Assembly: GCA_965230435.1 (NCBI GenBank)
Contig: CBDDLB010000006.1
Coordinates: forward strand, 1,928,270-1,992,269
DNA from: Bacteroidales bacterium
GTDB taxonomy: Bacteria > Bacteroidota > Bacteroidia > Bacteroidales > JBDKHP01
Reading direction: 5' to 3'
Length of the DNA: 64,000 nucleotides
Shown: positions 1 through 64,000 of the stretch, piece by piece
Position numbering within the stretch: the first letter of the stretch is position 1
How the letters are laid out: every line of letters begins with the position of its first letter
The notes under the pieces: model-generated
Told to the model about the DNA's origin: nothing
The model's input: the letters and a program-made list of their open reading frames with translations, nothing else
Databases searched by the model: none
Position numbers and translations under genes: made by a program

Positions 1-161
1 TCATTTGATCTTCTGACGAATTGATATAATTTCACAGGACATTTAAAATAACAATGCCCGTATAGGTGTTCATTCACACCAAACTGCAAAATACGGAGGT
101 GTTATATATAGAATGCCCTACCCAAAGCACAAAATCGACAAACAAACTAAATACTCGAACA

Positions 162-1322
162 ATGAATAATTTTGCATTTCACAACCCAACCAAAATACTA
201 TTTGGTAAGGGACAAATTGCTCAGCTTGCTAAAGAAATCCCAGCAAATGCTAACATTCTCCTACTTTATGGAGGTGGCAGCATCAAGAAAAACGGTGTTT
301 ACGATGCCGTTCGCGAAGCTACCGCAGATTTCAACGTAATAGAAATGGGCGGCATCCCATCAAATCCAGAATACGAGGTACTAATAAAAGCCCTTCCACT
401 AATCCGCGAGCACAACATCAATTTTCTACTTGCAGTAGGTGGAGGTTCTGTAATTGATGGAACAAAATTTATTGCTGCCGCAGCTAAATACGAAGGGGAC
501 GAGCCATGGGAACTGATAAAAAATCCGGGTTCAATTAAAGATGCAATGCCGTTTGGTTCTGTATTGACACTTCCTGCAACAGGCTCAGAAATGAACTCAG
601 GTTCTGTAATCACCCGTCGCGAGTTACAAGCAAAACTACCTTTTTCTTCTCCAAAGACATTCCCTCAATTCTCGGTGCTAGACCCTGAAGTTGTGCAGAG
701 TATACCACCAGTACAAATCGCGAATGGTCTAGCAGATGCTTTTACACATGTACTTGAACAATACGCCACTTATCCAATAAATGCGCATATACAAGACCGT
801 TTTGCAGAAAGCATCCTCAAAACACTTATTGACATCGCCCCGGCAATTCAGGCCGATCCTTCCGACTACGAAGCAGCAGCTAACTTCATGTGGGCATGCA
901 CAATGGCCTTGAATGGACTAATTAGCAAAGGAGTAACAGAAGATTGGGCAGTACACATGATCGGACACGAGTTAACAGCATTGTTCAACATAGATCATGC
1001 ACGCACATTGGCAATTATCGCAGGCAACCATTACCGTCATAATTTCGAAGCTAAAAAAGCAAAACTTGCTCAGATGGCAGAACGCCTATGGAACGTAAAT
1101 TCTGGCACTATAGAAGAAAAAGCACAAGCTGCTATCGACAATATCGACGCTTTCTTCCATTCTTTGGATATTTCGACTAAGCTTTCGGATTACACAAAAG
1201 ACTACGAAGGAACAGCAGAAAAAATCGCAGAACGCTTTACAGAAAGAGGCTGGAGTGGCCTAGGCGAAAAAGGTAGTGTTACGCCTGAAAATGTTGCTGA
1301 GATTGTAAAGATGAGTTATTAA
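162..1322 (+). CDS. iron-containing (group III) alcohol dehydrogenase, YqhD/butanol-DH-like
   Basis: ORF 66..1322 carries Fe-ADH motifs AVGGGSVIDGTKF and GSEMNSGSVIT, plus His-rich metal-ligand segments AFTHVLEQY and WAVHMIGHELT. The ATG at 162 (MNNFAFHNPTKILFGKG) fits the family N-terminus better than the GTG at 66. Confidence 0.9.
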   Translation: MNNFAFHNPTKILFGKGQIAQLAKEIPANANILLLYGGGSIKKNGVYDAVREATADFNVIEMGGIPSNPEYEVLIKALPLIREHNINFLLAVGGGSVIDGTKFIAAAAKYEGDEPWELIKNPGSIKDAMPFGSVLTLPATGSEMNSGSVITRRELQAKLPFSSPKTFPQFSVLDPEVVQSIPPVQIANGLADAFTHVLEQYATYPINAHIQDRFAESILKTLIDIAPAIQADPSDYEAAANFMWACTMALNGLISKGVTEDWAVHMIGHELTALFNIDHARTLAIIAGNHYRHNFEAKKAKLAQMAERLWNVNSGTIEEKAQAAIDNIDAFFHSLDISTKLSDYTKDYEGTAEKIAERFTERGWSGLGEKGSVTPENVAEIVKMSY

Positions 1323-1340
1323 AATTTGGTCATTGGTTAT

Positions 1341-1374
1341 TAGTCATTGGTCATTTGTTTTTTGACCGATGACT
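1341..1374 (+). terminator. 13-bp hairpin just after the ADH stop (possible terminator)
   Basis: TAGTCATTGGTCA-tttgtttt-TGACCGATGACTA starts 19 nt after the stop at 1320-1322. There is no clean T-run after the stem, so this is weak. Confidence 0.3.
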
Positions 1375-2004
1375 ATGTTTCATCATATCTTCAGTCCCAG
1401 AAAAAGCATTAGAAATTTTATCATGAAAAACAAACCAAAAGATATCTAAGGCAACTTATGAGATTTAGAAATAAATATTCTATAACATAAGCAATTAAGT
1501 TCTATTCTTTTCTAAAGCCCGAATATCAAACTGCTTAACACTAGACTCAACTACTTTTGTTATAAAACACATATTCTCCTAACATAAGATATTGTATATG
1601 ATAATATTAAAAATTCTAGTACTTCTAATATTTTGGGCTGCCATGATCTGTATAATGTTTATTTTAGATTTCTTTGGTTTAATGAATTTTTTCAGCTCGT
1701 TAATACTAGTTATATTCTCAATAATTGTAACTATTTTAATTACAAAAGAAGAAAATAAAGCATAGCCCCCAACCATAGGTTAATGATCTGAAAGCGTAAA
1801 AAGATTGACATAGACATCAAACATAAATTATAAAATATTTACTAAGAGAGCAGAAAACAAGCAACAAATAGGCTCTAAAGTTTTAAACAAGAGAATATTT
1901 GGAACCGAATTAGGGCAAGAATAATTAAGCTACAAAGGGATGATTTGCTAACAACAATCATCCCTTCGACATTAAGATCCAAAAGAATATCGACTCTAAC
2001 AGAA

Positions 2005-3171
2005 CTATTTACGAATATTATAATCAGAATCAATCAAAAGCTGAGGCTGAGAAAGCTTAGCAATCTTACCCCAAGAAACCAACTTAAAGTTCTGAGGAGC
2101 AGCCTTATCACCCTCATAATTAAAGCCATCCTGAGCAATAAAAGCTCCATTCGGAAATTTATCACCCAAGCTCATGTTCAACACATCCAACCCATCAGTC
2201 TCTTCCGATCCATCAATTGTTTCACCTGTGCGCACCCCGAAATTGAATAGATATTTGTTGTTTCCATCGCGCTCAAACACTGCATATGTGTTGTTTCCTT
2301 GGCTCGATACCAACAGATATCCTTTACCATTAGCTGCATAATAAAGTGAAACGCCTTCAATATCGTAAGCTAAAGCTTTGTTTTTCTCTGGTGAGCTCAT
2401 CTCAATAAAAACCCTCTGCTCACCTGTATTAGGCTCGGCACCGTATTTCCAAACTCCTACTTCTTCTTCCCCAATGTACAAAAAGCCCATTTCATCATCG
2501 GCAACCATGCCCTCAGTTTGGGTTTTCACCTGAATAGTGCGTACCAGTTTAGCATCAATTTTTTGATTCCCATTGTCGCTAAGTTCGTACTGCTCTACAC
2601 GTCCGTTCTTCCCGTTCAGAATTGCATAAAATTTTCCTGTTTTATGGCTTTTGTACATGCAGAACCCATATACATCGTCTACTTTCGATTTTACAGGAGC
2701 TGCATTTGCTGCGCTCAGCTCTCCAGTTTTTGAATTCACTGTAAACAAATCCAGAGTTTGTGTTGTGCGGTTGGTTGTTCCCACAACATCAACTGTATCT
2801 TTCCCAATAACGAATCCATAACGCAAATCAACGTTATTTACATTACCCACAGGATAAAAATACATCTGCTTACCATCGAGTGAATACACTCCCAAGCCCT
2901 TTTTTTTGTTGGTTCCAATAATAGTGCTTTTGTTTCTATCCGTCGGGTGAATCCATATTGCCGGATCATCTGCCGCATCGTCTACAGTATCAGCATCAAC
3001 AGGTTGCGTCTGAACATCGGCATATACAATAGAATCTACCTGAGCAAAACTAACCGCAGTATCTTTCACGGTTTTAACCGAATCTACCTTATCTGTTTGC
3101 TGCCCACCCTTTGGCGCACAAGAATATAAAAGCCCTGATACTACAACTGCAATTTGAAAAAATCTGTTCAT
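2005..3171 (-). CDS. beta-propeller phytase (3-phytase), lipoprotein
   Basis: 388 aa with a lipoprotein-type signal (VVSGLLYSC). BPP-family hallmark segments are DDPAIWIHPTDRNKSTIIGTNKK and GMVADDEMGFLYIGEE. Confidence 0.85.
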   Translation of the reverse strand: MNRFFQIAVVVSGLLYSCAPKGGQQTDKVDSVKTVKDTAVSFAQVDSIVYADVQTQPVDADTVDDAADDPAIWIHPTDRNKSTIIGTNKKKGLGVYSLDGKQMYFYPVGNVNNVDLRYGFVIGKDTVDVVGTTNRTTQTLDLFTVNSKTGELSAANAAPVKSKVDDVYGFCMYKSHKTGKFYAILNGKNGRVEQYELSDNGNQKIDAKLVRTIQVKTQTEGMVADDEMGFLYIGEEEVGVWKYGAEPNTGEQRVFIEMSSPEKNKALAYDIEGVSLYYAANGKGYLLVSSQGNNTYAVFERDGNNKYLFNFGVRTGETIDGSEETDGLDVLNMSLGDKFPNGAFIAQDGFNYEGDKAAPQNFKLVSWGKIAKLSQPQLLIDSDYNIRK

Positions 3172-3408
3172 CGAATTTAGTTTGTTGTATTGTGTTAGTC
3201 ATTAATTCATTGTTATCTAAAGCATCCCTCGCACTTTCTAACATCCGTAATATTCCTTAGAGACCCAAGTTTTTGCATCTCTGCCGATATCATGAATATC
3301 ATATAGTGCAACACCTATCAGCTATTGACCAATGACTAACGTTATGTAAATCAAAAGCGGAAGTCCGAACCAGCCAGACTTCCGCAACAAGAAAAAATTA
3401 TTAGAATC

Positions 3409-6225
3409 CTAGAAGTTAAACTTAACACCCATTTTAGCTTTCAGGCCGTAATATTCTTCTTGCATTATACGATCAGTCTCACCCTGATAATAGCGAAGAG
3501 GCTGATTAGTTATATTTTTCACTGCACCATAAATGATGAAATACTTGTTCAGATACACATCAAAATTAAAGTCGAGGTGCTGCGATTTGTCGTAATAGCG
3601 ATCATAGAAAGTAGATTTACCTAAACCTTCTGACGGATCGATATAATCACTAGAGAAGTTGTATGAGATACGCGCAGACACATATTTGTGATTGTACGAA
3701 ATTGACGTATTCAATGTATGCTCTGCTGTTCCAGGTAGCTCAAGATCTTCGTCTTTTCTTTTTTCAAGTTTAAGATCGGCAGAAGAACCTGTGTAAGTAT
3801 AGTTGGCATATACTCCGAAACCCTTTAATACTCCAGGAAGAAAATCCAACTGACGCTGTATCGCTACTTCGAAGCCATATACTTTAGCATCGCCACCGTT
3901 GATTGCTTGAGTAACTTCGAAATCGTCTTGAATTGACTTGTATTCCTCTAAACCGCCAAACTGATCTACATCGTTGGTGTAATCAACAATAAAATCCTTT
4001 ACATCTTTATAAAAAACTCCTCCAGAAACAACACCTATGTTTTTGAAGAAGTGTTCGTACATCAAGTCAAAGTTCATAGAACTAGTGGCTTCAAGGTCGG
4101 AATTACCGATAGCAACTTCTTTGTCATCTTCAATAATATTGACATATGGTACAAGATCCTTGTATTTAGGACGCGCCAAGGTATTTGTCCATGCAAATCG
4201 TAAATTTGATGAAGGAGTAAACTTGTATGTAGCATGTACGCCAGGAAGTAAATTGGTATACGACTTTGTTTCGCGGCCTGTCTCCGTAAGCTCTTTTCCT
4301 TCTTCAATATCTTCATATACAAAACCCTGATATTCGTTAATAGTATGCTCTACACGCATACCTACTAACACGCTCAAATCAGAAGTAATACTTTGCTTCC
4401 ACATTGCATAACCAGCTGTTACTTGTTCCTTTGCTTCGTAATTCTCGGCAAGCACCTCTAAATCGGCTTTTTTCTCAAAAAGGTTACTACTTTCTAAATC
4501 GTAGTCAGCTACATATTCAGGTTTAATAAAAGAACCTGATTTGTAATCTCCGGCCATGTAGTCGTCTTTTGTCTCATCACGAAGGTTTTTCACTGCATCT
4601 GCAAGATATGCTTCTTCCCCTGCATCATCTTTAGCTTCGTACTCAAAGAAGTCGTTTTCTCGTTTTTTACTCTTGTCTTTAAAACGGAAACCAAGCTTGA
4701 TTGTATTTGCATAATCACCACGTTTTAAAGGAATCTCGAAGTTCAACCTTGCACTATGGTCTTTTTCGTCTGTATATTGATTCTCTTCTGAGATTTCTTT
4801 GATCGACCAGTCTCCAACTGTCGACGATAACTCATCTGTTCCTTCCCCAAGTACAACTTTTGGTTTATTCAGACTAGATAGGTCGTGCGAGAACATTAAT
4901 TTCTTATTACGCAAAGAAGCATAACGTTCATTTGGACGATCCTCAGAAGCCATTGCCCAAGAATAGCCCCAGTCCATTTTCATGAAATCAAATTCGTGAT
5001 CACCACCAAAATTAAGTGTCCGTACACGTTGATCTTCCAAGCGGGCATTTTTGTCGTTAGCCCCAGCTTTTGTCTGACGGCGCACCTGGTACTTCCATTC
5101 CGCATCATCACCATCCCATTCGTGTATATAACGCAATCTATAACGGTTTTCCCAATCGTTACGGTGGTTATACATCGCGCTTGCCTTAATTACATGTCCC
5201 TCTGCCAGCTTATAATCCAATGCCAGGGAGTAGCTCTGGCGAAGGCGCTGTAGCTCGTATTTACGAACATCCATTTCTTCTACATAAAGTTCACCCTCTT
5301 TATGAGTATCGTCAACTTCGTCGTCTTTAACTTTTCTCCAAACTGCCTCAAGGTTATCAGAACCCAAAATATTATTGTGAACCGATCCACTAATCACAAC
5401 ACCCAACTTGTTGTTGAACAAACGCTGAGCTACAACTACCGATCCTTGAGTCCGAGGCTTACCACGTAAGAAATTCCATCCCGTACCGAGAGAACCGCTC
5501 ACACGAAGGCCATACGGAGCAGAGCGCGTAACTAAGTTTACGGAACCTCCAATGGCATCAGCGTCCATATCTGGCGTAACGGCTTTGTTTACTTCAATGG
5601 CCTGAATCATTTCGGCAGGAATAAGATCCAATTGAACAGCACGCGCCTCGCTCTCCGCCGACGGAATGCGCTGACCATCTAAAGTAACAGAGTTAAGCTC
5701 AGGAGAAGTACCACGGATATGACCGAAGCGAGCCTCGCCCTGATCATATTCCACATTAATACCAGGGATACGTTTCAATGCATCTCCAACATTGTCGTCT
5801 GGGAATTTACCAACCTGATCGGCCGCAATCACGTTTGTGATGTTCACAGCATTTTTCTGCTGCATCAATGCTTTTGTCTGCCCTTGAAGCTGAGCTGTAA
5901 CGACAACTTCTTCTATTTCAACCCCAGCCTCTAACTTAAAATCGATCGAGGCTTTTTTTCCGGCTACAACTGTTACGTCTAATTCCTGACTTTTATAGCC
6001 AATATAACTTACAACAACCGTCTGCTCGCCAACAGGTACATTTCGTATGCTAAAGAAACCATTCAGGTCGGAAATAACACCGATCTCTGTTCCTTTTATA
6101 GAAATAGTAGCCGATGGTAATGCCAATTTTTGTGCATCGACAATACGTCCATGAACTGTTCCTGTTTGAGCAAATGATGCTATAGAAACAAGTAGAAATA
6201 CAATTCCAAGTAGATGTTTTTTCAT
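3409..6225 (-). CDS. TonB-dependent receptor with N-terminal carboxypeptidase-regulatory-like domain
   Basis: 938 aa. It has a signal peptide ending SFAQ, a CarbopepD_reg-like start (GTVHGRIVD), a plug region (NVGDALKRIPGINV...IRGTSPELNSVTLDGQRIPSAE), a long beta-barrel and a terminal aromatic residue (GVKFNF). Confidence 0.9.
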   Translation of the reverse strand: MKKHLLGIVFLLVSIASFAQTGTVHGRIVDAQKLALPSATISIKGTEIGVISDLNGFFSIRNVPVGEQTVVVSYIGYKSQELDVTVVAGKKASIDFKLEAGVEIEEVVVTAQLQGQTKALMQQKNAVNITNVIAADQVGKFPDDNVGDALKRIPGINVEYDQGEARFGHIRGTSPELNSVTLDGQRIPSAESEARAVQLDLIPAEMIQAIEVNKAVTPDMDADAIGGSVNLVTRSAPYGLRVSGSLGTGWNFLRGKPRTQGSVVVAQRLFNNKLGVVISGSVHNNILGSDNLEAVWRKVKDDEVDDTHKEGELYVEEMDVRKYELQRLRQSYSLALDYKLAEGHVIKASAMYNHRNDWENRYRLRYIHEWDGDDAEWKYQVRRQTKAGANDKNARLEDQRVRTLNFGGDHEFDFMKMDWGYSWAMASEDRPNERYASLRNKKLMFSHDLSSLNKPKVVLGEGTDELSSTVGDWSIKEISEENQYTDEKDHSARLNFEIPLKRGDYANTIKLGFRFKDKSKKRENDFFEYEAKDDAGEEAYLADAVKNLRDETKDDYMAGDYKSGSFIKPEYVADYDLESSNLFEKKADLEVLAENYEAKEQVTAGYAMWKQSITSDLSVLVGMRVEHTINEYQGFVYEDIEEGKELTETGRETKSYTNLLPGVHATYKFTPSSNLRFAWTNTLARPKYKDLVPYVNIIEDDKEVAIGNSDLEATSSMNFDLMYEHFFKNIGVVSGGVFYKDVKDFIVDYTNDVDQFGGLEEYKSIQDDFEVTQAINGGDAKVYGFEVAIQRQLDFLPGVLKGFGVYANYTYTGSSADLKLEKRKDEDLELPGTAEHTLNTSISYNHKYVSARISYNFSSDYIDPSEGLGKSTFYDRYYDKSQHLDFNFDVYLNKYFIIYGAVKNITNQPLRYYQGETDRIMQEEYYGLKAKMGVKFNF

Positions 6226-6896
6226 CTGTTTAATTTTTAAGAAACAGCCTCAGCCCCGACACTAAATTCTATTCAGCGACAAACGGGATCATGCGCGTTT
6301 CTTCTGTTCTTATGATTTCATTTGAGAGATGTCACGTACATACAAATCCTGCTTATTTCGTATAAAATAGGTTCAATCACAGAATCATATCATCGTTTCA
6401 CTTGAATGTTGCCCTTATGGATTGTGTCGCTCGTGAAAAATACTGTCGGACAGTTCCATTGATATAGGGGCTGATTCATTCTGCGGCAAAAATATCTTGG
6501 AATTGTATTGGTAAGGTTTACTTATACTTAAGTGTGTATTATGAATTAAAATTTTCCATATCCCTTTGTATTATCAAAAAATTCATCTAATAATCAGCAT
6601 TTTAGATAGAATTAAAATAGCTATAACAAAGTAATAAAAATTAACTGAACATTAATTTATCCTTAAAACCAGTACTTTTTGCTTTTTGAATGTGAAGTAT
6701 CATCATATTTTTTCGCCAAATGCTCAATAACAATTGACCAAACTTTATCTGATTTATGGAAGAGATCAACAGGAGAATAAACACAGAGTAATTAATGAAG
6801 TTGCTGATTTTTTTATAAAAAAGAGTGAAAATTTGTTTTACAAAACTGCTCAGGTAAGATCAAATTCGCATCAGATCTAAAGAAGAAGCAAAATAC

Positions 6897-7322
6897 TTAT
6901 TTTAGATTAATCTGTAATTTCACCTCCTTACCATCTTTCACAACAAAAGCAACCTCTTCAAAATCAGGAGGGCCAAATTTTCCATATTTATTATTCGAAA
7001 AGCCATATTTTTCGGTAGGTGCCCCGAAAAGGTTTTTATCCATCGTTTTATCATTATCAACATCGTGCCAGACAGCTATTGCATAAGTTCCCGTAGGAAT
7101 GTCTGAAAATTTGTGCGTAACACCTGTACTATTTGCAGCAGAAAAAGCACCTTTATAATTTTCCCCATATGTTGGAAACGCATCCTTGCTATTATATAAG
7201 CCTATCTGAACGCTCCCTTTACTTACTTCAATTCCAGAAATTTCAACTACAATAGTTCCTGTTTGAGCAAACGCAGGCATAGTTAAGATCAAGAACATAA
7301 TGCTAAGAACTATGTTTTTCAT
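6897..7322 (-). CDS. DUF2141 domain protein, secreted
   Basis: Signal peptide MKNIVLSIMFLILTMPAFAQ, taken from the internal ATG at 7322. DUF2141-like segments are SVQIGLYNSKDAFP and AVWHDVDNDKTMDKNLFGAPTEKYGFSNN. Confidence 0.7.
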   Translation of the reverse strand: MKNIVLSIMFLILTMPAFAQTGTIVVEISGIEVSKGSVQIGLYNSKDAFPTYGENYKGAFSAANSTGVTHKFSDIPTGTYAIAVWHDVDNDKTMDKNLFGAPTEKYGFSNNKYGKFGPPDFEEVAFVVKDGKEVKLQINLK

Positions 7323-7496
7323 TGGTCGACAAGTTATTGATTTACAGAACAAAGATCACTTACATAAATTAGGTATGCAACCTTATTGGAGAATGTTTAA
7401 AACTTGAACTGTTGTCGAACCAAAATACAAAAACATTACAACAATGAAACAACATTATTGCACAAATTATTTGCTCTAAATTAGTATTGTCTCATA

Positions 7497-8009
7497 TTAT
7501 TCAAAACAAAATTGCTGTAACTGAGACGATGTCATTGCCCCAGCATGTCTTCTAAATTCTTTTCCATCCTTTATTAAAACCAATTGCGGCAAACCTCTTA
7601 CCCCAAAATCTTCCATAATTTTTTTGTTAGAATCGGCATTTACTTTTGTTACGCACACCGCTTTATTATTTTTGGCAAATTCTTTTAAAACAGAATTCAT
7701 CATCAGACAAGGGCCACACCAATCTGTCCAGAAATCCACTAAAATCACTTTCTTCCCTTTTAAGATAAAATCTATGTTATTATCATTTAAATCGATGATT
7801 TCAGACTTTTTCTTTCGTTTGGATATAAGCTGAGTTAAAATTCTGAATGGGAAAGTAATTCCAGCAATTAAATTCGTAATAATAAATATTAGAAAAGCAA
7901 TTGCATATTTGGATGTAGATTCAAAACTCTTTTGCTTTCTGAAACTTTCCTCTGCTTTGTTTTGGTAGCTAATTATTCTCTCTCCTAAACTCATTTTAAT
8001 ACATTTCAT
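7497..8009 (-). CDS. membrane-anchored thioredoxin-domain protein
   Basis: One hydrophobic helix (YAIAFLIFIITNLIAGITFPF) is followed by a thioredoxin fold with a WCGPC active site (VDFWTDWCGPCLMM). Confidence 0.8.
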   Translation of the reverse strand: MKCIKMSLGERIISYQNKAEESFRKQKSFESTSKYAIAFLIFIITNLIAGITFPFRILTQLISKRKKKSEIIDLNDNNIDFILKGKKVILVDFWTDWCGPCLMMNSVLKEFAKNNKAVCVTKVNADSNKKIMEDFGVRGLPQLVLIKDGKEFRRHAGAMTSSQLQQFCFE

Positions 8010-8420
8010 TAAAATATACTAAAGGATGTAACAGTCAGGATAACGACAGGAATAACCTTGAACGAACCATATACCGCATATGGTTTAAGTCTAAAGGGCA
8101 CGGTTTAAGAACAGTATTGACTACAGTTATGTCTAAAAAAAGATATTGTTACTATAAAATGCACACTATTTTTCGCCAGTATCCTTCTTACATCAACAGC
8201 AACAAAACAATGAAATTAATTTAAAAGAAAAATTGCCTCAGGATAAGTCAACTTAGTACAATTAGAAAACAGCTAGACATAACCAATAAACCTGCACAAT
8301 TAATATTACAGTTGAGTAAAAGGGCTCTGTCTATTTAATTTTCAAACCCAGCTTCGAAGACTACCGATTCACAACAACCATAAGCTATAAGTATCATAGA
8401 ATCGAGATGATCTACTAATT

Positions 8421-9233
8421 TTACAATGCTTTAGTTGCCTTTTTCATAGTAGGTTCAAGTATTTTTACAAAGAAAATTGAGGCAATAGCCCCTCCAACTA
8501 TAGGAGCAAAAATGTAAACCCAAAAGAAACCACCCGAATTATCTGGAAAAGCAGCATCTCCCCAGCCAAATATCCAAGCAACCAAACGAGGTCCCAAATC
8601 ACGAGCTGGATTTAAACCTGCTTGCGTTAGAGGGCCAATGAGGCAAATTATGGAACTTACTGTTAAGCCTATGAACAACGGAGCAATAGCATTGTCTGGC
8701 CGTCCTACATTACAGCCTTCCGTAAGGGCAAAAATCAGTAGCAATAAAATAAAAGTACCAAAACACTCAGTTACCATTGCTACAGGCAATGAAACTACTG
8801 CAGAACCTGAAGGAATCGAATAATATTCACCAAACATTTTAGCAGTTTGTACCGATTCCTGCGTCCCTCTAACAATCCCATGAGCACTCTCATAAGTACT
8901 TATTGAAGCTCCAAAAAGCAAATAAAGCATTAGCCCTGCCAGAAAAGCACCAGCAAACTGTCCAACTATGTATGTTGGCAACATACGCACATTCATCCGT
9001 TTGCTTATCACCATTGCAATACTGACTGCCGGATTTAAGTGGGCATAAGAAATATGCCGGGTAAGATAAACTGCCAAAGTAACGGCTATTCCCCAAACCA
9101 AAGCTATCTGCAATAATCCTTGATGGGCGTTAAACAGAATAGAAACAGCAATAGAGCCACACCCGAACAATACAAGTAGAAAAGTACCCAGTGCTTCTCC
9201 TACCAGTTCCTTTTTATGTTTTATGCGAATCAT
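8421..9233 (-). CDS. MIP-family channel (aquaglyceroporin, GlpF-like)
   Basis: 270 aa polytopic protein with both NPA boxes (HLNPAVS and GLNPARD). Confidence 0.9.
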   Translation of the reverse strand: MIRIKHKKELVGEALGTFLLVLFGCGSIAVSILFNAHQGLLQIALVWGIAVTLAVYLTRHISYAHLNPAVSIAMVISKRMNVRMLPTYIVGQFAGAFLAGLMLYLLFGASISTYESAHGIVRGTQESVQTAKMFGEYYSIPSGSAVVSLPVAMVTECFGTFILLLLIFALTEGCNVGRPDNAIAPLFIGLTVSSIICLIGPLTQAGLNPARDLGPRLVAWIFGWGDAAFPDNSGGFFWVYIFAPIVGGAIASIFFVKILEPTMKKATKAL

Positions 9234-9433
9234 TTCTTTTGTAGTATTTTATTTTGGTTTTGTTGATAAATCATCTATCCCCTAGCGTGTTGGAAAGAAA
9301 ATGCAATGAATAAAGCACACAGCTTGCCCTTATGTCTTTACAAAACAAATATCCTTACAAAGATGAAAACTCCATAAAATAATCAAGTAAAAAAGTGCGC
9401 AAATAAATCAACCTGACAAAAACAATCTTTATA

Positions 9434-10252
9434 TCAATCAGAAGGACTTACAATGCCCGGTTTAAACAAAGCATAAGAATATGAATAGGGTTTATGGTTT
9501 TGTATCTTCTCCGCAAAACCCACAGCAAACTGAACCTCAATCCCCACATGTTCATACTTTTCATTAGGAAAGTTTGGTGGTAAACAAGGAACCCAATCCT
9601 TGGTGTTGACAAGTCTGTAGGTGTCAACTCCAAGACTTTCATAATAACGACAGAAAGCCTCGTCTCCCACTTTGGGACTCGCTTGAGTATAAACAGAAAT
9701 TGCATTGTTTGAAAAACCACAACCTAAAGCAAAGGGAACAGAAAGTATTGCCAATGCTCCACCCAAACTATGACCGCATATAATAAGTCTCTCAAATTCA
9801 ATAGACTTCAGATACACCTCCAAACCTTCGAAGCCTAAAAACACCTCAAGAAATCCTTGACTTACCTTGCCCCCGCCAGAATAAAGAACTTGCTTAATCC
9901 GTACATCTTTCATAACATCAGCAATCGTTCTTGAACCTCTGAAAACAAGATAGGCCGTTTTCTCTTTCACTACGGCAAAAGCAAAAGGTTCATATGCTTC
10001 AAAAAGCCCCAATGAAAAACGACTCCAAATCAACTTAGCTTCCGAAAAATCGAACTGTCCGAATAAATCCTGAGTATAAACGCACGTATCCCTAGGAACC
10101 CACCTGAAATCTGATTGAAACAAACGCTTGGCTTTTTTCCAATCAGATGCCATCTGACTAGCCACATTGATTAGGCAAGAGCAGTTACGTGCCACCTGCA
10201 AATAAGAAGGGAAAGGCGTTTGTGGCAAAATAAAAACCTTGAACATAAGCAC
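9434..10252 (-). CDS. class-3 lipase family protein
   Basis: Nucleophile-elbow motif GHSLGGALA sits in a Lipase_3-like context (YLVFRGSRTIADVMKD...ICGHSLGGALA). The start codon is uncertain; ATG 10153 is an alternative. Confidence 0.7.
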   Translation of the reverse strand: MLMFKVFILPQTPFPSYLQVARNCSCLINVASQMASDWKKAKRLFQSDFRWVPRDTCVYTQDLFGQFDFSEAKLIWSRFSLGLFEAYEPFAFAVVKEKTAYLVFRGSRTIADVMKDVRIKQVLYSGGGKVSQGFLEVFLGFEGLEVYLKSIEFERLIICGHSLGGALAILSVPFALGCGFSNNAISVYTQASPKVGDEAFCRYYESLGVDTYRLVNTKDWVPCLPPNFPNEKYEHVGIEVQFAVGFAEKIQNHKPYSYSYALFKPGIVSPSD

Positions 10253-10785
10253 CTAGAACTAGTTGTTGGAAGCAACAATATAGTTATCATTAGCCTTTAA
10301 CCCAACTTAAACTAGAGTGCTTTCTGTGGCAAACATGGAATTCAAATTATGAATTGGGAAAGGTTTAAAAACACCGATAATCAATTCTAAATTGGGATTA
10401 AATCGTTTTAAAAGCTACACCAAAAAAAAGACTTTGGGGTAAAAAACACGAATAAAAACATACTAATTTACTAATGAAATTGTGTATACAGAGTAGCTCG
10501 GAGAGAAGGGGAATATAATTTCTAAAGTTTTATTCCTGTCAATTCAAAATCGTATAAAACTAAGAATGAACAGAACCGTATGTACGAATAAAAATAACCT
10601 ATTCCAGTGTTGCAGCTTGCTCTTCAAACCCTTTCGTGTAAGAAATACAGCACAGATTAAGAACAAAATACACCTTTAAATAGGTTATTTCTTCTATCAC
10701 ATTTTGATTTCAATTTTCTGACCAAATAGCCCACACAAGACGTAAAATGAAATTCTAAAATCAAGATGCTTCTTTAAGGCATGTT

Positions 10786-10893
10786 AAAAAAAATAATTAG
10801 CCAAAGGCGCACAAGGCGGCTAAACCGGAGCGTACTTTTAGTACGTGAGGATTTGGCCGTCCGCAGTGGAACGAATGGATAGTTATTTTTTTT
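10786..10893. repeat. family-A imperfect-palindrome intergenic repeat, copy 1
   Basis: A-run...GGCGCACAAGGCGGCTAAACCGGAGCGTACttttAGTACGTGAGGATTTGGCCGTCCGCAGTG...T-run. It aligns with the copies at 11910, 44554 and 46916. Confidence 0.8.
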
Positions 10894-11013
10894 GATATGC
10901 CTAAAAAGGTAATCTCTAAAAACTCTGAACCATGCTTGACTCAACAAAAGTAAGTGTTTCAGAAAAATGATGAGTAAAGCAGGGGCTTCAACTTTTAGAA
11001 CTTGCCATATATT

Positions 11014-11877
11014 TTATCGCTTGTAAATAGCAACGTAGTCAATCTGATAATCAGACAATTTAGAAAAATCATCAATCCAACCCTTGAAGCCATCTCCGCC
11101 CCAAGCTCCACCAACAGCAGAGTTCAAAATAACATTGAATGTTTTGGTACGAAGTTTCTTTTTTCTATTGCCGGTAACACGGTTTACAATTCTGCCATCG
11201 AACAAAATTTTCACCTCGTTCTTCTTGATAGCCACTGCATAAGTGTGCCAATTATTGTCCAGATTATTTTTCCCTGTGACAGTGATGTGCTGAGAAGGTC
11301 TCTTGCCTTTTTCTACACCAAAATGCATGTTAGACTCATACTTCTTTTGGGGCCCCCAGCCTTTTTGCTCCATAATGTCGATTTCGTTGATGTTTGGCCA
11401 TTTGCCAACGCTGTTCAACCAGAATGCAGGCCAGATACCGTTTCTAGTTGCTAGCTTTAACCTTGCCTGAACAACCCATTCTACATTAGGATCTGAAAAA
11501 TCCAGTTTCTGACGTGCACTAATCGTACCTGTATTGTACTTCTGTCCCTGCATTCCACCTCCAGCATATAAATGAAGAATTCCATCTTCAAGTACAGCAT
11601 TTTCGGCTTTTGCAAAACCTTTGTGATTGTGAGTTTTCGATCCCCAAGGGTAACCTATTTTCCATTTAGCCATATCTAGGCTATCCCCATCGAATCCATC
11701 CGACCAGAAAAGCGTCCAGCCTTTGCGCTCTGGTACTGCTACTGTAGATGCTTTTTTGCTAACTGTTGTTGTTTCGGAAGCTGGCTCAACTTGCTGTTCT
11801 TTGGTACATGAGCCAAAAAGGAATAATGCAGATAGCCCAAAAGCCGCCACATTAAATTTCAAGAATTTAAAGTTCAT
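11014..11877 (-). CDS. glycoside hydrolase family 16 (beta-glucanase-type), lipoprotein
   Basis: GH16 catalytic motif E-I-D-I-M-E (NEIDIMEQKG) and a lipoprotein signal (LFLFGSC). Start set at ATG 11877 (MNFKFLKFNV), matching the paralog's N-terminus. Confidence 0.85.
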   Translation of the reverse strand: MNFKFLKFNVAAFGLSALFLFGSCTKEQQVEPASETTTVSKKASTVAVPERKGWTLFWSDGFDGDSLDMAKWKIGYPWGSKTHNHKGFAKAENAVLEDGILHLYAGGGMQGQKYNTGTISARQKLDFSDPNVEWVVQARLKLATRNGIWPAFWLNSVGKWPNINEIDIMEQKGWGPQKKYESNMHFGVEKGKRPSQHITVTGKNNLDNNWHTYAVAIKKNEVKILFDGRIVNRVTGNRKKKLRTKTFNVILNSAVGGAWGGDGFKGWIDDFSKLSDYQIDYVAIYKR

Positions 11878-11909
11878 TGTTTCAGGTTTTAGTAGTGTTA
11901 GAATACTGA

Positions 11910-12033
11910 GTAAAGTGTAAAAAACAATTTCCTTTGAGGCACACAAGGCGTTTAATACCGGAGCGTACTAGAGTACGTGAGGATCTGGACGACCGCAGTG
12001 CAACGAAAACCGAAGTTATTTTTTCAACTTTAC
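11910..12033. repeat. family-A repeat, copy 2
   Basis: The ends are inverted (GTAAAGTGTAAAAAACAATTTCC ... CGAAGTTATTTTTTCAACTTTAC). The core is ATACCGGAGCGTACTagAGTACGTGAGGATCTGGACGACCGCAGTGCAACGAAAA. Confidence 0.8.
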
Positions 12034-12559
12034 TAAATAATTATGTTGAGGGTACAACATAAAAAGTAAAAACAGACCTCTGCTCAAGACGAATAGGTTA
12101 CTATACGAACTGCACATTGTCTGATAGTTAGTGTTTCAGATGAAGCAAATGTAGAACATTTTTCTATCGTTACAAATAAATAATAAAAGTATAACAAACG
12201 CTTAATTACAATCTAAGTTACTTACTTCGGAAAGTTCAGATAGGTTATGTATTTGCCATTAAAAAAAGAAGGGATAGGTGTCAACAAGAACGAACCGAAC
12301 CTGCGCACACTATTACTATCAAGAAGAAAACAAGAAAGATTATGTGATAAAAAAACGGATAAAATAACCAAAGAGATATTCAAAGGGTTCGAAAATCTAC
12401 TTAACTGAATTTACTTCAACGCAGCAAACCAGAACTCAATGCATATTAGCCACAAAAATTATGACTGATAACATATAAAAAAACGCATCAAAAACGACTA
12501 TTGAAGAAGAACTGAAGCTCAATCAACATAATCTAAATTTGATGCGCCGTTTTCAGTTC

Positions 12560-13420
12560 TTATCTTTTGAAAATTGCTACATAATCAACTTGATAAACTG
12601 ACATTTGAGAGAAATCATCAATCCATTTTTTGTAGCCTTTGCCACCCCAATCGCCACCTATAGCAGAGTTTAGGATGATATTGAATGTTTTAGTGCGAAG
12701 TTTATCTTTTTTGCTGCCAGTAACACGGTTAACTGTTTGGCGATCGAACATAATTTTAACTTCGTTTTTCTTGATTGCTACAGAATATGTATGCCAGTTG
12801 TTATCAAGGTTATTGCCACCATTTTTAGTAATGTGCTGAGAAGGCCTTTTACCGCTCGAAACACCAAAGTGCATTACAGTTTCGAACACATTCTGGCTGC
12901 CCCAACCTTTTTGTTCCATAATATCAATTTCGTTGACATTTGGCCAACCACCAGTACTGTTTAGCCAGAATGCAGGCCAGATACCAGCTTTATTACCTAA
13001 TTTAAGACGAGCTTCAACAATCCACTCCACATTTGGATCGGAAAAGTCAATTTTCTTAAGACAGCTAACAACACCAGTGTTGTACTTATTGCCTTCTTTT
13101 CCTCCTCCAGCATATAAATGCAGAATTCCATTGTTAACAACTGCGTTTTCTGCTTTGGCATATCCTTGGTGGTTGTGCGTCTTCGATCCCCAAGGGTAGC
13201 CAATTTTCCAGTTGCTTGTGTTCAGACTATTTCCATTAAACTCATCAGACCAAACAAGCTGCCATCCAGAGCCATAGCCAACTACAGCCTTTTTATCAAC
13301 AGTTGTTTCTTCTGCTTCAGATACAACTGGTTCCACATTTTCTTTCGAGCACGAACCCAATACAAACATTGCCGAAAGTGCTAATGTAGCCAAATTGAAC
13401 TTCAAAAATTTTCTGTTCAT
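12560..13420 (-). CDS. glycoside hydrolase family 16, lipoprotein (tandem paralog)
   Basis: 286 aa, collinear with 11014..11877. It has the same EIDIME motif (NEIDIMEQKG) and a signal ending LGSC. Confidence 0.85.
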   Translation of the reverse strand: MNRKFLKFNLATLALSAMFVLGSCSKENVEPVVSEAEETTVDKKAVVGYGSGWQLVWSDEFNGNSLNTSNWKIGYPWGSKTHNHQGYAKAENAVVNNGILHLYAGGGKEGNKYNTGVVSCLKKIDFSDPNVEWIVEARLKLGNKAGIWPAFWLNSTGGWPNVNEIDIMEQKGWGSQNVFETVMHFGVSSGKRPSQHITKNGGNNLDNNWHTYSVAIKKNEVKIMFDRQTVNRVTGSKKDKLRTKTFNIILNSAIGGDWGGKGYKKWIDDFSQMSVYQVDYVAIFKR

Positions 13421-13677
13421 TGTTCTAGGTTTTGTTAGTGAATAATTAAAAATTGAGAATGTAGGGTTTGTTAAAAAATTTAGGGTCTAATTTCTCTATC
13501 GTCCTGCTTTTACAAGACGTATTTTGCACAATAAGTCAGTTTTTGAAATGAACCGGACTAACATAAATTCAATCGGTCAGCCCTTCAAATCCCAAGATAA
13601 GAACTGAATGGAGCGTGTTTCAATACCCCATTCAATAACTTATCCGAAAATTGATACTCAAAATTATCACCTGAACT

Positions 13678-15729
13678 TTACTGTTTGATAATTCTTTTTG
13701 GTGTTCCTCCGTCTGCCTGAATGTAGTACACTCCCGTCTTTAAATCCTGTACATCGATCTGTTTTGTATTTTGAACCTGCTTGATCATTTGTCCCGTAGA
13801 GCTAAAAACACGTACAATTTTTATATGCTTATCTGTGGTGAAATTCACAAAATCTGTTGTTGGATTAGGGTACACATCAATACTTTTTTCTTCTACAAAA
13901 GACTCTGCCGAAGAGCTCGATTTTTTAGAAGAAGAAACTCCCATAACTTCCAACTCAAAAAGCTTCACAAGACCAGACTCAGCACCACTTATCATTAAGC
14001 GAACTTTGCTTGTTGAAACTTCGGAGAATGTTCTTGAATAAGCTGCATTATTGTTACCGTTCTCACTGAAAACTGTAGACCACGACGAACCGTTCCACAC
14101 CTGAAACTCGAAGTCGGTAATTGGAGCAGAATAGCCGTTATACCCAGTCCAGAAAGAAACTTCGCTCAACGTTTTTTCTCCTTGCAAATCAACCTCGATC
14201 CATTGAGGGAATGACTGATTTCTACCTGAAAGCCATCTGCTAGAGTTTGAAGTTTTATCTCCATCCACAGCATTTGAGCCAACATATCTTGAATTGTAGC
14301 TAGAACTAACCCTTACCGGTTTATTTAGCACTACATTTTCTTTCACCGCTAAATCCGGGCTAACAGTCAACTTCAATGTGTTCACACTATAAGCACCTGC
14401 ATTAAAAACCAACTTCTTTATAGGAGAACTATAAGTTTCATTAAGCGTCTGCTGTTCGTCTCTATTCTGATCGCTCACCCATGCCTGCACTCCGTCAATG
14501 TTCATCAACGCTGAGTTTGCTCCATCCACGTCTATTGTAATGTTTTGTGCACTTCCAGAAATATTCGTGATATTCATATATACCTCATTCTCGCCTTGCT
14601 TTCTGAAACAAACAACTCTTGTTTTTCCCATCTGGCTAATTGCCTTTCCAATACAATGGGATCTGGCAGGCTGGGTGGAAGTTACTTGCTTAAATCCTGA
14701 ATACACTTTCGATTTACTTGGAGTTCCTTTTCTGGGAGTTCTCAAAAGAGCAGCATTGTTACCAGAACTATTAGATAAATTGAAAATGAAAAAATGATTT
14801 ACACCTCCATTGATAGCATCGCTAATGCGCATTGCCATAGAAACATCTCCAATATAATCTGGCTCGTTCTGTCCGAATACCTCATAAAGCCCATCTCCTT
14901 TCTGAAGCTTTCCTGTTTGTTCGTTGTTTTGAAACGGAAGGCCGTTGATATAATCATAAATTTCTTGATAATTTGCTTCATCCCAACCATTTTGGTATCC
15001 GTGTGTTGTTACAACATCAAGCTGATTGTATGCTTCTGGAAGATTAGCCTTCCATTCATCGAACCATTTTACTGTTCCGGTTACGGCCCAGCTACTTACT
15101 CCTGCAATTTCTGGAGTTGGTATGCCTGTTGGATTGTTTGTGGCCAGAATCTGCTTAAGGCGAGGCACTGCCTCTGAAAACAACCTTCCATAATAAACCG
15201 CATAACTAACGCCACCAGGTTCGTTCAAAAGATCAAGCTGATGAACTGTAACTCCCCTATCCTGAAAGCCCTTCAACACATCGTAGTAATACTGAGCTAT
15301 TTTATCGAAAATATTAGGAATGTTTGGGTCGTACTCCCCTTTCTTTGTTCCTCCTTGGCCATCGGATTTTTCCAGTTCGTCCGGTAAGTCCTGAATAGAA
15401 ATCTGCACCTTTATATTAGGATTATAAACCTTGATGTCATTTACAAAGCTTGCAAAGTTATCGTACGTTTTAGCGTGAGTTTCAGGCGTGCCATTGATAT
15501 AATTCTTTACAAAGTCCAAGTGTATATCTTGAGCTACCATTCTCGCAGCCAAATCCCTGTCTGCTGCGGACATACTCAACCAATGCCCCATGTAGCTGTC
15601 TGAAGTTCCTCCTGCCCCGTAGAAAATTTGCTTATAATCTTCCGCGTGCACAGTAATGGATTGAGCATTCGATTGAACAACCTGCATTGTGATTATTCCC
15701 AAAAACAAAAAGCGTAGATAGTGTTTCAT
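13678..15729 (-). CDS. GH30-like clan GH-A glycosidase with F5/8-type-C (CBM32-like) domain and T9SS C-terminal sorting domain
   Basis: Signal peptide, GH30-style start (KQIFYGAGGTS) and acid/base NEP (HQLDLLNEPGG). It also has a discoidin-like segment (NAVDGDKTSNSSRWLS...FPQWIEVDL) and a Por/T9SS tail (IDVYPNPTTDFVNF...GVYYIQ). Confidence 0.7.
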   Translation of the reverse strand: MKHYLRFLFLGIITMQVVQSNAQSITVHAEDYKQIFYGAGGTSDSYMGHWLSMSAADRDLAARMVAQDIHLDFVKNYINGTPETHAKTYDNFASFVNDIKVYNPNIKVQISIQDLPDELEKSDGQGGTKKGEYDPNIPNIFDKIAQYYYDVLKGFQDRGVTVHQLDLLNEPGGVSYAVYYGRLFSEAVPRLKQILATNNPTGIPTPEIAGVSSWAVTGTVKWFDEWKANLPEAYNQLDVVTTHGYQNGWDEANYQEIYDYINGLPFQNNEQTGKLQKGDGLYEVFGQNEPDYIGDVSMAMRISDAINGGVNHFFIFNLSNSSGNNAALLRTPRKGTPSKSKVYSGFKQVTSTQPARSHCIGKAISQMGKTRVVCFRKQGENEVYMNITNISGSAQNITIDVDGANSALMNIDGVQAWVSDQNRDEQQTLNETYSSPIKKLVFNAGAYSVNTLKLTVSPDLAVKENVVLNKPVRVSSSYNSRYVGSNAVDGDKTSNSSRWLSGRNQSFPQWIEVDLQGEKTLSEVSFWTGYNGYSAPITDFEFQVWNGSSWSTVFSENGNNNAAYSRTFSEVSTSKVRLMISGAESGLVKLFELEVMGVSSSKKSSSSAESFVEEKSIDVYPNPTTDFVNFTTDKHIKIVRVFSSTGQMIKQVQNTKQIDVQDLKTGVYYIQADGGTPKRIIKQ

Positions 15730-16009
15730 CTATTTCTCCGGTTTTAAAATTTAACAATCAAATGAAACTCTCCTGCAAATCCAACTATTCCTCTTTTGCA
15801 CAGAGTGAACAACTAAACTCACATGTAGTTTCAAATGTTTCTTTACATGTTTGGGTCTCAAACGAAGCCGTCGGGAGAAGCTTCATCCAACAATTTTAGA
15901 TTGTATAGGTGATGGCAATTGGTAAGAGTGAAGCCTCTGTTTCAAAAATAGGCTTCACTCAATATTTTCAACCCCTCAACAGCATTTTTTGTTGAGAAGT
16001 TTGAGAAGA

Positions 16010-17035
16010 TTAATAAAAGATTCGGTTCAATGCATTCAGTGAATTCTGACGCACATTTCCGTTATTTGGCGAAAGCAAACCGATAGCTCCACTATTGTAT
16101 CCTGAGTACCAGAAAACAGTTGTCCGTCCACCAAAATAGATTTCATTAGCCGCAACAAAACCGCGCGTACGTTTTTGTTTAGCTGTAGTTGGGTTACTTA
16201 TATAATCGTTACCAACTCCTAGTTCTGTTACAATAAAGTTTCCTTTAATGTATTTGTAGCGGTCGTTGTATGCATTGATAAATTTATCGCGCCATTGTGC
16301 TGTTGTTAAACTTGGATCTGGATTGCCACCGCCAACAAACTTCGGATAGCAGTGAACAGCCCACAAGCGGTTAGAAATAGAAGATGTTCCATTATAAAGG
16401 TTCTCACTAACTGCCTTTGCATAGGCTCCGCCATCAAGAATAATTTTTTTCCCATGCCAGTTGCTTACCCCTCTCCAAACAGCCGTATAGTATCCAGCAA
16501 GATCACTTCCATTAGTTGGCTCATTGTTAAGCTCCCAACCTTCTATCGCACCCAACAATCCTTTCTGGCTGAATTTATTTACTACCTTCTGCCAAATACC
16601 TGCGTCTTCTGATGCATTATTGAAGTTGTGTTCATTCCAAAAACAGATAATCACTTTATTCCCATGATTATTTATTGTGCGGATACTCTCAGCCCACTCG
16701 CTCAAATCAGCATCGTTGTTGGCCATGTTTTTACTAAAACCAACCCGATAAATTTTAAAGTTCGTTGTTTTTGACTCAAGTGTGTTCAGTGCAGTTGTAA
16801 GATCAGATTGATAGGTCCAATAACTCTTCCAGTCAGTTTTTCCACCAGCATTATAACTGTTATTTAAATTACATCCATATTTAGAAAACAGTGACGTTCC
16901 GTAACTAGTAGCAGTTGCAGCTTTCTTTGTCACAAGGCTCTCATCGGCAGATTCTGGCATTACAACTTTTTCTTCCTTCTCGCAAGATGTCATTAAAATG
17001 ATCAAACTACAGGCTAGCAAACAAATCTGTTTCAT
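16010..17035 (-). CDS. GH5-like glycosidase, lipoprotein
   Basis: Lipoprotein signal (ILMTSC), GH5 signature GWELNNEPTN, an H-x-Y element (AVHCYPKF) and a nucleophile context (FIVTELG). Confidence 0.7.
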   Translation of the reverse strand: MKQICLLACSLIILMTSCEKEEKVVMPESADESLVTKKAATATSYGTSLFSKYGCNLNNSYNAGGKTDWKSYWTYQSDLTTALNTLESKTTNFKIYRVGFSKNMANNDADLSEWAESIRTINNHGNKVIICFWNEHNFNNASEDAGIWQKVVNKFSQKGLLGAIEGWELNNEPTNGSDLAGYYTAVWRGVSNWHGKKIILDGGAYAKAVSENLYNGTSSISNRLWAVHCYPKFVGGGNPDPSLTTAQWRDKFINAYNDRYKYIKGNFIVTELGVGNDYISNPTTAKQKRTRGFVAANEIYFGGRTTVFWYSGYNSGAIGLLSPNNGNVRQNSLNALNRIFY

Positions 17036-17077
17036 ACCATTTGAATTTAAGGGTTATAAAAAGAGAAATTATAGTGT

Positions 17078-18097
17078 TTAATAGAAAATCCGGTTCAATG
17101 CGTTCAAGTTGTTTTCAAACTGTTTCCCGTTGTATGCGTGTATCAGACCAATATTTGCGCTGTTGTAAGCCGAGTACCAAAATACGGTTGTTGTTCCGCC
17201 GAAGTAAGCCTCTGCGGCGGCAACAAAACCGCGTTCCCTCGTCTGATTGTCTCCCACAAAATTGTCTACATAATTATTGTTGCACCCAAGTTCTGTTACA
17301 ATGAATTTTCCGCTTACGCGTGAAAGGTCGTTGTTCCATTTTTGGATGAATTTGTTTTTCCACCAACCCGAAGTCATTCCTGAGTTACCACCAATGTACT
17401 TAGCATAGCAGTGTACTGCGTACAAACTGTTAGGAATGTTTTTGGTTTTATCCACTAGGTCTTGACTAAAATGCTGAGCCCAGTTACTCCCATCAATAAG
17501 AATCTTCTTCCCATGCCAATTGCTTACGCCTGAATGTACATTCTTATAATAGTCACCCAAGTTTCCTCCGTTCATAGGCTCGTTGATGATCTCCCAGCCG
17601 TAAATATCTGAAAGCAGCCCCTGAGCAGACATTTCGTCCACAACCTTTTGCCACATTGCAGCATCGTCACTGGCATTGGAATAGTCGCCGTTTAATGGCC
17701 AATAACAAATGATCATCTTATTTCCATGATCCCTAACTGTCTTAAGATTATCTGTCCATTCTCTCAGGTCTACAGGATCGTTAGCCATTGCTTTGCTGAA
17801 ACCGACGCGGTAAATCTTGAAGTTTGTAATCTCAGCTTCGAGCTTATTAAGTGCAGTAGTTAAATCAGCATTATACGTCCAGAAACGTTTCCAGTCCGTT
17901 TTACTTTTATCTTTTGAGTGGTAACTGTTATTAAGATTGCAACCATACTTCGAGTAAAGCCAAGTTCCTTTATTGGCTACTTGTGTTGCCTTTTTAGAAG
18001 AGCTTATTTCCTCAGGTTTTGTTTTAAATTCTTCCTTTTTTTCGCAAGCCGAAAATAAAAGAAGCAAAATTATGGAAAGAATGGTGTTTCTTTTCAT
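17078..18097 (-). CDS. GH5-like glycosidase, lipoprotein (tandem paralog)
   Basis: Collinear with 16010..17035. Motifs: GWEIINEPMNG, AVHCYAKY, FIVTELG, and a signal ending LLFSAC. Confidence 0.7.
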   Translation of the reverse strand: MKRNTILSIILLLLFSACEKKEEFKTKPEEISSSKKATQVANKGTWLYSKYGCNLNNSYHSKDKSKTDWKRFWTYNADLTTALNKLEAEITNFKIYRVGFSKAMANDPVDLREWTDNLKTVRDHGNKMIICYWPLNGDYSNASDDAAMWQKVVDEMSAQGLLSDIYGWEIINEPMNGGNLGDYYKNVHSGVSNWHGKKILIDGSNWAQHFSQDLVDKTKNIPNSLYAVHCYAKYIGGNSGMTSGWWKNKFIQKWNNDLSRVSGKFIVTELGCNNNYVDNFVGDNQTRERGFVAAAEAYFGGTTTVFWYSAYNSANIGLIHAYNGKQFENNLNALNRIFY

Positions 18098-18734
18098 TTT
18101 TTTCGTGAATTTAAAAGTTCATTTAGGATACTTTACGAAAACCGCTAACAATAACCAATTAACAGCTCATAACAAACACAACAGTCAGCAATATCTATCT
18201 GATTTTCACCCTATCGTATTTAAAATAAGAGTGAAAAAAGAACTTATAGTTAAAGTGACTGTTTTGTTTTCATTTGCAAAATCTTAAATAATTTCAAACT
18301 CAACAAAAAAAATTACGTAAATAAACACCTGTATTATTTACGATTTTCGTAAAAACACATCAACCTTCTCAAAAACTCATTTTTCACACTTCTAAATGTA
18401 TATTTACATAGGTAACCCTGTAGATTTATAGTTAAAACTGACAAAAGTAATAGAAAAACTAAGGCTCGAGCGTTAAATAATAAAAAAATAACATTGACAC
18501 CTAAAGGCAATGCAAAAAAGTCAATTGATGGAAATGTAAAAAAGTTTAAATTACTCTTATATTTCCGTTACATAAAAATGCAATTTCTTATTTCCAATAG
18601 CGAAAAAGATGAAAAACCACGTCAAAAACAAAATCAAAAATGCTACACAAACTTATCGCAAGACAACTTTATTTTTTTTCAGTTTTATTTGTTTTGCAAA
18701 CGTTGAAAATTACAACTGAATAAAACCGAAACCG

Positions 18735-19793
18735 ATGAAGCTCTCTTTTTTCACTTTCTTCTTAATAATAATTGCCATGGCCAGTTCTGCCCAAATAAAA
18801 CTTGAAAGAACTTTTCAGAGTAGATCAACTTCAATCCCCTTTCCTTATGTTGGTCATTCAATAGGCATGGCTCAACTTGAAGACTTAGGCCATAAGATGT
18901 ATTATTTTGACTTACTCCACATGGAAATGAAACTGTTCAACGAAGACTCGTCTCATTACAAAACTTATACTCTTCCAAAAAAATTCAAAGAAGACTTCTA
19001 CTCCAATGGGGACTATACGTTTAAATATATAGACAAAATCGAAGTAATGGGGCTATCTCAATACCTATTCGACTTAGACGAGGGAGTAGAGTTTCTAGTA
19101 TACATTAAAATGTATGGCGGAAGTTATGAAGCTGGAGTGTATACCTATATAATAGATGACGACGCTTCTCTGATGCTGAAAATAAGAGCACACTACACCC
19201 CTCAGACTCCTCATCTAGAGAATGTCACAAATGGAACAAAGTTGTTCGTACATAAAGGCAGTCATATGTCGCAGGTATACTCTTTACCTGGAAAATTACC
19301 TAGCCTAAGAACTTCCCCTCCACAGAAAAAGCAAGTAAAACAGGCCTCTAAGGCTAAAGTTTCGCCCGAAAAAGAAGAAAAGAAAGAGGCGAAAGAAAAA
19401 TTGGTAGAAAAGCCCAAATACGACAAAATACCAGAAACACTTGAGGCTGGCGACCATATTTCCCTAAAAAACATTCTATTCAACAGAAGCAGTCACCGTT
19501 TACGATCCTCGTCGTACCAACAATTAGAGGTGTTGTTATCTACACTGAAAACGCATCCTACAATGAAAATACGGCTTGATGGGCATACCGACAACAGAGG
19601 AAATTCAGACGCTAACATTGAACTTTCAGAAAAACGAGTAGAACAGGTAAAGGAATATCTAGTTTCGAACGGAATTGAAGGCAGCCGCATTCAAATCGAA
19701 GGATACGGAGGCACACGACCAATCGCAAGTAACAAAAAGAAAGAAACACGCAGATTGAACCGTCGTGTAGAGATGGTGGTTTTGGAAATCTGA
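18735..19793 (+). CDS. OmpA-family protein with uncharacterised N-domain and K/E-rich linker
   Basis: C-terminal OmpA-like peptidoglycan-binding domain (LDGHTDNRGNSDANIELSEKRVEQVKEYL...NRRVEMVV) and a signal peptide ending SSAQ. Confidence 0.85.
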   Translation: MKLSFFTFFLIIIAMASSAQIKLERTFQSRSTSIPFPYVGHSIGMAQLEDLGHKMYYFDLLHMEMKLFNEDSSHYKTYTLPKKFKEDFYSNGDYTFKYIDKIEVMGLSQYLFDLDEGVEFLVYIKMYGGSYEAGVYTYIIDDDASLMLKIRAHYTPQTPHLENVTNGTKLFVHKGSHMSQVYSLPGKLPSLRTSPPQKKQVKQASKAKVSPEKEEKKEAKEKLVEKPKYDKIPETLEAGDHISLKNILFNRSSHRLRSSSYQQLEVLLSTLKTHPTMKIRLDGHTDNRGNSDANIELSEKRVEQVKEYLVSNGIEGSRIQIEGYGGTRPIASNKKKETRRLNRRVEMVVLEI

Positions 19794-20151
19794 TTCTTTC
19801 CGACGACCAATCTCTTGACAAATCGAAATAGATTATATAAATTTGCAGCTTATGACAAAAACTACAATACTCACCCTTTCTGCACACCTGCTGTCGGTGT
19901 AAAGGCAGGTACATTTAGTTCTGCTATCGGTGCTTTAATTCGCCGATTGTTTTGTTGTACCTGTCAGATTGCTTCCTTATAAATTCATAAATTACATAAC
20001 AAGGGAATACTTAGATTAGGAACTGCGCTTAACTGTGTACTGTTTTTCCTTTCTACTATTCCACAATTGACTCAACTGTAAGATTCATGCATTTCTTCAA
20101 GAGATATATGAAACGCATTGCAGTACCGTCAATTTCACAAATTCGAATACA

Positions 20152-21258
20152 ATGAATACTCAACATACAGACAGCAACTCTTCTACTAAAATGCACGCCC
20201 TTAAAAAACTAGGTTTCAACTCAACAGTAGAAGCACACATGAACGAAGGCAAGTACGCCCCCTTTAGCATAGGGCGCATTGCCCTTGAACACAAAGAAAG
20301 GTACGTCGTAAGAACCGCCAATGGGGATTTCAATGCAGAAATTGTAGGTAATCTAAGGTTCTCCGCGCAATCGCGAATGGATTTTCCCGCAGTAGGTGAC
20401 TGGGTTGCCGTTTCCGAATACGACGAACATAGCGTGTTGATACATGCAATTTATCCTCGCTGGAGTACAATAAAACGTAAATCAATTGGCAAAAGCACAG
20501 AACAGCTCGTTGCTTGTAATGTAGACTTTGCTTTCATTGTTCAGGCCGTGAACCGCGATTTCAGCCTCAACCGTATTGAGCGCTACCTTACGATCTGTCA
20601 AGATTCGGCAATACAGCCTATTGTTATCATAAGCAAAGTAGATCTAATCGAGGAGGAAGAGCTAAACAATCTTCTAGCTTCTGTTCGCAAGCGTATCCCA
20701 AATACTACAGTTCATGCAATCAGTAACAAAAATAGAACTGGAATTGAAGAACTAAAGAGTATGATTATAGAAGGGAAAACCTATTGCGTACTAGGTTCGT
20801 CAGGCGTTGGAAAGTCTACACTTATTAATAGCATATCGGAGGAGAAAGTTCAAAAAACAGGCGAAATTAGTGAACAAACAGACCGAGGGAAGCACGTCAC
20901 GAGCTTTCGGGAGCTTATCGCTTTGAAAAATGGAGGTATAATTATCGACACTCCGGGAATGCGCGAAGTTGGAATAACTGAAATGTCAGATGGAATTGCC
21001 CATACTTTCAGCTCAATAAATCAACTCTCTGCTCAATGCCGTTACAAAGACTGCACCCACATTCACGAACAAGGCTGTGCAGTTATAAAAGCTGTGGAAG
21101 AGGGTGAAATTGATGCCGAAATGTATAACAATTACCTAAAATTGGTACGCGAACAGTCCCATTTTGAAGCATCGTCTCTTGACAAAAAAAGAAAAGAAAA
21201 AGGTTTATCTAAAATCATAAAGAACATGAAGAAAGATAAGAAAAATGGTAAGTGGTAA
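20152..21258 (+). CDS. rsgA: ribosome small-subunit-dependent GTPase A
   Basis: Circularly permuted GTPase motifs (ISKVDL, GSSGVGKSTLIN, DTPGMRE) and a C-terminal zinc knuckle (CRYKDCTHIHEQGC). Confidence 0.9.
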   Translation: MNTQHTDSNSSTKMHALKKLGFNSTVEAHMNEGKYAPFSIGRIALEHKERYVVRTANGDFNAEIVGNLRFSAQSRMDFPAVGDWVAVSEYDEHSVLIHAIYPRWSTIKRKSIGKSTEQLVACNVDFAFIVQAVNRDFSLNRIERYLTICQDSAIQPIVIISKVDLIEEEELNNLLASVRKRIPNTTVHAISNKNRTGIEELKSMIIEGKTYCVLGSSGVGKSTLINSISEEKVQKTGEISEQTDRGKHVTSFRELIALKNGGIIIDTPGMREVGITEMSDGIAHTFSSINQLSAQCRYKDCTHIHEQGCAVIKAVEEGEIDAEMYNNYLKLVREQSHFEASSLDKKRKEKGLSKIIKNMKKDKKNGKW

Positions 21259-21325
21259 ACCTTAGTTTTACGTATTGGTTATAGTTAAAAACCAGCGTAT
21301 AGCCAATTTAAAACGAATAATTTTC

Positions 21326-21364
21326 AAAGTGCCAAAGGAGTACCTAAATGTACCCTGGCACTTT
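21326..21364 (+). terminator. intrinsic-terminator-like hairpin after rsgA
   Basis: AAAGTGCCAAAGGAGTAC-ctaaat-GTACCCTGGCACTTT followed by a T-rich tail, 68 nt after the rsgA stop. Confidence 0.6.
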
Positions 21365-21700
21365 GTATTCGTTTCTAAGAATCGCACTTTAAACATACAA
21401 CATTGCAAAAACACAACATTCTAATAATCAGAATATTTACCAAAAAGCAGAAATAAAAAGAATATACTACACTAATTTTATCTCATTTTTCTATAACAAA
21501 CTGTTTGTCAATACGTATCCTGTACCTATTACGAAGGAAGAAGAATACAAGGTTGAATATTTTTTGCAAGATTTAAGGCTACGGGCCTATTTAATGATCA
21601 AATAATCTATCAGAATATGAGCTATTTGTATTCTGAAAAGGTTAGATTAAATATGTCCACCTATCCGCTTACATTGCACTTTTTCGACAAACGAAGGAAC

Positions 21701-24700
21701 ATGAGGGAATTAATTGCTGCTGCTTTTTCTATTTGGTGTGTTATTTTTTTGGTTTTTGATGTGCATTCTCAGGATAATAATTACGTCACATCTCAATATA
21801 CGATTACTGACGGATTGCCCCATAACCGTGTAAGTTCGTTGGCTTTCGACAAACAAGGCTTCTTATGGCTTTCCACCTCTAACGGACTTTTCCGTTTCGA
21901 CAGTTATAAGTTTGAGGAGCAGGCTCAAACGGGAAAAGGAACAAAAATCATCAACAGCCCACTTATTGAATCGCTCCTGATCGATACCAAAGGAAACATC
22001 TGGGCTGGTTATTATGTGGGCGGAATCTTAAAATACGACCCCAAAACACAATCTACCGTAGATTATTTGCCAAACGACAACGACTCTAACACCATTTGTG
22101 GAGGAAGAATAAAAACCATCTGCGAAGACAAAAACGGAAACATCTGGATCGGCTCGGGATCTGGCGGTGTCTCGAAGCTCGATTTGAAAACCCAAAAGTT
22201 CAGTCACTATTTAGGGGCAAGACCTAATAAGGGATGGCAAGGTGGGAGTATTAACGAAATTATCTGTTTATCAGATTCCTCTATTTGGGCTGCTGGTATT
22301 GGCGGTTTATTTAAGCATGATAAACATACCGATTCGTTCAAAAAAATAAAACCGCCCAAAAAGTCGACAATAAAAGCCAACGAATTTGCATGTGTAGCCG
22401 AAGATACTTTACGGAACTGCCTGTGGATTGGAGCATGGAGCGATTCCTTGGCAAGGCTAGACCTACATACAGAAGAAATAACTTACAGAAGAAGCAAAGC
22501 CAACGCTACCCCAAGCATTTTGCTAGACAAACAAGGTACTCTATGGCTCGGGTCGTGGGGCCGGGGGATTTATAGGTATTATATTGATGAGAATAAATTT
22601 GAAAAGCACACTTTTGAAGGCGACAAAAAAAAGCAGAACAGTGTAAAAGTAATATTAGATTTGTTAGAACATTCATCGGGCGAAATATGGGTATCCTCGT
22701 ACAGCTCAGGAATGCTATCTATTACAAAAAGCAAAGCATTTAAAAAGGTTAAACTGCCTAAGGGAAGACGGGAAGTACACCCCCAAAGCTTCAGATATCA
22801 CAACAACAATCTTTTCATTTCAACAAATATAAATCTACTGCAACAAACAAGTTCTGGTGAATTCAGAACAATTCTGTGCAAAAAAACATTTAAAGTACTC
22901 TTGCCAGACTCCAACCAGCTATGGGCAACAGCAAATAGATTTGTTGGAAGACTTCAAGAAGGAGAAGACGGAGAATATACTTTGAACCAGATAAGGCTTT
23001 TCGAAGGTAGTAGATTTGTCGATACAAGAAAGGTAAGTGGCGCAGTTTTCAAAGACAGCCTCCTGTACATCTCTTCCATTAATTACCCTATGACAATCTT
23101 CAGGGTGAACAAAGACGGAAAATACAAGTTCATTAAAAGGCTTTGCCCCAAAAACGGTGTCGAAGGCCACCTGCCAACAGTAAGAGTAAACTGTATGCTC
23201 AAAGATTCAAAAGAAAACATCTGGGTCGGCACTATTGGTGGACTTTTTCAAATCAGGGATACCACGCAAATGATACCAGTGCATAAGTTCATTTCGGGAG
23301 GCGAACATTTAAGCAGTGATCTGATATCTGAAATAAAAGAGGACAACAGAGGGCGATTGCTCATCTGCACCAGCAGAGGACTGAACGTCTTAACGCCTAT
23401 AGGTGACGAGGACTATAAATTAACCAAATACAACACTTCTAATGGTCTGCCAGAAAACAATGTTAGATCTTGTTCCGTGGACGTTAACGGAATGATTTGG
23501 CTCAGTACCAATACGAATATTGTGCGCATTAATCCTGAAAATCAGAATGTTTTTGCTTTTGGTAGAAAAGACGGAATAAATGTTTCCAGCTTTACAGGTG
23601 CATCTACTATTGCGCCAGATGGAAAAATGATATTCGGAGCAGAAGGATGTTATATTGAATTCGATCCTACGAAAGTACAGGTACAAAGCAAAGCTCCAAC
23701 TCTGAAGATTTCTGGACTGAGTATTTTAAACAACCCCATAAAAGCAGGAGAAGAATTCCATGATAGAGTAATTCTAAAAAATGCAATCGACTACACAGAA
23801 GAACTAGAGATTACACATAAAGAAAAAGAGTTTTCTATTGAGCTAAGCCTCTTGGAATACCAAAAAGAGAAGAAAAACTTCTACGAATATAAGCTTGTTG
23901 GCTTTGATGAAGACTGGGTGCAGCTCGGAAGACAACGCACAATTTCTTTCACAAATCTTCCTCCCGGAGAGTATCAACTTCAGGCCAGAGCGATTACAAG
24001 CGAGGGCATTTATGTAGAATTATCCAAACCGCTATCCATTATAGTAACACCACCTTGGTGGAAAACAATATGGTTCCGCACAGCCTTCATCCTATTGATA
24101 ATTGCATCTGCTATTGGATATTACAGATACCGAATGCATGCGATAAAAGAGAAAAACAAGGAACTAGAGCATCAGGTTCAGTTACGGACTCAAGAAATCA
24201 GAAAGCAATCGGGAGAAATTGCCGCCCAGCGCGATCATCTTGCAAAAGCAAACTCTATGCTGCAAGAACATCAGGAAGAGATAATTTCGCAACGTGATGT
24301 GCTTTCCGAACAGAAAGACAAACTTGAAGATGCAAATTTCTTACTGAAAGAGCGCCAAGAAGAAATATTGACTCAGAATGAGGAAATAAAGCAACAGACC
24401 GAAGAAATTGCAAGTCAGCGCGATTATGTCCAAAAACAGAACGCTGAAATCGCCGAGGGGTTGATGAGCTTAGAGCTATTGAGCGATTTCGGTCAGAAAC
24501 TTACATCCACTTTACGCTTAGAAGACATTTTAGAAATGGTACACGATTACGTATCGTCTATTTTAAAAACAGATGCATTTGGGGTGGGATTATACCGCGA
24601 TACCAAACAACGGATCGACTACCATGCTTTTTACGAAAACGGTGTTGCACAGCCCTTATTCACAAAAGCTCATGCCCCAGAAACGAGTTTCTCATCATGG

Positions 24701-25750
24701 GCCATCCAGAATAAAAAAGAAATATTCGAAAACAATATCGAACAGAATTATAAATTATACTTCAAGGAGAAACCTTCTTTAAGTACAAATTTCAATGCGA
24801 AATCGCTACTCGTTTTTCCTTTATTTTCAGGAGATAAGGTCATTGGAGTATTATCGATATATAGTCAGGCAGAAAATTCGTATGCGCAAAAAAATTTCTC
24901 ATTCGTAAAAAACCTATCGGCCTATATTTCAATTGCCGTAACCAATGCCCGTCTATACGGCGAAATGAATCGGAAAAACGAAAACATCCAGAGCAGTATC
25001 GCATATGCCCGCAACATTCAAAAGGCAATACTTCCGCTCAAACGGCAAATGGATACTCTCGTGGAAACATTCACACTCTTTTTGCCTAAAGATGTGGTTT
25101 CTGGCGATTTCTATTGGCACTCAGACATTTCCTCTGCCGAAACGAACGAAGCACTGTTCGCAGTTGTCGACTGTACAGGCCACGGAGTTCCCGGCGCCTT
25201 TATGTCTCTGATAGGCAATCGCATATTAAACCGAATCGTAAACGAAAGGAAGGTTCACGAACCCGCACTTATACTAACCGAACTGCACCGTTTCATCGTT
25301 GAAGCATTGAAACAGGACAGCACAGATAACAACGACGGGATGGATGTTGCACTATGCAAAATCACCAAGACTGAAAGTGGGGCAACTATTGCTTACGCAG
25401 GAGCAAAACGCAACCTGATAATTATTGAACCTTCTGGCAACACCAACATTGTAAAAGGTACCAGAAAATCTATTGGCGGGACAAAGGCTCAAAGAAACAA
25501 AACGAACTTTGCGTCCGAAACTTTCAATGCTCCTAAAGGTACAACTCTCTACTTGAGTTCAGATGGCTACACAGACCAAAACAACATCAGCAACAAAAAA
25601 TTTGGCTCTACAGCTCTTTTAGACCTTCTGCGTCAAATTTATCAAGAAGACATAGAAAAACAGTCGCAAATTCTAAAAGAAACCCTACAACAACACATGG
25701 GCAAATATGAACAGCGAGATGATATTACGATTATGGGTATTAAAATCTGA
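21701..25750 (+). CDS. periplasmic beta-propeller/YYY sensor - TM - coiled coil - GAF - PP2C (SpoIIE-family) phosphatase, paralog 1
   Basis: Start set at ATG 21701 (MRELIAAAFSIW...), by analogy with paralog 2. Domains: Reg_prop-like repeats (GLPHNRVSSLAFDKQGFLWLST), YYY (FYEYKLVGFDEDWVQLGRQRTISFTNLPPGEYQLQARA), TM (IWFRTAFILLIIASAIGYY). PP2C motifs: GDFYWH, VDCTGHGVPGAFMS, DGMDVAL, SDGYTDQ, RDDITIMGIKI. Confidence 0.85.
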   Translation: MRELIAAAFSIWCVIFLVFDVHSQDNNYVTSQYTITDGLPHNRVSSLAFDKQGFLWLSTSNGLFRFDSYKFEEQAQTGKGTKIINSPLIESLLIDTKGNIWAGYYVGGILKYDPKTQSTVDYLPNDNDSNTICGGRIKTICEDKNGNIWIGSGSGGVSKLDLKTQKFSHYLGARPNKGWQGGSINEIICLSDSSIWAAGIGGLFKHDKHTDSFKKIKPPKKSTIKANEFACVAEDTLRNCLWIGAWSDSLARLDLHTEEITYRRSKANATPSILLDKQGTLWLGSWGRGIYRYYIDENKFEKHTFEGDKKKQNSVKVILDLLEHSSGEIWVSSYSSGMLSITKSKAFKKVKLPKGRREVHPQSFRYHNNNLFISTNINLLQQTSSGEFRTILCKKTFKVLLPDSNQLWATANRFVGRLQEGEDGEYTLNQIRLFEGSRFVDTRKVSGAVFKDSLLYISSINYPMTIFRVNKDGKYKFIKRLCPKNGVEGHLPTVRVNCMLKDSKENIWVGTIGGLFQIRDTTQMIPVHKFISGGEHLSSDLISEIKEDNRGRLLICTSRGLNVLTPIGDEDYKLTKYNTSNGLPENNVRSCSVDVNGMIWLSTNTNIVRINPENQNVFAFGRKDGINVSSFTGASTIAPDGKMIFGAEGCYIEFDPTKVQVQSKAPTLKISGLSILNNPIKAGEEFHDRVILKNAIDYTEELEITHKEKEFSIELSLLEYQKEKKNFYEYKLVGFDEDWVQLGRQRTISFTNLPPGEYQLQARAITSEGIYVELSKPLSIIVTPPWWKTIWFRTAFILLIIASAIGYYRYRMHAIKEKNKELEHQVQLRTQEIRKQSGEIAAQRDHLAKANSMLQEHQEEIISQRDVLSEQKDKLEDANFLLKERQEEILTQNEEIKQQTEEIASQRDYVQKQNAEIAEGLMSLELLSDFGQKLTSTLRLEDILEMVHDYVSSILKTDAFGVGLYRDTKQRIDYHAFYENGVAQPLFTKAHAPETSFSSWAIQNKKEIFENNIEQNYKLYFKEKPSLSTNFNAKSLLVFPLFSGDKVIGVLSIYSQAENSYAQKNFSFVKNLSAYISIAVTNARLYGEMNRKNENIQSSIAYARNIQKAILPLKRQMDTLVETFTLFLPKDVVSGDFYWHSDISSAETNEALFAVVDCTGHGVPGAFMSLIGNRILNRIVNERKVHEPALILTELHRFIVEALKQDSTDNNDGMDVALCKITKTESGATIAYAGAKRNLIIIEPSGNTNIVKGTRKSIGGTKAQRNKTNFASETFNAPKGTTLYLSSDGYTDQNNISNKKFGSTALLDLLRQIYQEDIEKQSQILKETLQQHMGKYEQRDDITIMGIKI

Positions 25751-25882
25751 TGTTTCTCAAAAGAAATTATCAATTAACTTACGCCTGAAAACCAACACGT
25801 AGTCAACTTAAGGTGAGCAATTATTAATTAGAGTGTAAAACATATTGCTCATATTTTCAACTCTATAAACCTACTTTTTGAT

Positions 25883-26098
25883 CAAACAGTCACAAAGGGC
25901 TACATGCACATTCGCAAACAAGGCCGCGCTGTTATAAGTGCAGTAGAAGAAGAAGAAATTGATGCTAGATGTATAACAATCACCTAAAATTTGTGTACGA
26001 ACAATTCCATTACAAATCATCGTCCCAGAAAAAGAAAAAGAGTTTTCAAAAATTATTAAGAACTCTAAAAAAGAAAAGTGTTAACCTTAATTTTACGG
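25883..26098 (+). pseudogene. remnant of rsgA 3' end (duplication scar)
   Basis: Aligns by eye to rsgA 21035..21270 (for example CACATTCGCAAACAAGGCCGCGCTGTTATAAGTGCAGTAGAAGAAGAAGAAATTGATGC against CACATTCACGAACAAGGCTGTGCAGTTATAAAAGCTGTGGAAGAGGGTGAAATTGATGC). A 1-nt loss after GATGC leads to a premature stop. Confidence 0.8.
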
Positions 26099-26389
26099 AG
26101 AAAAAGTAAAAAAGTGCCAAAGGCATGTGTAATAATCTTTGGTTCTTCAATACCACCTACATAATTATTCTCTCACACATAGATGTCATTAAAAGTCAAC
26201 CAACTCATCTACAACACAATAATCACTATCCAATACTTAAATAAATACATCACATCAATTTTATCTATTTTTTCTATAACAAACTGTTCACCAACTACGT
26301 ATCCTGTAGAATATCGAAGAGAGATAAAAATGCTAGTTTACAACTGATTTGTAAAATTGACTATTACACTTTCTAACAAATGAAAGGAT

Positions 26390-29300
26390 ATGAGGGGATT
26401 AATTGTTTTGATATTTTTAATTTGGAGTACTTTTTTTGTGTTTTTTGATACATATTCTCAAAATGACAATTATGTTACTTCTCAGTATACGATTACTGAC
26501 GGATTACCTCACAACCGTGTTAGTTCTCTAGCTTTCGATAAACAAGGTTTTCTGTGGCTTGCAACAGCCAATGGACTTTTCCGGTTCGATAGTTACAAGT
26601 TCGAAGAATACGCAAAAACAAAAACCAATGCAACAGCTATTAACAGCCCATACCTAGAATCCCTTCTTGTTGACTCAAAAGGGAATATCTGGGCAGGTTA
26701 TTACGTAGGTGGCCTTATAAAGTACAATACAACAGACCAGTCTATAGTATCTTATTCTCCAAGCGATAACGATTCAAGTTCAATTTGCAACACCCGCATA
26801 AAAACCATTTGCGAAGACAAACTCGGCAACATTTGGGTTGGTTCCGGTGGTAGTGGAATTGCAAAACTCGACGAAAAGACTGGCAAATTCAAACATTATC
26901 TTAGAAAAAAAACAAAAGATAATGACTGGACCGGCACTAGCGTTAACCAGCTTATCTGCACAAAAGATTCTACTATCTGGGCCGCATGTATTGGGGGGCT
27001 GTATAAGTATAATAAATCTAAAGATTCGTTCGAGAGAATAAAATCTCAAAAGAAATCTAATCACAAACAAAATGAGTTTGCGTGTTTAGTAGAAGATACT
27101 TTACGGAACTGTCTCTGGCTTGGCACTTGGAGCAGTTCGTTGGGAAAGCTAGATTTACAGACAGATGAATTGACCTTTAGAAAGAACAAAGCCACTTCTA
27201 CTGCCAGTATTCTAATAGACTCACAGGGCACCATATGGCTAGGCTCATGGGGAAAAGGACTTTATAGATATTATGCCGATTCTAATAAGTTCGAAAGGCA
27301 CACCTTCGAAGGCGATTCAACCAAAATAAAGAGTATAAAAGTAATACGAAAAATTACAGAACATTCATCGGGAGAGATATGGCTAAGCACACATAGCACA
27401 GGTATTCTGACTATTACTAAAAGTAAAGCATTCAAGAAAATAAAACACCCAAAATCGAAACGCACAACATACACTCAGGACTTAAGGTATATTGACAATA
27501 AGCTATTCATGGCAACAAATATTGGCCTGCATCAAAGAACAGATTCAGGTACATTCAAAGCGATTTCGAAAAGAAGAGTAATTACCCAGAAAATACTCAA
27601 GACAGATTCCAACCAGATTTGGATAACCAACAACCAGTACATAGAAAGACTTCAACAGACAGAAAATGGATACACACTGAAATACTTAAAGCTTTTCAAG
27701 AAAGGCAAATATAATGACACAAGAAAAGTAAGTGGTATAATCTTCAAAGACAGCCTTGCATATATTTCTACGATCCACTACCCGATGACAATCTTTAAAC
27801 TTGGCAAAGGAGGAAACTACTGGTTCAAGAAAAGGCTCAATCCTAAAATCGGAGCTGTAGGTCACCTTCCAACAGCTAGAGTAAATAACATGTTCAAAGA
27901 TTCGAAAGGGAAAATCTGGATCGGAAGTTTTGGTGGACTTTATCAAGTAAAAGGCGAAGATGAAATGTTGCCTGTAAAACAGTTCATATCCAAAGGTAAA
28001 CGCCTAAGCGGGGACCTGATTACAGAAATAGAGGAAGACAGCAAAGGACGCTTACTTGTAAGCACCACCAAAGGGCTAAACATCCTAACACCTACAGACA
28101 AAGACAATTACAATCTTACTATCTACGACACCTCCAATGGACTTCCTGAAAATTACATTAGGTCGTGTGCCGTGGACGTTAACGGGACTGTTTGGGTTAG
28201 CACAAATACAAACATCGTACGCATCGATCTGGAAAAACAAGATGTTTTTGCTTTTGGCAGAAAAGACGGAATAAACGTTCCCATCTTTACACGATCTTCT
28301 ACTGTTTCCCCAGATGGGAAAATCATATTCGGAGCCCGTGGTTGCTATGTTGAATTCGACCCTAAGAAAGTTGAGACGATCAGAAAAAAGCCTAAGCTTG
28401 AACTGTCCAGCCTAAGCATACTGAACAACCCTATAAAAGCAGGAGAAGAGTTCAACGACAGAGTAATTCTGAAAAAAGCTATTAGTTATACTAAAAAGCT
28501 AAAAATCACCTATAAGGAAAAAGAATTCTCAATAGAATTAAGCCTTCTGGAATACCAAAAAGAGAAGAAGAATTTTTATGAATATAAGCTGGTTGGCTTC
28601 GATAACGACTGGGTGCAATTAGGAAGACAACGTACGGTTTCATTTACAAACCTCCCAGCGGGTAAATACCAACTGCAAGCCAGAGCCATTACTAGCGAAG
28701 GTGTTTACGTGAATCTACCCAGCCCGCTTACGATTATTGTAACTCCGCCTTGGTGGAAAACACTTTGGTTCCGTATTACTTTCATCCTATTAATAATCGT
28801 AGGCGCTATTGGCTTCTTCAGGTACCGAATACATGCAATAAAAGAAAAAAACAGGGAACTAGAGCATCAGGTTCTTTTGCGCACACAGGAAATCAGACAA
28901 CAATCTGAAGAGATCGTTGCCCAACGCGATCACCTTGCCATGCAAAAAGAAAAGCTTGAAAAAGCAAACACACTATTGCAAGAGCATCAAGAAGAAATTA
29001 CAACTCAAAGAGATCGACTCTCTGAACAGAAAAACGAACTGGAACATACCAACAACAAACTAAACGTTCAGAATTCAGAAATAAAACAACAGTCTGAAGA
29101 AATCGCTACTCAGCGCGATGAACTCTCTAGGCAAAAAGAGAAATTGGAAAGTACAAACTACTTGCTTAAAGAACGCCAAGAAGAAATATTGGCTCAGAAT
29201 GAGGAGATAAGACAACAGACAGAGGAAATTTCGGCGCAGCGCGATTATGTACAGAAACAAAACAAAGAAATAGAAGAAGGTTTGATGAACATGGAACTAC

Positions 29301-30571
29301 TAAGCGATTTTGGTCAAAAACTAACTTCCATGCTCAGCCTAGACGACATTATGGAAATGGTATACAGCTATGTTTCGTCTATTGTTAAAACCGACGCTTT
29401 TGGAATTGGGCTTTACCGCGACCAGCAAAAACGTATCGACTACCATGCCTTCTATGAAGCTGAAAAAGCACTGGATCCATTTTCTAAGGAATATTGCCCT
29501 GAGCGTAATTTTTCGTCTTGGGCCATTGCTAATAAGAAAGAAGTCTTTGAGAACTCTATCAGCAGAAACTTCAAATTATACTTCAAGGAAGAACCTTCGC
29601 TCTGCACAAACATAAACGCAAAATCCGTACTTATTTTTCTGCTATATTCAGATGAAAAGGTAATTGGAGTCCTATCTGTTTACAACAATAAAGAGGAAGC
29701 CTTTGCTGCAAAAGATTTCTCATTCCTGAAAAACCTTTCAACCTACATTGCAATTGCAGTAGCCAATGCCCGCTTGTACGGCGAGGTAAACAGAAAAAAC
29801 GATCATATACGAAGCAGTATTTCCTATGCCCAAAACATCCAAAAGACTATACTACCTCTAAAAAAACATATGGATGATTTCGTAAAAACCTTCACCCTCT
29901 TCTTACCCAAAGATGTTGTTTCTGGAGATTTCTACTGGCACTCGGACATATCAACCCCAGACAAAAAAGAAGCTCTGTTTGCCGTTATAGATTGTACAGG
30001 ACATGGTGTTCCTGGAGCGTTCATGTCGTTAATCGGGAATCGCATCCTAAACCGCATTGTCAACGAAAGAAAAGTTTACGACCCGGCGCATATACTCACT
30101 GCCTTACACAGCTTTATTGTTGAAGCACTGAAACAGGAAAGTTCCGACAACAACGACGGAATGGATGTTGCCCTTTGTAAAATCACATACCAAAAGCATA
30201 ATGCAACAGTCCAATATGCAGGCGCAAAACGCAACCTTTATATTCTTGAACCTTCTGGAACAACAAAGACAATCAATGGTACCAGAAAATCAATTGGTGG
30301 AGCAAAGGCAAAAAGAAGCAAGGCCGAATTTACCTCTCATACAATCAACGTAGATAAAGAGACAACTCTATACTTAACTTCCGATGGGTATGCAGACCAA
30401 AACGGCGTCAATCAAAAACGGTTTGGATCCAATAAACTTGTCGAACTCCTTTCTGAAATACACAAGGACGACATGCAAAAACAAATGCGAATTCTTAAAC
30501 AAAGGCTGTTCGAACACATGGAGGGCTTTGACCAACGTGACGACATAACCATTATGGGCATTAAAATCTAA
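26390..30571 (+). CDS. beta-propeller/YYY sensor - TM - coiled coil - GAF - PP2C phosphatase, paralog 2
   Basis: 1393 aa, collinear with paralog 1 and carrying the same motif set. It has the longest coiled-coil segment of the three. Confidence 0.85.
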   Translation: MRGLIVLIFLIWSTFFVFFDTYSQNDNYVTSQYTITDGLPHNRVSSLAFDKQGFLWLATANGLFRFDSYKFEEYAKTKTNATAINSPYLESLLVDSKGNIWAGYYVGGLIKYNTTDQSIVSYSPSDNDSSSICNTRIKTICEDKLGNIWVGSGGSGIAKLDEKTGKFKHYLRKKTKDNDWTGTSVNQLICTKDSTIWAACIGGLYKYNKSKDSFERIKSQKKSNHKQNEFACLVEDTLRNCLWLGTWSSSLGKLDLQTDELTFRKNKATSTASILIDSQGTIWLGSWGKGLYRYYADSNKFERHTFEGDSTKIKSIKVIRKITEHSSGEIWLSTHSTGILTITKSKAFKKIKHPKSKRTTYTQDLRYIDNKLFMATNIGLHQRTDSGTFKAISKRRVITQKILKTDSNQIWITNNQYIERLQQTENGYTLKYLKLFKKGKYNDTRKVSGIIFKDSLAYISTIHYPMTIFKLGKGGNYWFKKRLNPKIGAVGHLPTARVNNMFKDSKGKIWIGSFGGLYQVKGEDEMLPVKQFISKGKRLSGDLITEIEEDSKGRLLVSTTKGLNILTPTDKDNYNLTIYDTSNGLPENYIRSCAVDVNGTVWVSTNTNIVRIDLEKQDVFAFGRKDGINVPIFTRSSTVSPDGKIIFGARGCYVEFDPKKVETIRKKPKLELSSLSILNNPIKAGEEFNDRVILKKAISYTKKLKITYKEKEFSIELSLLEYQKEKKNFYEYKLVGFDNDWVQLGRQRTVSFTNLPAGKYQLQARAITSEGVYVNLPSPLTIIVTPPWWKTLWFRITFILLIIVGAIGFFRYRIHAIKEKNRELEHQVLLRTQEIRQQSEEIVAQRDHLAMQKEKLEKANTLLQEHQEEITTQRDRLSEQKNELEHTNNKLNVQNSEIKQQSEEIATQRDELSRQKEKLESTNYLLKERQEEILAQNEEIRQQTEEISAQRDYVQKQNKEIEEGLMNMELLSDFGQKLTSMLSLDDIMEMVYSYVSSIVKTDAFGIGLYRDQQKRIDYHAFYEAEKALDPFSKEYCPERNFSSWAIANKKEVFENSISRNFKLYFKEEPSLCTNINAKSVLIFLLYSDEKVIGVLSVYNNKEEAFAAKDFSFLKNLSTYIAIAVANARLYGEVNRKNDHIRSSISYAQNIQKTILPLKKHMDDFVKTFTLFLPKDVVSGDFYWHSDISTPDKKEALFAVIDCTGHGVPGAFMSLIGNRILNRIVNERKVYDPAHILTALHSFIVEALKQESSDNNDGMDVALCKITYQKHNATVQYAGAKRNLYILEPSGTTKTINGTRKSIGGAKAKRSKAEFTSHTINVDKETTLYLTSDGYADQNGVNQKRFGSNKLVELLSEIHKDDMQKQMRILKQRLFEHMEGFDQRDDITIMGIKI

Positions 30572-31091
30572 CAAATTTCTAAAACCCTATTGGATAATAT
30601 TTCAAGAAGTGTATTTCAATTCAACCAACATAAACTATCTACAAAAAATGACGGTAGAGTTCTAAAACACTTTACTTAGTACTTACTCTCTTTATAAGCC
30701 AAGAGATACATAAAAGTTGTACTAAAAAATAAATCGTTCAATCAGTTATCTATAACCATATAAGAAAACATCATACAACAAAGATGCTCAAAAAACAACC
30801 TGTAAATCGACGCTTAGAAATGACTCCACCTATCAAAATAACATATTTCCCCTTTAAGCCAACTCACAGCTCGGGTTCTTCTTTAAATGAGGTGTGCGCC
30901 TGCGATTCAAACCTTGTTTTTTTACGCCCTTTCCGAAAAAAAATACCATTATCATATGACAACAAACAGAATCCACCTCCATTCCAAAGCAATTAAATTC
31001 AACCTATAAAAACATCAAACAAGACAAAAAATATTATATTGCACATTATTTGCAACTCTACGCTGAAACCCCTGTTGGATAAACGATCGAT

Positions 31092-34000
31092 ATGAAGAAA
31101 CTGAACGCTTTATATATTTGTTGTTTTGTTCTTATTGCCCTCAATACCTTTGCCCAGAACAATAATTATGTCACCTCGCGATACACGATCGCAGACGGTC
31201 TGCCGCATAACCGTGTCAGCTCATTAAAATTCGACCAACAAGGATTCTTATGGCTTGCTACTTCAAACGGACTTTTTAGGTTCGACAGCTATAAATTTAA
31301 AGAATATGCCCAGGTAAAAGCAGACACCTCATTTATAAACAGTCCATATCTAGAATCGTTGCTGGTTGATTCCAAGGGAAACATTTGGTCCGGATATTAC
31401 ATTGGTGGAATCATAAAATACAACCCCAAAGACCAATCTGTAGTATCCTATCTTCCAGACGATAAAGACTCCACCGCCATTTGCGGCAATAGAATTAGGA
31501 GCATCTGCGAAGATAAAGAAGGAAATATATGGGTAGGCTCTGGCGCAAACGGAATAGCAAAGCTTGATATAAAAACACAAACGTTCAAACATTACTTACG
31601 CAGAAAAACCAAATCTGGAGTATGGGTTGGACAAGACATAGGTGGTATTATCTGCACTCGGGACTCCAACATCTGGGCTGCAGGCATTGGAGGGCTATAT
31701 AAATACAACAAAAAGAAAGACCTATTCAAGAGAATTGGAGTTACAAAAAAAAGAAAAGGTGAAACTTTTGCCACCATAGCCGAAGACACTGTACGCAACT
31801 GCATATGGCTCGGTGGCTGGTTTAAGATGCTTGCCAGAATTGACCTAAAAACAGGCAAAGGAAAATGGAAAAGAACCCCGTTAGGACCAATAGTTGAAAT
31901 CCATCCCGACTCAAAAGGAGTATTATGGCTTGGAACTTGGGGCAATGGCATTCTCAGGTATGATGTAGATGCCAAGAAGTTCGAATCGCACACCTTTGAA
32001 GGAGACTCCACCGCATTTGCCAATGTAAAAACAATACGCAGTATTACAGAAGATACTTCTGGGGAAATATGGGTCAGCACACACTACTCTGGCATTCTTA
32101 GCATTTCGCAAAGCAAAGCATTCAAAAAACACGACCTACCTAGCTATGCAAAATCTCAGTTATACACACGCGATCTGGCCTATCTCGACAATAAACTATT
32201 CATAGCAACTCAAAAAGGATTACTGATAAAGCCAGACTCAGGCCAGTTCGAACACATAAAACGTAGAAGTTCAAAATACGACAATCTGGAACGAATATTA
32301 CGAGTAAACGACGATAAGCTATGGGTCACCAATCACGAATTCATAGATTCCCTTTATCTTAAAGACGGGAAGTATAAACTTAAAAAAATATGGTTGTTCA
32401 AAAAAGGAGCCTTTACAGACACACGTAAAGTAAGTGGAATGTTGCGTGACGGAGATTTAATCTACATCTCAACTATTCACTACCCAATAACAATATACAA
32501 ATACAACAAAAAAGGGAACCATAAATTCATAAAAAGGTTCAATCCTCAGAATAAAATAGAAGGTAGCGTATCCACCTCCAAAACAAACGATCTATTTAAA
32601 GATTCGAAAGGAAAAATCTGGATCGGCACTGTTGGCGGTCTTTATCAAATAAAGAATAAAGACAAAATGATTCCAGCACATCGGCTCATAAAAAATGGCA
32701 AGAAACTAGGCAGCGATCTTATTCTGGAAATAAAAGAAGATAACAAAGGCCGAATCTTAGTCTGCACAGGAAAAGGCTTAAACGTATTAACACCTTCTGA
32801 CAACGGGATGTATTCCCTTTCTGTTTACGATGACTCAAAGGGATTGCCCGAAAACAACGTAAGGTCGTGCGCTGTCGATCATGATGGAATCGTTTGGATC
32901 AGCACCAATACCAACATCGTCCGGATTAATCTTGATAGTGAAGAGGTTTCAGCTTTCGGCAGAAAAGACGGTATAAATGTGGAAGAGTTCACGAGATCTT
33001 CTATCGTTAAACCAGATGGGAAAATCATATTCGGAGGCAAAGGCTGTTACCTTGAATTCGATCCTTCGGAGGTGAAAATGTTAAAAAAAACGCCTAGGCT
33101 TGAACTGTCCGGTTTCAGCATTCTGAATAATCCTATAAAAGCTGGTGAAGAATTCAACAACAGGGTAATTCTAGAAAAAGCAATCAATTTTACAAAAAAG
33201 CTGAAAATAACTTATAAAGAAAAAGAATTCACAATTGAGCTGAGCTTGCTGGAATATCAGAAAAACAAAAACAATTTCTACGAATACAAACTTGTTGGTT
33301 TCGATCACGATTGGGTCCAACTGGGCAGGCAACGCTCCATATCTTTCACCAACCTTCCCGCAGGAAAATATGAGCTACAAGCCAGAGCCATCACCAGCGA
33401 AGGATATAAAATAAATCTGCCAACACCGTTAAAAATAACCGTCACCCCTCCTTGGTGGAAAACTGCCTGGTTCCGTATTTCTCTGATTATCTTCATCATT
33501 ACGACCTCGGTTTCTTTCTACCAGTATAGAATGAATGCCATTAAAGCACAAAACAGAAAACTGGAAGAACAAGTACAACAACGTACACAGGAGATCAAAC
33601 AGCAATCTGAAGAAATTAAAACCCAACGCGACAACCTTGTTGAGCAAAAATCCAAACTTGAAGATGCGAACCAACTTCTGAAAGACCGGCAGGAAGAAAT
33701 TCTGATGCGAAATGAAGAAATCCAACAACAGGCAGAGGAAATAACAGCCCAACGGGATTATGTTAAGAAGCAAAACCTTGAGATCGAAGAAGGTTTGAAG
33801 AACATGGAGCTATTAAGTGAGTTTGGTCAAAAACTCACAGCCACCCTTAGCCTCACTGTAATTTTACGCATGGTACATAATTATGTGGCCTCTATCGTAA
33901 AAACCGACGCTTTCGGGGTTGGCCTCTATCGGGACAAAAAGAAGCGGATAGATTATCATGCTTTCTACGAAGACGGGAAAGCCATAGATTTATTTTCAAA

Positions 34001-35087
34001 TGCACACGATCCACAAAAGAGTTTCTCGTCGTGGGCTATTGAAAACAAAAAAGAAATTTTCGAAAACAGTGTATTGAAGAACTTTCGGTTATACTTCAAC
34101 GAAGTACCGTCGCTTAATACTAGTTTCGAAGCAAAATCAGTTTTAGTATTTCCTTTATTTTCAGAAGAAAAAGTAATCGGGGTTTTCTCTGTTTATAGCC
34201 GCGAAGAAGATTCTTATTTGCAAAAAGACTTTGCATTCGTAAAAAGTTTGTCTGCATACATTTCTATTGCAGTGGCCAACGCCCGTTTGTATGGCGAAAT
34301 GAACCGCAAAAATGAGAACATTCAAAGTAGTATTGCTTATGCCAGAAATATTCAGAAAGCAATACTTCCACTAAAACAACATATGGACACATTTGTCCAA
34401 ACCTTTACCCTTTACATGCCGAAAGCTGTAGTATCCGGAGATTTCTACTGGCACACAGACATATCTGAGGGAGATAAAAAAGAGGCCTTCTTTGCTGTTA
34501 TAGACTGTACAGGACATGGTGTTCCCGGGGCTTTCATGTCCCTGATCGGAAACAGGATTCTGAACCGCATTGTTAACGAAAGAGGTGTCCACGAACCAGC
34601 GTCAATATTAACAGAACTAGATAAATTCATTATTGATGCTCTCAAACAACGAACAACCGAAAACAACGACGGTATGGACGTTGCCCTCTGCAAAGTCACA
34701 CAATCTGAGGAAGGGGCAACAGTGGTATATGCTGGAGCTAAACGAAACCTGATCCTTATTGATTCAAAAGGCGAAATAAACATAGCTAAAGGAACACGAA
34801 AATCTATCGGTGGAGCTAAATCCAGAAGAAACAATAAACATTTCACTTCCGAGACCATCGAACTAACCAAGGGAACCACTCTCTACTTAACTTCAGATGG
34901 CTATGCTGATCAGAACGGAGTTAACGAAAGCAAATTCGGTTCAGCCATGCTCTTGGACTATCTATCTAAAATTTATACAGAAGACATGGAAAAACAAGCC
35001 CACTTGCTGGAAAAAACCCTTCTTGAACACATGGGCGGCTTCGAACAACGCGACGACATTACCATCATGGGAGTCAAGATACTATAG
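31092..35087 (+). CDS. beta-propeller/YYY sensor - TM - coiled coil - GAF - PP2C phosphatase, paralog 3
   Basis: 1331 aa with a signal peptide ending TFAQ and the same domain order. It has the shortest coiled coil of the three. Confidence 0.85.
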   Translation: MKKLNALYICCFVLIALNTFAQNNNYVTSRYTIADGLPHNRVSSLKFDQQGFLWLATSNGLFRFDSYKFKEYAQVKADTSFINSPYLESLLVDSKGNIWSGYYIGGIIKYNPKDQSVVSYLPDDKDSTAICGNRIRSICEDKEGNIWVGSGANGIAKLDIKTQTFKHYLRRKTKSGVWVGQDIGGIICTRDSNIWAAGIGGLYKYNKKKDLFKRIGVTKKRKGETFATIAEDTVRNCIWLGGWFKMLARIDLKTGKGKWKRTPLGPIVEIHPDSKGVLWLGTWGNGILRYDVDAKKFESHTFEGDSTAFANVKTIRSITEDTSGEIWVSTHYSGILSISQSKAFKKHDLPSYAKSQLYTRDLAYLDNKLFIATQKGLLIKPDSGQFEHIKRRSSKYDNLERILRVNDDKLWVTNHEFIDSLYLKDGKYKLKKIWLFKKGAFTDTRKVSGMLRDGDLIYISTIHYPITIYKYNKKGNHKFIKRFNPQNKIEGSVSTSKTNDLFKDSKGKIWIGTVGGLYQIKNKDKMIPAHRLIKNGKKLGSDLILEIKEDNKGRILVCTGKGLNVLTPSDNGMYSLSVYDDSKGLPENNVRSCAVDHDGIVWISTNTNIVRINLDSEEVSAFGRKDGINVEEFTRSSIVKPDGKIIFGGKGCYLEFDPSEVKMLKKTPRLELSGFSILNNPIKAGEEFNNRVILEKAINFTKKLKITYKEKEFTIELSLLEYQKNKNNFYEYKLVGFDHDWVQLGRQRSISFTNLPAGKYELQARAITSEGYKINLPTPLKITVTPPWWKTAWFRISLIIFIITTSVSFYQYRMNAIKAQNRKLEEQVQQRTQEIKQQSEEIKTQRDNLVEQKSKLEDANQLLKDRQEEILMRNEEIQQQAEEITAQRDYVKKQNLEIEEGLKNMELLSEFGQKLTATLSLTVILRMVHNYVASIVKTDAFGVGLYRDKKKRIDYHAFYEDGKAIDLFSNAHDPQKSFSSWAIENKKEIFENSVLKNFRLYFNEVPSLNTSFEAKSVLVFPLFSEEKVIGVFSVYSREEDSYLQKDFAFVKSLSAYISIAVANARLYGEMNRKNENIQSSIAYARNIQKAILPLKQHMDTFVQTFTLYMPKAVVSGDFYWHTDISEGDKKEAFFAVIDCTGHGVPGAFMSLIGNRILNRIVNERGVHEPASILTELDKFIIDALKQRTTENNDGMDVALCKVTQSEEGATVVYAGAKRNLILIDSKGEINIAKGTRKSIGGAKSRRNNKHFTSETIELTKGTTLYLTSDGYADQNGVNESKFGSAMLLDYLSKIYTEDMEKQAHLLEKTLLEHMGGFEQRDDITIMGVKIL

Positions 35088-35246
35088 TCTCATTTTCTAC
35101 TTCTACAGCGAATTGAAATTCTGTAGGAAAACACATGAAATTCAATTAGGCTAAACGCATCAAAAACATTATATCCTGAAAATCTAGTGCGCACAAATAT
35201 TGAACGACTTGTGCCCTTCCGAAGTTATTTTTCACTTTACTAATAT

Positions 35247-35273
35247 AAAAAAGCTTCCCGAAGGAAGCTTTAT
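35247..35273 (-). terminator. bidirectional intrinsic terminator between convergent genes
   Basis: AAAAAGCTTCC-cgaa-GGAAGCTTTAT is a perfect 8-bp stem. An A-run on one side gives a T-run on the minus strand, directly downstream of the TPR gene stop. Confidence 0.7.
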
Positions 35274-35287
35274 AAAATCTTTTGTGC

Positions 35288-36487
35288 TTACTCTTCCAGC
35301 TTAGCTTTTATCTCATTGTACTTATCCATCATCTTAAGCTTATAGTACACTTCTTTAAGCGCCTGCATTGTTCCTTTGTCTTTAGGCTCAATTTCGTAAG
35401 CTTTTTCGAAATATGGAAGAGACTCTTTCAGTTTAGCATTAGCCTTCTCAATTAGCTCATCGTATTTTTTCTGATTTGCTGCTCCTGTTGGAGGTACTTC
35501 CTGAGCTTTTACTAGGAAATCGCGGCCTTGGTTATAGAACAACACACCAATGTTAAATTGTGCAGCGTAGAAATCCGGCTTCATTTCTGCAGTTTTTTCG
35601 TAAGCTGCTTTTGCTTCTTCTACTTTACCTTGCTTGTCGAACAAAGTACCTTTTACGTAGTGATAGATGTGTTTCTTAGGATCTTTCTTGATAGCCATAT
35701 CAAGATAGTTCAATGCCTCATCAGTCTTGTTTGTGCGTAAGTAGTAGTCGATAAGCTCGTCAATTAGAGGCTGGTTGTCTGCTGGGAATTTTTCGATACC
35801 GTCCTGAAGAACCTTGGCAACGTTTACAGAATCTTTTGTCTTAACCATAGCTTTAGCCATGTACACATACGTTTTAGCTCCTTCGTAGCCAAGTTCAGCA
35901 GCTTTCTTGTAGAATTTAACTGCTACTTCTGATTTCTCAGCATTATTCGCAGCTACAGCAGCATTGAAATAAGCAGAAGTATCGATAATACCAACCAATT
36001 CTGAAAGTTCTGTTGTACGAACAAACGCCTTCATCGCTTTATCGAAGTCTTTAGCCTCGAAACCTTTCTGTCCCTGAATAAGGTAAGCACGTTTAAGAGT
36101 ATTGCCTTGAACATTGTTATCTGCTAAGTGCTTATAAATTTTCTTCTTTTGCTTTCCTGGCTTCTTTGGGTGGTTTTTATCTAGCTCAAGAGCTTTAGTA
36201 AAGGCTTCATCTGCTTTCTCAATAGATTCATCTATAGTAGGCAATTTAGCTTTGTCTACTTTGTACATCTGACGAACGTTCTCCGGTTGAGAAAGAAGCT
36301 GAATTACATCTAAATAAGTCGTTCCACGTGAGATCCAAGTTTTTACTTTTGCACTCTTCTTCTCATTTGTGATGGCTTTGTTTGAATTCTGAATAGCGCT
36401 CTTCAATGCGCCTGGTTGCTTAAGTGTCTGGCCAAAAGCAGAGCTGATCCCTACTGCCAAAAGCAGTGTCAAAACTAAATTCTTCAT
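35288..36487 (-). CDS. tetratricopeptide-repeat protein, secreted
   Basis: Signal peptide MKNLVLTLLLAVGISSAFGQ (ATG 36487) followed by multiple TPR-like A/Y/K-rich helical repeats. It lies directly downstream of gyrA. Confidence 0.75.
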   Translation of the reverse strand: MKNLVLTLLLAVGISSAFGQTLKQPGALKSAIQNSNKAITNEKKSAKVKTWISRGTTYLDVIQLLSQPENVRQMYKVDKAKLPTIDESIEKADEAFTKALELDKNHPKKPGKQKKKIYKHLADNNVQGNTLKRAYLIQGQKGFEAKDFDKAMKAFVRTTELSELVGIIDTSAYFNAAVAANNAEKSEVAVKFYKKAAELGYEGAKTYVYMAKAMVKTKDSVNVAKVLQDGIEKFPADNQPLIDELIDYYLRTNKTDEALNYLDMAIKKDPKKHIYHYVKGTLFDKQGKVEEAKAAYEKTAEMKPDFYAAQFNIGVLFYNQGRDFLVKAQEVPPTGAANQKKYDELIEKANAKLKESLPYFEKAYEIEPKDKGTMQALKEVYYKLKMMDKYNEIKAKLEE

Positions 36488-36724
36488 TATTAAGTGATTT
36501 AGCAAGTTAATTTTTTCGAGCCAAAGGTATATAAAAAATGTACAGTTGATGAAAGCAAAAAAAGGAGAAACTGATGTTTGTAAACAGTAACATTAGAGGC
36601 AGGGACTTCACAAGGCAAAACAGCACATCCCTTCAATAATTACAGGTTATTCAGCTCCCCAAAAAAGAAAAGCACCCTACAGAGAGAGTGCTTCATATAT
36701 TATTAAATCCTAAAAAGGAAAGAG

Positions 36725-39286
36725 TTAGTCTTGACTTGGCTCTTCTGGCTGACTTTCTTCTGTAGCTGGGGCAATTGCCTCAGTTCCTTCTACAGCTTCA
36801 GTTCCTTCTAGGTTTTCATCTTCAAATCCATTTTCTTCATCTTCCTTCGCACCATCTTTCACACGGGCAACAGATGCGATAGAATCTTTTTCCTGAAGGT
36901 TGATCAAACGAACACCTTGCGCGGTTCTACCGAGCAAACGCAGTTCATTGGTTGCTAGGCGGATTGTAAGACCAGACTTGTTAATGATCATCAAGTGGTC
37001 GTCGTCAGTAACACCTTTTATTGCGATAAGCTTACCTGTCTTATCGTTGATGTTCATCGCTTTCACACCTTTACCACCACGGCTTGTACGGCGGTATTCG
37101 TCCTGTTTCGAACGTTTTCCGTATCCGTTCTCAGAAACCACAAGCACGTCGTACTCTTCGGCACGTAAGCAGACCATACCAACAACTTTGTCTCCCTCTT
37201 CTACCATCATACCGCGCACACCAGACGCTGTACGTCCCATTGGACGCACCTGCTCTTCGTTGAAACGGACTGCTTTTCCTGAGTTAGCTCCGATAATGAT
37301 ATCGCTGTTGCCATTTGTAAGTTTTGCCTCAAGAAGAATATCCCCTTCTCGGACGTTGATGGCATTGATACCATTCTGACGGGGACGTGAGTATGCTTCA
37401 AGTGTTGTTTTCTTGATAACACCATTACGTGTGATCATTACAATGTAATGATTCTTCAAGTAATCGTCGTCCTTAAGTGTTTTTACGTTGATGAACGCTT
37501 TCACTTTATCGTCCGGATCGATCTGTAATAGGTTTTGGATCGCGCGCCCTTTCGACGTTTTATTTCCTTCCGGCACTTCGTATACTTTCAGCCAGTAGCA
37601 TTTTCCCTTCTCTGTGAACAGCAAAATAGTGTTGTGCATGTCGGCTACGAACAAATAGCGCAAGAAATCCTCATCGCGCGCATCGCCACCTTTTGCTCCA
37701 CGGCCACCGCGCGACTGAGTACGGTATTCTGTAAGCACTGTACGCTTGATGTAGCCCATGTTCGAAATAGTAACAGCTACCTTTTCGTTGGCATAGAAGT
37801 CCTCTGGGTTGAACTCTTCCGATGCATAAACAATTTCTGTCTTACGCTCATCTGCATACTTGTTCTGAATCTCAAGAAGTTCCTCTTTAATGATATCCAT
37901 TCGCATGCTTTCGTTTGCTAGAATATCTTTTAGGTGGGCAATCATCTTCATCAGTTCATCGTATTCCTCTTTCAGTTTGTCTACCTCCATGTTGGTAAGT
38001 GCCTGGAGGCGCATGTCGAGGATTGCTTTTGCCTGAATCTCACTAAGACCGAAACGCTCCATCAGACCTTCCCTAGCAATATCAGGTGTTTTCGATGACT
38101 TGATGAGTTCAATAACCTCATCGATATTTTGAAGAGCAATAAGTTTACCCTCTAAGATGTGGGCATCTTTCTCTGCTTTTGCCAGTTCGAATTTCGTACG
38201 GCGTATCACTACTTCGTGACGGTGTTCTACGAAATGGTGAACAAGCTCTTTAAGGTTAAGAAGTTTTGGTCGGCCATTAACAAGGGCAATGTTATTTACG
38301 CTGAACGAAGTCTGAAGGGCGGTCATTTTGAAAAGCTTGTTCAAAACAACACTTGCCATTTCGTCGCGCTTAATGTCGAATACAATACGCATCCCTGTAC
38401 GGTCAGATTCGTCGTTCGCGTTTGTAATCCCCTCAAGTTTTTTTTCGTTAACAAGGTCTGCAACTTTAGCAATCAGTTCGGCCTTATTCACCATGTAAGG
38501 AATCTCTGTCACTACAATTTTTTCCCGACCATTTGGCTCTGTCTCAATCTCAGCTTTTGCACGGATAACAACACGTCCTCTGCCCGTTTCATAAGCATCC
38601 TTCACTCCCTCATAGCCATAAATGATACCTCCCGTTGGGAAATCCGGAGCCTTTACGTACTCCAACAGTTCTTCGATTTCGATATCGCGGTTGTCGATGT
38701 ACGCAACAGTTGCGTTGATAACCTCTCCTAAATTGTGGGGTGGCATGTTGGTTGCCATACCAACAGCAATACCCGAAGCCCCATTCACCAAAAGGTTCGG
38801 AACGCGTGTTGGCAATACGGTTGGTTCTTCTAGAGTGTCGTCGAAGTTAAGTTGAAAATCAACAGTATCTTTATCAATATCGCGAAGGGTTTCTTCCGCT
38901 ATTTTTTTAAGGCGAGCCTCGGTATAACGCATTGCCGCAGGGCTATCGCCATCCACAGAACCAAAGTTTCCCTGTCCATCGACAAGTCGGTAGCGCAACG
39001 ACCAATCCTGAGCCATACGCACCATTGCAAAATAAACCGATGAGTCACCATGTGGGTGATACTTACCTAATACCTCACCAACAATTCTGGCAGACTTCTT
39101 ATAAGGCCTATTGGAATAGACACCAAGTTCAGCCATTCCAAATAATACTCTTCTGTGTACTGGCTTTAGGCCATCGCGTACATCAGGAAGAGCACGTGAA
39201 ACAATTACCGACATCGAATAATCGATGTAGGCCGATTTCATTTCCTCTTCAATGCTAATAGGAATAATCTGTTGATTATCACTCAT
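36725..39286 (-). CDS. gyrA: DNA gyrase subunit A
   Basis: 853 aa with N-terminal GyrA motifs ([21 protein letters not shown]), the active-site Tyr context [10 protein letters not shown], and a C-terminal beta-pinwheel with an acidic tail. Confidence 0.97.
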
Positions 39287-39526
39287 CTATATTAATTTTC
39301 GTTTTTGTTGTTTCCCGTTAAACGAGGCCAAAGTTTTTGAGGCCTAAAAACGCACTAAATTAGCTAAAAATCACGAGATAGAAAGAAGTCAACTTAACTT
39401 TTTATTAACAATAAAGCAGGCTGTTAATCATTTGTTGCAGAAATTATTGCAAGACTGATTTTTTCTTGGGAAACATTTTTTATTGCTATGATCTTTCCCA
39501 TTACTTTTGTGCAAAAACAAGAAACT

Positions 39527-40189
39527 ATGGATGTGCGAATGGAAGTTTCTTGGAAAGACCGCTTAAATGATGAGTTTTCCAAGCCTTATTTTATTGAATT
39601 AGTGGAATTTGTAAAACAGGAATATACAGCACAGACTGTTTATCCTCCTGGAAGCGAGATTTTCAGGGCTTTTGATCATTGCCCGTTCAATGATACGAAG
39701 CTCGTGATTATTGGTCAGGATCCATATCATGGCCCCCAACAGGCCAATGGGCTTTGTTTTTCGGTGCGTGATGGCATAAAACATCCTCCTTCGCTAAAAA
39801 ACATCTTCAAAGAGATTCAAGATGATATGGGCACTCCAATCCCCGAATCTGGCGACCTTGAGCGTTGGGCCAAACAAGGAGTGCTTTTGTTGAATGCCAC
39901 ACTAACGGTTCGTGCTTCGTCTGCGGGGTCGCATCAGAACAAAGGCTGGGAACTGTTTACTGATGCTGTGATAAAAACACTGTCGGATGAAAAAGAAAAC
40001 CTTGTATTTCTACTGTGGGGAGCTTATGCTCAGAAAAAAGGCGTTGTGATTGATAAATCTAAACATCATGTGTTGGAATCTGCTCACCCCTCTCCTTTTT
40101 CGGTACATCGGGGGTTCTTTGGGAACAAACATTTCAGCAAGGCTAATGCGTTTTTAGAGAGCAAAGGACTTCAACCTATTGAATGGTAG
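39527..40189 (+). CDS. ung: uracil-DNA glycosylase (family 1)
   Basis: Motifs GQDPYHGPQQANGLCFSV and HPSPFS. Start set at ATG 39527 (MDVRMEVSWKD). Confidence 0.92.
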   Translation: MDVRMEVSWKDRLNDEFSKPYFIELVEFVKQEYTAQTVYPPGSEIFRAFDHCPFNDTKLVIIGQDPYHGPQQANGLCFSVRDGIKHPPSLKNIFKEIQDDMGTPIPESGDLERWAKQGVLLLNATLTVRASSAGSHQNKGWELFTDAVIKTLSDEKENLVFLLWGAYAQKKGVVIDKSKHHVLESAHPSPFSVHRGFFGNKHFSKANAFLESKGLQPIEW

Positions 40190-40295
40190 TGTCTTAAAAA
40201 TCAACAGTCTGATTAACAACAAGTTGAACAACATTATAGATCGCTGTGTTTGCTAAACAAGATGCCTCTTGAAAAATTAGCTTTAAGCAAAAACG

Positions 40296-40333
40296 AAAAA
40301 GGGTTGTGACAATTTGCCACAACCCTTATTTTA
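40296..40333. terminator. bidirectional terminator hairpin between ung and GH31 gene
   Basis: AAAAAGGGTTGTG-acaatttgc-CACAACCCTTATTTTA lies between the two convergent stops. Confidence 0.6.
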
Positions 40334-40379
40334 TGCCGTCAAATCAGGAATATTCCTGATCTGCATGTGAATTATTCCA

Positions 40380-43300
40380 CTACGGCAAAACAGGCTGGTG
40401 ATCTTCCTGACCTACAGGTCGCTCACGCTGTATCACTCCATTGTACATAAATTCGAGAGTTAGAATTCGTTCTTCAAATACTTTGATGAACGAAATGTTG
40501 AGTGTTGGGTTGAAATACCAAACGTTTTTAGTAGAAGTATTGAAATTCGCTTCTATATCTGTACCATTATTTGTTGTTGCATAGAACGGTATTGTATTGC
40601 CGTTTACTTTGATTGTGCACAGATCATCTTTCTTTTGTTGATCGTTGATGATAGGCTCATTTGGATCGTGCAATATTGCAACATAGTAGTAAGGGCAAAG
40701 ATTATAGTTTGGTAAACTTCTCTCTTCTGCCATACGTTCGATATCGATAGTTCTATTCCAATTTTCACCAAACTCTTGTTTGATGTCAATACGACGATAT
40801 TCGTCTTTTGCTTCCGGATCACCACCCATTTCCACATCGATAGTTGGCGCCGAACTTCTGCTCTGTCCATCGTCGAGATACATTCTGTGTTCCGCTTTTT
40901 TGCAGTTCGGACTTGGGTAGCAATTCAAGGTAACAGGCATCGACTCGTTATGGTCGTCGTAATAAGCACCTACGTAACGTTCTGCTTCTGTAGATGGGAT
41001 AACAGCACCTTCGCGAACAAAAAGTGGAAGAACATAGCGTGAATGAATTGAATTTGGATCTGTACATCTGCTGTCTATTGCAGCATCGTAGTTAATTGTG
41101 TATCCTCCTTTTGCTGAAGAAGTAAGACTTCTTCTATTGTGTTGGAACTGGTACCAGTTGAAACCGTATGGGAAATAGATATCGCGCTGAGCAGTGTAGT
41201 TGCCATTACCCAAATCAGTTTGCTTATCCATAATTGGAGCAATCATCATGAATTTGCCAACGAAGAACTGATTGTTCAGGAACTCAATCTTATCGCTGAA
41301 TAATTGAGGATCCTCATCATCTTGCAAGAATAGAGGCCTTACGATTGGCATACCAGTGATAGTGTTCTCGAACATAGCATCGTAAAACATCTGCATTAAC
41401 TGATAGCGTAGTTTGATGTAGATTCTACATACAGGCAATACGCTCTCGTACATGAATCGGTCTTCTTTTCCTTCTGCTACATCTTGGAAACGGTATAGCT
41501 CTTGGAATTCCTTCTGGTCTTTTTGGATGTAGTGGTTGCGGAACCAAGGCAGGAACGCTCCTAGGGTTGTCCAACGGATAATCAGTTCTGGATCTGCCCA
41601 TCTGGCATCTGAGTTTTTCGGACGCTCGAAACCTCCTGTATCGGAGCCTGTAATTGGTTGGCCAGAAAGACCAAGTGCCAGAATCTGAGCTACATTGATT
41701 TTCAAAAAGTCCCACGTGGAAGCGTTATCACCAGTCCAAAGGCCTCCAAAACGGTGCATGCCGCTGAATCCGCCACGTCCAATGATAAAGTTTCTCTCGT
41801 CCTTTCTTTTTTCCAGTTCTTTTGAATCTAGAAGAACCTGACAAATTTGAGCAATTACTTCGTTGTTAAAGTTAAAATCAACAAGGGCTTTTCTTACATC
41901 TGTTTCGATGTTTTTCGATATCACTCTATAACAGTCGTAAGCATAGGTAGAAATTTCTTCTTTTAAAATTCCATTTTGTTTCAATAATGCCTGTAGGATA
42001 TCATTCGACTCTGTTTTCGTTAAAGCCTTGTCGTCCTTAATCACCCATGTAAAAGAAAGTAGGTGTATCTTCCATAGGTTGTTCAATCCATGATAAGTGG
42101 CTTTGTGCAGGTTGTATGAGTAAAGGTTACGGATTTTTCCCGCTGGAGATTTTCTATCAGCAATCTCACCTTTTGAGTAACGCGTGTCGAAATTGTCTGT
42201 AAGGAACAAGTTGAACGGGAACGATTTGTAGTTACAGCTTAAACCATATTTAGTTACGCCACCCATAGAGAAATTGAACCAGCTTTCACCATTACTTTCA
42301 AGATCATGAATGTTCTGGTTGATTGAGATAGCTGGAGTTGTCATATCTTGCCAGACCATAGACAAACCAGCGAGGTAAAGCTCTTTGTACTGCTGTCCCC
42401 ACCACATTCTGGCATCTCTTTTACCAAAATCTGTATAGTGACCGAAAGTACCTCTGTCACCACCATAATAAACACCACCTAAGTAAACACCATTATAATT
42501 GCCCTCTTGTTTATCCCAGTTAGGATCTGGGAAAGCTTTCTCATACCTTACAAAGTAGTTGTTGTCCATTCCACTCTTGAACGTACGGTAAGGATCGTCG
42601 TTCTGGAACGTGCCCATTACGTATGGGTTACTAATTACAGGTGTGATGTTCGTACTACACTTGATTTTGTATTTCAGCCCCTCTGTACCTGACATTCCAC
42701 CTGAAGAAATAGAAAAATCTTTCAATCTCTTGAACGTATCTGGAGCAAATTTAAGATTACCGTGCTCGTCCCTTGCCCTCATCGTAAAGGTGCAGTAGTT
42801 GGTCTGAATATCAACGTCTACATGAAGGCCATCGAAAGGAATATCGTTGCCACCATATCCGTTAACAACGTTTTCAAGAGCCTGAGTGCTTTCGTATCCG
42901 TAACCACCTTGGTGATACCCGAGTACATACCTAGGCTTCAAGCGGGCTTTACCTGCAAGGGTTGTAGATTTGCTAAGAATCTCTTTACTGCTGGCTCCTG
43001 TAAAAATACAGAAATCCATGTCGCCATACATTGTGGTGAACATGTATCTGTGCGAATCAGTAAAGCCCATGTCTAGAAGGGTCTGCGATGGATTGTTTAC
43101 AAAAATACCGTAAGAGCTGCATATTTCTGCACTTTCGCCATCGTACTCAATAAAGAACGGGTTGCTGTGGTAAAGTGGTTCGCGAGGATCTAGAGGGCCT
43201 TGACCGTGCATGCTCTCGTAGCGCATATTGTCGAAGTTGAAATAAGACAGCTGCTTGCTGTTTTTGCAGAGGTTAAATCCGCCTTTTTCTCCAAAACCGA

Positions 43301-44069
43301 TGTATTTTGCTGTAGCAGGCTTCACAACAGACATTACAACAGAGCATTCTGTACATTGATCTTCGCTGATTGGTTCTGTATAAGTCAATTGCTCTTTGAA
43401 GTAAACCTGCTTAAGATCAGCTTCCCATATTTTCTTTCCCCTTCTTTCTGTTTCGCTGTTTTTCCCCTCTACTTTTGACTTATTTATGTTTTCTCCGTTA
43501 TTGACTTTGTTGTTTTGTTTATCTTCATAAGTCATGTCCAGAACAGAGATAGACAAATCCTCGCGGTTAATAACCAACTGTATGCAAACCGTACCATCTT
43601 CCGTAGTCGATTTACAAACGTATGTAGTTTCGTCGTCAAGTACTTCTGACAGATCAAACTTAGTATGAGGTTCGAAATCGAGCAGGCCAGGAAATTTATC
43701 GTGGTAATAATCAATCTTTTGCCTAGCTTTAGTGTAAGTCTGCTGAGTAACATCGTTGTCCTTAGATACATCATTTTCCTGATCCGTGAGGCTTGCACTG
43801 TCTTCTGTATAATAATCAGCATTCTGAGAAGGGTTGAATCGAACACGGAATATATCGGCAGTTATGAAGTCGACAGACATAAACCGCTGAATGTTATTGC
43901 TGTCCATTAAACTTATCAATACCTGATCTGCGGTTTTGTCCTTTTTAGGGTTAGCAATATTTTTCAGTGCGCAACTTTCTATTTTCTGGATGCCGGTCCA
44001 TTCAGATTTGTTGTTGATAAATTCTCCATAGAACTCATCTACTCTTTTGAATTGGAATTTGTCAGACAT
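40380..44069 (-). CDS. glycoside hydrolase family 31 protein, very large, no signal peptide
   Basis: 1229 aa. GH31 motifs are the nucleophile region MVWQDMTTPA, GGLWTGDNASTWDFL and the acid/base region ITGSDTGGF. The N-terminus MSDKFQFKRVDEFYG has no signal sequence. Confidence 0.8.
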   Translation of the reverse strand: MSDKFQFKRVDEFYGEFINNKSEWTGIQKIESCALKNIANPKKDKTADQVLISLMDSNNIQRFMSVDFITADIFRVRFNPSQNADYYTEDSASLTDQENDVSKDNDVTQQTYTKARQKIDYYHDKFPGLLDFEPHTKFDLSEVLDDETTYVCKSTTEDGTVCIQLVINREDLSISVLDMTYEDKQNNKVNNGENINKSKVEGKNSETERRGKKIWEADLKQVYFKEQLTYTEPISEDQCTECSVVMSVVKPATAKYIGFGEKGGFNLCKNSKQLSYFNFDNMRYESMHGQGPLDPREPLYHSNPFFIEYDGESAEICSSYGIFVNNPSQTLLDMGFTDSHRYMFTTMYGDMDFCIFTGASSKEILSKSTTLAGKARLKPRYVLGYHQGGYGYESTQALENVVNGYGGNDIPFDGLHVDVDIQTNYCTFTMRARDEHGNLKFAPDTFKRLKDFSISSGGMSGTEGLKYKIKCSTNITPVISNPYVMGTFQNDDPYRTFKSGMDNNYFVRYEKAFPDPNWDKQEGNYNGVYLGGVYYGGDRGTFGHYTDFGKRDARMWWGQQYKELYLAGLSMVWQDMTTPAISINQNIHDLESNGESWFNFSMGGVTKYGLSCNYKSFPFNLFLTDNFDTRYSKGEIADRKSPAGKIRNLYSYNLHKATYHGLNNLWKIHLLSFTWVIKDDKALTKTESNDILQALLKQNGILKEEISTYAYDCYRVISKNIETDVRKALVDFNFNNEVIAQICQVLLDSKELEKRKDERNFIIGRGGFSGMHRFGGLWTGDNASTWDFLKINVAQILALGLSGQPITGSDTGGFERPKNSDARWADPELIIRWTTLGAFLPWFRNHYIQKDQKEFQELYRFQDVAEGKEDRFMYESVLPVCRIYIKLRYQLMQMFYDAMFENTITGMPIVRPLFLQDDEDPQLFSDKIEFLNNQFFVGKFMMIAPIMDKQTDLGNGNYTAQRDIYFPYGFNWYQFQHNRRSLTSSAKGGYTINYDAAIDSRCTDPNSIHSRYVLPLFVREGAVIPSTEAERYVGAYYDDHNESMPVTLNCYPSPNCKKAEHRMYLDDGQSRSSAPTIDVEMGGDPEAKDEYRRIDIKQEFGENWNRTIDIERMAEERSLPNYNLCPYYYVAILHDPNEPIINDQQKKDDLCTIKVNGNTIPFYATTNNGTDIEANFNTSTKNVWYFNPTLNISFIKVFEERILTLEFMYNGVIQRERPVGQEDHQPVLP

Positions 44070-44553
44070 TTGTTTTGTTTTTAAATTGTGATTAGGGTGA
44101 TAGTTAAGGTCATCGACCTATTGTATTAATTCACTTTATTCATCCAATCAGCTCAAATACTAAGCATGTGTTTCTATTCAATTTCGCAACTCACTTCCAA
44201 AAACGGGTGGGTTACGATAATCTATAATGCACATCAATTTAGGATACCCACTTACTTACAAGCTCATCCATCCTAAGAGTTAGACCTGGACACGACGATC
44301 CACTGCGGCCTATTCTCAAGACAAGCTTATCATGTAGAAATACTTCAAATTGCCTGTTAACAGGGCGTAACCGATAAAAAGAAAAATGTGAACAAAGAGA
44401 ATGCAGCCATTTGGGCTGAAAAGAGAAAAAGTAGGCGCCGCAAAATAAATACAGTCTTCCCGTTGATTAACGGTTTGGATCTATTATTTATCCAGATTTA
44501 CTTTATCTTATGGCCAGCAGCTTAACAGCTTTATAAAACTAATTAATACAGCC

Positions 44554-44652
44554 GTAGAAATAACTTCAGTTTTCGTTGTACTGCGGTCGTCCAAATCCTC
44601 ACATACCGCAGTAAACTCTGGTATTGAACACCTTAATCGAAATTATTTTTAC
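44554..44652. repeat. family-A repeat, copy 3 (inverted relative to copies 1-2)
   Basis: The reverse complement reads CAATACCAGAGTTTACTGCGGTATGTGAGGATTTGGACGACCGCAGTACAACGAAAACTGAAGTTATTTCTAC. Confidence 0.75.
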
Positions 44653-45203
44653 ATGTTACTTAATTATCGCTGACCATTTATAGATTTTAAATCAGAATGA
44701 TTTCTCTAAAAGCGTTTTAAATAATAGAAAAGAAAATGTAGTTGATGGCCCATCTTAAATAGCGTCTTGCAAATACACCATGAATCATAAGAATAATCTA
44801 TTCACTAAACTCAACTAATAAAAGTGGAAAAAACGTATAAGAAAAAGAGCAGGGATACTTTACCAGCCTCAAAAAATACCATAAGGTTCTCTTCTGAACC
44901 TAACATTTCCTACAGAAACTTAGTATGCTGGTATGATTTTATTTTGCGTTGCTAATTTACAAATAAAAAATCTGAAGGCATATCATTGTCCTACTTTTTT
45001 TACCTACAGATATCAACTTCTTTCAAACTAGATAAAAATATAACGAAACAAGCTTCTGAGACAAATTTTGTCGCCAATTCCATTCCCAACTTAAAAACTA
45101 TAAAAACAGTTCATTCACGTATGAAATGGAACAAAGGAAAATGTAAATAATCAAGGACAAATTCTGTAGCATATCTCCAACAGTCAACAGAGGGTGAAAC
45201 ATT

Positions 45204-46832
45204 TTACTTCTGTACTGCATAAAGAAAATACTCGTCCTTCTGGTAGCGCTTCTCTACGAGAAAAGTAGCAAAATCGCTTCCTGCCTGTTCGTAGAAATTA
45301 TAAACATAATGAACTCCCAATGTCCTAAGCTCCTCAACTTCGTCTGGGTACTGAGCTGTTGAAGCTATTATAAAATCGCGACCTGCGGATGCAAGCTCCT
45401 GTGCAGCATTCATATTGGAGGTGTGATTGCTCATTGCCAACAGCACGATCTTTCCGTTAGGGCAACTAATGTTCTTCCAGAAGTCTATATCTGTAGCATC
45501 TGCCCAAATTGCATTTTTACCCTCACCGTTTGCCTGCTGTATCTTGTCATCATCGTAATCCAATCCTACTACATGGCCTTGGCCGTATTCTTCTTCCATG
45601 GTTTGGTATGCCGCAGTTCCTATGCGCCCCAATCCGAAAATAATGACTTCTGCATCGCCAAGGTCAATAGGAGCATCATCTAAATGATCTGCCGGCCTTT
45701 CAAAACGAGAGAAAAATGCCTCGAAATAGTCGAAAATATTGTGTACAAAACGTTCGATGGGAGCTGTTAACAAAAAAGATACAGACAGGGACAAAGCTAA
45801 AACCACAATCCAATCAGCTGTTAGTACTCCCATTTTCTGACCAATAGCAGCTACTATCAGTCCGAATTCGCTATATGTAGATAGGCTTACACCTACTAGG
45901 AATGCAGAGCGTCCGCGTATTCTGAAGCGTGTTAAAATAAAGAAGAACAACAACGATTTCAGGAACAAAACCATCCCCAAAAACACAGCTATTCCAAACT
46001 GTCCCCAAGTAGGCAGGCTGAGCATTCCTATTTGGAAAAAGAACCCAATAAGGAACATATCTTTATACCCCATTAGTGTTTTGGCAAGTTCTTCCGAACG
46101 CTGATGCCCACCCAGCATCACCCCCATAATCAAAGCACCTAAATCGGCTTTTAGCCCTACCAAATCGAAACTGCTCGCTCCTAGAACCAGTGCTGCAAAA
46201 AAACCCATCAGGGTGAAAAGCTCACCATGATCCAGTCGGTTCATCAGGTAGAAAACAACCCGCCGCATCAGCCATAGAAAAAATGGGATAGTCAGTGCCC
46301 ACAAAGTTGGTAGTTTTCCTTTTGATACTGTGAGAAAAATAACAGCAAACACATCCTGTACAATCAGTACCCCAATTGCCAACTTACCATGAAAAGATGT
46401 CATCTCGCCCTGATCTTCAAGACTTTTAACAGCAAACACAGTACTCGAAAAGCTTAGGGCAAAACCTACCAAAAGTGCTGTTTCAATAGATACCTCCGCA
46501 AAATAAATAAGCCCCAAATAAGAGGTTAACAGCACAAGCATTCCAAACCCTAAAACACTTACCAAAGTGTGTAAAGTAGCTGTTAACCAGACTTCTTTCC
46601 TGATAATGTTCTTTAGGTTCAGTTTCAGTCCGATAGTAAATAATAGAAGCATAACTCCCAGTTCTGCCATTGCCTCTAGCGCAATGGAACCTTCACGAAA
46701 ACCAGCGGCATTCAAGAAAAAGCCAGCGGCTAAAAAACCCAATAGCGGAGGTAATTTTATACTCTGTGCCAAATAACCAAGCAGAAAAGCTACACTTATC
46801 CAAACTACATCTATATATATTAAGGCTGTCAT
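45204..46832 (-). CDS. cation:proton antiporter with C-terminal RCK/TrkA-N domain (Kef-type)
   Basis: About 11 TM helices of the Na_H_Exchanger type, then a Rossmann GxGxxG (IIFGLGRIGTAAY). Confidence 0.8.
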   Translation of the reverse strand: MTALIYIDVVWISVAFLLGYLAQSIKLPPLLGFLAAGFFLNAAGFREGSIALEAMAELGVMLLLFTIGLKLNLKNIIRKEVWLTATLHTLVSVLGFGMLVLLTSYLGLIYFAEVSIETALLVGFALSFSSTVFAVKSLEDQGEMTSFHGKLAIGVLIVQDVFAVIFLTVSKGKLPTLWALTIPFFLWLMRRVVFYLMNRLDHGELFTLMGFFAALVLGASSFDLVGLKADLGALIMGVMLGGHQRSEELAKTLMGYKDMFLIGFFFQIGMLSLPTWGQFGIAVFLGMVLFLKSLLFFFILTRFRIRGRSAFLVGVSLSTYSEFGLIVAAIGQKMGVLTADWIVVLALSLSVSFLLTAPIERFVHNIFDYFEAFFSRFERPADHLDDAPIDLGDAEVIIFGLGRIGTAAYQTMEEEYGQGHVVGLDYDDDKIQQANGEGKNAIWADATDIDFWKNISCPNGKIVLLAMSNHTSNMNAAQELASAGRDFIIASTAQYPDEVEELRTLGVHYVYNFYEQAGSDFATFLVEKRYQKDEYFLYAVQK

Positions 46833-46915
46833 GGTGTCGAAAAAAATCTCTTGTTTATAAACTAATTTAAGGTCATTTTGTATTGTTTTACTTCATTCAT
46901 CCAATCAGCAACTTA

Positions 46916-47012
46916 GTAAAGCTGAAAAAATAACTTCGTTTTTTGTTGCACTGCGGCCGTTCAAATCCTCGCGTACTCCAGTGCGCTCTGGTATTGAACG
47001 TGCGGACTGCTT
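46916..47012. repeat. family-A repeat, copy 4 (inverted)
   Basis: The reverse complement reads CGTTCAATACCAGAGCGCACTGGAGTACGCGAGGATTTGAACGGCCGCAGTGCAACAAAAAACGAAGTTATTTTTTCAGCTTTAC. It abuts the histidine-kinase stop at 47021. Confidence 0.8.
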
Positions 47013-47020
47013 ATTATCGG

Positions 47021-48847
47021 TTAATCGAGATGCTTTGAGACAGTGAAAAAGAAACGGCTACCCACCTCCAATTCACTTTCTACCCAAATGTCTCCTTTGT
47101 GGAGATTTACTATTTTCTTGCAGTTTGCCAGCCCAATACCTGCTCCTGAATATTCATCGGCGCTATGGAGTTTTTCAAAAATCTCAAATATGCGCTGTGT
47201 GTGTTCTTCGGAAATGCCAATGCCATTGTCGCTGACCTCGAACAGATAATGGCTGACACGTTCCGTAGCGTATATCTTTATTTGAGGGATAACATCCGAT
47301 TTCCGGAATTTGATAGCATTCGAAATCAAATTCTGTAATAGCTGCCTGAATTCAGTAACATATACCTGTAGTTCGATATTCTGAGAGGGAAGATCAATCT
47401 GAGCTGAATTTTCATCAACAGAGCTTTTCAGGTCGAACAGAACATCTTCCATTAAACCTTTCAAGACAATGGTGTCGAGTTGGGGATTCTTACCAATCAT
47501 TGCATTATGCAAAAGAGAGTTCAGTAAACCGAACATGCGCAGAGCAGAAGTATAGGTGAGTTCGACTGTTCTTTTCAGGTTTGGGTTTTCCAGAATAATA
47601 TTGTCCTGCTTCATCAGCTCCAACATCTGAATGATTGAAGATATTGGAGAACGAAGATCATGAGATGCAATAGAAACGAAATTCTGCATTTCTGCATGCT
47701 TCTTTCTTAACTCAACCTCAATTTCTTTTTGCTCTGTAATATCCACAAAAGCCCCCATAAAACTTAGCACGTTTCCGTCAGAAGTGTACTCAAACCCCGA
47801 ATCGCGTGAGATACACCATTTCCAAGCTCCACTTTTGGCTTTGAACCGATATATAATCTCGCTTGTTTCGCCCGGTCTCAACTGCCCAACCTTTTCCATG
47901 TGTTCCTTAAGCTTTTCTCGATCATCGACATGGAAAAGCGAAAAGAATTCTTTCTGGGACAACTCGTTCATATCCTGGATTGTATACCCTAGAATATCAC
48001 TATACTGAGAGTTTACGTAGATGTTCTTGCCCAGATTGAAGTTATAAATATATATGCCGTTTATTGAGTTTTTGTCCAGCCGATCGATAAAAAGCTGCTT
48101 CTCGATCAACTGTTTCTTCATTCGGATTTCATTGGTAAGATTTCGGGAAACCAGTGTTGCTCCTGTTATTTTTCCTGCTTCTATAATGGGACAGATGATG
48201 GTTGAATAGTTTAATTGACCAACAGGGGATGGATACGAGGTTTCGTAAAGGTGCGATTTGCCCTGCTGTAACGTTGAATTCATGATTTTGCTTACAAGCT
48301 GGCGGGATTTTTCGTCCGGCTGCAAGTCAATCAGCAATGTTCCTATAACCTCATCTTTTGATAAGCCCGGAGCTGTGTGATTGATATACTCAACCACACC
48401 TTCTGTATTTATTTTAAAAACATGATCGCTTGTGTTTTCTACTATGGAAGCATAAGTGGCTCGGCTTTTTTCCAGCTCTGCCCATATAGCAACACGCTCG
48501 CTGATATCAACAACCAGTGCTATTGCCACATTTTTTTCCTGAATTTTAGCATGGCTCAATGAAACTTCGATGGGAAACGTGGTTTGGTTTTTTCTCTGAC
48601 CATGAAGAGTGCGCCCCTTTCCCATTTTTCTTTTTGCTGGAGATGAGAAAAAAACTGACATGTGCTCGAAATGCTTTCCTCTAAAATCGTAAGGTATCAG
48701 GATGTGCAAAGGTCTTCCGATAAGCTCTTCTTTGTGATAACCGAACATTTCCTCAACCGGCTCGTTGATGTACTCAATTATCCCTTTCGAATTTGCAATA
48801 AGAATAGCTTCTGATAATGTGTCCAATAGATAAGTAGAGGTATCCAT
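47021..48847 (-). CDS. multi-PAS sensor histidine kinase (cytoplasmic, orphan)
   Basis: Repeated PAS-like segments, H-box SIASHDLRSPISS, and HATPase motifs DNGIGI and GAGIGLANCKKIV. No response regulator is adjacent. Confidence 0.88.
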   Translation of the reverse strand: MDTSTYLLDTLSEAILIANSKGIIEYINEPVEEMFGYHKEELIGRPLHILIPYDFRGKHFEHMSVFFSSPAKRKMGKGRTLHGQRKNQTTFPIEVSLSHAKIQEKNVAIALVVDISERVAIWAELEKSRATYASIVENTSDHVFKINTEGVVEYINHTAPGLSKDEVIGTLLIDLQPDEKSRQLVSKIMNSTLQQGKSHLYETSYPSPVGQLNYSTIICPIIEAGKITGATLVSRNLTNEIRMKKQLIEKQLFIDRLDKNSINGIYIYNFNLGKNIYVNSQYSDILGYTIQDMNELSQKEFFSLFHVDDREKLKEHMEKVGQLRPGETSEIIYRFKAKSGAWKWCISRDSGFEYTSDGNVLSFMGAFVDITEQKEIEVELRKKHAEMQNFVSIASHDLRSPISSIIQMLELMKQDNIILENPNLKRTVELTYTSALRMFGLLNSLLHNAMIGKNPQLDTIVLKGLMEDVLFDLKSSVDENSAQIDLPSQNIELQVYVTEFRQLLQNLISNAIKFRKSDVIPQIKIYATERVSHYLFEVSDNGIGISEEHTQRIFEIFEKLHSADEYSGAGIGLANCKKIVNLHKGDIWVESELEVGSRFFFTVSKHLD

Positions 48848-49016
48848 TTCCCAATGTTTGATTGCTGGGCTTAATTTACTGAAATAATTATATCCTTGGG
48901 ATGTTTCGCTGAAGTATAAATTTTTAGGAATAAAGTCCGATTTTTAACTAGAATCTGTAAATATCGGATGCGATTTGTTAACCATAGAAACGGCAGTTGC
49001 CCGCAAATGAGATACA

Positions 49017-49170
49017 GCTTTAAAATAGTCGCGATTGTAGCGGAAAGCTCACAGCAACGCAGGCTAGAGAAATACGTTATGGCGGCTTATGGAACAAGGG
49101 TGGAATAGACCGCCGCAGCGATATTGAACAGCCTGTGAGGCTAGGACTTGTAGCAGAAAGCGGGCTGAGA
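49017..49170. repeat. family-B GC-rich structured repeat, copy 1
   Basis: GCGATTGTAGCGGAAAGCTCACAGC...GGAATAGACCGCCGCAGCGATATTGAACAGCCTGTGAGGCTAGGACTTGTAGCAGAAAGCGGGC aligns to the reverse complement of 59553..59712. Confidence 0.75.
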
Positions 49171-49300
49171 GTTGTTTTTTGCAATACAGTTGGACTCTCC
49201 AAAAAAAACAATATCTGATTTCAGTAATGTTGGACTAGTGGATATAAAAAATGGGACAAATTATTTTTCGCCCCACTTCAATAAAAAAGTTTCGGAAATA

Positions 49301-50302
49301 TCATTTTTTTATGAAATAAGCCAAAGTAAACCAATTGCGGCTATCAGTGAACACCTCTTCACTGGTCAGCTGTGCCCATTCTGCCATACGCATGATGCTC
49401 TTGATGTTGTACTTATGTGAATTCTCTGTATGTATCGTTTCTCCTTTTGCTATGTGGATAGGGTCGTCGAGTCCGTTGATGAATATCTTTATGCTGTTGA
49501 GTGCCCTCAGGTGCATTTCTATGCGTTTTTTCTTTGGATTGAAAAAAGCCTGATGCTCGAAATCTGAGGTTGAAAAATTGGATCCCACAAGCCTGTTGAC
49601 AACATTGAGAATGTTTTTGTTGAATTGTGCGGTGATGTTCTCCGCATCGTTGTACGCAGCATTCAAGGTTGCTAGGTTCTTTATCATGTCCATCCCCATT
49701 AGCAGACCATCGCCTTGGTTCATGATACTTCCGAGCGATTGCAGAAAGAATCTGGCTTCGTCCTCTGTAAGATTTCCTATCGTGCTGCCAAAGAAGCAGA
49801 ACAAACGCCTTCCATTGGAAGGAAGTACGTCTAACTGGCGGATGAAATCGGCAACAACTCCATGAATGCTTAATTCTGGGAATTTGACAGTGAGTTTATC
49901 GGCAGCCTGTTCTATTGCAGATTCGCTGATGTCGACAGGGTAATATTTCATTGTGGAACGGCTACGGGCAGGAACCTGCTCCAGAAAAAGGCTGATTTTG
50001 GAGTGATCGCCGCTGCCCAGCTCTATCAGTTGTAATCCGTCCCAACTAATGTTCATTAGCTTGCCTATATTTTTTAATATGGACTTTTCTGTGCGTGTTG
50101 GGTAGTACTCTTTTAATTGGGTTATCTGTTCAAACAGCTCTGAGCCTTTTTCGTCGTAAAAGAATTTTGATGAAATGTATTTTTTTTCGGCAAGTAAGCC
50201 TGTCAATATTTCATCTCGCACATTTTTTATGCCAATATCGGGCAAATAATTTTCTAGCCTTATCTCACCACGGATAAGGGTTTCTGCTGTAATGAAATTC
50301 AT
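49301..50302 (-). CDS. eanA: L-histidine N-alpha-methyltransferase (EgtD/EanA family)
   Basis: Start at ATG 50302 (MNFITAETL...), which avoids overlap with the upstream gene. EgtD-family segments are KYISSKFFYDEKGSELFEQITQLKEYYPTRTE and LIELGSGDHSK. Confidence 0.8.
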   Translation of the reverse strand: MNFITAETLIRGEIRLENYLPDIGIKNVRDEILTGLLAEKKYISSKFFYDEKGSELFEQITQLKEYYPTRTEKSILKNIGKLMNISWDGLQLIELGSGDHSKISLFLEQVPARSRSTMKYYPVDISESAIEQAADKLTVKFPELSIHGVVADFIRQLDVLPSNGRRLFCFFGSTIGNLTEDEARFFLQSLGSIMNQGDGLLMGMDMIKNLATLNAAYNDAENITAQFNKNILNVVNRLVGSNFSTSDFEHQAFFNPKKKRIEMHLRALNSIKIFINGLDDPIHIAKGETIHTENSHKYNIKSIMRMAEWAQLTSEEVFTDSRNWFTLAYFIKK

Positions 50303-50313
50303 AAAAGATTGGA

Positions 50314-50598
50314 TTATTCGTTCACCACTTGTACACCTTTCCAAAAGGCTACGTAATTTTTTATTTTTTCTGCCATTGCTTTGGGTTCTGGGTAATACCA
50401 GGCTCCGTCCTGATTGATTTCCCCATTTACATCGAGGGTGTAATAAGACGCAGTGCCCTTCCATGGACAAACCGTGTGAGTGTCGCTGGGTTTGAAGTAC
50501 TCTTTATGAATACTATCGGCAGGGAAATAGTGATTGTTTTCTACAACAAGTGTGTCGTTGCTTTCTGCAACGACTTGGCCATTCCAAATTGCTTTCAT
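50314..50598 (-). CDS. DUF427-domain protein
   Basis: 94 aa from ATG 50598 (MKAIWNGQVVAESNDTLVVENNHYFP...CPWKGTASYY...AFW), a typical DUF427 pattern. It sits between the eanB-like and eanA-like genes with 11-nt and 108-nt gaps. Confidence 0.75.
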   Translation of the reverse strand: MKAIWNGQVVAESNDTLVVENNHYFPADSIHKEYFKPSDTHTVCPWKGTASYYTLDVNGEINQDGAWYYPEPKAMAEKIKNYVAFWKGVQVVNE

Positions 50599-50706
50599 TG
50601 TGTTTTGGTTTGTTTTTTTGGCAAAAAGAACATTAGCACAGGATAGTTTTCTACTGAACACTATCCTGTGCTTGTTCCTATCCTCTGCTAAAACTATTTT
50701 TGGGAA

Positions 50707-52035
50707 TTAACTGGTGATAAAAAGATCTGCCAGAACAGGACTGTCTGTTGCTTGTGGCTGCCCTGTTTCGTATGGGTTTTCTGGATCGTTGCTCCATTCG
50801 AACCAACCACCGTCAAAAACAGAAACACGTGGCCAGCCCATTAGCCAAGCGTTGTAGAAGGCCTCACTGCCTCGCCATCCTGTACCGCAATAAAATGCTA
50901 GGTGCTTGTCTGGAGTTATATCTGCAATTTTCCAGATGGCTTCTACTTCGTGAAATTCGCGTGTAGTGTGGTCTACGTTACGGTAGTTTTCCATGTGATA
51001 CGCATCAGAACCGCAATTACCGAAAATAGCTCCCGGAATACGACCTTTTTTCTCTATATAGTTGTAGCCGCTTACTTCGCCAAGGTATTCTGGGTAACTA
51101 CGCACACATACAATATCGGCGTCTTTGGCAGCAATCATAGCTTTAGCTTCTGGTACATCAACAGCTAATTCTGGCTGAGCTGGAATTGTAGCTCCAAAAT
51201 CTTGTACGGGAACTTTTTGTACATCATCGGCTGCAGTTTCATAGCCTGCATCTTTCCATGACTGAAAACCTCCATTTAAAATTCTTACATCTTTCACCCC
51301 AGCATACATCATAATAAAAGCATTGCGGATGGCTCCGATATGTCCTGCTGCACTTCCCGGGAATTCGTCGTCATTATCTGGATCCATGTATTTTCCATAA
51401 AGAACTACCGTAGTATCTGCTGTTATGCCATGGGCTTCCAATGCAGCTTTCAGCTCTTGTGGCGAACGACGGTTCCAAGTTTCTGGTGCTTCTAAAGCTA
51501 ATGTATCTATGTCTATTGCTCCCGGGATATGTCCGCTAAGGTATGCTTCACGGTTGCGGTAATGGGCATGACAAATTACAGTTTTTCCGCCCGAATGCGA
51601 AGGTGGTATATTGCCATCAACAATACTCTTTACCCAATCTGGATAAACAAGGCTTTTGTGACGTGCAAGTTGATCCATCGGTAGCTTCTCATCTGCAGCC
51701 CACTCTTCTACGAAATTATTATAAATGAAAATGTGTTCATAGCCTGCTTTTGTGAATAGATAAGCTACTTTTTCACTTTCTTCTGCTGTGTAGCCATAAA
51801 TGACAAGTTTATCTTCTGGTTGAATTTGTTTTGAGCGAACAACTTCAATCCAGTCCATATAGTTTGCCCATTTTGCGGGAAGCGATTTTGCACCTTTAAT
51901 GTGTCCGCCCCGCTGTTCGCCGTTCAATTGCCAACCATTATAAGCGTCTACTGGTCGAACATCAATAAATTTTGCGGTGTTTTCTTCTAAATGCTTTAAT
52001 ACTTCCTGTGTGGAAAGCTCATTGCGGTTTGTCAT
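50707..52035 (-). CDS. eanB: multi-rhodanese sulfurtransferase, EanB-like (ergothioneine C-S bond formation)
   Basis: 442 aa with rhodanese domains. The catalytic loop FYCGTGWRGSE lies near the C-terminus. Long stretches match my recollection of Chlorobium EanB (HAHYRNREAYLSGHIPGA, EFPGSAAGHIGAIR, SYPEYLGEVSGYNYI, GGWFEWSNDPENPYETG). Confidence 0.75.
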   Translation of the reverse strand: MTNRNELSTQEVLKHLEENTAKFIDVRPVDAYNGWQLNGEQRGGHIKGAKSLPAKWANYMDWIEVVRSKQIQPEDKLVIYGYTAEESEKVAYLFTKAGYEHIFIYNNFVEEWAADEKLPMDQLARHKSLVYPDWVKSIVDGNIPPSHSGGKTVICHAHYRNREAYLSGHIPGAIDIDTLALEAPETWNRRSPQELKAALEAHGITADTTVVLYGKYMDPDNDDEFPGSAAGHIGAIRNAFIMMYAGVKDVRILNGGFQSWKDAGYETAADDVQKVPVQDFGATIPAQPELAVDVPEAKAMIAAKDADIVCVRSYPEYLGEVSGYNYIEKKGRIPGAIFGNCGSDAYHMENYRNVDHTTREFHEVEAIWKIADITPDKHLAFYCGTGWRGSEAFYNAWLMGWPRVSVFDGGWFEWSNDPENPYETGQPQATDSPVLADLFITS

Positions 52036-52198
52036 GGTTATTTATTTATGTAGAATGGATTAGATACAGCTAGTAAAATTGCTGCATGATTGGTACTCTT
52101 AGTCGGAAATGTTATAGAATCCTTAGCAAGTTAGGGCTTTTTTTTGGGGTGGCAAGTTTAAGGTTTTGTGAACTTGTGACTTTATTATTCGTTATTAT

Positions 52199-52231
52199 AG
52201 ACCCGACGGTTTTCGAAAACCCGTCGGGTCT
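52199..52231. repeat. REP-like palindromic hairpin (left flank of RAYT-like gene)
   Basis: AGACCCGACGG-ttttcgaaaa-CCCGTCGGGTCT ends 1 nt before the ORF's first ATG. Confidence 0.85.
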
Positions 52232-52882
52232 ATGAATAATGGATCAATTTCAATTTGTATGGGCAACAAAAGAGAACCTTTCTTTCCAAATACAACTTAT
52301 CACATATGGAATCACGCAATTGAACCAACCAACATATTTTGCAACAAAGAGAATTATCGCTACTTTCTAGAACGCTATGCTCACTACATCAACCCAATTG
52401 CAGATACTTTTGCTTACTGTCTGATGCCTAATCATTTTCATATTTTATTGCAAATAAAGGGTGATGTTGAGCTTCGGGATTTCTTCTTTCCTGAAGAAAA
52501 GGAATCTTTGTCCGATTCTACTTTATCCAGACAGATTTCAATGCAGTTTGGCAAATTCTTCAATGCCTACGTAAAAGCTTACAACAAAAGTTATGAGCGC
52601 AAAGGTCCGTTGTTCTGGCAGGAACTTTATCGTAGAAGTGTGGAAACAGAGGAATATTTTCGGAATTTAGTTCATTACATTCACCACAATCCAGTTCATC
52701 ACGGTTTTGTTGATGATTTTCGAGATTGGGAGCATTCTTCGTATGCTAGTTTTCTTAGTCCCAAAATGAGTAAGCTAAAGCGGCAAGAGGTTTTGAAATG
52801 GTATGGTGATATTGATGAGTTTGTGATATTTCACCAGAAGGAAATTGAAGAACGGGTGGCAATTCAATTTGATGATTTATAA
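52232..52882 (+). CDS. Y1 (HUH) transposase, IS200-like / REP-associated tyrosine transposase (RAYT)-like
   Basis: HUH motif (MPNHFHILLQ) and a C-terminal Tyr motif (LVHYIHHNPVHHG). An alternative start is ATG 52259 (MGNKREPFF). Confidence 0.8.
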   Translation: MNNGSISICMGNKREPFFPNTTYHIWNHAIEPTNIFCNKENYRYFLERYAHYINPIADTFAYCLMPNHFHILLQIKGDVELRDFFFPEEKESLSDSTLSRQISMQFGKFFNAYVKAYNKSYERKGPLFWQELYRRSVETEEYFRNLVHYIHHNPVHHGFVDDFRDWEHSSYASFLSPKMSKLKRQEVLKWYGDIDEFVIFHQKEIEERVAIQFDDL

Positions 52883-52892
52883 CGTTTAACGG

Positions 52893-52927
52893 TAGTCCCG
52901 ACGGGTTTTAAAAACCCGTCGGGACTA
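52893..52927. repeat. REP-like palindromic hairpin (right flank of RAYT-like gene)
   Basis: TAGTCCCGACGGG-ttttaaaaa-CCCGTCGGGACTA lies 10 nt after the RAYT-like stop and 5 nt before the convergent gene's stop. Confidence 0.85.
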
Positions 52928-52931
52928 AAAA

Positions 52932-55900
52932 CTATCGGGCAGCAAATTCCTCATCAGCAAACAAAACCAAATAATCACCACCAAAATTAAAATGAGGAGC
53001 ATGGTTAGTGCCGTTGGTGATAAACATACGGAATTTCTCATCATTGGCAGCAGGTAACAAGCTCATTGCTTCATCGCGGGCTTCGCTGATTTCGTTGATG
53101 CCGTTTACACCCAATTGCTTCAACAGATCAACCGACTGTTCGAAGCTTGTGCGTTCGACTTTTGCAGAGCATTCAGCCTCGAAAGTTTGGATCATCCGTT
53201 GAGTGTTGGTGTAGCTTCCGCCCTGTTCCATCGGTAAGCTGGCAGGTAAGATAATGTCTGCCATGTGGGCGGTTTCGCTCATGAAATTATCTTGTACAAC
53301 AACAAAATCCGCTTTAGTAAACCAAGATCGGGCTTCTTCCGCATCTTCGGCTGTTCCTACAGGATCTTCGCCGAATACGAACAGGTTGCGAAGTTTTTCA
53401 CCTTCAAGAAGAGCCTCAACATCATTAATATTCGTTGGTAGCGCATCCACGTTCCAGCTTTCTTGCAGTTTTCCGGTCAACTGATCAATCGCTTGCTGGC
53501 CAACACCATTTGCTTCACAGACGCCCATATCCCAAAGACCTTGACTGTTGTTCTTCTCTTTGAGTGATAACAGGCCGCTTGCAGTTTTTCCCAATTTTCC
53601 TGTAATCAGAGCCAAGTTGAACAGTTCACGTGCAGTCTGAGACGATACATGATTTTCAGAAAAAACAAGCACGGCGTTTGACTCTTCGTTAAACAAATTT
53701 GCAAAATGCACCACTGTACCACGGCAACATGGAATTGCCTTATGCACCAGCTCTTCGTAATCCTCTTTCAGCAATTCAGTTTTGTATTCCTCAAAACCTT
53801 CTACACGGCCATCAATGAAGAACTGATTTTGCAGACCTTTGCGCAGCAAATAATGATTTACGGCGCGCACAAAGTAGTAATAACTTTCGATTTCGGTATA
53901 GTGATCCACTTTGTGCTTCATCGAAGATTCCTCTTTCGTCGTTAACAGCTCAATAGGAACACCGTATTGCATACGGGCAGAGTTGATGAAGAAGCTTGCA
54001 ACGCCATTTTCGTTATTAGGCTCAGAGCCGAACACAAAAATGCGGCTTGCATATTTTAATTCAGAAAAAGGAACATTTGCCGTACTGGTAAAACCATAAT
54101 CTCCACGCCCCAAATAATGGAAACTGCTGACATTGTTGGTTTTTGCTCCTGCACGAGCCAGCTTTTGGATCATGTATTGTTCCTCGTTAGTAAGACGTGC
54201 TCCTGCAAAGAATGCATTTTCGTCTGGTGAGACGGCCTTGATTTTGTTTTTTATTGTAGTATAAGCCTCTTCGAATGAAATCTCAACGAACCCGTCACCT
54301 TGCTTTTTCAAAGGTTTTGTAATACGCTTGCTATCGTTTAAATATGTGTAGCCAAAGCGGGGCAATTTACAGATATTACCATCTGCATTTACCATACCCT
54401 CAGCTCCATCTACCTTCATCACGTAACCGTTGTGGTGCTGAACTTCAATCTTACAACCAATAGAACAGTAGTTGCAGATGGTTTCGTAGCTTTCCAGCTC
54501 AACAGGCCCAGGTTTGAAGGTAACATTCTCAGAGATAGCACCCGTCGGACAAGTTGAGATACACATGCCGCACGATTCGCACTTAGTTTCCGTTAGGGAT
54601 TTTCCCATTGCAGGAGCAACATAGGTATCGAAACCGCGATTAATCAAGCCTAAAGCATCAGCCCCCACAACATCCTTACAGATGCGGATACAACGAGAAC
54701 ACAAAATACACTTGTTGCTATCGATTTCTACAAATGGGTGCGAAAAATCAACCTTATACTCTTTGAATTCTCCAGCGTAGCGGTTTTGCTCAACTCCGTA
54801 TTCAGAGGCATATTTCTTTAGATCGCAAGTAAAAAATTCTACACAGCCGCATTCAAGACAACGTTGAGCTTCTTCGCGTACCATCGGTTCGTCGTAGCCC
54901 AATTCCACCTCGTTGAAGTTGAAACGCTCAACAGGAGCCAATACTGGCATTTCTTTACGTTTCTGTGTATCGTAATTTGTTGCGTAATCTTTAGATTCCT
55001 GTGTTTTGAAATTCGATTTCTTCGAAAGGAACTCTTGAGGTTCAGGTTTCAATTCTTCCCCAGAAAGAAACTGTTGAACACTGCGTGCCGCAATCTTGGC
55101 CTGAGCGATAGATTCGATCAAAGTTGCAGGGCCTGTTACTCCATCACCGGCGGCGAAAAGCGAAGGGATACCAGTCTGTAAAGTTGCTTCATCAGCATTG
55201 ATATTGCCCCAACGGTTTACTTTCAGTTCGCCATTTTTTGCATGAGTGTTGATGCCTTCAAGGAACTCAACCTTCGTTTTCTGACCAATTGCCGCCAGCA
55301 CATAATCCAGTTTCAGCTCAAACTCAGAACCTTCTATTGGCACAGGACGGCGACGACCAGAAGCATCTGGTTCTCCAAGTTCCATACGCAACAACGTCAT
55401 CGACTTTAGGCATCCATTTTCATCCTTGTTGATTCTTGCAGGATTCGTAAGGAAAAGATATTCAATGCCCTCTTCTTTCGATTCGTGAATTTCGATTGGG
55501 TTGGCAGGCATTTCTTTTTCGGTACGACGATAAATCACGTAAGTTTTTTCAGCACCGCAGCGCATCGAAGTACGACAACAGTCCATAGCTGTGTTTCCTC
55601 CACCTACAACAGCAACTGTTTTACCAGAGAAATCGTATTTCTGACCTGTCATTTCCATATTTCTCAGAAAATCTATTCCCGACAGAACACCCTCAGCATC
55701 ATCGCCGTCAACACCAACTTTTGTTCCTGCCTGCGATCCGATTGTCAGCACAACAGCATCGTAATTGTCCTGAAGGTTTTTGTAGCTTAGGTTGTCGCCA
55801 AGTTTTTGATTGAAGAAGATGTTCGCTCCAATCTCGCGGATACAGTTTATTTCCCGATCCAACAGATCGTTTGGCAAACGGTATTCTGGAATACCATAGC

Positions 55901-56603
55901 GCAACATTCCGCCTGCATGTGAACTGGCTTCGTAAACATCGCACTGATGACCTTTTTGTTGTAGGAAATAAGCCGTGGAAATTCCGCCCGGGCCAGCTCC
56001 GATAATCGCAACTTTCTTCCCTGTAGATGACGCAACTTCTGGTATATAATGTTTTTCTGATTGTAAATCGTAATCCGCAGCAAAACGCTTCATGTAGTCG
56101 ATGCCCACAGGTGCGCCTTCGTCCATTAAATTACGACGGCAGGCAACTTCGCAAGGACGCACGCACACACGTCCGCAGATAGCTGGAAGTGGGTTCACTT
56201 CTTTGATCAGTGCAGTGGCTTCTTCGTACATCCCCTTGTCGATAAGCGAGATGTAGCCCTGAACATCAACTCCTGCGGGACAGGTGTCTTTACACGGCGC
56301 CTGACAGTCGGCATAGTGATTACTGAGCAGTAAATCCAAAGCTGTCTTTCGCGCCTTGCGTACCTTTTCGTTATCTGTGTTGATCACCATGCCTTCCACT
56401 ACACGCGTAGAACATGATGTCTGCAAACTACGCGCCCCCTCTACCTCTACAACGCATACAAAACACGAAGAATAGGGTTCAAGGCGCGGATCGTGACATA
56501 GCGTCGGAATTTCTACTCCATGACGCTCGGCTGCTTTTAGTATGGTTTCCCCGTCGTAGGCTTTTACTATTTTGCCGTTTAGGGTTATATTTAGTTCTTT
56601 CAT
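52932..56603 (-). CDS. fusion oxidoreductase: [2Fe-2S] ferredoxin + GltD-type NAD(P)H/FAD module + [4Fe-4S] clusters + truncated molybdopterin-oxidoreductase-like (NuoG-like) domain
   Basis: Domains N- to C-terminus: 2Fe-2S (TLCHDPRLEPYSSCFVCVVEV); GltD-like Fe-S plus dinucleotide folds (KVAIIGAGPGGISTAYFL, GGMLRYGIPEYRLP, KTVAVVGGGNTAMDC); 2x[4Fe-4S] (CILCSRCIRIC, CESCGMCISTCP); MopB Fe4S4 (CNYCSIGC). The MopB body ends without an obvious C-terminal MGD-binding barrel. Confidence 0.75.
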   Translation of the reverse strand: MKELNITLNGKIVKAYDGETILKAAERHGVEIPTLCHDPRLEPYSSCFVCVVEVEGARSLQTSCSTRVVEGMVINTDNEKVRKARKTALDLLLSNHYADCQAPCKDTCPAGVDVQGYISLIDKGMYEEATALIKEVNPLPAICGRVCVRPCEVACRRNLMDEGAPVGIDYMKRFAADYDLQSEKHYIPEVASSTGKKVAIIGAGPGGISTAYFLQQKGHQCDVYEASSHAGGMLRYGIPEYRLPNDLLDREINCIREIGANIFFNQKLGDNLSYKNLQDNYDAVVLTIGSQAGTKVGVDGDDAEGVLSGIDFLRNMEMTGQKYDFSGKTVAVVGGGNTAMDCCRTSMRCGAEKTYVIYRRTEKEMPANPIEIHESKEEGIEYLFLTNPARINKDENGCLKSMTLLRMELGEPDASGRRRPVPIEGSEFELKLDYVLAAIGQKTKVEFLEGINTHAKNGELKVNRWGNINADEATLQTGIPSLFAAGDGVTGPATLIESIAQAKIAARSVQQFLSGEELKPEPQEFLSKKSNFKTQESKDYATNYDTQKRKEMPVLAPVERFNFNEVELGYDEPMVREEAQRCLECGCVEFFTCDLKKYASEYGVEQNRYAGEFKEYKVDFSHPFVEIDSNKCILCSRCIRICKDVVGADALGLINRGFDTYVAPAMGKSLTETKCESCGMCISTCPTGAISENVTFKPGPVELESYETICNYCSIGCKIEVQHHNGYVMKVDGAEGMVNADGNICKLPRFGYTYLNDSKRITKPLKKQGDGFVEISFEEAYTTIKNKIKAVSPDENAFFAGARLTNEEQYMIQKLARAGAKTNNVSSFHYLGRGDYGFTSTANVPFSELKYASRIFVFGSEPNNENGVASFFINSARMQYGVPIELLTTKEESSMKHKVDHYTEIESYYYFVRAVNHYLLRKGLQNQFFIDGRVEGFEEYKTELLKEDYEELVHKAIPCCRGTVVHFANLFNEESNAVLVFSENHVSSQTARELFNLALITGKLGKTASGLLSLKEKNNSQGLWDMGVCEANGVGQQAIDQLTGKLQESWNVDALPTNINDVEALLEGEKLRNLFVFGEDPVGTAEDAEEARSWFTKADFVVVQDNFMSETAHMADIILPASLPMEQGGSYTNTQRMIQTFEAECSAKVERTSFEQSVDLLKQLGVNGINEISEARDEAMSLLPAANDEKFRMFITNGTNHAPHFNFGGDYLVLFADEEFAAR

Positions 56604-56741
56604 GACTTTTTGATGGGTTTCTCTTCGGAATAATTACTAGTTATGAACAATGCACATCCTTGAACATTCAGATGTTTTTTGCTGATGCTTCGGGTAAGGT
56701 GTTTGAAATTGTTGGGTGATTTGTTTCTGTTAGTATTATTC

Positions 56742-56875
56742 GCCCCCTATATCCCCCTAAAGGGGGGACTCAAATACTATATGTTTCTGAAAATTCATTA
56801 CCTCAAACTATTTTCAGAAAGGCTTGTCAAGAAAAAATCACTAACCAAGTCCCCCTTCAGGGGGATATAGGGGGC
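56742..56875. mobile_element. MITE-like 134-bp element with 28-29-nt terminal inverted repeats
   Basis: Left arm GCCCCCTATATCCCCCTAAAGGGGGGACT; right arm AGTCCCCCTTCAGGGGGATATAGGGGGC. Each arm contains its own CCCCC/GGGGG hairpin. The inner part holds a second inverted pair, TTTCTGAAAAT/ATTTTCAGAAA. Confidence 0.7.
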
Positions 56876-56900
56876 AAACCAACAACCAATCAACCAAAAA

Positions 56901-58679
56901 TCAACTAAGCCCAATAGCATCAAACTTACACTTAGAATAACAAGCCCCACACTTAATACACAACTCCTGATCAATCAGGTGCACAGCCTTACGCTCACCG
57001 CTGATAGCATCCGTAGGACAATTCTTAGCACAAACCGTACAGCCCGTGCAGGCATCAGCAATAATGGTGTAAGTGAGCAGTTGAGTACAACTTTTCGCAG
57101 GACACTTCTTGTCGCGGATATGAGCCTCGTATTCATTGCGGAAATACTTGATTGTCGTCAGCACAGGATTCGGAGCAGTCTGACCAAGTCCACAGAGCGA
57201 ACTATCCTTGATCTGGTGAGAAAGCTCCTCCAATGTTTCAATATCACTCTCAACACCTTCACCTTTAGTAATGCGCGTAAGAATTTCCAACATACGCTTC
57301 GTGCCGATACGGCAGAACGTACACTTGCCACACGATTCCTTTTGCGTAAAATCCAAGAAGAAACGCGCCATATCCACCATGCACGTCGTTTCGTCCATCA
57401 CCACCATGCCACCAGAGCCCATAATCGCACCCGTCGCATTCACTTTATCATAATCCACAGGAGTATCGGCCAGATATTCAGGCACACAGCCACCAGAAGG
57501 TCCACCGAGCTGAACAGCCTTAAACTCCTTGCCGCCCTGAATACCACCGCCCAGTTTGAAGATAATATCGCGGATGCTCATTCCCATTGGCACTTCCACC
57601 AGACCGCCATGGTTCACCTTTCCAGTCAAAGCAAACACCTTTGTACCTTTGGATTTCTCAGTGCCATATTTGCTGTACGAATCAGCACCATTGAGCAGAA
57701 TGTAAGGAATGTTCGAGTACGTTTCAACATTGTTGATGTTCGTAGGCTGGCTCCAGAGCCCCTTTTCGGCAGGAAACGGAGGACGTTTTCGTGGCATACC
57801 ACGCTCACCCTCAATAGAAGCTATAAGAGCAGTTTCCTCGCCACAGACAAATGCCCCAGCACCCTCTTTCACATACAGGTCGAAGTTGAAACCTACAATT
57901 CCACAAGCATTCTCTCCAAGATACCCCTTCGCACGAGCCTGATCAAGCGCAAGGTTCAGACGCTTAATCGCCAGCGGATACTCAGCACGGCAATAAATAA
58001 CACCGCCCGTAGCCTGCATAGCATAAGCCCCAATGATCATCCCTTCGATAACAGCATGCGGGTCGCCCTCCAAAATCGAACGATCCATAAACGCCCCAGG
58101 ATCACCCTCGTCGGCATTACAGAGCACATACTTTTCGTCGGACTTATTATTGTAAGCAAACTTCCACTTCATTCCTGTTGGGAAACCGCCGCCGCCACGT
58201 CCTCGGATGCCCGAATCCAGAACAGTCTGTATCACATCCGTTGGCGGAGTTTTATCCGTTGCTATCTTTTTAATGGCCACATAGCCATCATTAGCCTCAT
58301 AATTCTCAATCGATTCGGGGTCGATGTGCCCACAGTGGCGCAATGCAATTTTCACCTGCCCCTCCCAGTAAACATCATCATCCGTCGTGAACATGTCCGA
58401 TTTCACCACATACCCCTTCACCACTTCCCCCAGATGCACATGCTTCTCAACCAATTCCGTCGCACGCATCTCATCCACCTCGCCATACAGGTAGCTGCCA
58501 TCCTCGTCAATCACCTCAACAAGAGGCTCGCGGTAACACATACCCACGCAAGAGGTCTTCTCAAGTTCAAACTCGTAATTCTCCTTGTCACGCAGCTCTT
58601 CCAGCCTAGCGTACACCTTATTGGCACCCGCAGCTATGCCGCAACTGCCAAGCCCTACAATTACTTTTGGCTTTGCCAT
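56901..58679 (-). CDS. NuoF/HydB-like NADH-binding FMN Fe-S subunit with extra N-terminal [2Fe-2S] and C-terminal 2x[4Fe-4S] domains
   Basis: Start at ATG 58679 (MAKPKVIVGLGSCGIAAG). Motifs: FMN GRGGGGFPTGMKW; N3-cluster CGKCTFCRIG; C-terminal CTGCTVCAKNCP and CIKCGACYSKC. Confidence 0.88.
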   Translation of the reverse strand: MAKPKVIVGLGSCGIAAGANKVYARLEELRDKENYEFELEKTSCVGMCYREPLVEVIDEDGSYLYGEVDEMRATELVEKHVHLGEVVKGYVVKSDMFTTDDDVYWEGQVKIALRHCGHIDPESIENYEANDGYVAIKKIATDKTPPTDVIQTVLDSGIRGRGGGGFPTGMKWKFAYNNKSDEKYVLCNADEGDPGAFMDRSILEGDPHAVIEGMIIGAYAMQATGGVIYCRAEYPLAIKRLNLALDQARAKGYLGENACGIVGFNFDLYVKEGAGAFVCGEETALIASIEGERGMPRKRPPFPAEKGLWSQPTNINNVETYSNIPYILLNGADSYSKYGTEKSKGTKVFALTGKVNHGGLVEVPMGMSIRDIIFKLGGGIQGGKEFKAVQLGGPSGGCVPEYLADTPVDYDKVNATGAIMGSGGMVVMDETTCMVDMARFFLDFTQKESCGKCTFCRIGTKRMLEILTRITKGEGVESDIETLEELSHQIKDSSLCGLGQTAPNPVLTTIKYFRNEYEAHIRDKKCPAKSCTQLLTYTIIADACTGCTVCAKNCPTDAISGERKAVHLIDQELCIKCGACYSKCKFDAIGLS

Positions 58680-58777
58680 GGTTTCGATTTTATTCGAATA
58701 ACTGAATAATAGACTCATAGAATAATTGAATGTCAGTTCGGACAATCATTCTATTATTCATTTATTCCCTTATTCAA

Positions 58778-59299
58778 TTATTGTTTTCTCCTGATGTCCT
58801 TTACCACCTTAACAGCCGCCTTGCCATCCAGCTTACCATAAGTTTCCTCTCCGATCATCATCACGGGAGCAAGAGAGCAGCACCCAAGGCAGGCAACCGA
58901 TTCCAGCGTGAACAGCCCGTCGGGCGTAGTTTCGCCATCCTCTATCTCCAAGGCATCCGCAAGCGCTTCCGTAACCTTCGATGCATTCTGCACGTGGCAG
59001 GCCGTTCCATGACACACCTTTACGATGTGCTTGCCCACAGGCTTCAACCTGAACTGAGCATAAAAAGTAGCCACACCATAAAGGTCGCTTTCCTTAAGCC
59101 CCGTTTCCGATGCAATTTTCTCGAAAGCAACAGTCGGGATATAATTGTAAATCTCCTGAACCCCCTGCAACAAAGGGATCGTACTACCTTTTTTGTTTCT
59201 GAATTTCTCTATCAGCGGATCAATCAGTTTAAGGTCTATCTCCCCATTGGCAGGCAAAGATTGGGGAGATTCGCTGGTCAACACTCGTTTTACTCGCAT
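58778..59299 (-). CDS. NuoE/HydC-like thioredoxin-fold [2Fe-2S] subunit
   Basis: Cys pattern CHGTACHV ... CLGCCSLAPV in 173 aa. Confidence 0.85.
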   Translation of the reverse strand: MRVKRVLTSESPQSLPANGEIDLKLIDPLIEKFRNKKGSTIPLLQGVQEIYNYIPTVAFEKIASETGLKESDLYGVATFYAQFRLKPVGKHIVKVCHGTACHVQNASKVTEALADALEIEDGETTPDGLFTLESVACLGCCSLAPVMMIGEETYGKLDGKAAVKVVKDIRRKQ

Positions 59300-59552
59300 G
59301 TTGTGCTATAGTTTAGTGTCCGTATATCCAAAAGTCAATCTAACGAATAAAGTAAATGAGAATTTCATTTAGAAACATTTTATATTAAGGCACTTAAGGG
59401 ACATTTCATGACACATGGGGAGTTTTGAGTTTCGGAGTTTTGAGTTTTGTTCACTTTCGCCAGCTCACTGGTCATTAACCCTGATAACTCGCCAGCCAAT
59501 TAATAATTACGAACTAATAATTAATAATTTGAGGAGCAAAGCTCCTGTGCTT

Positions 59553-59712
59553 CCCCCAGCAGCGTCGCGCTTTCCGCTACAAGTCCTCGCCACGGGAGCT
59601 GTTCCACATCGGCCCGGCAGTCTATTCCGCTCCCGCTACATAGCTGCCAGACCGTGTGTCACTAGCCCCCGTGGCTGTGGGCTTTCCGCTGCAATCGCGG
59701 CTAATTTTAGAG
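59553..59712. repeat. family-B GC-rich structured repeat, copy 2 (inverted)
   Basis: The reverse complement reads GCGATTGCAGCGGAAAGCCCACAGCCACGGGGGC...GGAATAGACTGCCGGGCCGATGTGGAACAGCTCCCGTGGCGAGGACTTGTAGCGGAAAGCGCG. Confidence 0.75.
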
Positions 59713-59770
59713 CGTTGTCCTTTGCTCCAACATTGCTTTTTTTGGTAGGGTTGATAATGATCTGATAGTT

Positions 59771-59803
59771 AGACCCGATGGGTTTTGAAAACCTATCGGG
59801 TCT
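59771..59803. repeat. orphan REP-like hairpin of the RAYT-flanking type
   Basis: AGACCCGATGGG-ttttgaaaa-CCTATCGGGTCT has the same stem family as 52199..52231. Confidence 0.8.
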
Positions 59804-60611
59804 GCTATGGGTTGCTATCGTTCATGAAAACATTTACTGGTTGATATAACTTAATGGCACTATATAAGTGTATTTTATCTACTTTAGGAGAACTAAAGCA
59901 AGAGACAGCACATACTGCAATCAACTGTTATAGTTTATTTTGACATTATTGCATAACCTAAAAAATATTATGAATACAGAAATAAAAGCTTTACAAGTAA
60001 AATATGGAGACTGTTTTATTATTAAAACATTCGATAATAAGGGCGAAGAATTTAACATTTTGATGGATGGTGGTCCCGGTAATTCATTTTTAGCGGTATT
60101 GAAAAGAGAATTACAAGACAAACCTAAAATTGACTTGTTGATAATTACTCATATAGATGATGACCATATTAAGGGGTTAAACAATTTTCTAAAGAGTTCT
60201 CTGGCTGGAAAGGTTAAAATTGAAAATGTTCTAATTAATGCAAAAAACCTAAAACGGTTTGCTGATGGAAAAGAACTATCTTATGCATCAGTAATTGATT
60301 TTGAAAAGAAAATTCTTAAAAAATATCCTGACATAAATATTTACGGTGATTGTGTATGTGACGAACCTGATAGAAATTCAGTTTTATTTCGAAATGAGAG
60401 CATTAAAATAAATATTCTTTCCCCAAATAGAGAGTGTCTGACATATTTGTACACTGAAGAGGATAAGCGTTATAAGGTTAATAAATGGCATGATGTCGAA
60501 TTAGAACATTTAAAGGAAACAGGACAGTTGAGTGAACCTGTTGAGCAGGATGAAGAAACTATTCCTGACATATATGAATTAGCTCAAGCTGATGATATTG
60601 ATAAAAATAAG

Positions 60612-61571
60612 TAGAGGTGTTTACTTAGAAACAATTATATTTGCATGAAATAAAAACAATTATGCAAGAATTTCACGGAGAAGATCTCATAAAGTTCATA
60701 GAACGTTTTCCAGACGACAATAGCTGCTATCTTTATCTGTCTGAAATCAAGTGGACTAACGGTTATAAATGTAAAAAGTGCGGTCATACACACTACAGTA
60801 GCGGAAAAAAACATGAACGTACCTGTACCCTTTGTAAACACAGGGAAAGTACAACGGCAGGCACTCTTTTCCACAAGTTGAAATTCGGCATCCGCAAAGC
60901 TTTCCTGATCTGTTTTGAGCTCAGTGCCACGACCAAAGGGATGTCCTCCTCCCAGCTTTCGGAACGTTACGGCATCTCAAGGAAAACAGCCTGGGCATTC
61001 AGCCATAAAGTCAGGCTGGCAATGGAGAGTCAAGGAGATCAGCCGGTTGAAGGGACAGTCCATGTGGACGAGTTTGTTTTCGGTGGCAAAGAGAACGGCA
61101 AACAGGGGCGCAGTTATGATACAAAAAAGAAAAAAGCGGTCTGTGCCGTGGAACTTGATGACAAACAGCAGATTAAAAGGGTGTATTCACAGAAGATCGA
61201 AGATTTTTCTTCCAAATCTCTGCGGGGGATTTTTGAAAAACATATCAGCAGGCAGGCCCAGGTGGTCACTGATGAGTGGAGGGGCTACAGACCGGTCGCT
61301 AAAGATTATAATATTGAGCAGATACCCAGTAGGAAAGGGAAGAATTTCATGCAGCTGCACAATGTGATACATCAGATCAAAAGCTGGATCAGGACGAATT
61401 TTTCCTGGATCGCACCAAAACACACCGATAAATATTTAGCTGAATATTCTTTTAGGATCAACAGATCTATTTTCAAGGGCTCTATATTTCATAAGCTCAT
61501 TGAACGTATGACAAATAGACCTCCTGTGAAATTTATTGACATAGTGGATTGTACTTAAATAAACACCTCTA
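60612..61571 (+). mobile_element. IS1595-family insertion sequence (960 bp) with 8-bp target duplication
   Basis: Inverted ends TAGAGGTGTTTACTTA / TAAATAAACACCTCTA and direct repeats AAAATAAG at 60604..60611 and 61572..61579. The element holds a single transposase ORF. Confidence 0.85.
60662..61558 (+). CDS. IS1595-family (ISXO2-like) DDE transposase with N-terminal zinc ribbon
   Basis: Zn-ribbon (CKKCGHTHY...CTLCKH) followed by an ISXO2-like region (HVDEFVFGG...VTDEWRGY). Confidence 0.85.
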   Translation: MQEFHGEDLIKFIERFPDDNSCYLYLSEIKWTNGYKCKKCGHTHYSSGKKHERTCTLCKHRESTTAGTLFHKLKFGIRKAFLICFELSATTKGMSSSQLSERYGISRKTAWAFSHKVRLAMESQGDQPVEGTVHVDEFVFGGKENGKQGRSYDTKKKKAVCAVELDDKQQIKRVYSQKIEDFSSKSLRGIFEKHISRQAQVVTDEWRGYRPVAKDYNIEQIPSRKGKNFMQLHNVIHQIKSWIRTNFSWIAPKHTDKYLAEYSFRINRSIFKGSIFHKLIERMTNRPPVKFIDIVDCT

Positions 61572-62001
61572 AAAATAAGTATTTGTCAAATGACAGGTAC
61601 AATGCTTCATCGTTAGCATTTATACTTGAAACCCCAGACTTCAAAGGTTTATTTCTTGGCGATGCTTGGCCTTCAGTGATAAAAACTTCCCTTGATAGTA
61701 TTTTTAATGACTTTCCCGTTACTTTTGATTTAATCAAAGTATCACATCATGGAAGTCATTATAACACAACAAAGTATTTAATGGAATTAATAAACAGTGA
61801 GCATTATGTTGTTTCAACCGATAGTTCTCGCTTTGGACATCCAGATATTGAGGCGATAGCAAAGATTATTTGCGCCCCTCAAAGACTTGATAAAAAGATA
61901 AAACTTTGGTTTAATTACCAATTGGAACACATTAGTAAGGTAACGAATAGTCAAGAGGATATATATAAGTTTAAATGCGAATTTGACAAACAAATCATCG
62001 A

Positions 62002-64000
62002 ATGGAAAGAGACCTGTTAAAATATATCTGTGTTAAAGTATCAATTGTGATTGACGGAAATACAAAATTGTTTGGTAGCGGAGCGATGTTTAGGCATAAC
62101 GGAAAAACTTATGTTATTACTGCAGAGCATTGTATTCATGGAGTAAATACAGAGCGATACGAAAACACAACTACTGAAAATATACAAATTCAACACAGGC
62201 TAAATGACCAAGGGGAATTTACCGAAATAGAACCATTCGAAATCGTATTCTTTGACAAAACTTCGGACACAGCATTGTTGGAAGTAAACTACGAAGGTCA
62301 AATTCCTTTTGATATTCATTTTGCAACAGAACTATATTCCAACAATCTCTTTCTAAGAGGTTACCCAAGATGGCTTAAAGGAGATGAAGCAGCAACACAT
62401 CAAGGTATTTTAAAAGAAGAACAAGTATCCAGTTTTATTCTTTTTTCAAGTGATTTTGTTGACACCACAAGATTGAAGGATACGGAAGAATTTACAAAAA
62501 ACTTATCTGGCAGCGGTGTTTTTATCAAAGAAAAAGGAAAAATAACATTAGTCGGCATTGTTTCTGAGCTTAGGGAAGAAGAAGGGATATTAGGGCAGGT
62601 AAAATGCTCAAAACTAAGTAGTATTTTTCAAGAAATAGAGGTTTTTTTTAATAATAATCCTTTGCTTTTGGCATTAAAAAGGCAGAACGATAGACAATTA
62701 GAAAAGCAGATTAATTCAACAAAATACATTAGGAACACATTTATTGAGACAAGAGAACTAAAAGATAATCTCAGATATTTCTGTGCACCTTTCGATTTTA
62801 TTGATAAAACCATTTCGGAGTACCAAAGAATTGACCTAAAACATTTTAATCGCAAACAGGAATTAGCAGGTCGGGAACCAATAGAAAACAATATCAATAG
62901 CATTTTAAAAGATGTTTCTACACTTGACTTTCGAACTTTTGGACAATACATAAATGAGCTTACGGAATACACAAAGTCTCAAATAAAGGAGTTTGAAAAA
63001 ACACCAACTAATGATGCTTCATATGCCAAGCGAAAGTTTGAAAACAAACTAAATGAATTCAAGTATTACAGCAAACGAGTGTTATTAATCCAAGACAATG
63101 CGGGACAAGGAAAAACCAATATTGTTTGTGATTTGGTTGATAAAGTAATTAGTAGAAGAAGTATTCCTTGTGTTTTCAGCACAGGTCAAGGTTACGAGTT
63201 AAATGCAGAAGAAATAAAGCAGTCATTATCAAGACAAATCTATCCTAATGATAACGTAGATTTTAATGATATACTCAAGGAAATTGCACCTTATTGTGAA
63301 CTGAACCACTCACCATTTATAATAATAATTGATGGTCTAAACGAAAATTCAAATCCGCTTTTCAATAGAAAATTAGAGGAGTTTATTTCTGCGGTATTGG
63401 AGTTTCATAATATTAAGGTTATCCTAACATGTAGAACTGAGTATTTTGCGCACACATTTAAAAATCTTCTTTCAGCATCTTTCAAGGAAGAAATAATAAC
63501 GATTACTGACCTAAAAGGACAATTCAATGAAAATCAGAATGAAATTCTTTTTAACGCCTATTTAGACCATTTTAAAGTTGAAATTGCTGAAGTTTCAGAT
63601 GAAGTCTTCAAGCAACTGACAAATAATTTCTTAATGCTAAGAATATTTAGTGAGGCTCATGAAGGTGAACAGTTGCAGAATGTAAAAGATATTTATAAAC
63701 AAAAACTATTTCAACATTATTTCAAAAATAAAATCGAAAACATTACTGAAAATAATAATGAAATTGAGAGAGAAATTTTTGTTCTATTTGAGAGATTGAT
63801 TTCTTACATGATTGTCAAACAGGAATTCACAGATATTCCAATAGATAAAGTCTTAACACCAGAAATAAATAAGGGTGTTATAGATAAGTTTGTTTATGAA
63901 AATGTTTTAATTCGAAAAGATATTAGTGAGAACCCAGGTTCATTTTTTGGAAAGAGTGAGGTTTTGAATTTCACTTTCGATGAGTTTAGGGACTATCTAA
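62002..64000 (+). CDS. trypsin-like serine protease fused to NACHT/STAND P-loop NTPase (5' partial view; ORF continues past window end)
   Basis: I translated this ORF by hand because it is not in the supplied track. It is open from ATG 62002 for 666 codons to the window edge. Protease triad contexts are VITAEHC, SDTALLEV and LSGSGVF. Walker A is QDNAGQGKTN and the NACHT-style Walker B is PFIIIIDGLNEN. The start overlaps the MBL gene's stop by 19 nt. Confidence 0.8.
   Translation, partial: MERDLLKYICVKVSIVIDGNTKLFGSGAMFRHNGKTYVITAEHCIHGVNTERYENTTTENIQIQHRLNDQGEFTEIEPFEIVFFDKTSDTALLEVNYEGQIPFDIHFATELYSNNLFLRGYPRWLKGDEAATHQGILKEEQVSSFILFSSDFVDTTRLKDTEEFTKNLSGSGVFIKEKGKITLVGIVSELREEEGILGQVKCSKLSSIFQEIEVFFNNNPLLLALKRQNDRQLEKQINSTKYIRNTFIETRELKDNLRYFCAPFDFIDKTISEYQRIDLKHFNRKQELAGREPIENNINSILKDVSTLDFRTFGQYINELTEYTKSQIKEFEKTPTNDASYAKRKFENKLNEFKYYSKRVLLIQDNAGQGKTNIVCDLVDKVISRRSIPCVFSTGQGYELNAEEIKQSLSRQIYPNDNVDFNDILKEIAPYCELNHSPFIIIIDGLNENSNPLFNRKLEEFISAVLEFHNIKVILTCRTEYFAHTFKNLLSASFKEEIITITDLKGQFNENQNEILFNAYLDHFKVEIAEVSDEVFKQLTNNFLMLRIFSEAHEGEQLQNVKDIYKQKLFQHYFKNKIENITENNNEIEREIFVLFERLISYMIVKQEFTDIPIDKVLTPEINKGVIDKFVYENVLIRKDISENPGSFFGKSEVLNFTFDEFRDYL

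Follow-up and report, generated by a model that had tools for sequence, protein, structure and literature searches.

A tandem triplet of transmembrane sensor phosphatases

The 64-kb stretch of Bacteroidales DNA analysed here (the window) carries three consecutive genes whose products share a single domain order (Table 1): a signal peptide with Gln at position +1, a BT4663-like double beta-propeller, a YYY domain, one transmembrane (TM) helix, a coiled coil, a GAF domain and a PP2C phosphatase domain. The initial annotation had described three tandem paralogs of 1331-1393 aa with one such order, and ORFs, Pfam and structure models confirm it: Reg_prop, Y_Y_Y, GAF_2/GAF_3 and SpoIIE all score above the curated Pfam cut-offs in the three genes, and every motif that had been quoted (GDFYW, DCTGHGVPGAFMS, DGMDVAL, SDGY.DQ and RDDITIMG) is found in each of them. 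The ORF lengths together with the E-values (1e-19 to 1e-31 per domain, and 3e-66 to BT4663) place these assignments far beyond chance. Gene 1 has a further in-frame ATG upstream (21617), from which the database copy takes its 1377-aa form; the N-terminus, however, lines up with that of gene 2 when read from 21701, and this homology-supported start fits the paralogs.

Table 1. Features of the sensor phosphatase triplet, in window coordinates
Feature	Position	Strand	Evidence or detail
Region upstream of gene 1	21259..21700	+	Blocks conserved with gene 2 upstream region; TTTGCAA box 21563
Gene 1, sensor phosphatase paralog, 1349 aa	21701..25750	+	ORF; Pfam Reg_prop, Y_Y_Y, GAF_2, SpoIIE
Gene 1 signal peptide	21701-21769	+	
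Gene 1 sensor, two beta-propellers and YYY, residues 24-787	21770..24061	+	Pfam; homology to modelled gene 3
Gene 1 TM helix (24068-24130) and heptad coiled coil (24131-24478)	24068..24478	+	PPWW-to-GAF spacing 143 aa
Gene 1 GAF	24479..24964	+	Pfam GAF_2 49.1 bits (cut-off 28.6)
Gene 1 linker helix and SiaA-type PP2C	24965..25747	+	NCBIfam SiaA; Pfam SpoIIE; motifs
Gene 1 PP2C motifs	25103, 25169, 25334, 25559, 25715	+	GDFYW, DCTGHG, DGMDVAL, SDGY, RDDITIMG, respectively
Intergenic, upstream of gene 2	25751..26389	+	TTTGTAA box 26348, 42 nt before ATG
Gene 2, sensor phosphatase paralog, 1393 aa	26390..30571	+	ORF; Pfam; longest linker of the three
Gene 2 signal peptide	26390-26458	+	
Gene 2 periplasmic sensor, residues 24-789	26459..28756	+	Pfam; boundary analysis
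Gene 2 TM helix (28763-28825) and heptad coiled coil (28826-29299)	28763..29299	+	PPWW-to-GAF spacing 185 aa
Gene 2 GAF	29300..29785	+	Pfam GAF_2 45.4 bits
Gene 2 linker helix and SiaA-type PP2C	29786..30568	+	Pfam; NCBIfam; motifs 29924, 29990, 30155, 30380, 30536
Intergenic, upstream of gene 3	30572..31091	+	TTTGCAA box 31049, 43 nt before ATG
Gene 3, sensor phosphatase paralog, 1331 aa, the one modelled	31092..35087	+	ORF; Pfam; phmmer; AF2
Gene 3 signal peptide	31092-31154	+	
Gene 3 periplasmic sensor, residues 22-789	31155..33458	+	phmmer; AF2; Foldseek
Gene 3 TM helix (33465-33527) and heptad coiled coil (33528-33812)	33465..33812	+	PPWW-to-GAF spacing 122 aa
Gene 3 GAF	33813..34298	+	Pfam GAF_2 45.5 bits; AF2; Foldseek GAF matches 5W10, 3LFV
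Gene 3 linker helix and SiaA-type PP2C	34299..35084	+	phmmer, Foldseek to 6K4E; motifs 34437, 34503, 34668, 34893, 35049

In the three proteins the TM helix starts right behind the PPWW that closes the YYY domain, and it leads into a heptad coiled coil of 95-158 residues, one heptad position of which holds 22 of 35 L/I/V/M residues in gene 2. For gene 3, AF2 predicts the TM segment and the linker as a single unbroken helix. No terminator-like site was seen on the + strand between genes 1 and 2.

A sensor of the HTCS type outside any Sus-type PUL

The HTCS-type periplasmic fold proposed for the N-terminal regions is borne out by both sequence and model. In phmmer searches the gene 3 sensor matched the Bacteroides thetaiotaomicron HTCS proteins BT4663 (PDB: 4A2L) and BT3049 (PDB: 3V9F; E=4e-56), and its AF2 model (pLDDT 88.3, pTM 0.82) recovered 4A2M/4A2L as the top Foldseek matches (TM 0.75-0.81), with TM 0.78-0.81 for BT4663 in 4A2M. 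Both HTCS proteins likewise combine two Reg_prop propellers with a YYY domain followed by a TM helix, but the sensors are only about 22% identical, and the window proteins have the coiled coil, GAF and PP2C domains in place of HisKA, HATPase, receiver and AraC. The same sensor type is elsewhere joined to HK/REC/AraC, GGDEF, class III cyclase+HD or PP2C outputs, matching the prediction of an 'exchangeable toolkit' (PMC12143880) in which one sensor may feed a kinase, a cyclase or a phosphatase.

The further claim of a glycan sensor holds as regards the fold, but a sugar ligand is suggested by analogy only: unlike the HTCS genes, those described here have no adjoining SusC/SusD, no such pair was found in the 64-kb window, and the three genes are not part of any Sus-type PUL. 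The ligand is possibly a glycan or oligosaccharide, by analogy with the HTCS sensors. Among the GH16, GH30 and GH5 neighbours that had been named, two GH16 genes, along with a GH31, are confirmed by family models, but GH30 and GH5 are unsupported by them, and two paralogous proteins at 16010-18097 display GH5-like NEP/TELG motifs only.

It is conceivable, though on the unlikely side, that the sensor, with the same output, reads an envelope or surface signal (LPS, another cell-surface polymer or contact) rather than glycan fragments, in which case the tandem paralogs would not match polysaccharide substrates. Consistent with this, the genes are placed among those for OmpA, RsgA, a TPR protein and GyrA, outside a PUL, and in 80 related loci no glycoside hydrolase is a recurrent neighbour. 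Moreover, the sensors show partial matches, below the cut-off, to the NCBIfam PorZ model (E about 1e-29) and a fold match at Foldseek rank 21 (PDB: 5M11); PorZ, which also has tandem Reg_prop-type beta-propellers, is described in one account as delivering anionic LPS (PMC8545088). PorZ, however, is secreted to the surface and carries a T9SS C-terminal domain but neither TM helix nor cytoplasmic domains, and the fold match is poor (TM 0.32). Against an envelope signal, BT4663 and BT3049 are by far the nearest among solved structures, the structure entry title of BT4663 refers to heparin/heparan-sulphate sensing, and the two GH16 genes, a CBM/T9SS cargo protein and the two GH5-like proteins form a cluster 3.6-10 kb upstream of the triplet.

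A SiaA-type phosphatase output

The PP2C domain is of the SiaA type and distant from SpoIIE, RsbX and RssB. SiaA was its only NCBIfam PP2C match, with E near 1e-50 across model positions 402-656 (7e-50 for gene 1). The three proteins score 170-177 bits, far short of the equivalog cut-off of 700, which, like their lack of HAMP, counts against the mechanism proposed below. The closest solved relative is the PP2C domain of Pseudomonas aeruginosa SiaA (PA0172, of the SiaABCD system; PDB: 6K4E): phmmer aligned the gene 3 domain to it with E=8.5e-34 and every metal-site residue matched, whereas RssB reached only E=0.03 and SpoIIE and RsbX gave no sequence match. Likewise, in the AF2 model of the gene 3 cytoplasmic region (pLDDT 89; helix 6-131, GAF 135-250, helix 258-305, PP2C 309-543) the domain superimposes on 6K4E with E=2e-21, TMt 0.90, rmsd 2.5 A and 33% identity in Foldseek, against E=1e-9 to 1e-11 and 13-20% identity for SpoIIE, RssB, RsbX and Rv1364c. 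The helical extension preceding the PP2C domain of SiaA is also kept.

The initial annotation had made its phosphatase assignment depend on the metal-binding aspartates, and the active site is indeed intact. The equivalents of the metal-site residues named for SiaA (PMC7647112, PMC8457831), D457, D474/C475, D534, D600 and D604, together with the DCxGHG and RDDIT motifs, are invariant in a ten-sequence alignment of five paralogs and five relatives, and the metal-site Asp, DCxGHG and RDDIT are nearly invariant among 46 relatives. From these residues the domain is predicted to be catalytically competent. SiaA itself differs in possessing two TM segments and a HAMP domain, absent from the window proteins, and in having neither propeller/YYY nor GAF; conversely, no siaB, siaC or siaD adjoins the window genes.

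Partner genes in related loci

A survey of the neighbourhoods of 80 related loci from species-representative genomes recovered the propeller/YYY/PP2C design in 41 of them, and of the 120 best database clusters 77 have it as well; such proteins are common across Bacteroidota, and the insertion of a GAF domain is confined to particular lineages. Of the signalling genes nearby just two kinds recurred, a SiaB-family kinase (NF038262, 174 bits against a cut-off of 85; Pfam DUF6272) and SiaC/DUF1987 (PF09345, 150 bits), found in 12 of the 80 loci. Among 148 small ORFs within 3.5 kb the top two families were SiaC (seven) and DUF6272 (five). In one locus (L005) a propeller/YYY/PP2C protein is followed by SiaB and SiaC, in another (L070) a single SiaC/SiaB pair stands beside six tandem PP2C paralogs, and the SiaC-like proteins of these loci retain YxNTSS, the SiaC phospho-acceptor motif. 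Two PP2C domains abutting SiaB/SiaC (L017 and L018) come 7th and 8th among 103 when ordered by similarity to the window PP2C (44-45% identity), and SiaB/SiaC-linked members are spread over the whole ranking. The phosphatase substrate had been called unknown; the absence of partner genes from the window is confirmed, but the SiaA-type PP2C and the recurrent partners of its relatives together provide a concrete candidate, a SiaC-like protein.

Several observations count against this candidate. SiaB/SiaC lie within 10 kb in only the above 12 loci, and in only four or five of the 41 with the propeller/YYY/PP2C design; none was found near the four GAF-containing relatives (L001, L002, L004 and L007) or near P0007 (L081), nor in the 64-kb window by six-frame HMM search. 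A SiaC profile search returned no source-contig protein among the 120 matches listed, a result that weighs neither way. In the Bacteroidota loci examined, no conserved output gene was found beside SiaB/SiaC, and no diguanylate cyclase accompanied them.

The initial annotation had pointed to STAS/anti-sigma partner switching, but the recurrent partners in the relatives are a SiaB-family kinase and SiaC instead. That the PP2C acts on a phospho-STAS antagonist, such that an RsbW-type kinase is captured and an alternative sigma factor freed, we regard as unlikely. SpoIIE-family PP2C domains with N-terminal sensors, including the GAF of Clostridioides difficile RsbZ, commonly act so (PMC12143880), and two of the 148 small ORFs are Sigma70_r2 proteins; SiaC is, moreover, structurally STAS-like, which makes the SiaC and STAS schemes mechanistically close. 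Against this, the window PP2C is much nearer to SiaA than to the partner-switch-related SpoIIE, RsbX and Rv1364c. STAS neither recurs among the neighbours in the 80 loci nor figures among the 25 families listed for the small ORFs, and, as had been stated, the scanned window ORFs of at least 70 aa yield no match to STAS, RsbW-like or sigma-factor families.

Five paralogs with in-register linkers

The genome encodes five such paralogs, three of them in the window. The triplication with periplasmic divergence that had been put forward is accurate in that the propellers diverge more (53-67% identity, against 66-84% for other domains), but the excess is modest and the family has five members. Linker lengths are 80, 122, 122, 143, 185 and 206, every difference being a multiple of 21, and linker autocorrelation peaks only at multiples of 7; these steps imply that the heptad register is kept, which suggests maintained function. 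That the paralogs are largely redundant products of a recent lineage-specific amplification, their propellers having drifted neutrally rather than acquired three or five specificities, seems rather improbable. In favour of redundancy, every domain has diverged, not the sensor alone (PP2C 69-73%, GAF 66-72%), the sequences ahead of genes 1 and 2 can still be aligned, and a sister-genome relative (P0006, 50%) is more distant than the paralogs are from one another. In contrast, gene 3 and its relative P0002 are 82-89% identical in GAF and PP2C against 56-59% in the propellers, a clear excess of sensor divergence; all five copies keep full-length ORFs and invariant catalytic residues, and their linkers vary in length but always in register. 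It is plausible that several inputs feed one pathway, for which L070 offers a precedent. Least probable by far is a pseudo-phosphatase or adaptor whose PP2C fold is a binding platform without catalysis, as in Escherichia coli RssB: RssB-type folds do occur among the structural matches, but the invariance of the catalytic residues and the 33% identity to active SiaA-PP2C argue otherwise.

A proposed mechanism

The most likely mechanism, to which we give slightly better than even credence, is that a periplasmic ligand controls the dephosphorylation of a SiaC-like switch protein by a single-pass sensor phosphatase. Each gene encodes a probably dimeric transmembrane protein in which, after cleavage of the signal peptide, the propellers and YYY domain sit directly on the TM helix; this continues as an unbroken heptad coiled coil to the GAF domain, and a second long helix leads to the PP2C. 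A ligand, probably an oligosaccharide by HTCS analogy, would bind the propellers and alter how the two YYY/TM elements next to the membrane are spaced or angled, akin to the scissor-like motion of BT4663 as reported in PMC8534201, citing Lowe 2012. The signal would pass through coiled coil, GAF and linker helix, and the PP2C dimer would toggle between low and high activity, whichever sign the regulation may take, comparable to the RsbU-type control of PPM phosphatases via coiled-coil linkers (PMC12143880). The active PP2C would strip the phosphate from the conserved Thr of a small, STAS-like SiaC/DUF1987 protein and a SiaB-family kinase would restore it, with SiaABC as the partner-switch precedent (PMC7647112, PMC8457831). 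The unphosphorylated switch protein would then bind and regulate a putative output protein. The five paralogs, with their diverged propellers and 21-residue linker steps, would represent several inputs to one switch.

Parts of this scheme have parallels in known phosphatases. RsbU, RsbP and RsbZ also join a sensor to a PPM phosphatase by a coiled-coil/crossing-helix linker, and RsbZ has a GAF ahead of its PP2C (PMC12143880), but they are cytoplasmic and act on sigma-controlling STAS proteins, whereas the window proteins are transmembrane with a periplasmic sensor.

The RsbU-like transmembrane phosphatase of Chlamydia couples a periplasmic ligand-binding domain to a cytoplasmic PP2C in a partner-switching pathway and acts on STAS-type partners; to our knowledge, its sensor fold is not of the propeller/YYY type and it has no GAF. 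As the initial annotation had suspected, proteins of the present architecture are named in databases along the lines of 'ligand-binding sensor domain-containing protein/serine phosphatase RsbU'; we found no functional study of it in the literature. The combination of an HTCS-type sensor with a SiaA-type phosphatase is thus common yet unstudied, and its relatives suggest that the phosphatase targets a small phospho-switch of the SiaB/SiaC kind.

Domain architecture of the tandem sensor phosphatases

The proteins encoded by the three tandem genes are best described as transmembrane SiaA-type PPM phosphatases that carry an HTCS-type sensor and an inserted GAF domain. The initial annotation had proposed three consecutive genes with a common domain order, and this is borne out by the open reading frames tabulated below, by Pfam matches above the curated cut-offs in all three proteins (Reg_prop, Y_Y_Y, GAF_2/GAF_3 and SpoIIE) and by the motifs it had quoted, all of which we located in every one of the genes. 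We regard this domain-level description as near certain.

Open reading frames of the three sensor phosphatase genes
Feature	Coordinates	Strand	Source
gene 1 ORF	21617-25750	+	ORF call
gene 2 ORF	26390-30571	+	ORF call
gene 3 ORF	31092-35087	+	ORF call

The database copy of gene 1 (P0004, 1377 aa) also starts at 21617; nevertheless, the start originally given, 21701, appears the more likely one by comparison with the paralog, because the methionine at this position is the point from which genes 1 and 2 align (MRELIAAAF vs MRGLIVLIF) and because it gives gene 1 a normal signal peptide. The in-frame upstream ATG at 21617 results from an insertion of ~84 nt in gene 1 relative to gene 2, lying between a shared upstream TTTG[CT]AA box and the conserved start. 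Each of the three genes is preceded by this box, which in genes 2 and 3 sits 42-43 nt ahead of the ATG, and blocks of the gene 1 upstream region can still be aligned with that of gene 2. None of the three has the exact Bacteroidetes -7 motif TAnnTTTG upstream, a sigma-70 promoter scan returned fewer promoter-like sites than shuffled sequences, a terminator scan found no plus-strand terminator-like site between genes 1-3, and the 64-kb window has no Rfam match.

An HTCS-type periplasmic sensor

Predicted signal-peptide cleavage leaves a glutamine at position +1 in all three proteins (HS-QDNNY, YS-QNDNY and FA-QNNNY in genes 1-3, the hyphen marking the cleavage), which fits the Bacteroidetes 'Q-rule' for signal peptides (PMC5837995). 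Residues ~22-789 match the periplasmic domains of Bacteroides thetaiotaomicron HTCS proteins along their whole length in phmmer searches, the best being BT4663 (PDB: 4A2L/4A2M; E=3e-66), followed by BT3049 (3V9F; 4e-56) and BT4673 (3OTT; 7e-33). AlphaFold2 modeled gene 3 residues 22-790 with confidence (pLDDT 88.3, pTM 0.82), and a Foldseek search with the model recovered BT4663 chains as the top PDB matches (TM 0.75-0.81 over ~795 aligned columns), as well as BT3049. The predicted propeller/YYY fold thus stands.

HTCS sensors provide the best-understood route of complex-carbohydrate recognition in Bacteroidota and, to our knowledge, have a kinase/AraC transcription output in all characterized examples. 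The window proteins share with them the Reg_prop propellers and the Y_Y_Y periplasmic sensor (Pfam, phmmer and Foldseek, TM 0.78-0.81), but in none of the three is there a HisKA/HATPase_c kinase core (no match at E<=0.01), and the receiver and AraC-type domain are likewise missing (no Response_reg or HTH_AraC match), the C-terminus consisting instead of GAF and SpoIIE domains. The SusC/SusD locus setting of the HTCS (PUL context) is also absent, genes 1-3 being flanked by OmpA, RsgA, TPR and GyrA genes.

A SiaA-type catalytic domain with an intact metal site

The sole NCBIfam match to the PP2C region is the model of the P. aeruginosa biofilm phosphatase SiaA (NF038263; E ~1e-50), which aligned only at positions 402-656, i.e. 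its C-terminal 255 residues, scoring 170-177 bits against an equivalog cut-off of 700. Likewise, the only strong PDB sequence match is the PP2C domain of SiaA (6K4E; E=8.5e-34), with RssB reaching 0.03 only and SpoIIE and RsbX going undetected in this search. At the structural level Foldseek aligned the PP2C model with 6K4E at TMt 0.90 (rmsd 2.5 A, 33% identity, E=2e-21), while SpoIIE, RssB, RsbX and Rv1364c were recovered with E ~1e-9 to 1e-11 at 13-20% identity.

The metal ligands or helpers reported for SiaA are D474/C475, D534, D600 and D604 (PMC7647112). Using SiaA numbering derived from the 6K4E chain index (+ 362; checked on C475, D534 and D600), we found that D457, D474/C475, D534, D600 and D604 correspond to D1117, D1138/C1139, D1196, D1269 and D1273 of gene 3, whose RDDIT aspartates are D1321/D1322. 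An alignment of the five paralogs and five relatives shows D1117, D1138, D1193/D1196, D1269, D1273 and D1321/D1322 to be invariant in all ten sequences; the same metal-site residues are invariant or nearly so across 46 relatives, and the aspartate motifs of the PPM binuclear metal site (GDF, DxxGHG, DG, DD) are present in all three genes. The possibility raised at the outset that the aspartates might fail to align and the domain be a pseudo-phosphatase is therefore rejected as having a negligible chance of being right, every catalytic residue being invariant. The likeness to SiaA is nevertheless confined to the catalytic domain and its metal-binding residues: a full-length equivalog has N-terminal TM segments and a HAMP domain, whereas Pfam finds no HAMP in the window proteins, and of siaB, siaC and siaD, which adjoin siaA in the SiaABCD operon, none occurs in the 64-kb window.

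A coiled-coil linker that varies in register-preserving steps

One TM helix directly follows the PPWW motif that ends the YYY domain. In the AlphaFold2 model of gene 3 residues 787-1331 (pLDDT 89.2) a single unbroken helix of ~126 residues runs from the TM segment into the GAF domain, which is followed by a second helix of 48 residues and then the PP2C fold. The GAF assignment rests on GAF_2 matches of 45-49 bits (Pfam cut-off 28.6), with which the model and its Foldseek GAF matches concur; the gene 3 GAF shows a distant structural similarity to the cAMP-bound Lcd1 GAF, at 16% identity.

Counted between PPWW and LSEFGQ, where the GAF domain starts, the linker is shortest in P0005 (80 residues) and longest in P0006 (206); gene 3 and P0002 have 122, gene 1 has 143 and gene 2 has 185 residues (P0002, P0005 and P0006 are database homologs discussed below). 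All differences are multiples of 21 residues, or three heptads. The linker autocorrelation peaks at multiples of 7 only, a single heptad position of the gene 2 linker takes 22 of 35 L/I/V/M residues over 158 residues, and the P0006 linker has a clear 42-residue repeat (58% identity at lag 42). These repeats are seen at the protein level only, TRF finding no DNA tandem repeats in the linker-coding regions. By its 21-residue steps and heptad pattern the linker is therefore an unbroken coiled coil, lengthened or shortened in units that leave the register intact, as would be expected if signaling needs the helical phase, rather than the length, to be kept.

Divergence among the paralogs

Five paralogs lie on one contig of 2,977,130 bp, namely genes 1-3, P0002 (1327 aa) and P0005 (1308 aa), the latter two being 60-69% identical to gene 3; P0006, on a 2.49-Mb contig, is a more distant relative (50%). 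Among genes 1-3 the identity is 53-67% in the propellers, 75-84% in YYY, 70-80% in the coiled coil, 66-72% in GAF and 69-73% in PP2C. Thus, the proposal that the triplicated genes have diverged in their periplasmic part holds insofar as the propellers are the most diverged part, though not dramatically. The divergence is clearest between gene 3 and P0002, which are 89% identical in GAF and 82% in PP2C and just 56-59% in the propellers. That the paralogs are largely redundant strikes us as improbable.

Phyletic spread of the architecture

The combination of propeller, YYY and PP2C recurs in 77 of the best 120 database clusters, 11 of which also have a GAF domain; the other 43 display other outputs (HK/REC with or without AraC, GGDEF and others). 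We also scanned species-representative genomes for the motifs [VI]VSGDFYW and DCTGHGVP and kept 80 loci among the matches listed. In this set the sensor + PP2C design was seen in 41 loci from Cytophagales, Bacteroidales, Flavobacteriales, Sphingobacteriales and Chitinophagales, along with a few non-Bacteroidota MAGs, and the GAF insertion in only four, also among the matches listed (Bernardetia, Flammeovirgaceae and two from Microscilla). The source annotations name them 'two-component regulator propeller domain-containing protein', 'SpoIIE family protein phosphatase' or 'ligand-binding sensor domain-containing protein/serine phosphatase RsbU'. The design is thus common and its annotation routine, and a full-text search found no study of it, although one in a subscription journal is possible, in agreement with the original suggestion that it is functionally uncharacterized. 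Accordingly, the domain combination is real, widespread and uncharacterized.

Self matches aside, the GAF-containing sensor phosphatases have their nearest relatives in Cytophagales (Bernardetia, Microscilla and Flammeovirgaceae; 27-31%). GyrA (36725-39286), on the other hand, is 70-73% identical to its counterparts in Prolixibacter, Labilibaculum, Marinifilum and Ancylomarina, which places the organism near Marinilabiliales, as a poorly sampled member of Bacteroidia. Sparse sampling or horizontal transfer could account for this difference.

Gene neighborhoods of the relatives point to a SiaB/SiaC-like switch

As originally noted, the window itself offers no conventional partner: STAS, RsbW-like and sigma-factor genes were looked for in its 64 kb and none turned up. 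SiaB and SiaC are missing from it as well. We clustered all the ORFs of the 80 loci. Besides PP2C, the two most recurrent neighbor families are proteins of ~185 and ~127 aa, found at 10 loci each and at 12 of the 80 in total. The former is a SiaB-family kinase (NF038262, 174 bits against a cut-off of 85; DUF6272 in Pfam) and the latter is SiaC (PF09345, 150 bits). If one assumes, as a premise and not a measurement, a genome of ~4,000 genes with one to three SiaC genes, the chance of finding one within 10 kb of a given gene is roughly 1%, against which the observed linkage of 15% would be a strong enrichment. In a second census, a Pfam scan of 148 small ORFs within 3.5 kb of PP2C genes, SiaC (7) and DUF6272 (5) came first, Sigma70_r2 was found twice, and STAS was absent from the 25 families listed. 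The same ORFs thrice include DUF4154, a YfiR/HmsC-like periplasmic regulator (L009, L069 and L076).

The PP2C domains of two loci that abut SiaB/SiaC (L017 and L018) take places 7 and 8 among 103 when ordered by similarity to the window PP2C (44-45% identity), and the linked members are scattered through the whole 103-member ranking; the association is therefore family-wide rather than that of one distant clade. Three loci illustrate the arrangements. In a Chitinophaga MAG (L005) a propeller/YYY/PP2C gene is followed by SiaB and SiaC. At L070 (3-15194) six tandem PP2C paralogs, one of the propeller/YYY type and five apparently of a TPR type (the first of the five having been scanned), sit directly beside a single SiaC/SiaB pair, a precedent for the convergence of many sensors on one switch. 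L009 (10899-18927), from an uncultured Flavobacteriales MAG, joins the propeller/YYY sensor to a class III nucleotidyl cyclase plus an HD domain in one protein, and beyond it follow SiaB, a TPR-PP2C gene and SiaC; a Sia-like gene cluster can thus hold one sensor type with different outputs. Beside SiaB/SiaC these loci have no diguanylate cyclase and no recurrent output gene of another kind, the neighbors being unrelated housekeeping genes.

We know of no study of the SiaB/SiaC (DUF6272/DUF1987) switch outside Pseudomonas; in the literature searched DUF1987 appears in P. aeruginosa work only, and the 'SiaC' of Bacteroidota papers is an unrelated Capnocytophaga sialidase. The phospho-acceptor motif Y-x-N-T-S-S is kept in the SiaC-like proteins of the relatives, its threonine being T68 of P. 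aeruginosa SiaC (PMC7647112).

Other genes of the window

Genes 1-3 are immediately preceded by OmpA-family and RsgA genes and followed by those for TPR, GyrA and UDG proteins. A glycan-degrading cluster of two GH16 genes, a type IX secretion (T9SS) cargo protein and two paralogous proteins lies 3.6-10 kb upstream on the opposite strand, and a GH31 gene downstream. Of the GH16, GH30 and GH5 neighbors initially named, the two GH16 genes were recovered, while GH30 and GH5 obtained no Pfam or PDB confirmation. Pfam and PDB sequence searches gave no match for the tandem paralogs of ~340 aa (16010-17035 and 17078-18097, minus strand; 54% identical), but these contain the motifs GWE[LI]NNEP (NEP) and VTELG (TELG), which we take to be typical catalytic residues of clan GH-A/GH5, and judging from these motifs they may be a divergent glycoside hydrolase family. 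The cargo protein (13678-15729, minus strand) combines an F5/8 type C (CBM-like) domain with a Por_Secre_tail, its N-terminal ~460 residues matching no family or solved structure.

No SusC/SusD pair and no SusD match were found in the window, and its only TonB-dependent receptor (3409-6225) adjoins a phytase. This minus-strand unit (2005-6225) consists of a beta-propeller phytase (E=1e-119) beside a receptor whose N-terminal domain is CarboxypepD_reg, and it resembles a pair for acquiring phytate or phosphate more than one of the Sus type. At 49301-52035 (minus strand) an EgtD-like histidine methyltransferase (Methyltransf_33, E=4e-103) adjoins a protein with three rhodanese domains, a pairing that presumably resembles EanA/EanB of the anaerobic ergothioneine pathway; the TTG start of the methyltransferase was probably called too far upstream, because a DUF427 ORF (50314-50661) overlaps the extension. 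A GC-richer block (52932-59311, minus strand; 44-47% vs about 39%) encodes a 1223-aa fusion of 2Fe-2S, GltD-like flavoprotein, Fe-S and molybdopterin-oxidoreductase domains, together with NuoF-like (614 aa) and NuoE-like (173 aa) subunits; the products look like a soluble NAD(P)-linked formate dehydrogenase-type complex, and a 576-aa antisense ORF (56979-58709) is probably spurious. A weak IS200-like Y1 transposase match (52232-52882, E=0.003), an IS1595-family transposase (60641-61558) and the AT-rich last 4 kb (59940-64000, 31-36% GC) may mark a mobile-element border.

A model for signal transduction

Drawing on the composition and folds of the proteins, the intact catalytic site, the likeness to SiaA, the register-preserving coiled coil and the family's linkage to SiaB/SiaC, we lean a little towards a complete mechanistic chain from a periplasmic ligand to a SiaC-like switch. 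The protein would act as a dimer, in which binding of a periplasmic ligand (by analogy with BT4663 this may be an oligosaccharide) would shift the membrane-proximal YYY/TM geometry; a scissor-like motion is reported for BT4663 (PMC8534201, citing Lowe 2012). The change would reach the PP2C dimer by way of the coiled coil, then GAF and finally the linker helix; for RsbU such linker-controlled activation has been demonstrated, and GAF-PP2C and HAMP-PP2C proteins have been proposed to work likewise (PMC12143880). The phosphatase would then dephosphorylate a SiaC-like protein, which a SiaB-like kinase would re-phosphorylate, and the unphosphorylated switch protein would regulate an output protein. 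In P. aeruginosa SiaA dephosphorylates SiaC-pT68, SiaB phosphorylates SiaC, and unphosphorylated SiaC activates the cyclase SiaD (PMC7647112, PMC8457831).

The separate steps differ in strength. A SiaC-type protein is, by a modest preference, the probable substrate. For the ligand the analogy with characterized sensors makes a glycan an even call; a non-glycan periplasmic signal, which would alter the input only, we consider somewhat unlikely. A STAS/RsbW/sigma partner switch downstream of the phosphatase is mechanistically close to the SiaB/SiaC-like scheme, yet both the PP2C subtype and the neighbor census disfavor it, making it distinctly unlikely.

Implications

Besides the HTCS, Bacteroidota sense glycans through SusR and ECF-sigma/anti-sigma systems. 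Our most tentative suggestion, which we think rather unlikely to hold in full, is that HTCS-type sensors wired to SiaA-type phosphatases form a third route that bypasses transcription factors, in which several sensors, five in this genome, would feed one SiaB/SiaC-like threonine-phosphorylation switch with an output other than a diguanylate cyclase, the 21-residue linker steps being a possible tuning element. These steps in any case offer a natural series for the study of coiled-coil length in transmembrane signaling. The domain combination fits current ideas of modular signaling and introduces no new principle; it extends the view of bacterial signaling proteins as an 'exchangeable toolkit' and overturns no current concept. 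Nevertheless, the HTCS-type sensor module is very often wired to a SiaA-type phosphatase, as the clusters and listed loci attest, and SiaB/SiaC, as the only recurrent signaling partner of the PP2C family in the loci listed, supplies a concrete candidate substrate. This points to a large unexplored layer of post-translational signaling in Bacteroidota.

What the first reader, a model, noticed from the sequence alone, without database searches (positions are those of the whole stretch)
28922..29239. Coiled-coil stalks of the three sensor-phosphatases differ by whole heptads (6, 9 and 15 heptads between conserved QRD anchors)
Each paralog has, after the TM helix, a repetitive E/Q/K-rich helix built from modules such as EEIxxQRDxLxxQKxKLExxNxLLKERQEEIL. 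I counted from the first to the last QRD codon in each.
- Paralog 1 (24227 to 24416): 63 codons.
- Paralog 2 (28922 to 29237): 105 codons.
- Paralog 3 (33624 to 33750): 42 codons.

The individual QRD-to-QRD spacings are 21, 28, 35 or 42 residues. Every length is a multiple of 7, so the insertions and deletions preserved heptad register while changing stalk length by up to about 9 heptads.

That is what one expects if the helical phase between the membrane and the GAF-PP2C output is functionally constrained but length is free or tunable. The repeats also provide substrate for recombination.
Basis: seen in the sequence. Interest (0 to 1): 0.55.

Follow-up and report, generated by a model that had tools for sequence, protein, structure and literature searches.

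The report
Heptad-quantised stalks in three sensor phosphatases
Three neighbouring membrane sensor-phosphatase genes carry a long helical stalk whose length differs only by whole 7-residue units; the same rule holds in about 130 relatives, so this is a clean new example of a known design principle of bacterial signalling proteins.

Summary
The three paralogues differ in the stalk only by gaps of 7, 35 and 63 residues. Their indels outside the stalk are 1-5 residues.

The proteins are Reg_prop/Y_Y_Y periplasmic sensor, one TM helix, stalk, GAF, SiaA-like PP2C (SpoIIE family).

- In 86 non-redundant homologues with the same architecture, the Y_Y_Y-to-GAF distance falls in one mod-7 class in 78 (binomial 2e-56). 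Lengths run from 67 to 158 in steps of 7.
- Measured from the S-helix 'ERT' motif, 84/86 are in phase. The two exceptions are one PAS insertion and one sequence with no real ERT motif.
- A GAF-less sister family follows the same rule (48/54; 48/51 from ERT, the rest PAS insertions).

The stalk is an S-helix extended by stereotyped heptads: a = Leu/Ile (~95%), d = Gln (~55%, almost never hydrophobic), e = Asn, f/g = Glu. QRD is a register-locked d-e-f variant.

Heptad periodicity of signalling linkers is established knowledge, so this is a new member of a known kind. Length is not quite 'free': the median is 102, and the window's 123, 144 and 186 are the long tail. The repeats are only ~70% identical in DNA, a poor recombination substrate.

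The parts
21617..25750 (+). Paralogue 1 (1377 aa as ORF; likely true start 21701): Reg_prop propellers, Y_Y_Y, TM, stalk, GAF, SpoIIE/PP2C
   Evidence: ORF. Pfam: Reg_prop 1.6e-28, Y_Y_Y 1.3e-16, GAF_2 8.7e-13, SpoIIE 3.2e-21. The start inference comes from the alignment with P2 and P3.
26390..30571 (+). Paralogue 2 (1393 aa), same architecture, longest stalk
   Evidence: The NCBIfam best hit is SiaA at 171 bits, below the 700-bit cut-off. The exact sequence is in the public protein collection as a singleton, on a 2.98 Mb contig.
31092..35087 (+). Paralogue 3 (1331 aa), same architecture, shortest stalk
   Evidence: The AF2 model of aa 780-1331 has mean pLDDT 86. Its PP2C domain matches SiaA-PP2C 6k4e with target-normalised TM 0.88.
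24131..24490 (+). P1 cytoplasmic stalk, 120 aa from the end of the TM helix to the F of the ELLSDFGQ GAF anchor; S-helix 'LRT' R at codon 24185; 101 residues from R to F
   Evidence: Every 'a' position is L/I/V. There is no Pro.
28826..29311 (+). P2 cytoplasmic stalk, 162 aa (about 24 nm if fully helical); S-helix 'LRT' R at codon 28880; 143 residues from R to F; contains the flagged interval 28922-29239
   Evidence: It has 21 consecutive heptads with L/I/V/M at 'a', and no hydrophobic residue at 'd' between the S-helix Leu and the GAF-proximal Leu.
33528..33824 (+). P3 cytoplasmic stalk, 99 aa; S-helix 'QRT' R at codon 33582; 80 residues from R to F
   Evidence: AF2 predicts helix 13-69 and 80-138 of the fragment, running without a break into the first GAF helix.
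28907..29095 (+). 63-residue (9-heptad) segment present in P2 and absent from P3; the placement within the repeats is arbitrary
   Evidence: Protein alignment A1, DNA alignment A4 and translation check. The DNA copy at 28889-28998 matches 29078-29187 at 71% identity, 189 nt apart.
28757..28825 (+). P2 transmembrane helix (KTLWFRITFILLIIVGAIGFFRY), directly after the Y_Y_Y domain
   Evidence: Read from the sequence. It is helical in the AF2 model of the P3 equivalent.
29333..29767 (+). P2 GAF domain
   Evidence: Pfam GAF_2 1.2e-11, aa 982-1124. PDB 3o5y sensor GAF, 2.3e-11.
29969..30565 (+). P2 PP2C (SpoIIE-family) catalytic domain; it is preceded by a fixed 21-residue GAF-to-PP2C helix segment
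   Evidence: Pfam SpoIIE 9.2e-20. PDB 6k4e SiaA-PP2C, 1.4e-25. The GAF-to-PP2C spacing is constant at 21 aa in 82/83 homologues.

Best explanation
Each of the three genes encodes a single-pass membrane sensor phosphatase. A periplasmic double beta-propeller plus Y_Y_Y domain is joined through one TM helix to an unbroken cytoplasmic helix, which runs straight into the first helix of a GAF domain. The GAF domain is followed by a fixed 21-residue helix and a SiaA-like PP2C domain.

The cytoplasmic helix is a signalling helix (S-helix, with 'xRT' at heptad positions c-d-e). It is extended C-terminally by a variable number of stereotyped heptads with Leu/Ile at a, Gln at d, Asn/Lys/Arg at e and Glu/Asp at f and g. 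QRD is simply a d-e-f variant of this heptad.

My inference is that two chains form a parallel, marginally stable coiled coil with a polar core. Ligand-induced rearrangement of the periplasmic and TM dimer would then travel down this coiled coil as a change in helix packing, rotation or stability, reach the GAF-PP2C dimer, and switch the phosphatase.

A coiled coil passes on the angular relation between its ends only if it stays in register. Insertions or deletions of whole heptads are therefore tolerated and all others are purged. That is why the three paralogues, and essentially all relatives, differ by multiples of 7.

Shown here: the architecture, the helical prediction, the uninterrupted heptad register, the family-wide quantisation and the constant GAF-PP2C spacer. 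Inferred: dimerisation, parallel orientation, the mode of signal transmission and the substrate.
For: Architecture: Pfam; PP2C closest to SiaA-PP2C 6k4e by sequence and by fold (target TM 0.88).

Observation in the window. Control indels of 1-5 aa outside the stalk.

Family test:
- W(PPWW) to the GAF anchor is 4 mod 7 in 78/86 non-redundant stalks, binomial 2e-56. Lengths are 67, 74, 81 ... 158.
- ERT-R to the GAF anchor is 3 mod 7 in 84/86. The exceptions are one PAS insertion and one false motif.
- The GAF-less Y_Y_Y-SpoIIE sister family is in phase in 48/54. From ERT it is 48/51, and the other 3 are PAS insertions. One stalk is 260 residues = 7x37+1.

Register and composition:
- a = L/I/V 96-99% and d = Q 55-56% over 463-503 heptads.
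- The register is anchored by the published assignment ERT = c, d, e (PMC1592074).
- QRD has Q at d in 69/70 occurrences.

Helicity: AF2 predicts a helix through the TM segment, the stalk and the first GAF helix. There is no Pro and only 1-2 Gly in 99-162 residues.

Precedents:
- Heptad dependence of linker length in LOV and bacteriophytochrome kinases (PMC6798134) and in BvgS (PMC5829827).
- Coiled-coil linkers with buried polar a/d residues controlling dimeric PPM phosphatases (PMC12143880).
- Scissor-like signalling by the Y_Y_Y sensor BT4663 (PMC8534201).
Against: Oligomeric state, parallel orientation and actual core packing are therefore inferred.

The AF2 monomer shows a low-confidence break at P3 aa 847-858 (pLDDT below 50). 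Stalk pLDDT is only 46-88. I read the break as a monomer fold-back artefact, but it could be a real hinge.

With Gln rather than a hydrophobic residue at most d positions, a stable canonical coiled coil is not guaranteed.

Selection on phase cannot be fully separated from a mutational bias towards whole-repeat indels. Homologues are not phylogenetically independent, so the binomial P overstates significance.

No partner-switching substrate gene (STAS, anti-sigma) lies in the window, so the output pathway is unknown.
Confidence: 0.8

Rival explanations
1. Mutational bias alone. The stalk is built of heptad-based repeats, so slippage or unequal crossing-over between repeats can only add or remove whole repeats. 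On this view the multiples of 7 record how indels arise, not a functional need for phase.
For: P2 contains internal DNA repeats 189 nt and 126 nt apart, which is 9 and 6 heptads. The 63-residue difference between P2 and P3 equals one such repeat spacing. Super-repeats of 28-42 residues are visible in long homologues such as P0042 and P0206.
Against: - The repeats are only 69-75% identical, and the short near-exact matches reach only 12-14 nt.
- One indel is a single heptad (MQKEKLE) and not a repeat unit.
- The paralogues are only 57-79% identical and the homologues only 30-45%. That is ample time for ordinary 1-6 residue indels, which do occur elsewhere in the same proteins. Yet none is found in 131 pure-helix stalks.
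- Phase shifts are seen in the adjacent TM segment, so the region is not immune to them.
Confidence: 0.1
2. The stalk is a rigid spacer or single alpha-helix, or an acidic flexible tether. It would set only the distance of GAF-PP2C from the membrane and would not transmit conformational information through a coiled-coil interface.
For: The sequence is very polar: 22% E+D and 18-23% Q+N. Position d is almost never hydrophobic. Length varies about 4-fold across the family.
Against: - A spacer needs no phase conservation, yet phase is conserved in about 95-100% of stalks.
- Position a is 96-99% Leu/Ile/Val over about 500 heptads, which marks a packing seam.
- K+R is only 14-17% against 22% E+D, unlike the charge-balanced E/K pattern of single alpha-helix domains (my own knowledge).
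- The N-terminal part is a recognisable S-helix, a dimeric signalling element.
Confidence: 0.05
3. The repeated heptads, with conserved exposed N/E/E and QRD positions, are docking sites for another protein or a higher-order assembly. Examples would be lateral arrays or binding of the substrate or a modifying enzyme. The number of repeats would then set stoichiometry rather than signalling geometry.
For: Positions e, f and g (N 43%, E 48%, E 63%) are more conserved than b and c. That is more than a simple dimer seam requires. An S-helix that is covalently modified is known: RsbK is methylated by RsbM (PMC4574943 abstract).
Against: No methyltransferase, kinase or STAS gene is linked in the window. 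The e and g positions flank the core in any dimeric coiled coil, and f = E may simply keep the helix soluble. Nothing here shows a partner.
Confidence: 0.05

Closest known systems
Signalling helix (S-helix) of Anantharaman, Balaji & Aravind 2006 (PMC1592074)
   Same: It sits between a TM-linked extracellular sensor and a cytoplasmic signalling domain. It has heptad periodicity, a polar 'ERT' signature at c-d-e of a central heptad, and PP2C and GAF among its documented neighbours. Homologues carry LExxVxERTxEI right after the TM helix. The window's proteins have LRT or QRT.
   Different: The S-helix was described as about 5 heptads (about 40 residues). Here it is extended by a further 8, 11 and 17 in-phase heptads beyond the 24-residue ERT-to-GAF spacing that is commonest in GAF proteins with other sensors. 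The extension uses a stereotyped heptad with Gln at d. The E of ERT is not conserved in the three window proteins.
Heptad-periodic coiled-coil linkers of sensor histidine kinases and cyclases (YF1 and LOV/BPhy receptors, BvgS)
   Same: Natural linker lengths cluster in one or two mod-7 classes. Experiments show that activity and signal polarity depend on linker length with period 7 (PMC6798134; PMC5829827).
   Different: The output here is GAF-PP2C, not DHp-kinase. The length range is much larger, at about 4 to 30 heptads. Only one phase class is populated here, whereas a 7n+1 linker inverts the response in engineered YF1 variants. No functional data exist for this family.
Coiled-coil linker control of dimeric PPM phosphatases (RsbU, RsbP, RssB; Baral et al. 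eLife 2025, PMC12143880)
   Same: A SpoIIE/RsbU-type PP2C output sits behind a helical linker. Unfavourable polar residues (for example RsbU Q94) are buried at a/d positions, and linker stability controls dimerisation and activation.
   Different: In RsbU the linker is about 30 residues and is ordered by a partner protein (RsbT). Here the long stalk lies upstream of a GAF domain, and the GAF-PP2C helix itself is fixed at 21 residues. The input is a transmembrane sensor.
Bacteroides hybrid two-component sensors with Reg_prop/Y_Y_Y periplasmic domains (BT4663)
   Same: The periplasmic sensor architecture is the same: Reg_prop propellers plus Y_Y_Y, directly before the TM helix. BT4663 signals by a scissor-like movement of the dimer (PMC8534201).
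   Different: The cytoplasmic part is S-helix stalk, GAF and PP2C, not HisKA-HATPase-REC-AraC. These proteins are not two-component kinases.
Chemoreceptor (MCP) heptad length classes
   Same: This is a family of membrane receptors whose cytoplasmic coiled coils differ by whole heptads. Length class determines which receptors can assemble together (PMC6759762).
   Different: MCPs form an antiparallel hairpin four-helix bundle and keep symmetric indels (my own knowledge). No MCP signalling domain is present here. The stalk here is a single helix per chain.

Membership tests
S-helix (signalling helix) | Helical segment located between an N-terminal sensor or TM segment and a C-terminal signalling domain | tested here: met
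   The stalk lies between the TM helix and GAF-PP2C.
S-helix (signalling helix) | Heptad pattern with conserved a/d seam over about 5 heptads | tested here: met
   In the first heptads after the TM helix, L(d) and V(a) flank the R of xRT, and 'a' is aliphatic throughout.
S-helix (signalling helix) | 'ERT' signature at c-d-e of the central heptad | tested here: inconclusive
   Most homologues have ERT. The window proteins have LRT, LRT and QRT: R and T are kept and E is lost. No S-helix HMM was available for a formal score.
S-helix (signalling helix) | Forms a parallel dimeric coiled coil | not testable with these tools
   Only monomer prediction is offered.
Heptad-periodic signalling linkers | Natural length distribution quantised with period 7 | tested here: met
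   78/86 stalks from the W anchor, 84/86 from ERT, and 48/54 in the GAF-less sister family.
Heptad-periodic signalling linkers | Activity or response depends on linker phase | not testable with these tools
   This needs insertion and deletion mutants.
SpoIIE/RsbU-type PPM (PP2C) phosphatases | Match to the PF07228 SpoIIE domain above the gathering score | tested here: met
   69-77 bits against a cut-off of 25 in all three proteins.
SpoIIE/RsbU-type PPM (PP2C) phosphatases | PP2C fold | tested here: met
   Foldseek hit to 6k4e, E 3e-20, target-normalised TM 0.88, 33% identity. Further hits to RssB, SpoIIE and RsbX. Invariant Asp/Gly columns are present in alignment A2 but were not mapped to metal ligands.
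SiaA (NF038263 equivalog) | Whole-protein score above the NCBIfam cut-off | tested here: not met
   171.5 bits against a cut-off of 700. Only the PP2C part aligns. It is SiaA-like in its output domain and is not a SiaA orthologue.
Bacteroides hybrid two-component system (HTCS) | Reg_prop + Y_Y_Y periplasmic sensor | tested here: met
   Pfam Reg_prop 1e-28 to 1e-31 and Y_Y_Y 1e-15 to 1e-16.
Bacteroides hybrid two-component system (HTCS) | Cytoplasmic HisKA-HATPase-REC-HTH_AraC output | tested here: not met
   None of these domains was found. The output is GAF + SpoIIE.
Methyl-accepting chemotaxis proteins (heptad classes) | MCP signalling domain hairpin | tested here: not met
   There is no MCPsignal hit in Pfam. 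The resemblance is by analogy only.

The most novel reading that the evidence does not exclude
The stalk is a distinct, iterated module: an 'extensible S-helix' made of polar-core heptads (Leu/Ile at a, Gln at d, Asn-Glu-Glu at e-f-g). Its copy number, about 4 to 30 heptads across Bacteroidota sensor phosphatases, would be an evolvable functional parameter. Length could set signalling gain or threshold through the cumulative marginal stability of a Gln-zippered coiled coil. It could also insulate co-expressed tandem paralogues from heterodimerising, much as chemoreceptor length classes keep arrays separate. The three adjacent genes, with R-to-GAF spacings of 80, 101 and 143 residues, would then be a natural case of length-based insulation.
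Probability: 0.25. Interest if true: 0.6.

Novelty: new member of a known kind. Interest (0 to 1): 0.35.

Why it matters
Phase-preserving coiled-coil linkers are a central idea in bacterial transmembrane signalling. Most evidence for them comes from histidine kinases, cyclases and engineered photoreceptors. This family carries the rule over to transmembrane PP2C sensor phosphatases, and does so very cleanly: about 130 natural stalks, more than a dozen lengths and essentially no out-of-phase cases.

It also offers a ready-made natural experiment. Three adjacent paralogues have the same domains but stalks that differ by 3, 6 and 9 heptads (21, 42 and 63 residues). The nearly universal Gln at the core d position suggests deliberate metastability, which bears on how signals travel 15-24 nm along a helix. 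Engineers of synthetic receptors could use such a length-tolerant, phase-strict connector.

The principle itself is already known, so the finding confirms and extends it rather than changing understanding.

Tried and rejected
- Regex anchors for the TM and GAF boundaries were unreliable. I replaced them with HMM-mapped anchor columns built from the three paralogues.
- A second word-indexed homologue search, with only the Y_Y_Y-to-GAF segment of P3, gave just 12 hits. The exhaustive profile search supplied most of the family.
- The look-up of encoding contigs found no record for P2. The listing of cluster members showed all three proteins and GyrA as singletons on one unnamed 2.98 Mb contig, so the organism could not be named. 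The nearest relatives are Flammeovirgaceae, Bernardetiaceae, Microscillaceae and Bacteroidales.
- The genome-contig scan returned no close orthologue: the best hits were 38-44% identical. It added only 4 further Y_Y_Y+GAF stalks, all in phase. It did supply many GAF-less relatives.
- A literature search for the QNEEL/QNEEI motif and for the Y_Y_Y-GAF-SpoIIE architecture found nothing relevant.
- I looked for partner-switching or modifying genes in the whole window and found none.
- The sigma-70 promoter scan found fewer sites than expected from shuffles (19 against 33). That consensus is in any case not suited to Bacteroidota.
- The PDB sequence search of the stalk hit only designed antiparallel coiled coils, through compositional similarity. 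I disregarded these hits.
- I considered a single-alpha-helix or disordered linker and rejected it because of the aliphatic 'a' seam and the phase conservation.
Full report
**What is there**

The window carries three tandem, same-strand genes: P1 21617-25750, P2 26390-30571 and P3 31092-35087. All three have the same Pfam architecture:
- Reg_prop beta-propeller repeats
- a Y_Y_Y domain
- one hydrophobic helix directly after the conserved PPWWKT
- a long polar helix
- a GAF domain
- a SpoIIE-family PP2C domain

The PP2C part is closest to Pseudomonas SiaA. NCBIfam gives 171 bits, far below the 700-bit equivalog cut-off. The PDB sequence search gives 6k4e at 1.4e-25. Foldseek gives a target-normalised TM of 0.88.

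The proteins are 57-79% identical to each other depending on region. P1 and P2 are the closest pair. The best relative among 5.8 billion clustered proteins is only 38% identical. The exact sequences exist publicly as singletons on one unnamed 2.98 Mb contig. The nearest relatives, and a T9SS sorting domain in a neighbouring gene, place the organism in Bacteroidota.

**Checking the observation**

| Paralogue | QRD codon starts | Spacings (residues) | First-to-last (codons) |
|---|---|---|---|
| P1 | 24227, 24290, 24416 | 21, 42 | 63 |
| P2 | 28922, 29006, 29111, 29237 | 28, 35, 42 | 105 |
| P3 | 33624, 33750 | 42 | 42 |

Independent MAFFT alignments put all stalk gaps at 7 + 35 residues (P1) and 63 residues (P3) for protein. 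The DNA alignment gives 21, 105 and 189 nt. The distance from W of PPWWKT to F of ELLSxFGQ is 144, 186 and 123, all 4 mod 7.

The same three proteins differ elsewhere by indels of 1, 1, 5, 3, 1, 2 and 1 residues. The stalk is therefore special within these proteins.

I built small HMMs of the Y_Y_Y/TM anchor, the GAF anchor and the PP2C N-terminal anchor from the three paralogues. I mapped them onto homologues from three sources: a word-indexed search, an exhaustive profile search of 1.84 billion representatives and a scan of GTDB species genomes.

Results for proteins with the same Y_Y_Y, TM, stalk and GAF architecture:
- Of 86 non-redundant stalks, 78 fall in the same mod-7 class as the window's proteins (binomial 2e-56).
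- They take 11 different lengths, from 67 to 158 residues in steps of 7.
- The printed heptad-aligned sequences show that the few outliers are shifted only inside the TM or juxtamembrane segment, or carry an inserted PAS domain.
- Measured instead from the R of the S-helix 'ERT' motif to the GAF anchor, 84/86 are in phase. The two exceptions are a PAS insertion and a protein with no real ERT motif.

A sister family lacks GAF and has Y_Y_Y, TM, stalk and SpoIIE. It obeys the same rule. From the W anchor 48/54 are in phase. From ERT 48/51 are in phase, and the other three are PAS insertions. Its lengths run from 64 to 141, plus one of 260 = 7x37+1.

The helix between GAF and PP2C is fixed at 21 residues in 82/83 homologues. 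All length variation is therefore confined to the TM-to-GAF stalk. The homologues are not phylogenetically independent, so the P value is nominal. Even so, the many distinct lengths at 30-45% identity make the pattern robust.

**Anatomy of the stalk**

Right after the TM helix the family carries LExxVxERTxEI. This is the signalling helix of Anantharaman et al., whose ERT occupies heptad positions c, d and e (PMC1592074). That assignment fixes the register. The window's proteins have LRT, LRT and QRT.

Over 463-503 heptads from the homologues, the part downstream of the S-helix has this composition:

| Heptad position | Commonest residues |
|---|---|
| a | Leu 50-53%, Ile 41%, Val 5% |
| d | Gln 55-56%, Lys 16%, Ala 12-13%, Arg 5%; essentially no hydrophobic residues |
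| e | Asn 43-44%, Lys 21% |
| f | Glu 48-50%, Asp 17-18% |
| g | Glu 63-66% |

In P2, 21 consecutive 'a' positions are L/I/V/M. No 'd' position between the S-helix Leu and the GAF-proximal Leu is hydrophobic.

QRD is a d-e-f variant of the usual Q-N-E. It occurs in 59 of 134 homologous stalks, and Q is at d in 69 of 70 occurrences.

The stalks contain no proline and only 1-2 glycines in 99-162 residues. AlphaFold2 on P3 aa 780-1331, with a 27-sequence alignment, predicts a helix through the TM segment and stalk that continues into the first GAF helix. It shows one low-confidence break at aa 847-858, and stalk pLDDT is 46-88. GAF and PP2C are confident. I read the break as the usual fold-back of a long helix modelled without its partner, but a hinge cannot be excluded.

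**How it most likely works**

The following is inferred. The Y_Y_Y sensor BT4663 signals as a dimer by a scissor-like movement (PMC8534201). S-helices are parallel dimeric elements between sensors and outputs, PP2C included. Dimeric PPM phosphatases are switched through coiled-coil linkers that bury unfavourable polar residues at a/d (PMC12143880).

The simplest model is therefore a parallel, marginally stable coiled coil that relays the periplasmic rearrangement to a GAF-PP2C dimer. In such a device the angular relation of the two ends is kept only by whole-heptad indels. Engineered and natural kinases with period-7 length dependence show exactly this (PMC6798134; PMC5829827). The substrate is unknown, and no STAS or anti-sigma genes are in the window.

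Length is not free. The distribution is peaked, with median 102 and interquartile range 95-109. P3 (123), P1 (144) and P2 (186) sit at the 92nd percentile, the 99th percentile and the maximum of the GAF-type sample. If fully helical, the stalks would be roughly 15, 18 and 24 nm long.

The internal DNA repeats in P2 (spacings 189 and 126 nt) are only 69-75% identical, and the short near-exact matches reach only 12-14 nt. They record old duplications rather than providing a good present-day recombination substrate.

A purely mutational origin of the multiples of 7 cannot be excluded formally. It fits poorly with three facts: the single-heptad indel, the complete absence of 1-6 residue indels in 131 diverged pure-helix stalks, and their presence in the neighbouring domains and TM segment.

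**Comparison and novelty**

Heptad periodicity of signalling linkers, the S-helix and chemoreceptor heptad length classes (PMC6759762) are all established. This is a new and unusually clean member of that kind.

Two things appear undescribed in the literature I could search. One is the stereotyped Gln-at-d heptad iterated 4 to about 30 times in Bacteroidota Y_Y_Y sensor phosphatases. The other is the very wide length range. The speculative reading is that heptad number is a tuned parameter, for gain or for insulating tandem paralogues from heterodimerising. That reading is not excluded and not tested.

**Verdict**

The finding is a new member of a known kind and of moderate interest.

Noticed in passing
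window 21617-21700: The first ATG of the P1 ORF adds 28 N-terminal residues with no counterpart in P2 or P3. The likely true start is the ATG at 21701 (MRELIAAAFSIW...), which aligns with the signal-peptide-like N-termini of the other two.
   Followed up: partly
window about 21500-21600 and 26190-26290: The regions upstream of P1 and P2 share a conserved block of about 100 nt (…CAATTTTATCT..TTTTTCTATAACAAACTGTT…CTACGTATCCTGTA…). The tandem duplication therefore carried the 5' region along. The region upstream of P3 has largely diverged. The intergenic gaps are 639 and 520 nt with no ORF of 100 aa or more.
   Followed up: partly
window 11014-15729 and 40380-44069: Glycan-related genes lie nearby: two GH16 genes (11014-11946, 12560-13420), an F5/8-type-C protein with a T9SS sorting tail (13678-15729) and a GH31 (40380-44069). 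Y_Y_Y sensors in Bacteroides detect glycans, so these may hint at the ligands. No direct link is shown.
   Followed up: no
P0042 (homologue), stalk region: A GAF-less Y_Y_Y-SpoIIE homologue has 260 residues between the W anchor and the PP2C anchor (7x37+1). It is built of about 27 QNEEI / AQRDxLE / LNxEL heptads in a 28-35 residue super-repeat. It is the longest stalk seen.
   Followed up: partly
P0226, P0250, L013, L014, L016 (homologues): Some relatives have one or two PAS domains inserted in the middle of the stalk, flanked on both sides by the same Q-heptads. With P0121, which lacks a real ERT motif, these are the only cases where the S-helix-to-output distance is out of phase.
   Followed up: partly
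all homologues; window e.g. 29768-29840 (P2): The helix joining GAF to the PP2C domain (NARLYGE…IQKAILP) has a fixed spacing of 21 residues (3 heptads) in 82/83 homologues. This contrasts with the variable TM-GAF stalk.
   Followed up: yes
window 47021-48847 (-): A soluble PAS-PAS-HisKA-HATPase histidine kinase is encoded about 12 kb downstream of the paralogue array. I did not examine it for similar heptads.
   Followed up: no
window 49301-52035 (-): An EgtD-like histidine-specific SAM methyltransferase (PF10017, 4e-103) lies next to a triple-rhodanese protein. This may be a thiohistidine (ergothioneine/ovothiol-type) biosynthesis pair.
   Followed up: no
window 60000-64000: G+C drops to 0.31-0.36 after 0.46 in the preceding 4 kb. 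The segment contains an IS1595-family transposase (60641-61558), so it is probably an insertion or island boundary.
   Followed up: no
P3 aa 847-858 (window about 33630-33665): The AF2 monomer model breaks the stalk helix here with pLDDT below 50, just after the first QRD. The heptad pattern itself is uninterrupted. This is probably a fold-back artefact, but a hinge is possible.
   Followed up: no

Follow-up and report, generated by a model that had tools for sequence, protein, structure and literature searches.

The stretch of DNA analysed here, a window of 64 kb, carries what we identify from its gene content as a genuine oxygen-independent ergothioneine biosynthesis locus, in which a small DUF427 gene lies between eanB and eanA (Table 1). 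This gene is no chance insertion: its subfamily is repeatedly linked to both types of ergothioneine cluster, and in such clusters DUF427 is probably an accessory part of ergothioneine metabolism that has so far gone undescribed. As originally predicted, the three genes share a strand, the minus strand, and exactly 11 nt separate the stop codon of DUF427 (50314) from the ATG of eanA (50302). The description of the genes as tightly packed holds for this pair and fails for eanB and DUF427, whose 108-nt spacer contains a terminator-like hairpin and a U-tract, so that the three genes are not uniformly packed and DUF427-eanA is the tight pair. Protein lengths are counted from ATG codons, both for DUF427, whose mechanical ORF opens earlier, at GTG 50661, and for eanA, whose mechanical ORF from TTG 50470 would overlap DUF427.

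Table 1. Features of the eanB-DUF427-eanA locus, in positions of the window
Feature	Position	Strand	Description
eanB	50707..52035	-	rhodanese-type O2-independent ergothioneine synthase (predicted; hercynine to ergothioneine), 442 aa
hairpin, then U-rich tract	50620..50680	-	eanB-DUF427 spacer, 108 nt; terminator- or attenuator-like
DUF427 (PF04248) gene	50314..50598	-	94 aa; proposed ergothioneine-cluster accessory protein
eanA	49301..50302	-	EgtD-type SAM-dependent histidine N-alpha-trimethyltransferase (predicted; histidine to hercynine), 333 aa

The spacer hairpin is a perfect palindrome (50635-50672) with a U-rich tract after it, and its RNA folds at -34.9 kcal/mol versus -16.2 +/- 3.1 kcal/mol for shuffled sequences (z = -6.0). 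The hairpin sequence is present in a single copy within the window, and an Rfam search of 48.5-52.5 kb returned no match, which places it outside known RNA families. We infer that it is a putative terminator or attenuator following eanB.

As judged by sequence comparison, the 333-aa protein is EanA, a histidine methyltransferase of the EgtD type. It scores 352.7 bits against the NCBI egtD equivalog model TIGR03438, above the cut-off of 290.9, and 166 bits against the related EasF model, under the cut-off of 205.6; it also matches PF10017 (2.4e-103) and the structure of Mycobacterium smegmatis EgtD (4PIM, 5e-58), in agreement with the earlier EgtD/EanA call. In the alignment to 4PIM the stretches FYD..GS.LF..IT...EYYPTR.E, GSTIGN and TE.S.K are all kept, and these we take, from the structural literature on EgtD, to be its substrate-binding stretches. 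The 442-aa rhodanese protein is likewise assigned as EanB and is predicted to convert hercynine to ergothioneine without O2. Its match to C. limicola EanB (PDB 6KTV) is gapless over residues 3-427, with ~66% identity across the 425 residues (683 bits, E 1.7e-204), compared with 316 bits for the paralogue YnjE (2WLR) and at most 74 bits for rhodaneses; its similarity to EanB is thus clearly greater than that to YnjE or to generic thiosulfate sulfurtransferases, and the original identification of EanB is borne out. Pfam recognizes three Rhodanese stretches in it, and none of the NCBIfam sulfurtransferase models reached its cut-off. The catalytic loop FYCGTGWRGSE (HLAFYCGTGWRGSEA), with its cysteine at residue 383, is the same as in the crystallised enzyme, and Tyr324 is kept where PDB chain 6KW0, of otherwise identical sequence, carries Phe. 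In C. limicola numbering the catalytic cysteine of the C-terminal rhodanese loop and the active-site tyrosine are presumably Cys412 and Tyr353; the catalytic cysteine and active-site tyrosine are invariant in 14 homologues. The nearest relatives of this EanB, at 76-77% identity, come from Chlorobiota and Bacteroidales MAGs. In the proposed pathway EanA would trimethylate histidine to hercynine, and EanB would place sulfur from an active-site persulfide into C2 of the hercynine imidazole.

The linkage of DUF427 to these enzymes was surveyed from both sides. EanB relatives were found in 503 species, each represented by one genome, and among the best 80 loci 24 carry a DUF427 gene, in every case within 1.1 kb of eanB and in 23 of the 24 on the same strand; beyond 2 kb of eanB, the 425 kb of flank in the 80 loci contains none (binomial p 2.5e-10). 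Co-conservation of DUF427 with eanAB elsewhere, put forward earlier as a check, is therefore seen in species-level loci and in several gene orders, namely B-D-A, B-A'-D, B-D, D-B and B-FMN_red-D-A, where B is eanB, D is DUF427 and A is the methyltransferase. DUF427-positive loci are spread over an EanB tree that was built by NJ and carries no resampling support. At L006, the nearest EanB relative, both DUF427 and EanA are missing within 6 kb.

Seen from DUF427, the association extends to the O2-dependent pathway. EgtB, EgtD or EanB accompanies DUF427 in 24 of the 80 metagenomic loci among the pattern-scan matches listed, which are not phylogenetically independent, and in 15 of the 43 listed loci whose flanks reach 1 kb or more on each side. 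The methyltransferase is the commonest immediate neighbour of DUF427, in either order and with gaps of ~8-45 nt, and EgtB-EgtD-DUF427 triplets occur among the listed metagenomic loci; these gaps include the spacing of D and A in B-D-A loci and that of EgtD and DUF427 in the triplets. The closest relative of the window protein (P0002, 85% identical) belongs to an aerobic cluster, EgtB-EgtD-DUF427-BrxC, in which DUF427 follows the methyltransferase after 11 nt; an 11-nt gap is common to the window and locus L086. A longer operon, complete and of eight genes, has the order Aminotran_5 - DUF427 - flavoprotein disulfide reductase - ABC ATPase - permease/OpuAC fusion - EgtB - Methyltransf_33, with gaps of 1-4 nt between its last five genes; its Aminotran_5 protein is an EgtE-like lyase, and the binding domain of its EgtU-like transporter best matches the ergothioneine transporter EgtUC. 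DUF427 is thus found in three cluster architectures, in which it repeatedly adjoins EanB or EgtB/EgtD on the same strand, and the ergothioneine-linked proteins span Bacteroidota, Chlorobiota and Ignavibacteria-type lineages. We propose the term "ergothioneine-cluster-associated DUF427" for them, as a grouping made here and not an established family. On a DUF427 tree (NJ, no resampling support) the window protein falls with an EgtB/EgtD-linked protein and not with most EanB-linked ones, a placement that apparently reflects independent recruitment.

This linkage is partial, at ~30% in either direction. Alternatively, DUF427 might be a very conserved housekeeping or stress protein, unrelated to ergothioneine, that lies beside ergothioneine genes by chance in some lineages and is carried along by synteny. 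No ergothioneine gene is present in 15 of the 21 listed DUF427 loci with long flanks, close homologues stand alone beside unrelated genes (e.g. in Fulvivirga, 77% identical), and the family is very large, its 4308 clusters at 50% identity extending well beyond the loci studied here. However, a gene present once per genome would be expected within ~5 kb of another given gene in only ~0.25% of genomes, by our estimate, versus the ~30% observed in both directions. The linkage also recurs in at least five gene orders and in three types of cluster whose sulfurising enzymes are unrelated, and the DUF427 tree points to recruitment that was apparently independent. We therefore regard the absence of any functional link as very unlikely.

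The window protein itself is a clear member of its family (PF04248, 1.7e-34, 118 bits, gathering score 22.1), and its sequence matches PDB 3DJM at 3e-9. Its AF2 model (pLDDT 92.3) superimposes on 3DJM with a TM score of 0.89 and an rmsd of 1.4 Å, and this uncharacterised structure was the only match in a Foldseek search with the model. The β-tent fold is common to DUF427, MsrB and GFA, and the zinc site that other β-tent proteins have is missing from DUF427 proteins (PMC4287342). Cys44, the sole cysteine of the protein, lies in the motif C-P-W-K-G-x-A-S-Y-Y, and an alignment of the window protein with 126 family representatives keeps this position in 120 of its 127 sequences. The aromatic residues W5, Y24, F25, W46, Y52, W67, Y69, F85 and W86 are invariant. 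The subfamily, of 93-94 aa, is unusually conserved, the window protein being ~60-85% identical to homologues of other lineages. Elsewhere in the family DUF427 forms the N-terminal domain of some PAS histidine kinases, and natural fusions join it to thioredoxin (WCGPC) and to a rhodanese domain (P0313); these two fusions come from one contig each, in uninformative contexts, and may be assembly or gene-calling artefacts. A selenocysteine at the cysteine position of the DUF427 protein in locus L076 was considered and rejected, since the in-frame stop replaces Trp67 and points to a pseudogene or a sequencing error.

The original prediction had offered sulfur or persulfide delivery as one example of what DUF427 might do, and a relay that loads the active-site cysteine of EanB would suit a protein with a single, nearly invariant cysteine. 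In many loci DUF427 is the next gene after eanB, 21-108 nt further on; four loci combine eanB and DUF427 with no methyltransferase found nearby (L008, L017, L039 and L042); and one of the fusions is to a rhodanese. That fusion, however, is known from a single contig with an unrelated neighbourhood, ~70% of the 80 EanB loci are without DUF427, and the subfamily, including the closest relative of the window protein, sits in EgtB/EgtD clusters, where no persulfide is used. The EgtB/EgtD route takes its sulfur from cysteine or gamma-glutamylcysteine by way of an O2-dependent sulfoxide synthase. Because the subfamily occurs equally often in these O2-dependent clusters, sulfur delivery is disfavoured, and we give the relay little chance of being correct. 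The other roles first suggested, product handling or regulation, fit the presence of DUF427 in EgtB/EgtD clusters better. Replacement of a PLP C-S lyase by DUF427 was also rejected, given that the protein is too small and occurs as well with EanB, which needs no lyase.

The two cluster types share only the methyltransferase, hercynine and ergothioneine, and the partner of DUF427 should therefore be hercynine or ergothioneine rather than the persulfide supply of EanB. One way to accommodate this would be for DUF427 to serve EgtD/EanA as a partner or regulator, e.g. as a subunit that binds hercynine or ergothioneine and relieves product inhibition, channels hercynine to the sulfurising enzyme or senses pathway output. 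Hercynine is a strong product inhibitor of EgtD, no other gene adjoins DUF427 as often as that of the methyltransferase, and the position of DUF427 at the N-terminus of PAS histidine kinases suggests a ligand-sensing module. Against this, the direct neighbours of DUF427 in the eight-gene operon are the lyase-like and reductase genes, with EgtB-EgtD four genes off; in some loci eanB and DUF427 occur with no methyltransferase inside 6 kb; and the top 150 family representatives include no DUF427-Methyltransf_33 fusion. A role as methyltransferase partner consequently seems doubtful to us.

On balance we favour the reading in which the histidine-betaine metabolite itself would be the target or ligand of DUF427, an accessory thiol or redox handler that does not feed sulfur to EanB. 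The small cytoplasmic β-tent protein would carry out thiol chemistry with ergothioneine through Cys44, either forming or resolving a mixed disulfide with it or reducing oxidised ergothioneine with electrons that a reductase, nearby or general, would supply. It would thus be an ergothioneine "redoxin" or handler, an accessory with synthesis possible in its absence; that it is not needed for synthesis follows from the characterised C. limicola system, which consists of two genes. A thiol role would be in keeping with the single conserved cysteine, with the fold shared with MsrB and GFA, and with the thioredoxin and rhodanese fusions. Redox genes adjoin DUF427 in differing cluster types, as a flavoprotein disulfide reductase, FMN_red or BrxC, while in the window neither a reductase nor a transporter gene accompanies the locus: NDH-2-like and Rieske enzymes, FMN reductase, flavoprotein reductase and EgtU/V-like, EgtB and EgtE-like proteins were all sought and none was found in its 64 kb. 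A more specific proposal, in which Cys44 makes DUF427 an ergothioneine-specific redoxin and the adjoining RclA-like flavoprotein of the long operons (in L170 at 10362-11744) is the ergothioneine disulfide reductase, is tentative, and we would put it among the less likely possibilities.

Biosynthesis and import of ergothioneine are already known; to our knowledge no bacterial ergothioneine reductase, redoxin or other handling protein has been described, and none was found in a literature search. By its presence in O2-dependent and O2-independent clusters, DUF427 is a concrete and cheaply tested candidate for such a handling component, especially in anaerobes. If the redoxin reading were true, ergothioneine would have a dedicated enzymatic redox cycle like those of glutathione, mycothiol and bacillithiol, in anaerobes as well, and a family found in bacteria and fungi, with more than 4000 clusters at 50% identity, would gain its first function. 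A DUF427 structure has been solved since 2008 with no function assigned yet, and a link to ergothioneine would be its first functional foothold. The claim that DUF427 stands outside the described pathway was fair, for no paper among those searched names it together with ergothioneine, although neighbourhood figures of the primary EanB papers may show it; "DUF427" matches in papers on cyanobacterial glutamine riboswitches were rejected as a prefix artefact of DUF4278. For heterologous ergothioneine production, the genes that were cloned are those of EanA and EanB (PMC11767532). In production strains, an accessory factor would matter in practice if it changed yield or product state.

Four known systems help to place the locus. 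The anaerobic EanA/EanB pathway was reportedly described in Chlorobium limicola by Burn et al. in 2017, with structures 6KTV and 6H98, and as far as we know comprises two adjacent genes and no third component. The window has the same two enzymes, with an identical EanB loop and with adjacent genes on one strand, and differs by the inserted DUF427 gene and the terminator-like hairpin after eanB. With the O2-dependent EgtB/EgtD(/EgtE) clusters it has in common the methyltransferase family, the product and the embedded DUF427 subfamily, whereas sulfur insertion in the window would fall to EanB, an unrelated rhodanese, and genes for EgtB, an EgtE-like protein, a transporter or a reductase are missing from it. 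Within the DUF427/3DJM family, the window protein has the same fold, the C-x-x-K-G-x-A-x-Y motif and the same missing zinc site; the family at large has no assigned function, and this subfamily stands out by its unusual conservation and its link to ergothioneine clusters. Thiol redoxins work in pairs with reductases, as mycoredoxin-1 does with mycothione reductase and bacilliredoxin with bacillithiol disulfide reductase. The likeness to these pairs lies in a small one-cysteine DUF427 protein encoded beside a class-I flavoprotein disulfide reductase, a bacilliredoxin or an FMN reductase, in clusters that make and import a thiol or thione cofactor; the difference is that DUF427 has a β-tent and not a thioredoxin fold, and that the window has no reductase partner. 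The resemblance thus speaks to how DUF427 might work rather than to membership of the redoxin family.

The rhodanese-type protein and the methyltransferase encoded on either side of the DUF427 gene are almost certainly EanB and EanA, as judged from sequence comparison. In agreement with the original prediction, the rhodanese protein is EanB-like: it aligned without gaps to crystallised Chlorobium limicola EanB (6KTV/6H98) over residues 3-427 with ~66% identity (683 bits, E 1.7e-204), versus 316 bits for E. coli YnjE, the next-closest relative of known structure, and at most 74 bits for ordinary rhodaneses; none of the NCBIfam sulfurtransferase models reached its cut-off. The catalytic loop FYCGTGWRGSE is identical in the two EanB proteins, the tyrosine at whose position chain 6KW0 carries Phe is kept, and this tyrosine and the loop cysteine are both invariant in 14 EanB homologues. 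The assignment of the methyltransferase to the EgtD/EanA type likewise held, with a TIGR03438 (EgtD equivalog) score of 352.7 bits, above the 290.9 cut-off, a match at 5e-58 to M. smegmatis EgtD structures, and retention of the substrate-binding stretches.

The coordinates, lengths, loop and the 11 nt separating the DUF427 stop from the eanA ATG had all been given correctly; the mechanical eanA ORF from the upstream TTG would overlap the DUF427 gene. The proposed tight packing applies to DUF427 and eanA but not to eanB and DUF427, which are separated by a 108-nt spacer containing a hairpin, 3′ of which the coding strand reads UUCUUUUU. The predicted RNA fold has a dG of -34.9 kcal/mol, versus -16.2 +/- 3.1 in shuffles (z = -6), and resembles an intrinsic terminator or attenuator. 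The hairpin had no second copy within the 64-kb window and no match to any Rfam family, and a scan for promoter and terminator consensus sequences found nothing exceeding chance; hairpins also occur 3′ of eanB at some other loci (L008, L023), without sequence conservation. By terminating or attenuating transcription, the hairpin may cause DUF427-eanA to be expressed apart from eanB; DUF427 and eanA thus form the tightly coupled pair, from which eanB may be partly uncoupled. The flanking genes, which include a PAS histidine kinase, a Kef-type exchanger and a GH31 enzyme, are not known ergothioneine genes. Beyond a 216-aa ORF divergent from eanB, a 1223-aa fusion and its NuoF-like partner make up an oxidoreductase module of the NAD(P)H-linked, anaerobe type.

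Coordinates and properties of features in the window, at other loci (L-numbers) and in homologous proteins (P-numbers)
Feature	Source	Position	Strand	Details
eanB	window	50707-52035	-	442 aa; three Rhodanese stretches (Pfam)
DUF427 gene	window	50314-50598	-	94 aa from ATG; mechanical ORF starts GTG 50661; PF04248 1.7e-34
eanA	window	49301-50302	-	333 aa from ATG; mechanical ORF starts TTG 50470; Methyltransf_33/PF10017 2.4e-103
Hairpin and U-tract	window	50620-50680	-	perfect 13-bp palindrome 50635-50672, extending to 19-bp stem
ORF, 216 aa	window	52232-52882	+	divergent from eanB; no Pfam match at 1e-5
Fe-S/flavin/molybdopterin oxidoreductase	window	52932-56603	-	1223-aa fusion: 2Fe-2S, 4Fe-4S, GltD-like flavin and molybdopterin domains
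NuoF-like protein	window	56901-58745	-	adjoins 1223-aa fusion
Eight-gene same-strand operon	L170	8773-17486		also whole in L171, L172
Methyltransferase, 30-37% lineage	L034	6273-7196		
Methyltransferase, 48-57% lineage	L047	7621-8616		
EanB-EanA fusion ORF	L011	6001-8250		
EanB-EanA fusion ORF	L007	887-3127		
DUF427 gene with in-frame stop	L076	7404-7682		
Sulfoxide-synthase homologue	L105	3692-4981		
Sulfoxide-synthase homologue	L119	3701-4981		
DUF427 multi-domain proteins	P0322, P0389, P0303, P0313, P0326, P0385			786, 845, 252 and 209 aa for the first four

A scan with an EanB-homologue alignment against one genome per bacterial or archaeal species found EanB relatives in 503 species, and the 80 best loci were probed by tblastn together with their flanking sequence (up to 6 kb). 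DUF427 was present in 24 of these 80, never farther than 1.1 kb from eanB and sharing its strand in 23, so that co-conservation with eanAB, on which the original prediction depended, is borne out. The 425 kb of flank more than 2 kb from eanB contained no copy (binomial p 2.5e-10, given that 40% of the flank is <2 kb from eanB), and DUF427 is the commonest neighbour family of eanB after the methyltransferase. The window order, eanB-DUF427-eanA, recurs in L023, L029, L040, L047, L049, L051, L066, L075 and L076; eanB-methyltransferase-DUF427 is found in L010, L015, L031, L034, L050 and L055, and with DUF427 inverted in L043; DUF427 follows eanB with no methyltransferase nearby in L008, L017, L039 and L042, and lies 5′ of eanB in L016, L038 and L085. 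DUF427-positive loci are spread across the neighbour-joining EanB tree, and the locus of the closest EanB relative (L006) has neither DUF427 nor EanA. The association is thus real but facultative, at roughly 30% of loci.

Other features of these loci were also observed. The DUF427 gene of L076 has an in-frame stop; selenocysteine is ruled out by its location at the conserved Trp67 position, leaving a pseudogene or a sequencing error. In 14 loci an NDH-2-like flavoprotein is encoded 5′ of eanB and in the same orientation, and in eight loci DUF427 is followed by a 288-aa protein with no Pfam or NCBIfam match, after which come a protein with Rieske+Glu_synthase domains and a Rieske+TPP enzyme; this extended neighbourhood is conserved in L015, L027, L031, L034, L039, L042 and others. 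Nine loci from Salinimicrobium and other Flavobacteriaceae (L041, L052, L054, L062, L063, L067, L068, L070, L074; 71-73% EanB identity) lack both Methyltransf_33 and DUF427 in the available flank (up to 6 kb), and most of them have eanB within a conserved block that also includes a SerB/SerA-like fusion, NadA and further housekeeping genes; the methyltransferase may be encoded elsewhere, or imported hercynine or another substrate may be used. EanB and EanA also occur naturally as fusion ORFs (L011, L007; P0124, 747 aa, PF10017 + PF00581), and P0199 (681 aa) joins class-I SAM-methyltransferase domains to an EanB-like rhodanese, which could reflect a different methyl-acceptor chemistry.

Two Methyltransf_33 lineages accompany EanB, with 30-37% and 48-57% identity to window EanA. 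The more divergent, whose L034 member barely reaches the EgtD equivalog cut-off (291.1 vs 290.9 bits), is closer to EgtD of aerobic clusters, which suggests methyltransferase exchange between pathway types.

Viewed from its own relatives, DUF427 is not confined to EanB loci. The window protein is extremely conserved: annotated proteins of Fulvivirga, Hanamia, Reichenbachiella, Flavobacteriaceae and Ignavibacteria share 70-85% identity with it, and several close homologues are solitary, flanked by unrelated genes. The closest (P0002, 85% identity) sits in an aerobic-type cluster ordered EgtB-EgtD-DUF427-bacilliredoxin BrxC (EgtB, 537 bits on TIGR03440, cut-off 360; EgtD, 291.0 bits on TIGR03438, cut-off 290.9), in which EgtD and DUF427 are separated by 11 nt, as are DUF427 and eanA in the window. 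A metagenome scan with a DUF427 alignment gave 80 loci of 59-74% identity among the matches listed, and 24 of these listed loci were linked to ergothioneine genes: 13 with an EgtD-type methyltransferase directly beside DUF427 (directly upstream on the same strand in 12, most preceded by EgtB, and divergent in L156), eight with EgtB at a constant ~4.2 kb downstream, two with a divergent sulfoxide-synthase homologue directly upstream, and one with the order DUF427-EanB-methyltransferase. The linked share was 15/43 among listed matches flanked by 1 kb or more on each side and 6/21 among those flanked by 4.5 kb or more; the same synteny begins on several further truncated contigs. The two divergent homologues (L105, L119) are DinB_2+FGE-sulfatase proteins with no Methyltransf_33 nearby, and that of L105 is under cut-off on two models, with scores of 267 bits (ovoA_Nterm) and 254 bits (EgtB); a different thiohistidine pathway could be linked to DUF427 there.

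In a DUF427 tree (92 residues, no support values), most EanB-linked copies cluster together, L051 and L066 are placed elsewhere, and the window copy groups with the EgtB/EgtD-linked L086. Because window EanA is only 32% identical to L086 EgtD, this likeness does not come from whole-cluster transfer, and independent recruitment of DUF427 into ergothioneine clusters points to selection and away from inherited synteny.

The complete form of the constant-spacing arrangement is an eight-gene operon (L170-L172; partial in L092, L096, L100, L103, L109-L111 and L161), which encodes an Aminotran_5 protein (EgtE-like, far under the EgtE cut-off), DUF427, a class-I flavoprotein disulfide reductase (RclA/MerA-like), a ProV-like ATPase, a permease-OpuAC fusion, EgtB, Methyltransf_33 and a Lycopene_cycl-family flavoprotein, the last five genes being spaced by 1-4 nt. 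Genes for a copper P-type ATPase and an HMA chaperone immediately precede it. The transporter binding domain best matched the ergothioneine transporter EgtUC (183 bits); engineered sensors built on a choline-binding protein scored nearly as high (172-178 bits), and OpuBC, OpuCC and ProX binding proteins 116-137 bits. The disulfide reductase is closest to 6KGY (314 bits), with mycothione and glutathione reductases at ~165-220 bits, and is a candidate ergothioneine-linked reductase; no bacterial ergothioneine reductase was found in the literature searched.

The AF2 model of window DUF427 (pLDDT 92.3) matched the structural-genomics entry 3DJM (TM 0.89) and had no other significant PDB match. DUF427 has been classed as a β-tent fold without a zinc site, the fold being common to MsrB, GFA, CULT, Yippee, RIG-I CTD, MSS4 and TCTP (PMC4287342). 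The sole cysteine of the window protein, Cys44, lies in the motif C-P-W-K-G-x-A-S-Y-Y and is Cys in 19/19 and 62/62 close homologues aligned and in 120 of 127 sequences (the window protein plus 126 representatives of a family of 4308 clusters at 50% identity). In the 150 top-ranked representatives, DUF427 is fused once to a WCGPC thioredoxin and once to a rhodanese domain, each on a single contig and hence weak evidence; it is N-terminal to PAS histidine kinases in two proteins, forms four-fold tandem arrays, and is never fused to EgtD, EgtB or EanB. Redox genes adjoin it across cluster types (flavoprotein disulfide reductase, FMN reductase, BrxC), the FMN reductase lying between eanB and DUF427 in five EanB loci (L038, L040, L049, L051, L066). 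None of the other genes accompanying DUF427 elsewhere was found in the 64-kb window.

This DUF427 subfamily probably has a real functional link to ergothioneine metabolism. It is associated with three cluster architectures. Their sulfurising enzymes (the rhodanese EanB; the iron-dependent sulfoxide synthase EgtB) are unrelated, and all that the architectures have in common is the histidine methyltransferase plus two metabolites, hercynine and ergothioneine. Sulfur or persulfide delivery, one of the roles first suggested for DUF427, is therefore unlikely in the form of a supply specific to EanB, and we favor action on a shared metabolite. Most economically, DUF427 would be a thiol protein with a single cysteine, handling either ergothioneine or an oxidised form of this metabolite; the main alternative is that it would bind hercynine or ergothioneine and serve a regulatory role with the methyltransferase. 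A specific thiol-redox role is offered tentatively, and the full model of an ergothioneine redoxin plus reductase is improbable.

The linkage offers a well-supported, inexpensive lead that bears on the use and recycling of ergothioneine by bacteria, and on a protein family that has long been an orphan. DUF427 had been noted to lie outside the described pathway, and no paper in the literature searched contains both ‘DUF427’ and ‘ergothioneine’, mention in the supplements of primary EanB papers being possible; nor is DUF427 mentioned in the metallopterin ergothioneine synthase paper, although methyltransferase neighbourhoods were surveyed there. The EanA/EanB pathway is already established, and the window locus is, by its sequence, a new member of it: a known pathway to which an undescribed accessory gene is recurrently joined, rather than a categorically new system.

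Follow-up and report, generated by a model that had tools for sequence, protein, structure and literature searches.

What kind of enzyme is encoded by three genes whose products resemble NuoE, NuoF and NuoG, when the largest of them also contains a GltD-type flavoprotein module? The question is raised by a 64,000-nucleotide stretch of DNA from a Bacteroidales bacterium (hereafter the window), in which an ORF check placed three minus-strand genes, all co-oriented, at 52932–59299 (Table 1). These encode a small subunit (A; StnA = NfnC/BfuC), a flavoprotein subunit (B; StnB = NfnB/BfuB) and a large subunit (C; StnC = NfnA/BfuA).

Identity of the locus

The top three solved-structure matches were identical for all subunits (8oh5, S. 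ovata StnABC; 9bov, C. saccharolyticus NfnABC; and 9n5u, T. sibiricus NfnABC), with essentially end-to-end alignments and E-values spanning 1e-46 to 1e-258 over the three subunits together. The locus product is very probably a soluble flavin/iron–sulfur heterotrimer belonging to the Nfn-Bfu subtype (NfnABC = StnABC) of the Bfu family, and there is strong support for reading it as an electron-bifurcating transhydrogenase of the Stn type. An earlier note on this DNA had described three co-oriented NuoE/NuoF/NuoG-like genes, including a NuoE/HydC-like [2Fe-2S] subunit and a 1223-aa subunit with a GltD-like module between its N-terminal [2Fe-2S] domain and its NuoG/Fdh-like part, and had proposed a Stn-type bifurcating NADH/ferredoxin/NADP transhydrogenase. 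The ORFs, the Pfam domains and their order agree with this description, as does the PF01257 match of the small subunit; the proposed function is in line with StnABC/NfnABC being the closest solved structures for every subunit and with the conservation of diagnostic motifs. Since NfnABC/StnABC, which connects the cellular NADH, NADPH and ferredoxin pools, has already been characterised and structurally solved, the operon is a real but ordinary Bacteroidota copy of a known enzyme. Bacteroidota and Ignavibacteriota contain abundant homologues with the same architecture, nearly all of 80 related loci keep the order A-B-C (where the contig extends far enough), and the presence of Nfn-Bfu in Bacteroidetes was already recorded by a published Bfu survey.

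Table 1 Features of the locus, with coordinates in the window.
Feature	Coordinates	Strand	Evidence
Small subunit A, NuoE/HydC-like, 173 aa	58778..59299	-	PF01257 E=7e-49
Flavoprotein subunit B, 592 aa from ATG at 58679	56901..58679	-	Pfam and structure matches
B N-terminal thioredoxin-like domain	58380-58679	-	Pfam
B NuoF-type FMN/NADH core and B1 [4Fe-4S] cluster	about 57090-58322	-	Pfam
B C-terminal 2x[4Fe-4S] ferredoxin-like domain, residues 536-589	56904-57089	-	Pfam
B-C intergenic spacer, 297 nt	56604..56900	.	palindromic element inside
Large subunit C, 1223 aa	52932..56603	-	9bov_A 4.7e-234, 8oh5_C 2.9e-229, 9n5u_A 4e-189
C residues 1-98, [2Fe-2S] ferredoxin domain and His96	56310..56603	-	PF13510 E=5e-20
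C residues 99-520, inserted GltD/NfnL-type module	55044..56309	-	PF14691, PF07992
C residues 521-700, linker and NuoG-type 2x[4Fe-4S] domain	54504..55043	-	PF22117 Fer4_Nqo3 E=5e-12
C residues 701-1223, Fdh/MopB-like domain	52935..54503	-	PF04879, PF00384

Small and flavoprotein subunits

The thioredoxin-like [2Fe-2S] site of the small subunit consists of Cys96, Cys101, Cys137 and Cys141, which are invariant in 66 orthologues, and the best solved structures for this subunit are 9bov_C (1.8e-54), 8oh5_A (6.9e-51) and 9n5u_C (3.5e-46). The full ORF of B spans 56901–58745 (minus strand), with the homologue-matching start at the internal ATG and a protein beginning MAKPKVIVGLGSCG. Subunit B contains the Pfam domains Complex1_51K, SLBB and NADH_4Fe-4S, is 64.5% identical to StnB, matches 8oh5_B (8.7e-258), 9n5u_B (2.2e-254) and 9bov_B (1.9e-248) end to end, and has all of its cluster cysteines invariant across 68 orthologues. 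Of the two extra domains that had been claimed for B, the C-terminal 2x[4Fe-4S] domain, a defining feature of bifurcating BfuB subunits (PMC9304861), was recovered by Pfam, and the N-terminal one was seen as a thioredoxin-like stretch. Assignment of the N-terminal site as [2Fe-2S] rather than Zn is not certain, because this domain has just three invariant cysteines at the classical motif positions and the homologous (B5) site, a [2Fe-2S] cluster in S. ovata, is occupied by Zn in C. saccharolyticus and T. sibiricus.

Large subunit

The domain order of C is the same as in published descriptions of StnC/NfnA, with Pfam domains Fer2_4 (residues 2–78), Fer4_20 (99–182), Pyr_redox_2 (196–502), Fer4_Nqo3 (623–690), Molybdop_Fe4S4 (705–756) and Molybdopterin (PF00384, 760–1150). 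Identity to StnC is 46.7% over residues 1–697, and the Fdh-like part falls far below this value when compared with characterised large subunits. The N-terminal [2Fe-2S] cysteines (Cys36, 47, 50 and 64) are invariant in 72 orthologues together with His96, which starts a split NuoG His-cluster motif. It is within this motif that the GltD module is inserted: PF10588 covers residues 85–100 only, and the insert is flanked by H96xxxC100xxxC104xxxC108P and C582xxC585xC587x5C593, the latter half being followed by Cys632–642 and Cys675–685. The cysteines of residues 521–700 are invariant in the orthologue alignment, and the segment is alignable to StnC/NfnA.

The inserted module matches the NfnL structures 4ylf_B (1.8e-100) and 5jca_L (8e-87) and contains the ligands of two [4Fe-4S] clusters (Cys100, 104, 108, 143, 147, 151, 155 and Lys172), a FAD fold (GAGPGG, residues 202–207) and a NADPH fold (GGGNTA, residues 334–339, followed by YRR). 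In the alignment, K172, the Lys that ligates cluster A7, corresponds to K170 in both StnC and the C. saccharolyticus protein and to K165 in that of T. sibiricus, while R242 aligns with StnC R239. The signatures HxxxCxxxCxxxCP, CxxCxCx5C, Lys172, Arg242, GxGxxG (FAD) and GxGxxA with YRR (NADPH) are all present in C and invariant in the 72 orthologues.

With S. ovata StnABC (PDB 8oh5/8oh9; Kremp 2020, PMC7483475; Kumar 2023, PMC10482914), the locus shares the three genes and their order, the aligned Lys and Arg, all cluster motifs and the layout of StnC, which comprises a [2Fe-2S] N-terminus, a GltD insert (residues 102–565) and a NuoG Fe-S domain with an inactive FdhF-like part (683–1172; PMC10482914). 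The two differ in host (a Bacillota acetogen versus Bacteroidota), at StnC Cys114 (Val114 here, with Val also in the T. sibiricus enzyme), in the long B–C spacer, and in the Fdh-like domain, which is ~50 residues longer and less eroded here. C. saccharolyticus NfnABC (PDB 9bov/9bp5; PMC11829005) is the top match overall for the large (4.7e-234) and small (1.8e-54) subunits and has in common with C the A7 ligands (Cys108, Cys147, Cys151 and Lys) and a C-terminal Fdh/NuoG-like domain that has no Mo site, but its last 200 residues show very little similarity (15–17 bits). The archaeal T. sibiricus NfnABC/T. litoralis NsoABC enzymes (9n5u; PMC12018979, PMC9304861) share the BfuBC core (B, 2.2e-254), the GltD insertion and the Lys-ligated A7 cluster; their large subunit is ~260 residues shorter than C, with a truncated Fdh-like part (alignment ends at residue 816), and the archaeal enzyme, a monomer, has no A4 cluster cysteines.

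Fdh/MopB-like domain and alternative functions

The C-terminal domain of C retains a [4Fe-4S] site (Cys710, 713, 717 and 745) and MopB domains II–III, and its AF2 model (pLDDT about 90) retrieved formate dehydrogenases (FDHs), 8oh5_C and 9bov_A with Foldseek. The MopB fold is shared with E. coli FdhH (1aa6/1fdi), HDCR FdhF (7qv7), B. subtilis ForCE YjgC (8rqz) and FdsA (6tg9) over the [4Fe-4S] domain and domains II–III (E about 1e-46 to 1e-51, ~25% identity; Foldseek E about 1e-31). A NAD(P)-linked Mo/W formate dehydrogenase (FdsABG/FdhF-type), with a catalytic MopB domain and the GltD and NuoEF modules as electron outlets, is nevertheless highly improbable, even though many homologues are source-annotated as 'formate dehydrogenase major subunit' or 'molybdopterin-dependent oxidoreductase', the MopB part scores higher with true FDHs (178 bits) than with StnC (124 bits) or C. 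saccharolyticus NfnA (94 bits), and several former MGD-region motifs (KEKNNxQG, VQD, TETA, LP and E..GS.TNTQ) are almost invariant across the family. Unlike those FDHs, C lacks the Sec/Cys ligand, the catalytic His/Arg pair, the Lys44 equivalent and domain IV: aligned to FdhH, SeCys140 is replaced by Gly832, His141 by Arg833, Arg333 by Lys1015 and Lys44 by Leu747, and domain IV is missing, as the alignment breaks off around residue 551 of the 715 in FdhH. A Pfam search of the large subunit gave no match to PF01568 (Molydop_binding), all 72 orthologues are 1195–1245 aa long, none of them has Cys at the Mo-ligand column (G/N/E/H/D/T/A/F instead) and 28% have lost the MopB [4Fe-4S] cysteines. The domain is also less conserved (0.50 versus about 0.7). 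Formate:methyl viologen activity was assayed in the homologous Stn enzyme and was absent (PMC7483475). We infer that the domain is a cofactor-less remnant serving as a structural or oligomerisation scaffold; in solved homologues it makes tetramer contacts and holds off-pathway clusters. The earlier note had likewise read the domain as a degenerate scaffold and not as a formate dehydrogenase, without the ligand Cys or the C-terminal MGD-binding barrel, and these points hold. Its suggestion that the enzyme would be a variant because its scaffold is of the MopB and not the HydA type does not, as StnC itself has an inactive FdhF-like part (PMC10482914) and C. saccharolyticus NfnA a 'Fdh/NuoG-like' domain (PMC11829005); the architecture is therefore canonical.

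The NuoE-, NuoF- and NuoG-like character of the proteins could also suggest that they supply the NADH-input (NuoEFG) module missing from the 11-subunit complex I-like enzyme of Bacteroidota, docked on its membrane arm. Bacteroidota nuo operons are not known to contain nuoEFG. This assignment is scarcely credible given the GltD insertion, the Bfu-specific extra domains of B, nearest relatives that are soluble enzymes, and the absence of nuo membrane-subunit genes both beside the operon in the window and in the recurrent flanking clusters of the 80 related loci. An unlikely alternative is an NAD(P)H oxidoreductase that does not bifurcate and has no obligatory coupling to ferredoxin. Such an enzyme could be a simple transhydrogenase/diaphorase (NADPH:acceptor or NADH:NADP), or a sulfur/oxygen or metal reductase that depends on NADPH (as in the original 'NsoABC' and SfrAB assignments). 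Stn/Nfn-Bfu enzymes do show strong uncoupled NADPH:viologen activities, and the homologous T. litoralis NsoABC was, as cited in PMC7483475, originally reported as an NADPH sulfur/oxygen oxidoreductase. However, B has every element of the bifurcating BfuBC core, down to the C-terminal ferredoxin-like domain, which is not present in the non-bifurcating NuoF, FdsB and HoxF (PMC9304861), and the assayed S. ovata, C. saccharolyticus and T. sibiricus homologues are tightly coupled to NAD+ and ferredoxin.

Proposed mechanism

For the Stn-type transhydrogenase, activity and mechanism are established in the S. ovata, C. saccharolyticus and T. sibiricus enzymes (PMC7483475, PMC10482914, PMC11829005, PMC12018979), from which each step is transferred here by homology. 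NADPH would deliver a hydride to a non-bifurcating FAD in the GltD/NfnL-like insert, from which single electrons would pass via the Lys-ligated [4Fe-4S] cluster A7 (Cys108, Cys147, Cys151 and Lys172), A6 and the NuoG-type clusters to the NuoF-like subunit with its cluster B1 and FMN. Bifurcation would take place at the B1-FMN-C1 'flavobicluster' of B and the small subunit, with high-potential electrons reducing NAD+ at FMN and low-potential electrons reaching ferredoxin through the small-subunit [2Fe-2S] and the C-terminal 2x[4Fe-4S] domain of B, giving the predicted overall reaction 2 NADPH + NAD+ + Fd(ox) <-> 2 NADP+ + NADH + Fd(red). In a fermentative Bacteroidota cell the enzyme probably runs in the reverse (confurcating) direction, yielding NADPH for biosynthesis. 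Classical NfnAB/NfnSL (T. maritima 4ylf, P. furiosus 5jca), whose NfnB/L subunit is homologous to residues 99–520 of C, catalyses the same overall reaction. In NfnSL, however, bifurcation takes place at the large-subunit FAD itself and a small FNR-like subunit serves as the partner, whereas here the FAD is predicted to be non-bifurcating and bifurcation would fall to the NuoEF-like BfuBC core.

Intergenic spacer and neighbouring genes

The B–C gap is unusually long compared with related loci (roughly 15–85 nt) and holds a palindromic element of 140 nt, which has two inverted arms of 28 nt each (56739–56766 and 56851–56878, 93% complementary) and a predicted RNA fold of -97.9 kcal/mol (z = -6.6). 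The arm sequence was not found in 81 other loci and the element had no Rfam match; it is probably an insertion, outside the enzyme, and the structured spacer could reduce or uncouple large-subunit expression in this genome. No NfnS/NfnA-type gene adjoins the operon among the window genes, and a rubrerythrin-like gene located 3' of the operon in 57 relatives is absent from the window. In ten related loci a 448-aa gene, a putative glutamate dehydrogenase by sequence, lies upstream at a median distance of about 88 nt, which fits a role in NADPH supply.

Identification of a predicted Nfn-Bfu transhydrogenase

Judged from its sequence, the locus is a member of the Nfn-Bfu (NfnABC/StnABC) family of electron-bifurcating transhydrogenases, and transhydrogenase activity is predicted for its product. 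ORF and Pfam scans resolved three co-oriented genes, encoding a NuoE-like small subunit (A), a NuoF-like flavoprotein (B) and a large NuoG-like subunit (C), and with few exceptions the order A-B-C is kept across 80 related loci drawn from Bacteroidales, other Bacteroidota and Ignavibacteriota (one of them, L001, labelled Thiohalospira). None of the three ORFs is disrupted or truncated in comparison with its orthologues. Each subunit's sequence was searched against all solved structures, and the top three matches for every subunit were the same complexes: StnABC of S. ovata (8oh5; E-values of 2.9e-229 for the large subunit, 8.7e-258 for B and 6.9e-51 for the small subunit), NfnABC of C. saccharolyticus (9bov; 4.7e-234, 1.9e-248 and 1.8e-54) and NfnABC of T. 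sibiricus (9n5u; 4e-189, 2.2e-254 and 3.5e-46). B shares 64.5% identity with StnB, while residues 1-697 of C share 46.7% with StnC.

An earlier note had described three co-oriented genes with a GltD module inside the large subunit, an anatomy borne out by the ORF, Pfam and NCBIfam results and by the split motifs that flank the module. Its proposal of a Stn-type bifurcating transhydrogenase likewise agrees with the structure matches and the retained family motifs, but its view of the MopB-type scaffold as a variant of a HydA-type Stn enzyme was mistaken: StnC (PMC10482914) and C. saccharolyticus NfnA (PMC11829005) have the same scaffold. In StnC (1172 aa), an N-terminal [2Fe-2S] domain is followed by GltD (102-565) and NuoG domains, and the NuoG domain ends in a catalytically inactive FdhF-like fold at residues 683-1172 (PMC10482914); C. 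saccharolyticus NfnA is divided into NTD, NfnL-like and Fdh/NuoG-like domains (PMC11829005). C shares with these bacterial long-form Nfn-Bfu enzymes the C-terminal Fdh/NuoG-like domain devoid of a Mo/W active site. Experimental proof that NADPH reduces ferredoxin in an NAD+-dependent manner, and that the reaction also runs in reverse, comes only from the homologues of S. ovata, C. saccharolyticus and T. sibiricus (PMC7483475, PMC11829005, PMC12018979).

Features of the operon, of its large subunit and of the surrounding window (nucleotide positions in the window unless stated otherwise)
Feature	Position	Strand	Details
A, NuoE-type thioredoxin-like [2Fe-2S] protein	58778-59299	-	173 aa; ORF scan
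B, NuoF-like	ORF 56901-58745	-	ATG at 58679 fits all homologues, giving 592 aa
C, large subunit	52932-56603	-	1223 aa; ORF scan
Fer2_4 (Pfam)	C residues 2-78
Fer4_20 (Pfam)	C residues 99-182
Pyr_redox_2 (Pfam)	C residues 196-502
Fer4_Nqo3 (Pfam)	C residues 623-690
Molybdop_Fe4S4 (Pfam)	C residues 705-756
Molybdopterin PF00384 (Pfam)	C residues 760-1150
B-C spacer	56604-56900		297 nt
Palindromic element	56739-56878		in B-C spacer; 140 nt; 28-nt inverted arms, 93% complementary; inner 11-nt inverted repeat
REP-associated tyrosine-transposase-like ORF	52232-52882	+	216 aa; NF047646 E=1.7e-17, under curated cut-off
REP hairpins	52193-52229, 52896-52926, 59773-59811		near-identical, GACCCGACGGGTTTT..AAAACCCGTCGGGTC; two flank the transposase-like ORF, third upstream of operon
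Rubrerythrin/ferritin-like diiron protein	L002 (a related locus, as example) 7030-7485	+	151 aa; PF02915 E=8e-17
Flavo-1 RNA motif (RF01705)	59559-59706	-	40.2 bits, E=4e-7; gathering score 42
Probably spurious ORF	59415-59765		116 aa; overlaps Flavo-1 match
Avs1a-like (AVAST type 1) MBL-fold gene	59940-62020	+	apparently split
Avs1a-like N-terminal fragment	59940-60614	+	profile positions 3-88 of 387
IS1595 transposase	60641-61558	+	between Avs1a-like fragments
Avs1a-like C-terminal fragment	61583-62020	+	profile positions 251-379
EgtD-type histidine N-alpha-methyltransferase	49301-50470	-	TIGR03438, E=2e-105
Multi-rhodanese protein	50707-52035	-	442 aa
Three tandem paralogues	21617-25750, 26390-30571, 31092-35087	+	about 1330-1390 aa

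Conservation of cofactor sites

The features that define the family (motifs, lysine, dinucleotide folds and cluster cysteines) vary little or not at all among the 66-72 orthologues compared per subunit. Subunit A matches PF01257 (E=7e-49), and the residues of its C1 [2Fe-2S] site (Cys96, 101, 137 and 141) show no variation in this set. [quoted passage not shown] It aligns end to end with StnB/NfnB with every cysteine kept, and the cysteines of B1, B3 and B4, as well as the conserved His and Cys residues of a predicted Zn (B2) site, are invariant in 68 orthologues.

In C, a GltD/NfnL-type FAD and NADPH module interrupts the NuoG His-cluster motif, the Pfam match to PF10588 being confined to residues 85-100. 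The insert is flanked by H96xxxC100xxxC104xxxC108P and C582xxC585xC587x5C593, all invariant in 72 orthologues, which correspond to the split motifs HxxxCxxxCxxxCP and CxxCxCx5C defined by Kremp et al. (PMC7483475). Within it lie an FAD fold (GAGPGG from residue 202) and an NADPH fold (GGGNTA from residue 334, followed by YRR), and Arg242 aligns with StnC R239. Cys108, Cys147, Cys151 and Lys172 align with Cys108, Cys147, Cys151 and Lys170 of the C. saccharolyticus enzyme and are predicted to ligate the FAD-proximal A7/C7 cluster; the lysine, which is K170 in StnC also and K165 in the T. sibiricus enzyme, is invariant in the 72 orthologues. All 27 cluster cysteines needed by C are present. Position 114 is Val in C, as in the characterised T. 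sibiricus enzyme, whereas StnC and C. saccharolyticus NfnA have Cys.

The Fdh-like domain as a degenerate scaffold

Several other enzymes share parts of this architecture. The C-terminal MopB part of C could suggest a Mo/W bis-MGD formate dehydrogenase of the FdhF/FdsA type, an identity rejected on the absence of the Sec/Cys-His pair, of the catalytic Arg and of domain IV. On alignment of this part to E. coli FdhH, SeCys140 and His141 correspond to Gly832 and Arg833, and Arg333 and Lys44 to Lys1015 and Leu747, while the N-terminal [4Fe-4S] cysteines are retained (Cys710, 713, 717 and 745). The alignment stops near FdhH residue 551 of 715, which indicates that the domain IV barrel is missing; PF01568 (Molydop_binding) is absent from the Pfam matches to C, and matches to FDH structures reach only about residue 510 of 743. 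No cysteine occupies the Mo/W ligand column in any of 72 orthologues, all 1195-1245 aa long, in which the residues are G, N, E, H, D, T, A or F, and the MopB [4Fe-4S] cysteines are lost in 28% of them. An AlphaFold2 model of residues 561-1223 was confident in the MopB part and unreliable in the Fe-S region (pLDDT <50, model residues 1-141); for the MopB part alone, the matches that Foldseek found in the PDB were metal-dependent FDHs, 8oh5_C and 9bov_A. The FdhH alignment, the ligand column and the AlphaFold2/Foldseek result confirm that the MopB-like part of C is a degenerate scaffold and not a formate dehydrogenase, as the earlier note had read it from the missing Cys ligand and C-terminal barrel; aligning this segment to an FDH, as proposed there, gave no Cys or Sec at the ligand position. 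StnC and C. saccharolyticus NfnA are likewise Cys-less at the aligned ligand region, and Stn lacked formate:methyl viologen activity when assayed (PMC7483475).

The classical NfnAB (NfnSL) enzyme, in which a small FNR-like NfnA/S partners a separate NfnB/L protein of about 470 aa, was rejected on the position of the NfnL-like module inside the 1223-aa C, and a search of the operon's neighbours in the window revealed no NfnS-type gene. Against an [FeFe]-hydrogenase HydABC stands the large subunit itself, which has no H-cluster domain (no match to the Fe-hydrogenase large-subunit Pfam family) and matches HydA structures only in its N-terminal Fe-S parts. A complex I NuoEFG module would account for the subunit types but not for the GltD insert in C or the extra domains of B; scores to NuoF, NuoG and NuoE models all fell under curated cut-offs, save for one NuoE model (NCBIfam), and no nuo genes adjoin the operon in the window or occur among the recurrent flanking genes of the 80 related loci. 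We also rejected an Fdh-like domain acquired by a fusion independent of Stn, since C and StnC/NfnA have in common the site of insertion, the split motifs and the Lys ligand, and have both lost the Mo ligand and domain IV.

[quoted passage not shown] Conservation in C, taken as the share of orthologues with the window's residue, falls from about 0.7 over the GltD and Fe-S parts to 0.50 in MopB domains II-III and 0.26 in the tail. Several motifs of the former cofactor region are nearly invariant (K1015-E-K-N-N-x-Q-G, V-Q-D, T1111, P1120 and E1126..G-S-x-T-N-T-Q). In 57 of the 80 related loci, a gap of about 67 nt separates the large-subunit gene from a downstream, same-strand rubrerythrin-like gene, a possible fourth member of the operon in the Bacteroidota/Ignavibacteriota clade. 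The FDH-like score, these motifs and this gene raise the thought that the clade's domain binds a nucleotide- or pterin-type ligand, or docks an extra partner, and so provides a fourth redox outlet such as peroxide reduction, which we consider highly improbable. As the rubrerythrin-like gene is absent across the whole 64-kb window, such an outlet would at best apply to the relatives.

Proposed electron path and role

By homology with the solved enzymes (PMC10482914, PMC11829005, PMC12018979), NADPH would reduce the FAD in the GltD-like module, a flavin that would not itself bifurcate, and electrons would leave it singly, passing along A7, A6 and the NuoG-type clusters before reaching B1 and the FMN of subunit B. 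Bifurcation would take place at the B1-FMN-C1 flavobicluster, with NAD+ taking up the high-potential electrons and ferredoxin receiving the low-potential ones by way of C1 and B3/B4. The Fdh-like domain of the solved bacterial enzymes carries clusters that lie off this pathway and mediates tetramerisation (PMC10482914, PMC11829005). The in vivo role is likely the reverse reaction, in which NADH and reduced ferredoxin yield 2 NADPH; this NADPH-forming role fits with 10 related loci in which the operon is preceded, at a median distance of about 88 nt, by a 448-aa glutamate dehydrogenase-like gene (recognised from its sequence rather than by Pfam).

Distribution and annotation

A word-index search with C gave at least 7997 matches at E <= 1e-50 among 8000 scored candidates. 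The best 120 of these are all 1223-1261 aa long, match C in Pfam architecture and show 61-65% identity to it; the named ones among them are mostly Bacteroidales/Bacteroidota MAGs with varied annotations. A survey of Bfu enzymes mentioned Nfn-type BfuB sequences 'also in Synergistetes and Bacteroidetes' (PMC9304861), and our literature search found no paper characterising a Bacteroidota member. This is thus a known, structurally solved kind of enzyme whose Bacteroidota copy is itself uncharacterised, and since the enzyme class, structure and bifurcation site have already been described, it raises no new mechanistic question. Its main value is for annotation. Source annotations include 'formate dehydrogenase major subunit', 'molybdopterin-dependent oxidoreductase', 'FAD-dependent oxidoreductase' and NuoE/F, names that could mislead metabolic reconstructions of anaerobic Bacteroidota/Ignavibacteriota into assigning formate oxidation or an NADH module of complex I; the NfnABC/StnABC identity points instead to the way in which NADH, NADPH and ferredoxin pools are balanced in these organisms.

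Genomic context

The B-C spacer is long compared with the roughly 15-85 nt of relatives, and its palindromic element has an RNA fold z of -6.6. This element has no Rfam match, and its arm sequence is absent from all 81 other loci, so that a conserved regulatory element is ruled out; it is probably a MITE/REPIN-like insertion, with a potential effect on large-subunit expression. Directly downstream of C and convergent to it, the transposase-like ORF sits where the 57 related loci have the rubrerythrin-like gene, and about 1.3 kb upstream of A there is a copy of IS1595. Together, the palindrome, the REP/transposase-like gene and the IS1595 copy show that mobile elements have reshaped the region in which the operon lies. 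None of eight flanking genes of the window recurs beside the operon in the 80 related loci, and we therefore drew no functional inference from local context.

An Rfam scan of the whole window at the gathering threshold returned nothing. Just below that threshold, a same-strand Flavo-1 match precedes the small-subunit gene by about 260 nt; Flavo-1 was not found beside the operon in 7 related loci. The Avs1a-like gene is apparently split by the IS1595 insertion. Elsewhere in the window, T9SS and TonB-receptor genes are present, which together with the names of the homologues point to a Bacteroidota host. The EgtD-type gene adjoins that of the multi-rhodanese protein, a pairing that we take to resemble EanA/EanB of the anaerobic ergothioneine pathway. 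The three tandem paralogues combine Reg_prop beta-propeller repeats with Y_Y_Y, GAF and SpoIIE/PP2C phosphatase domains.
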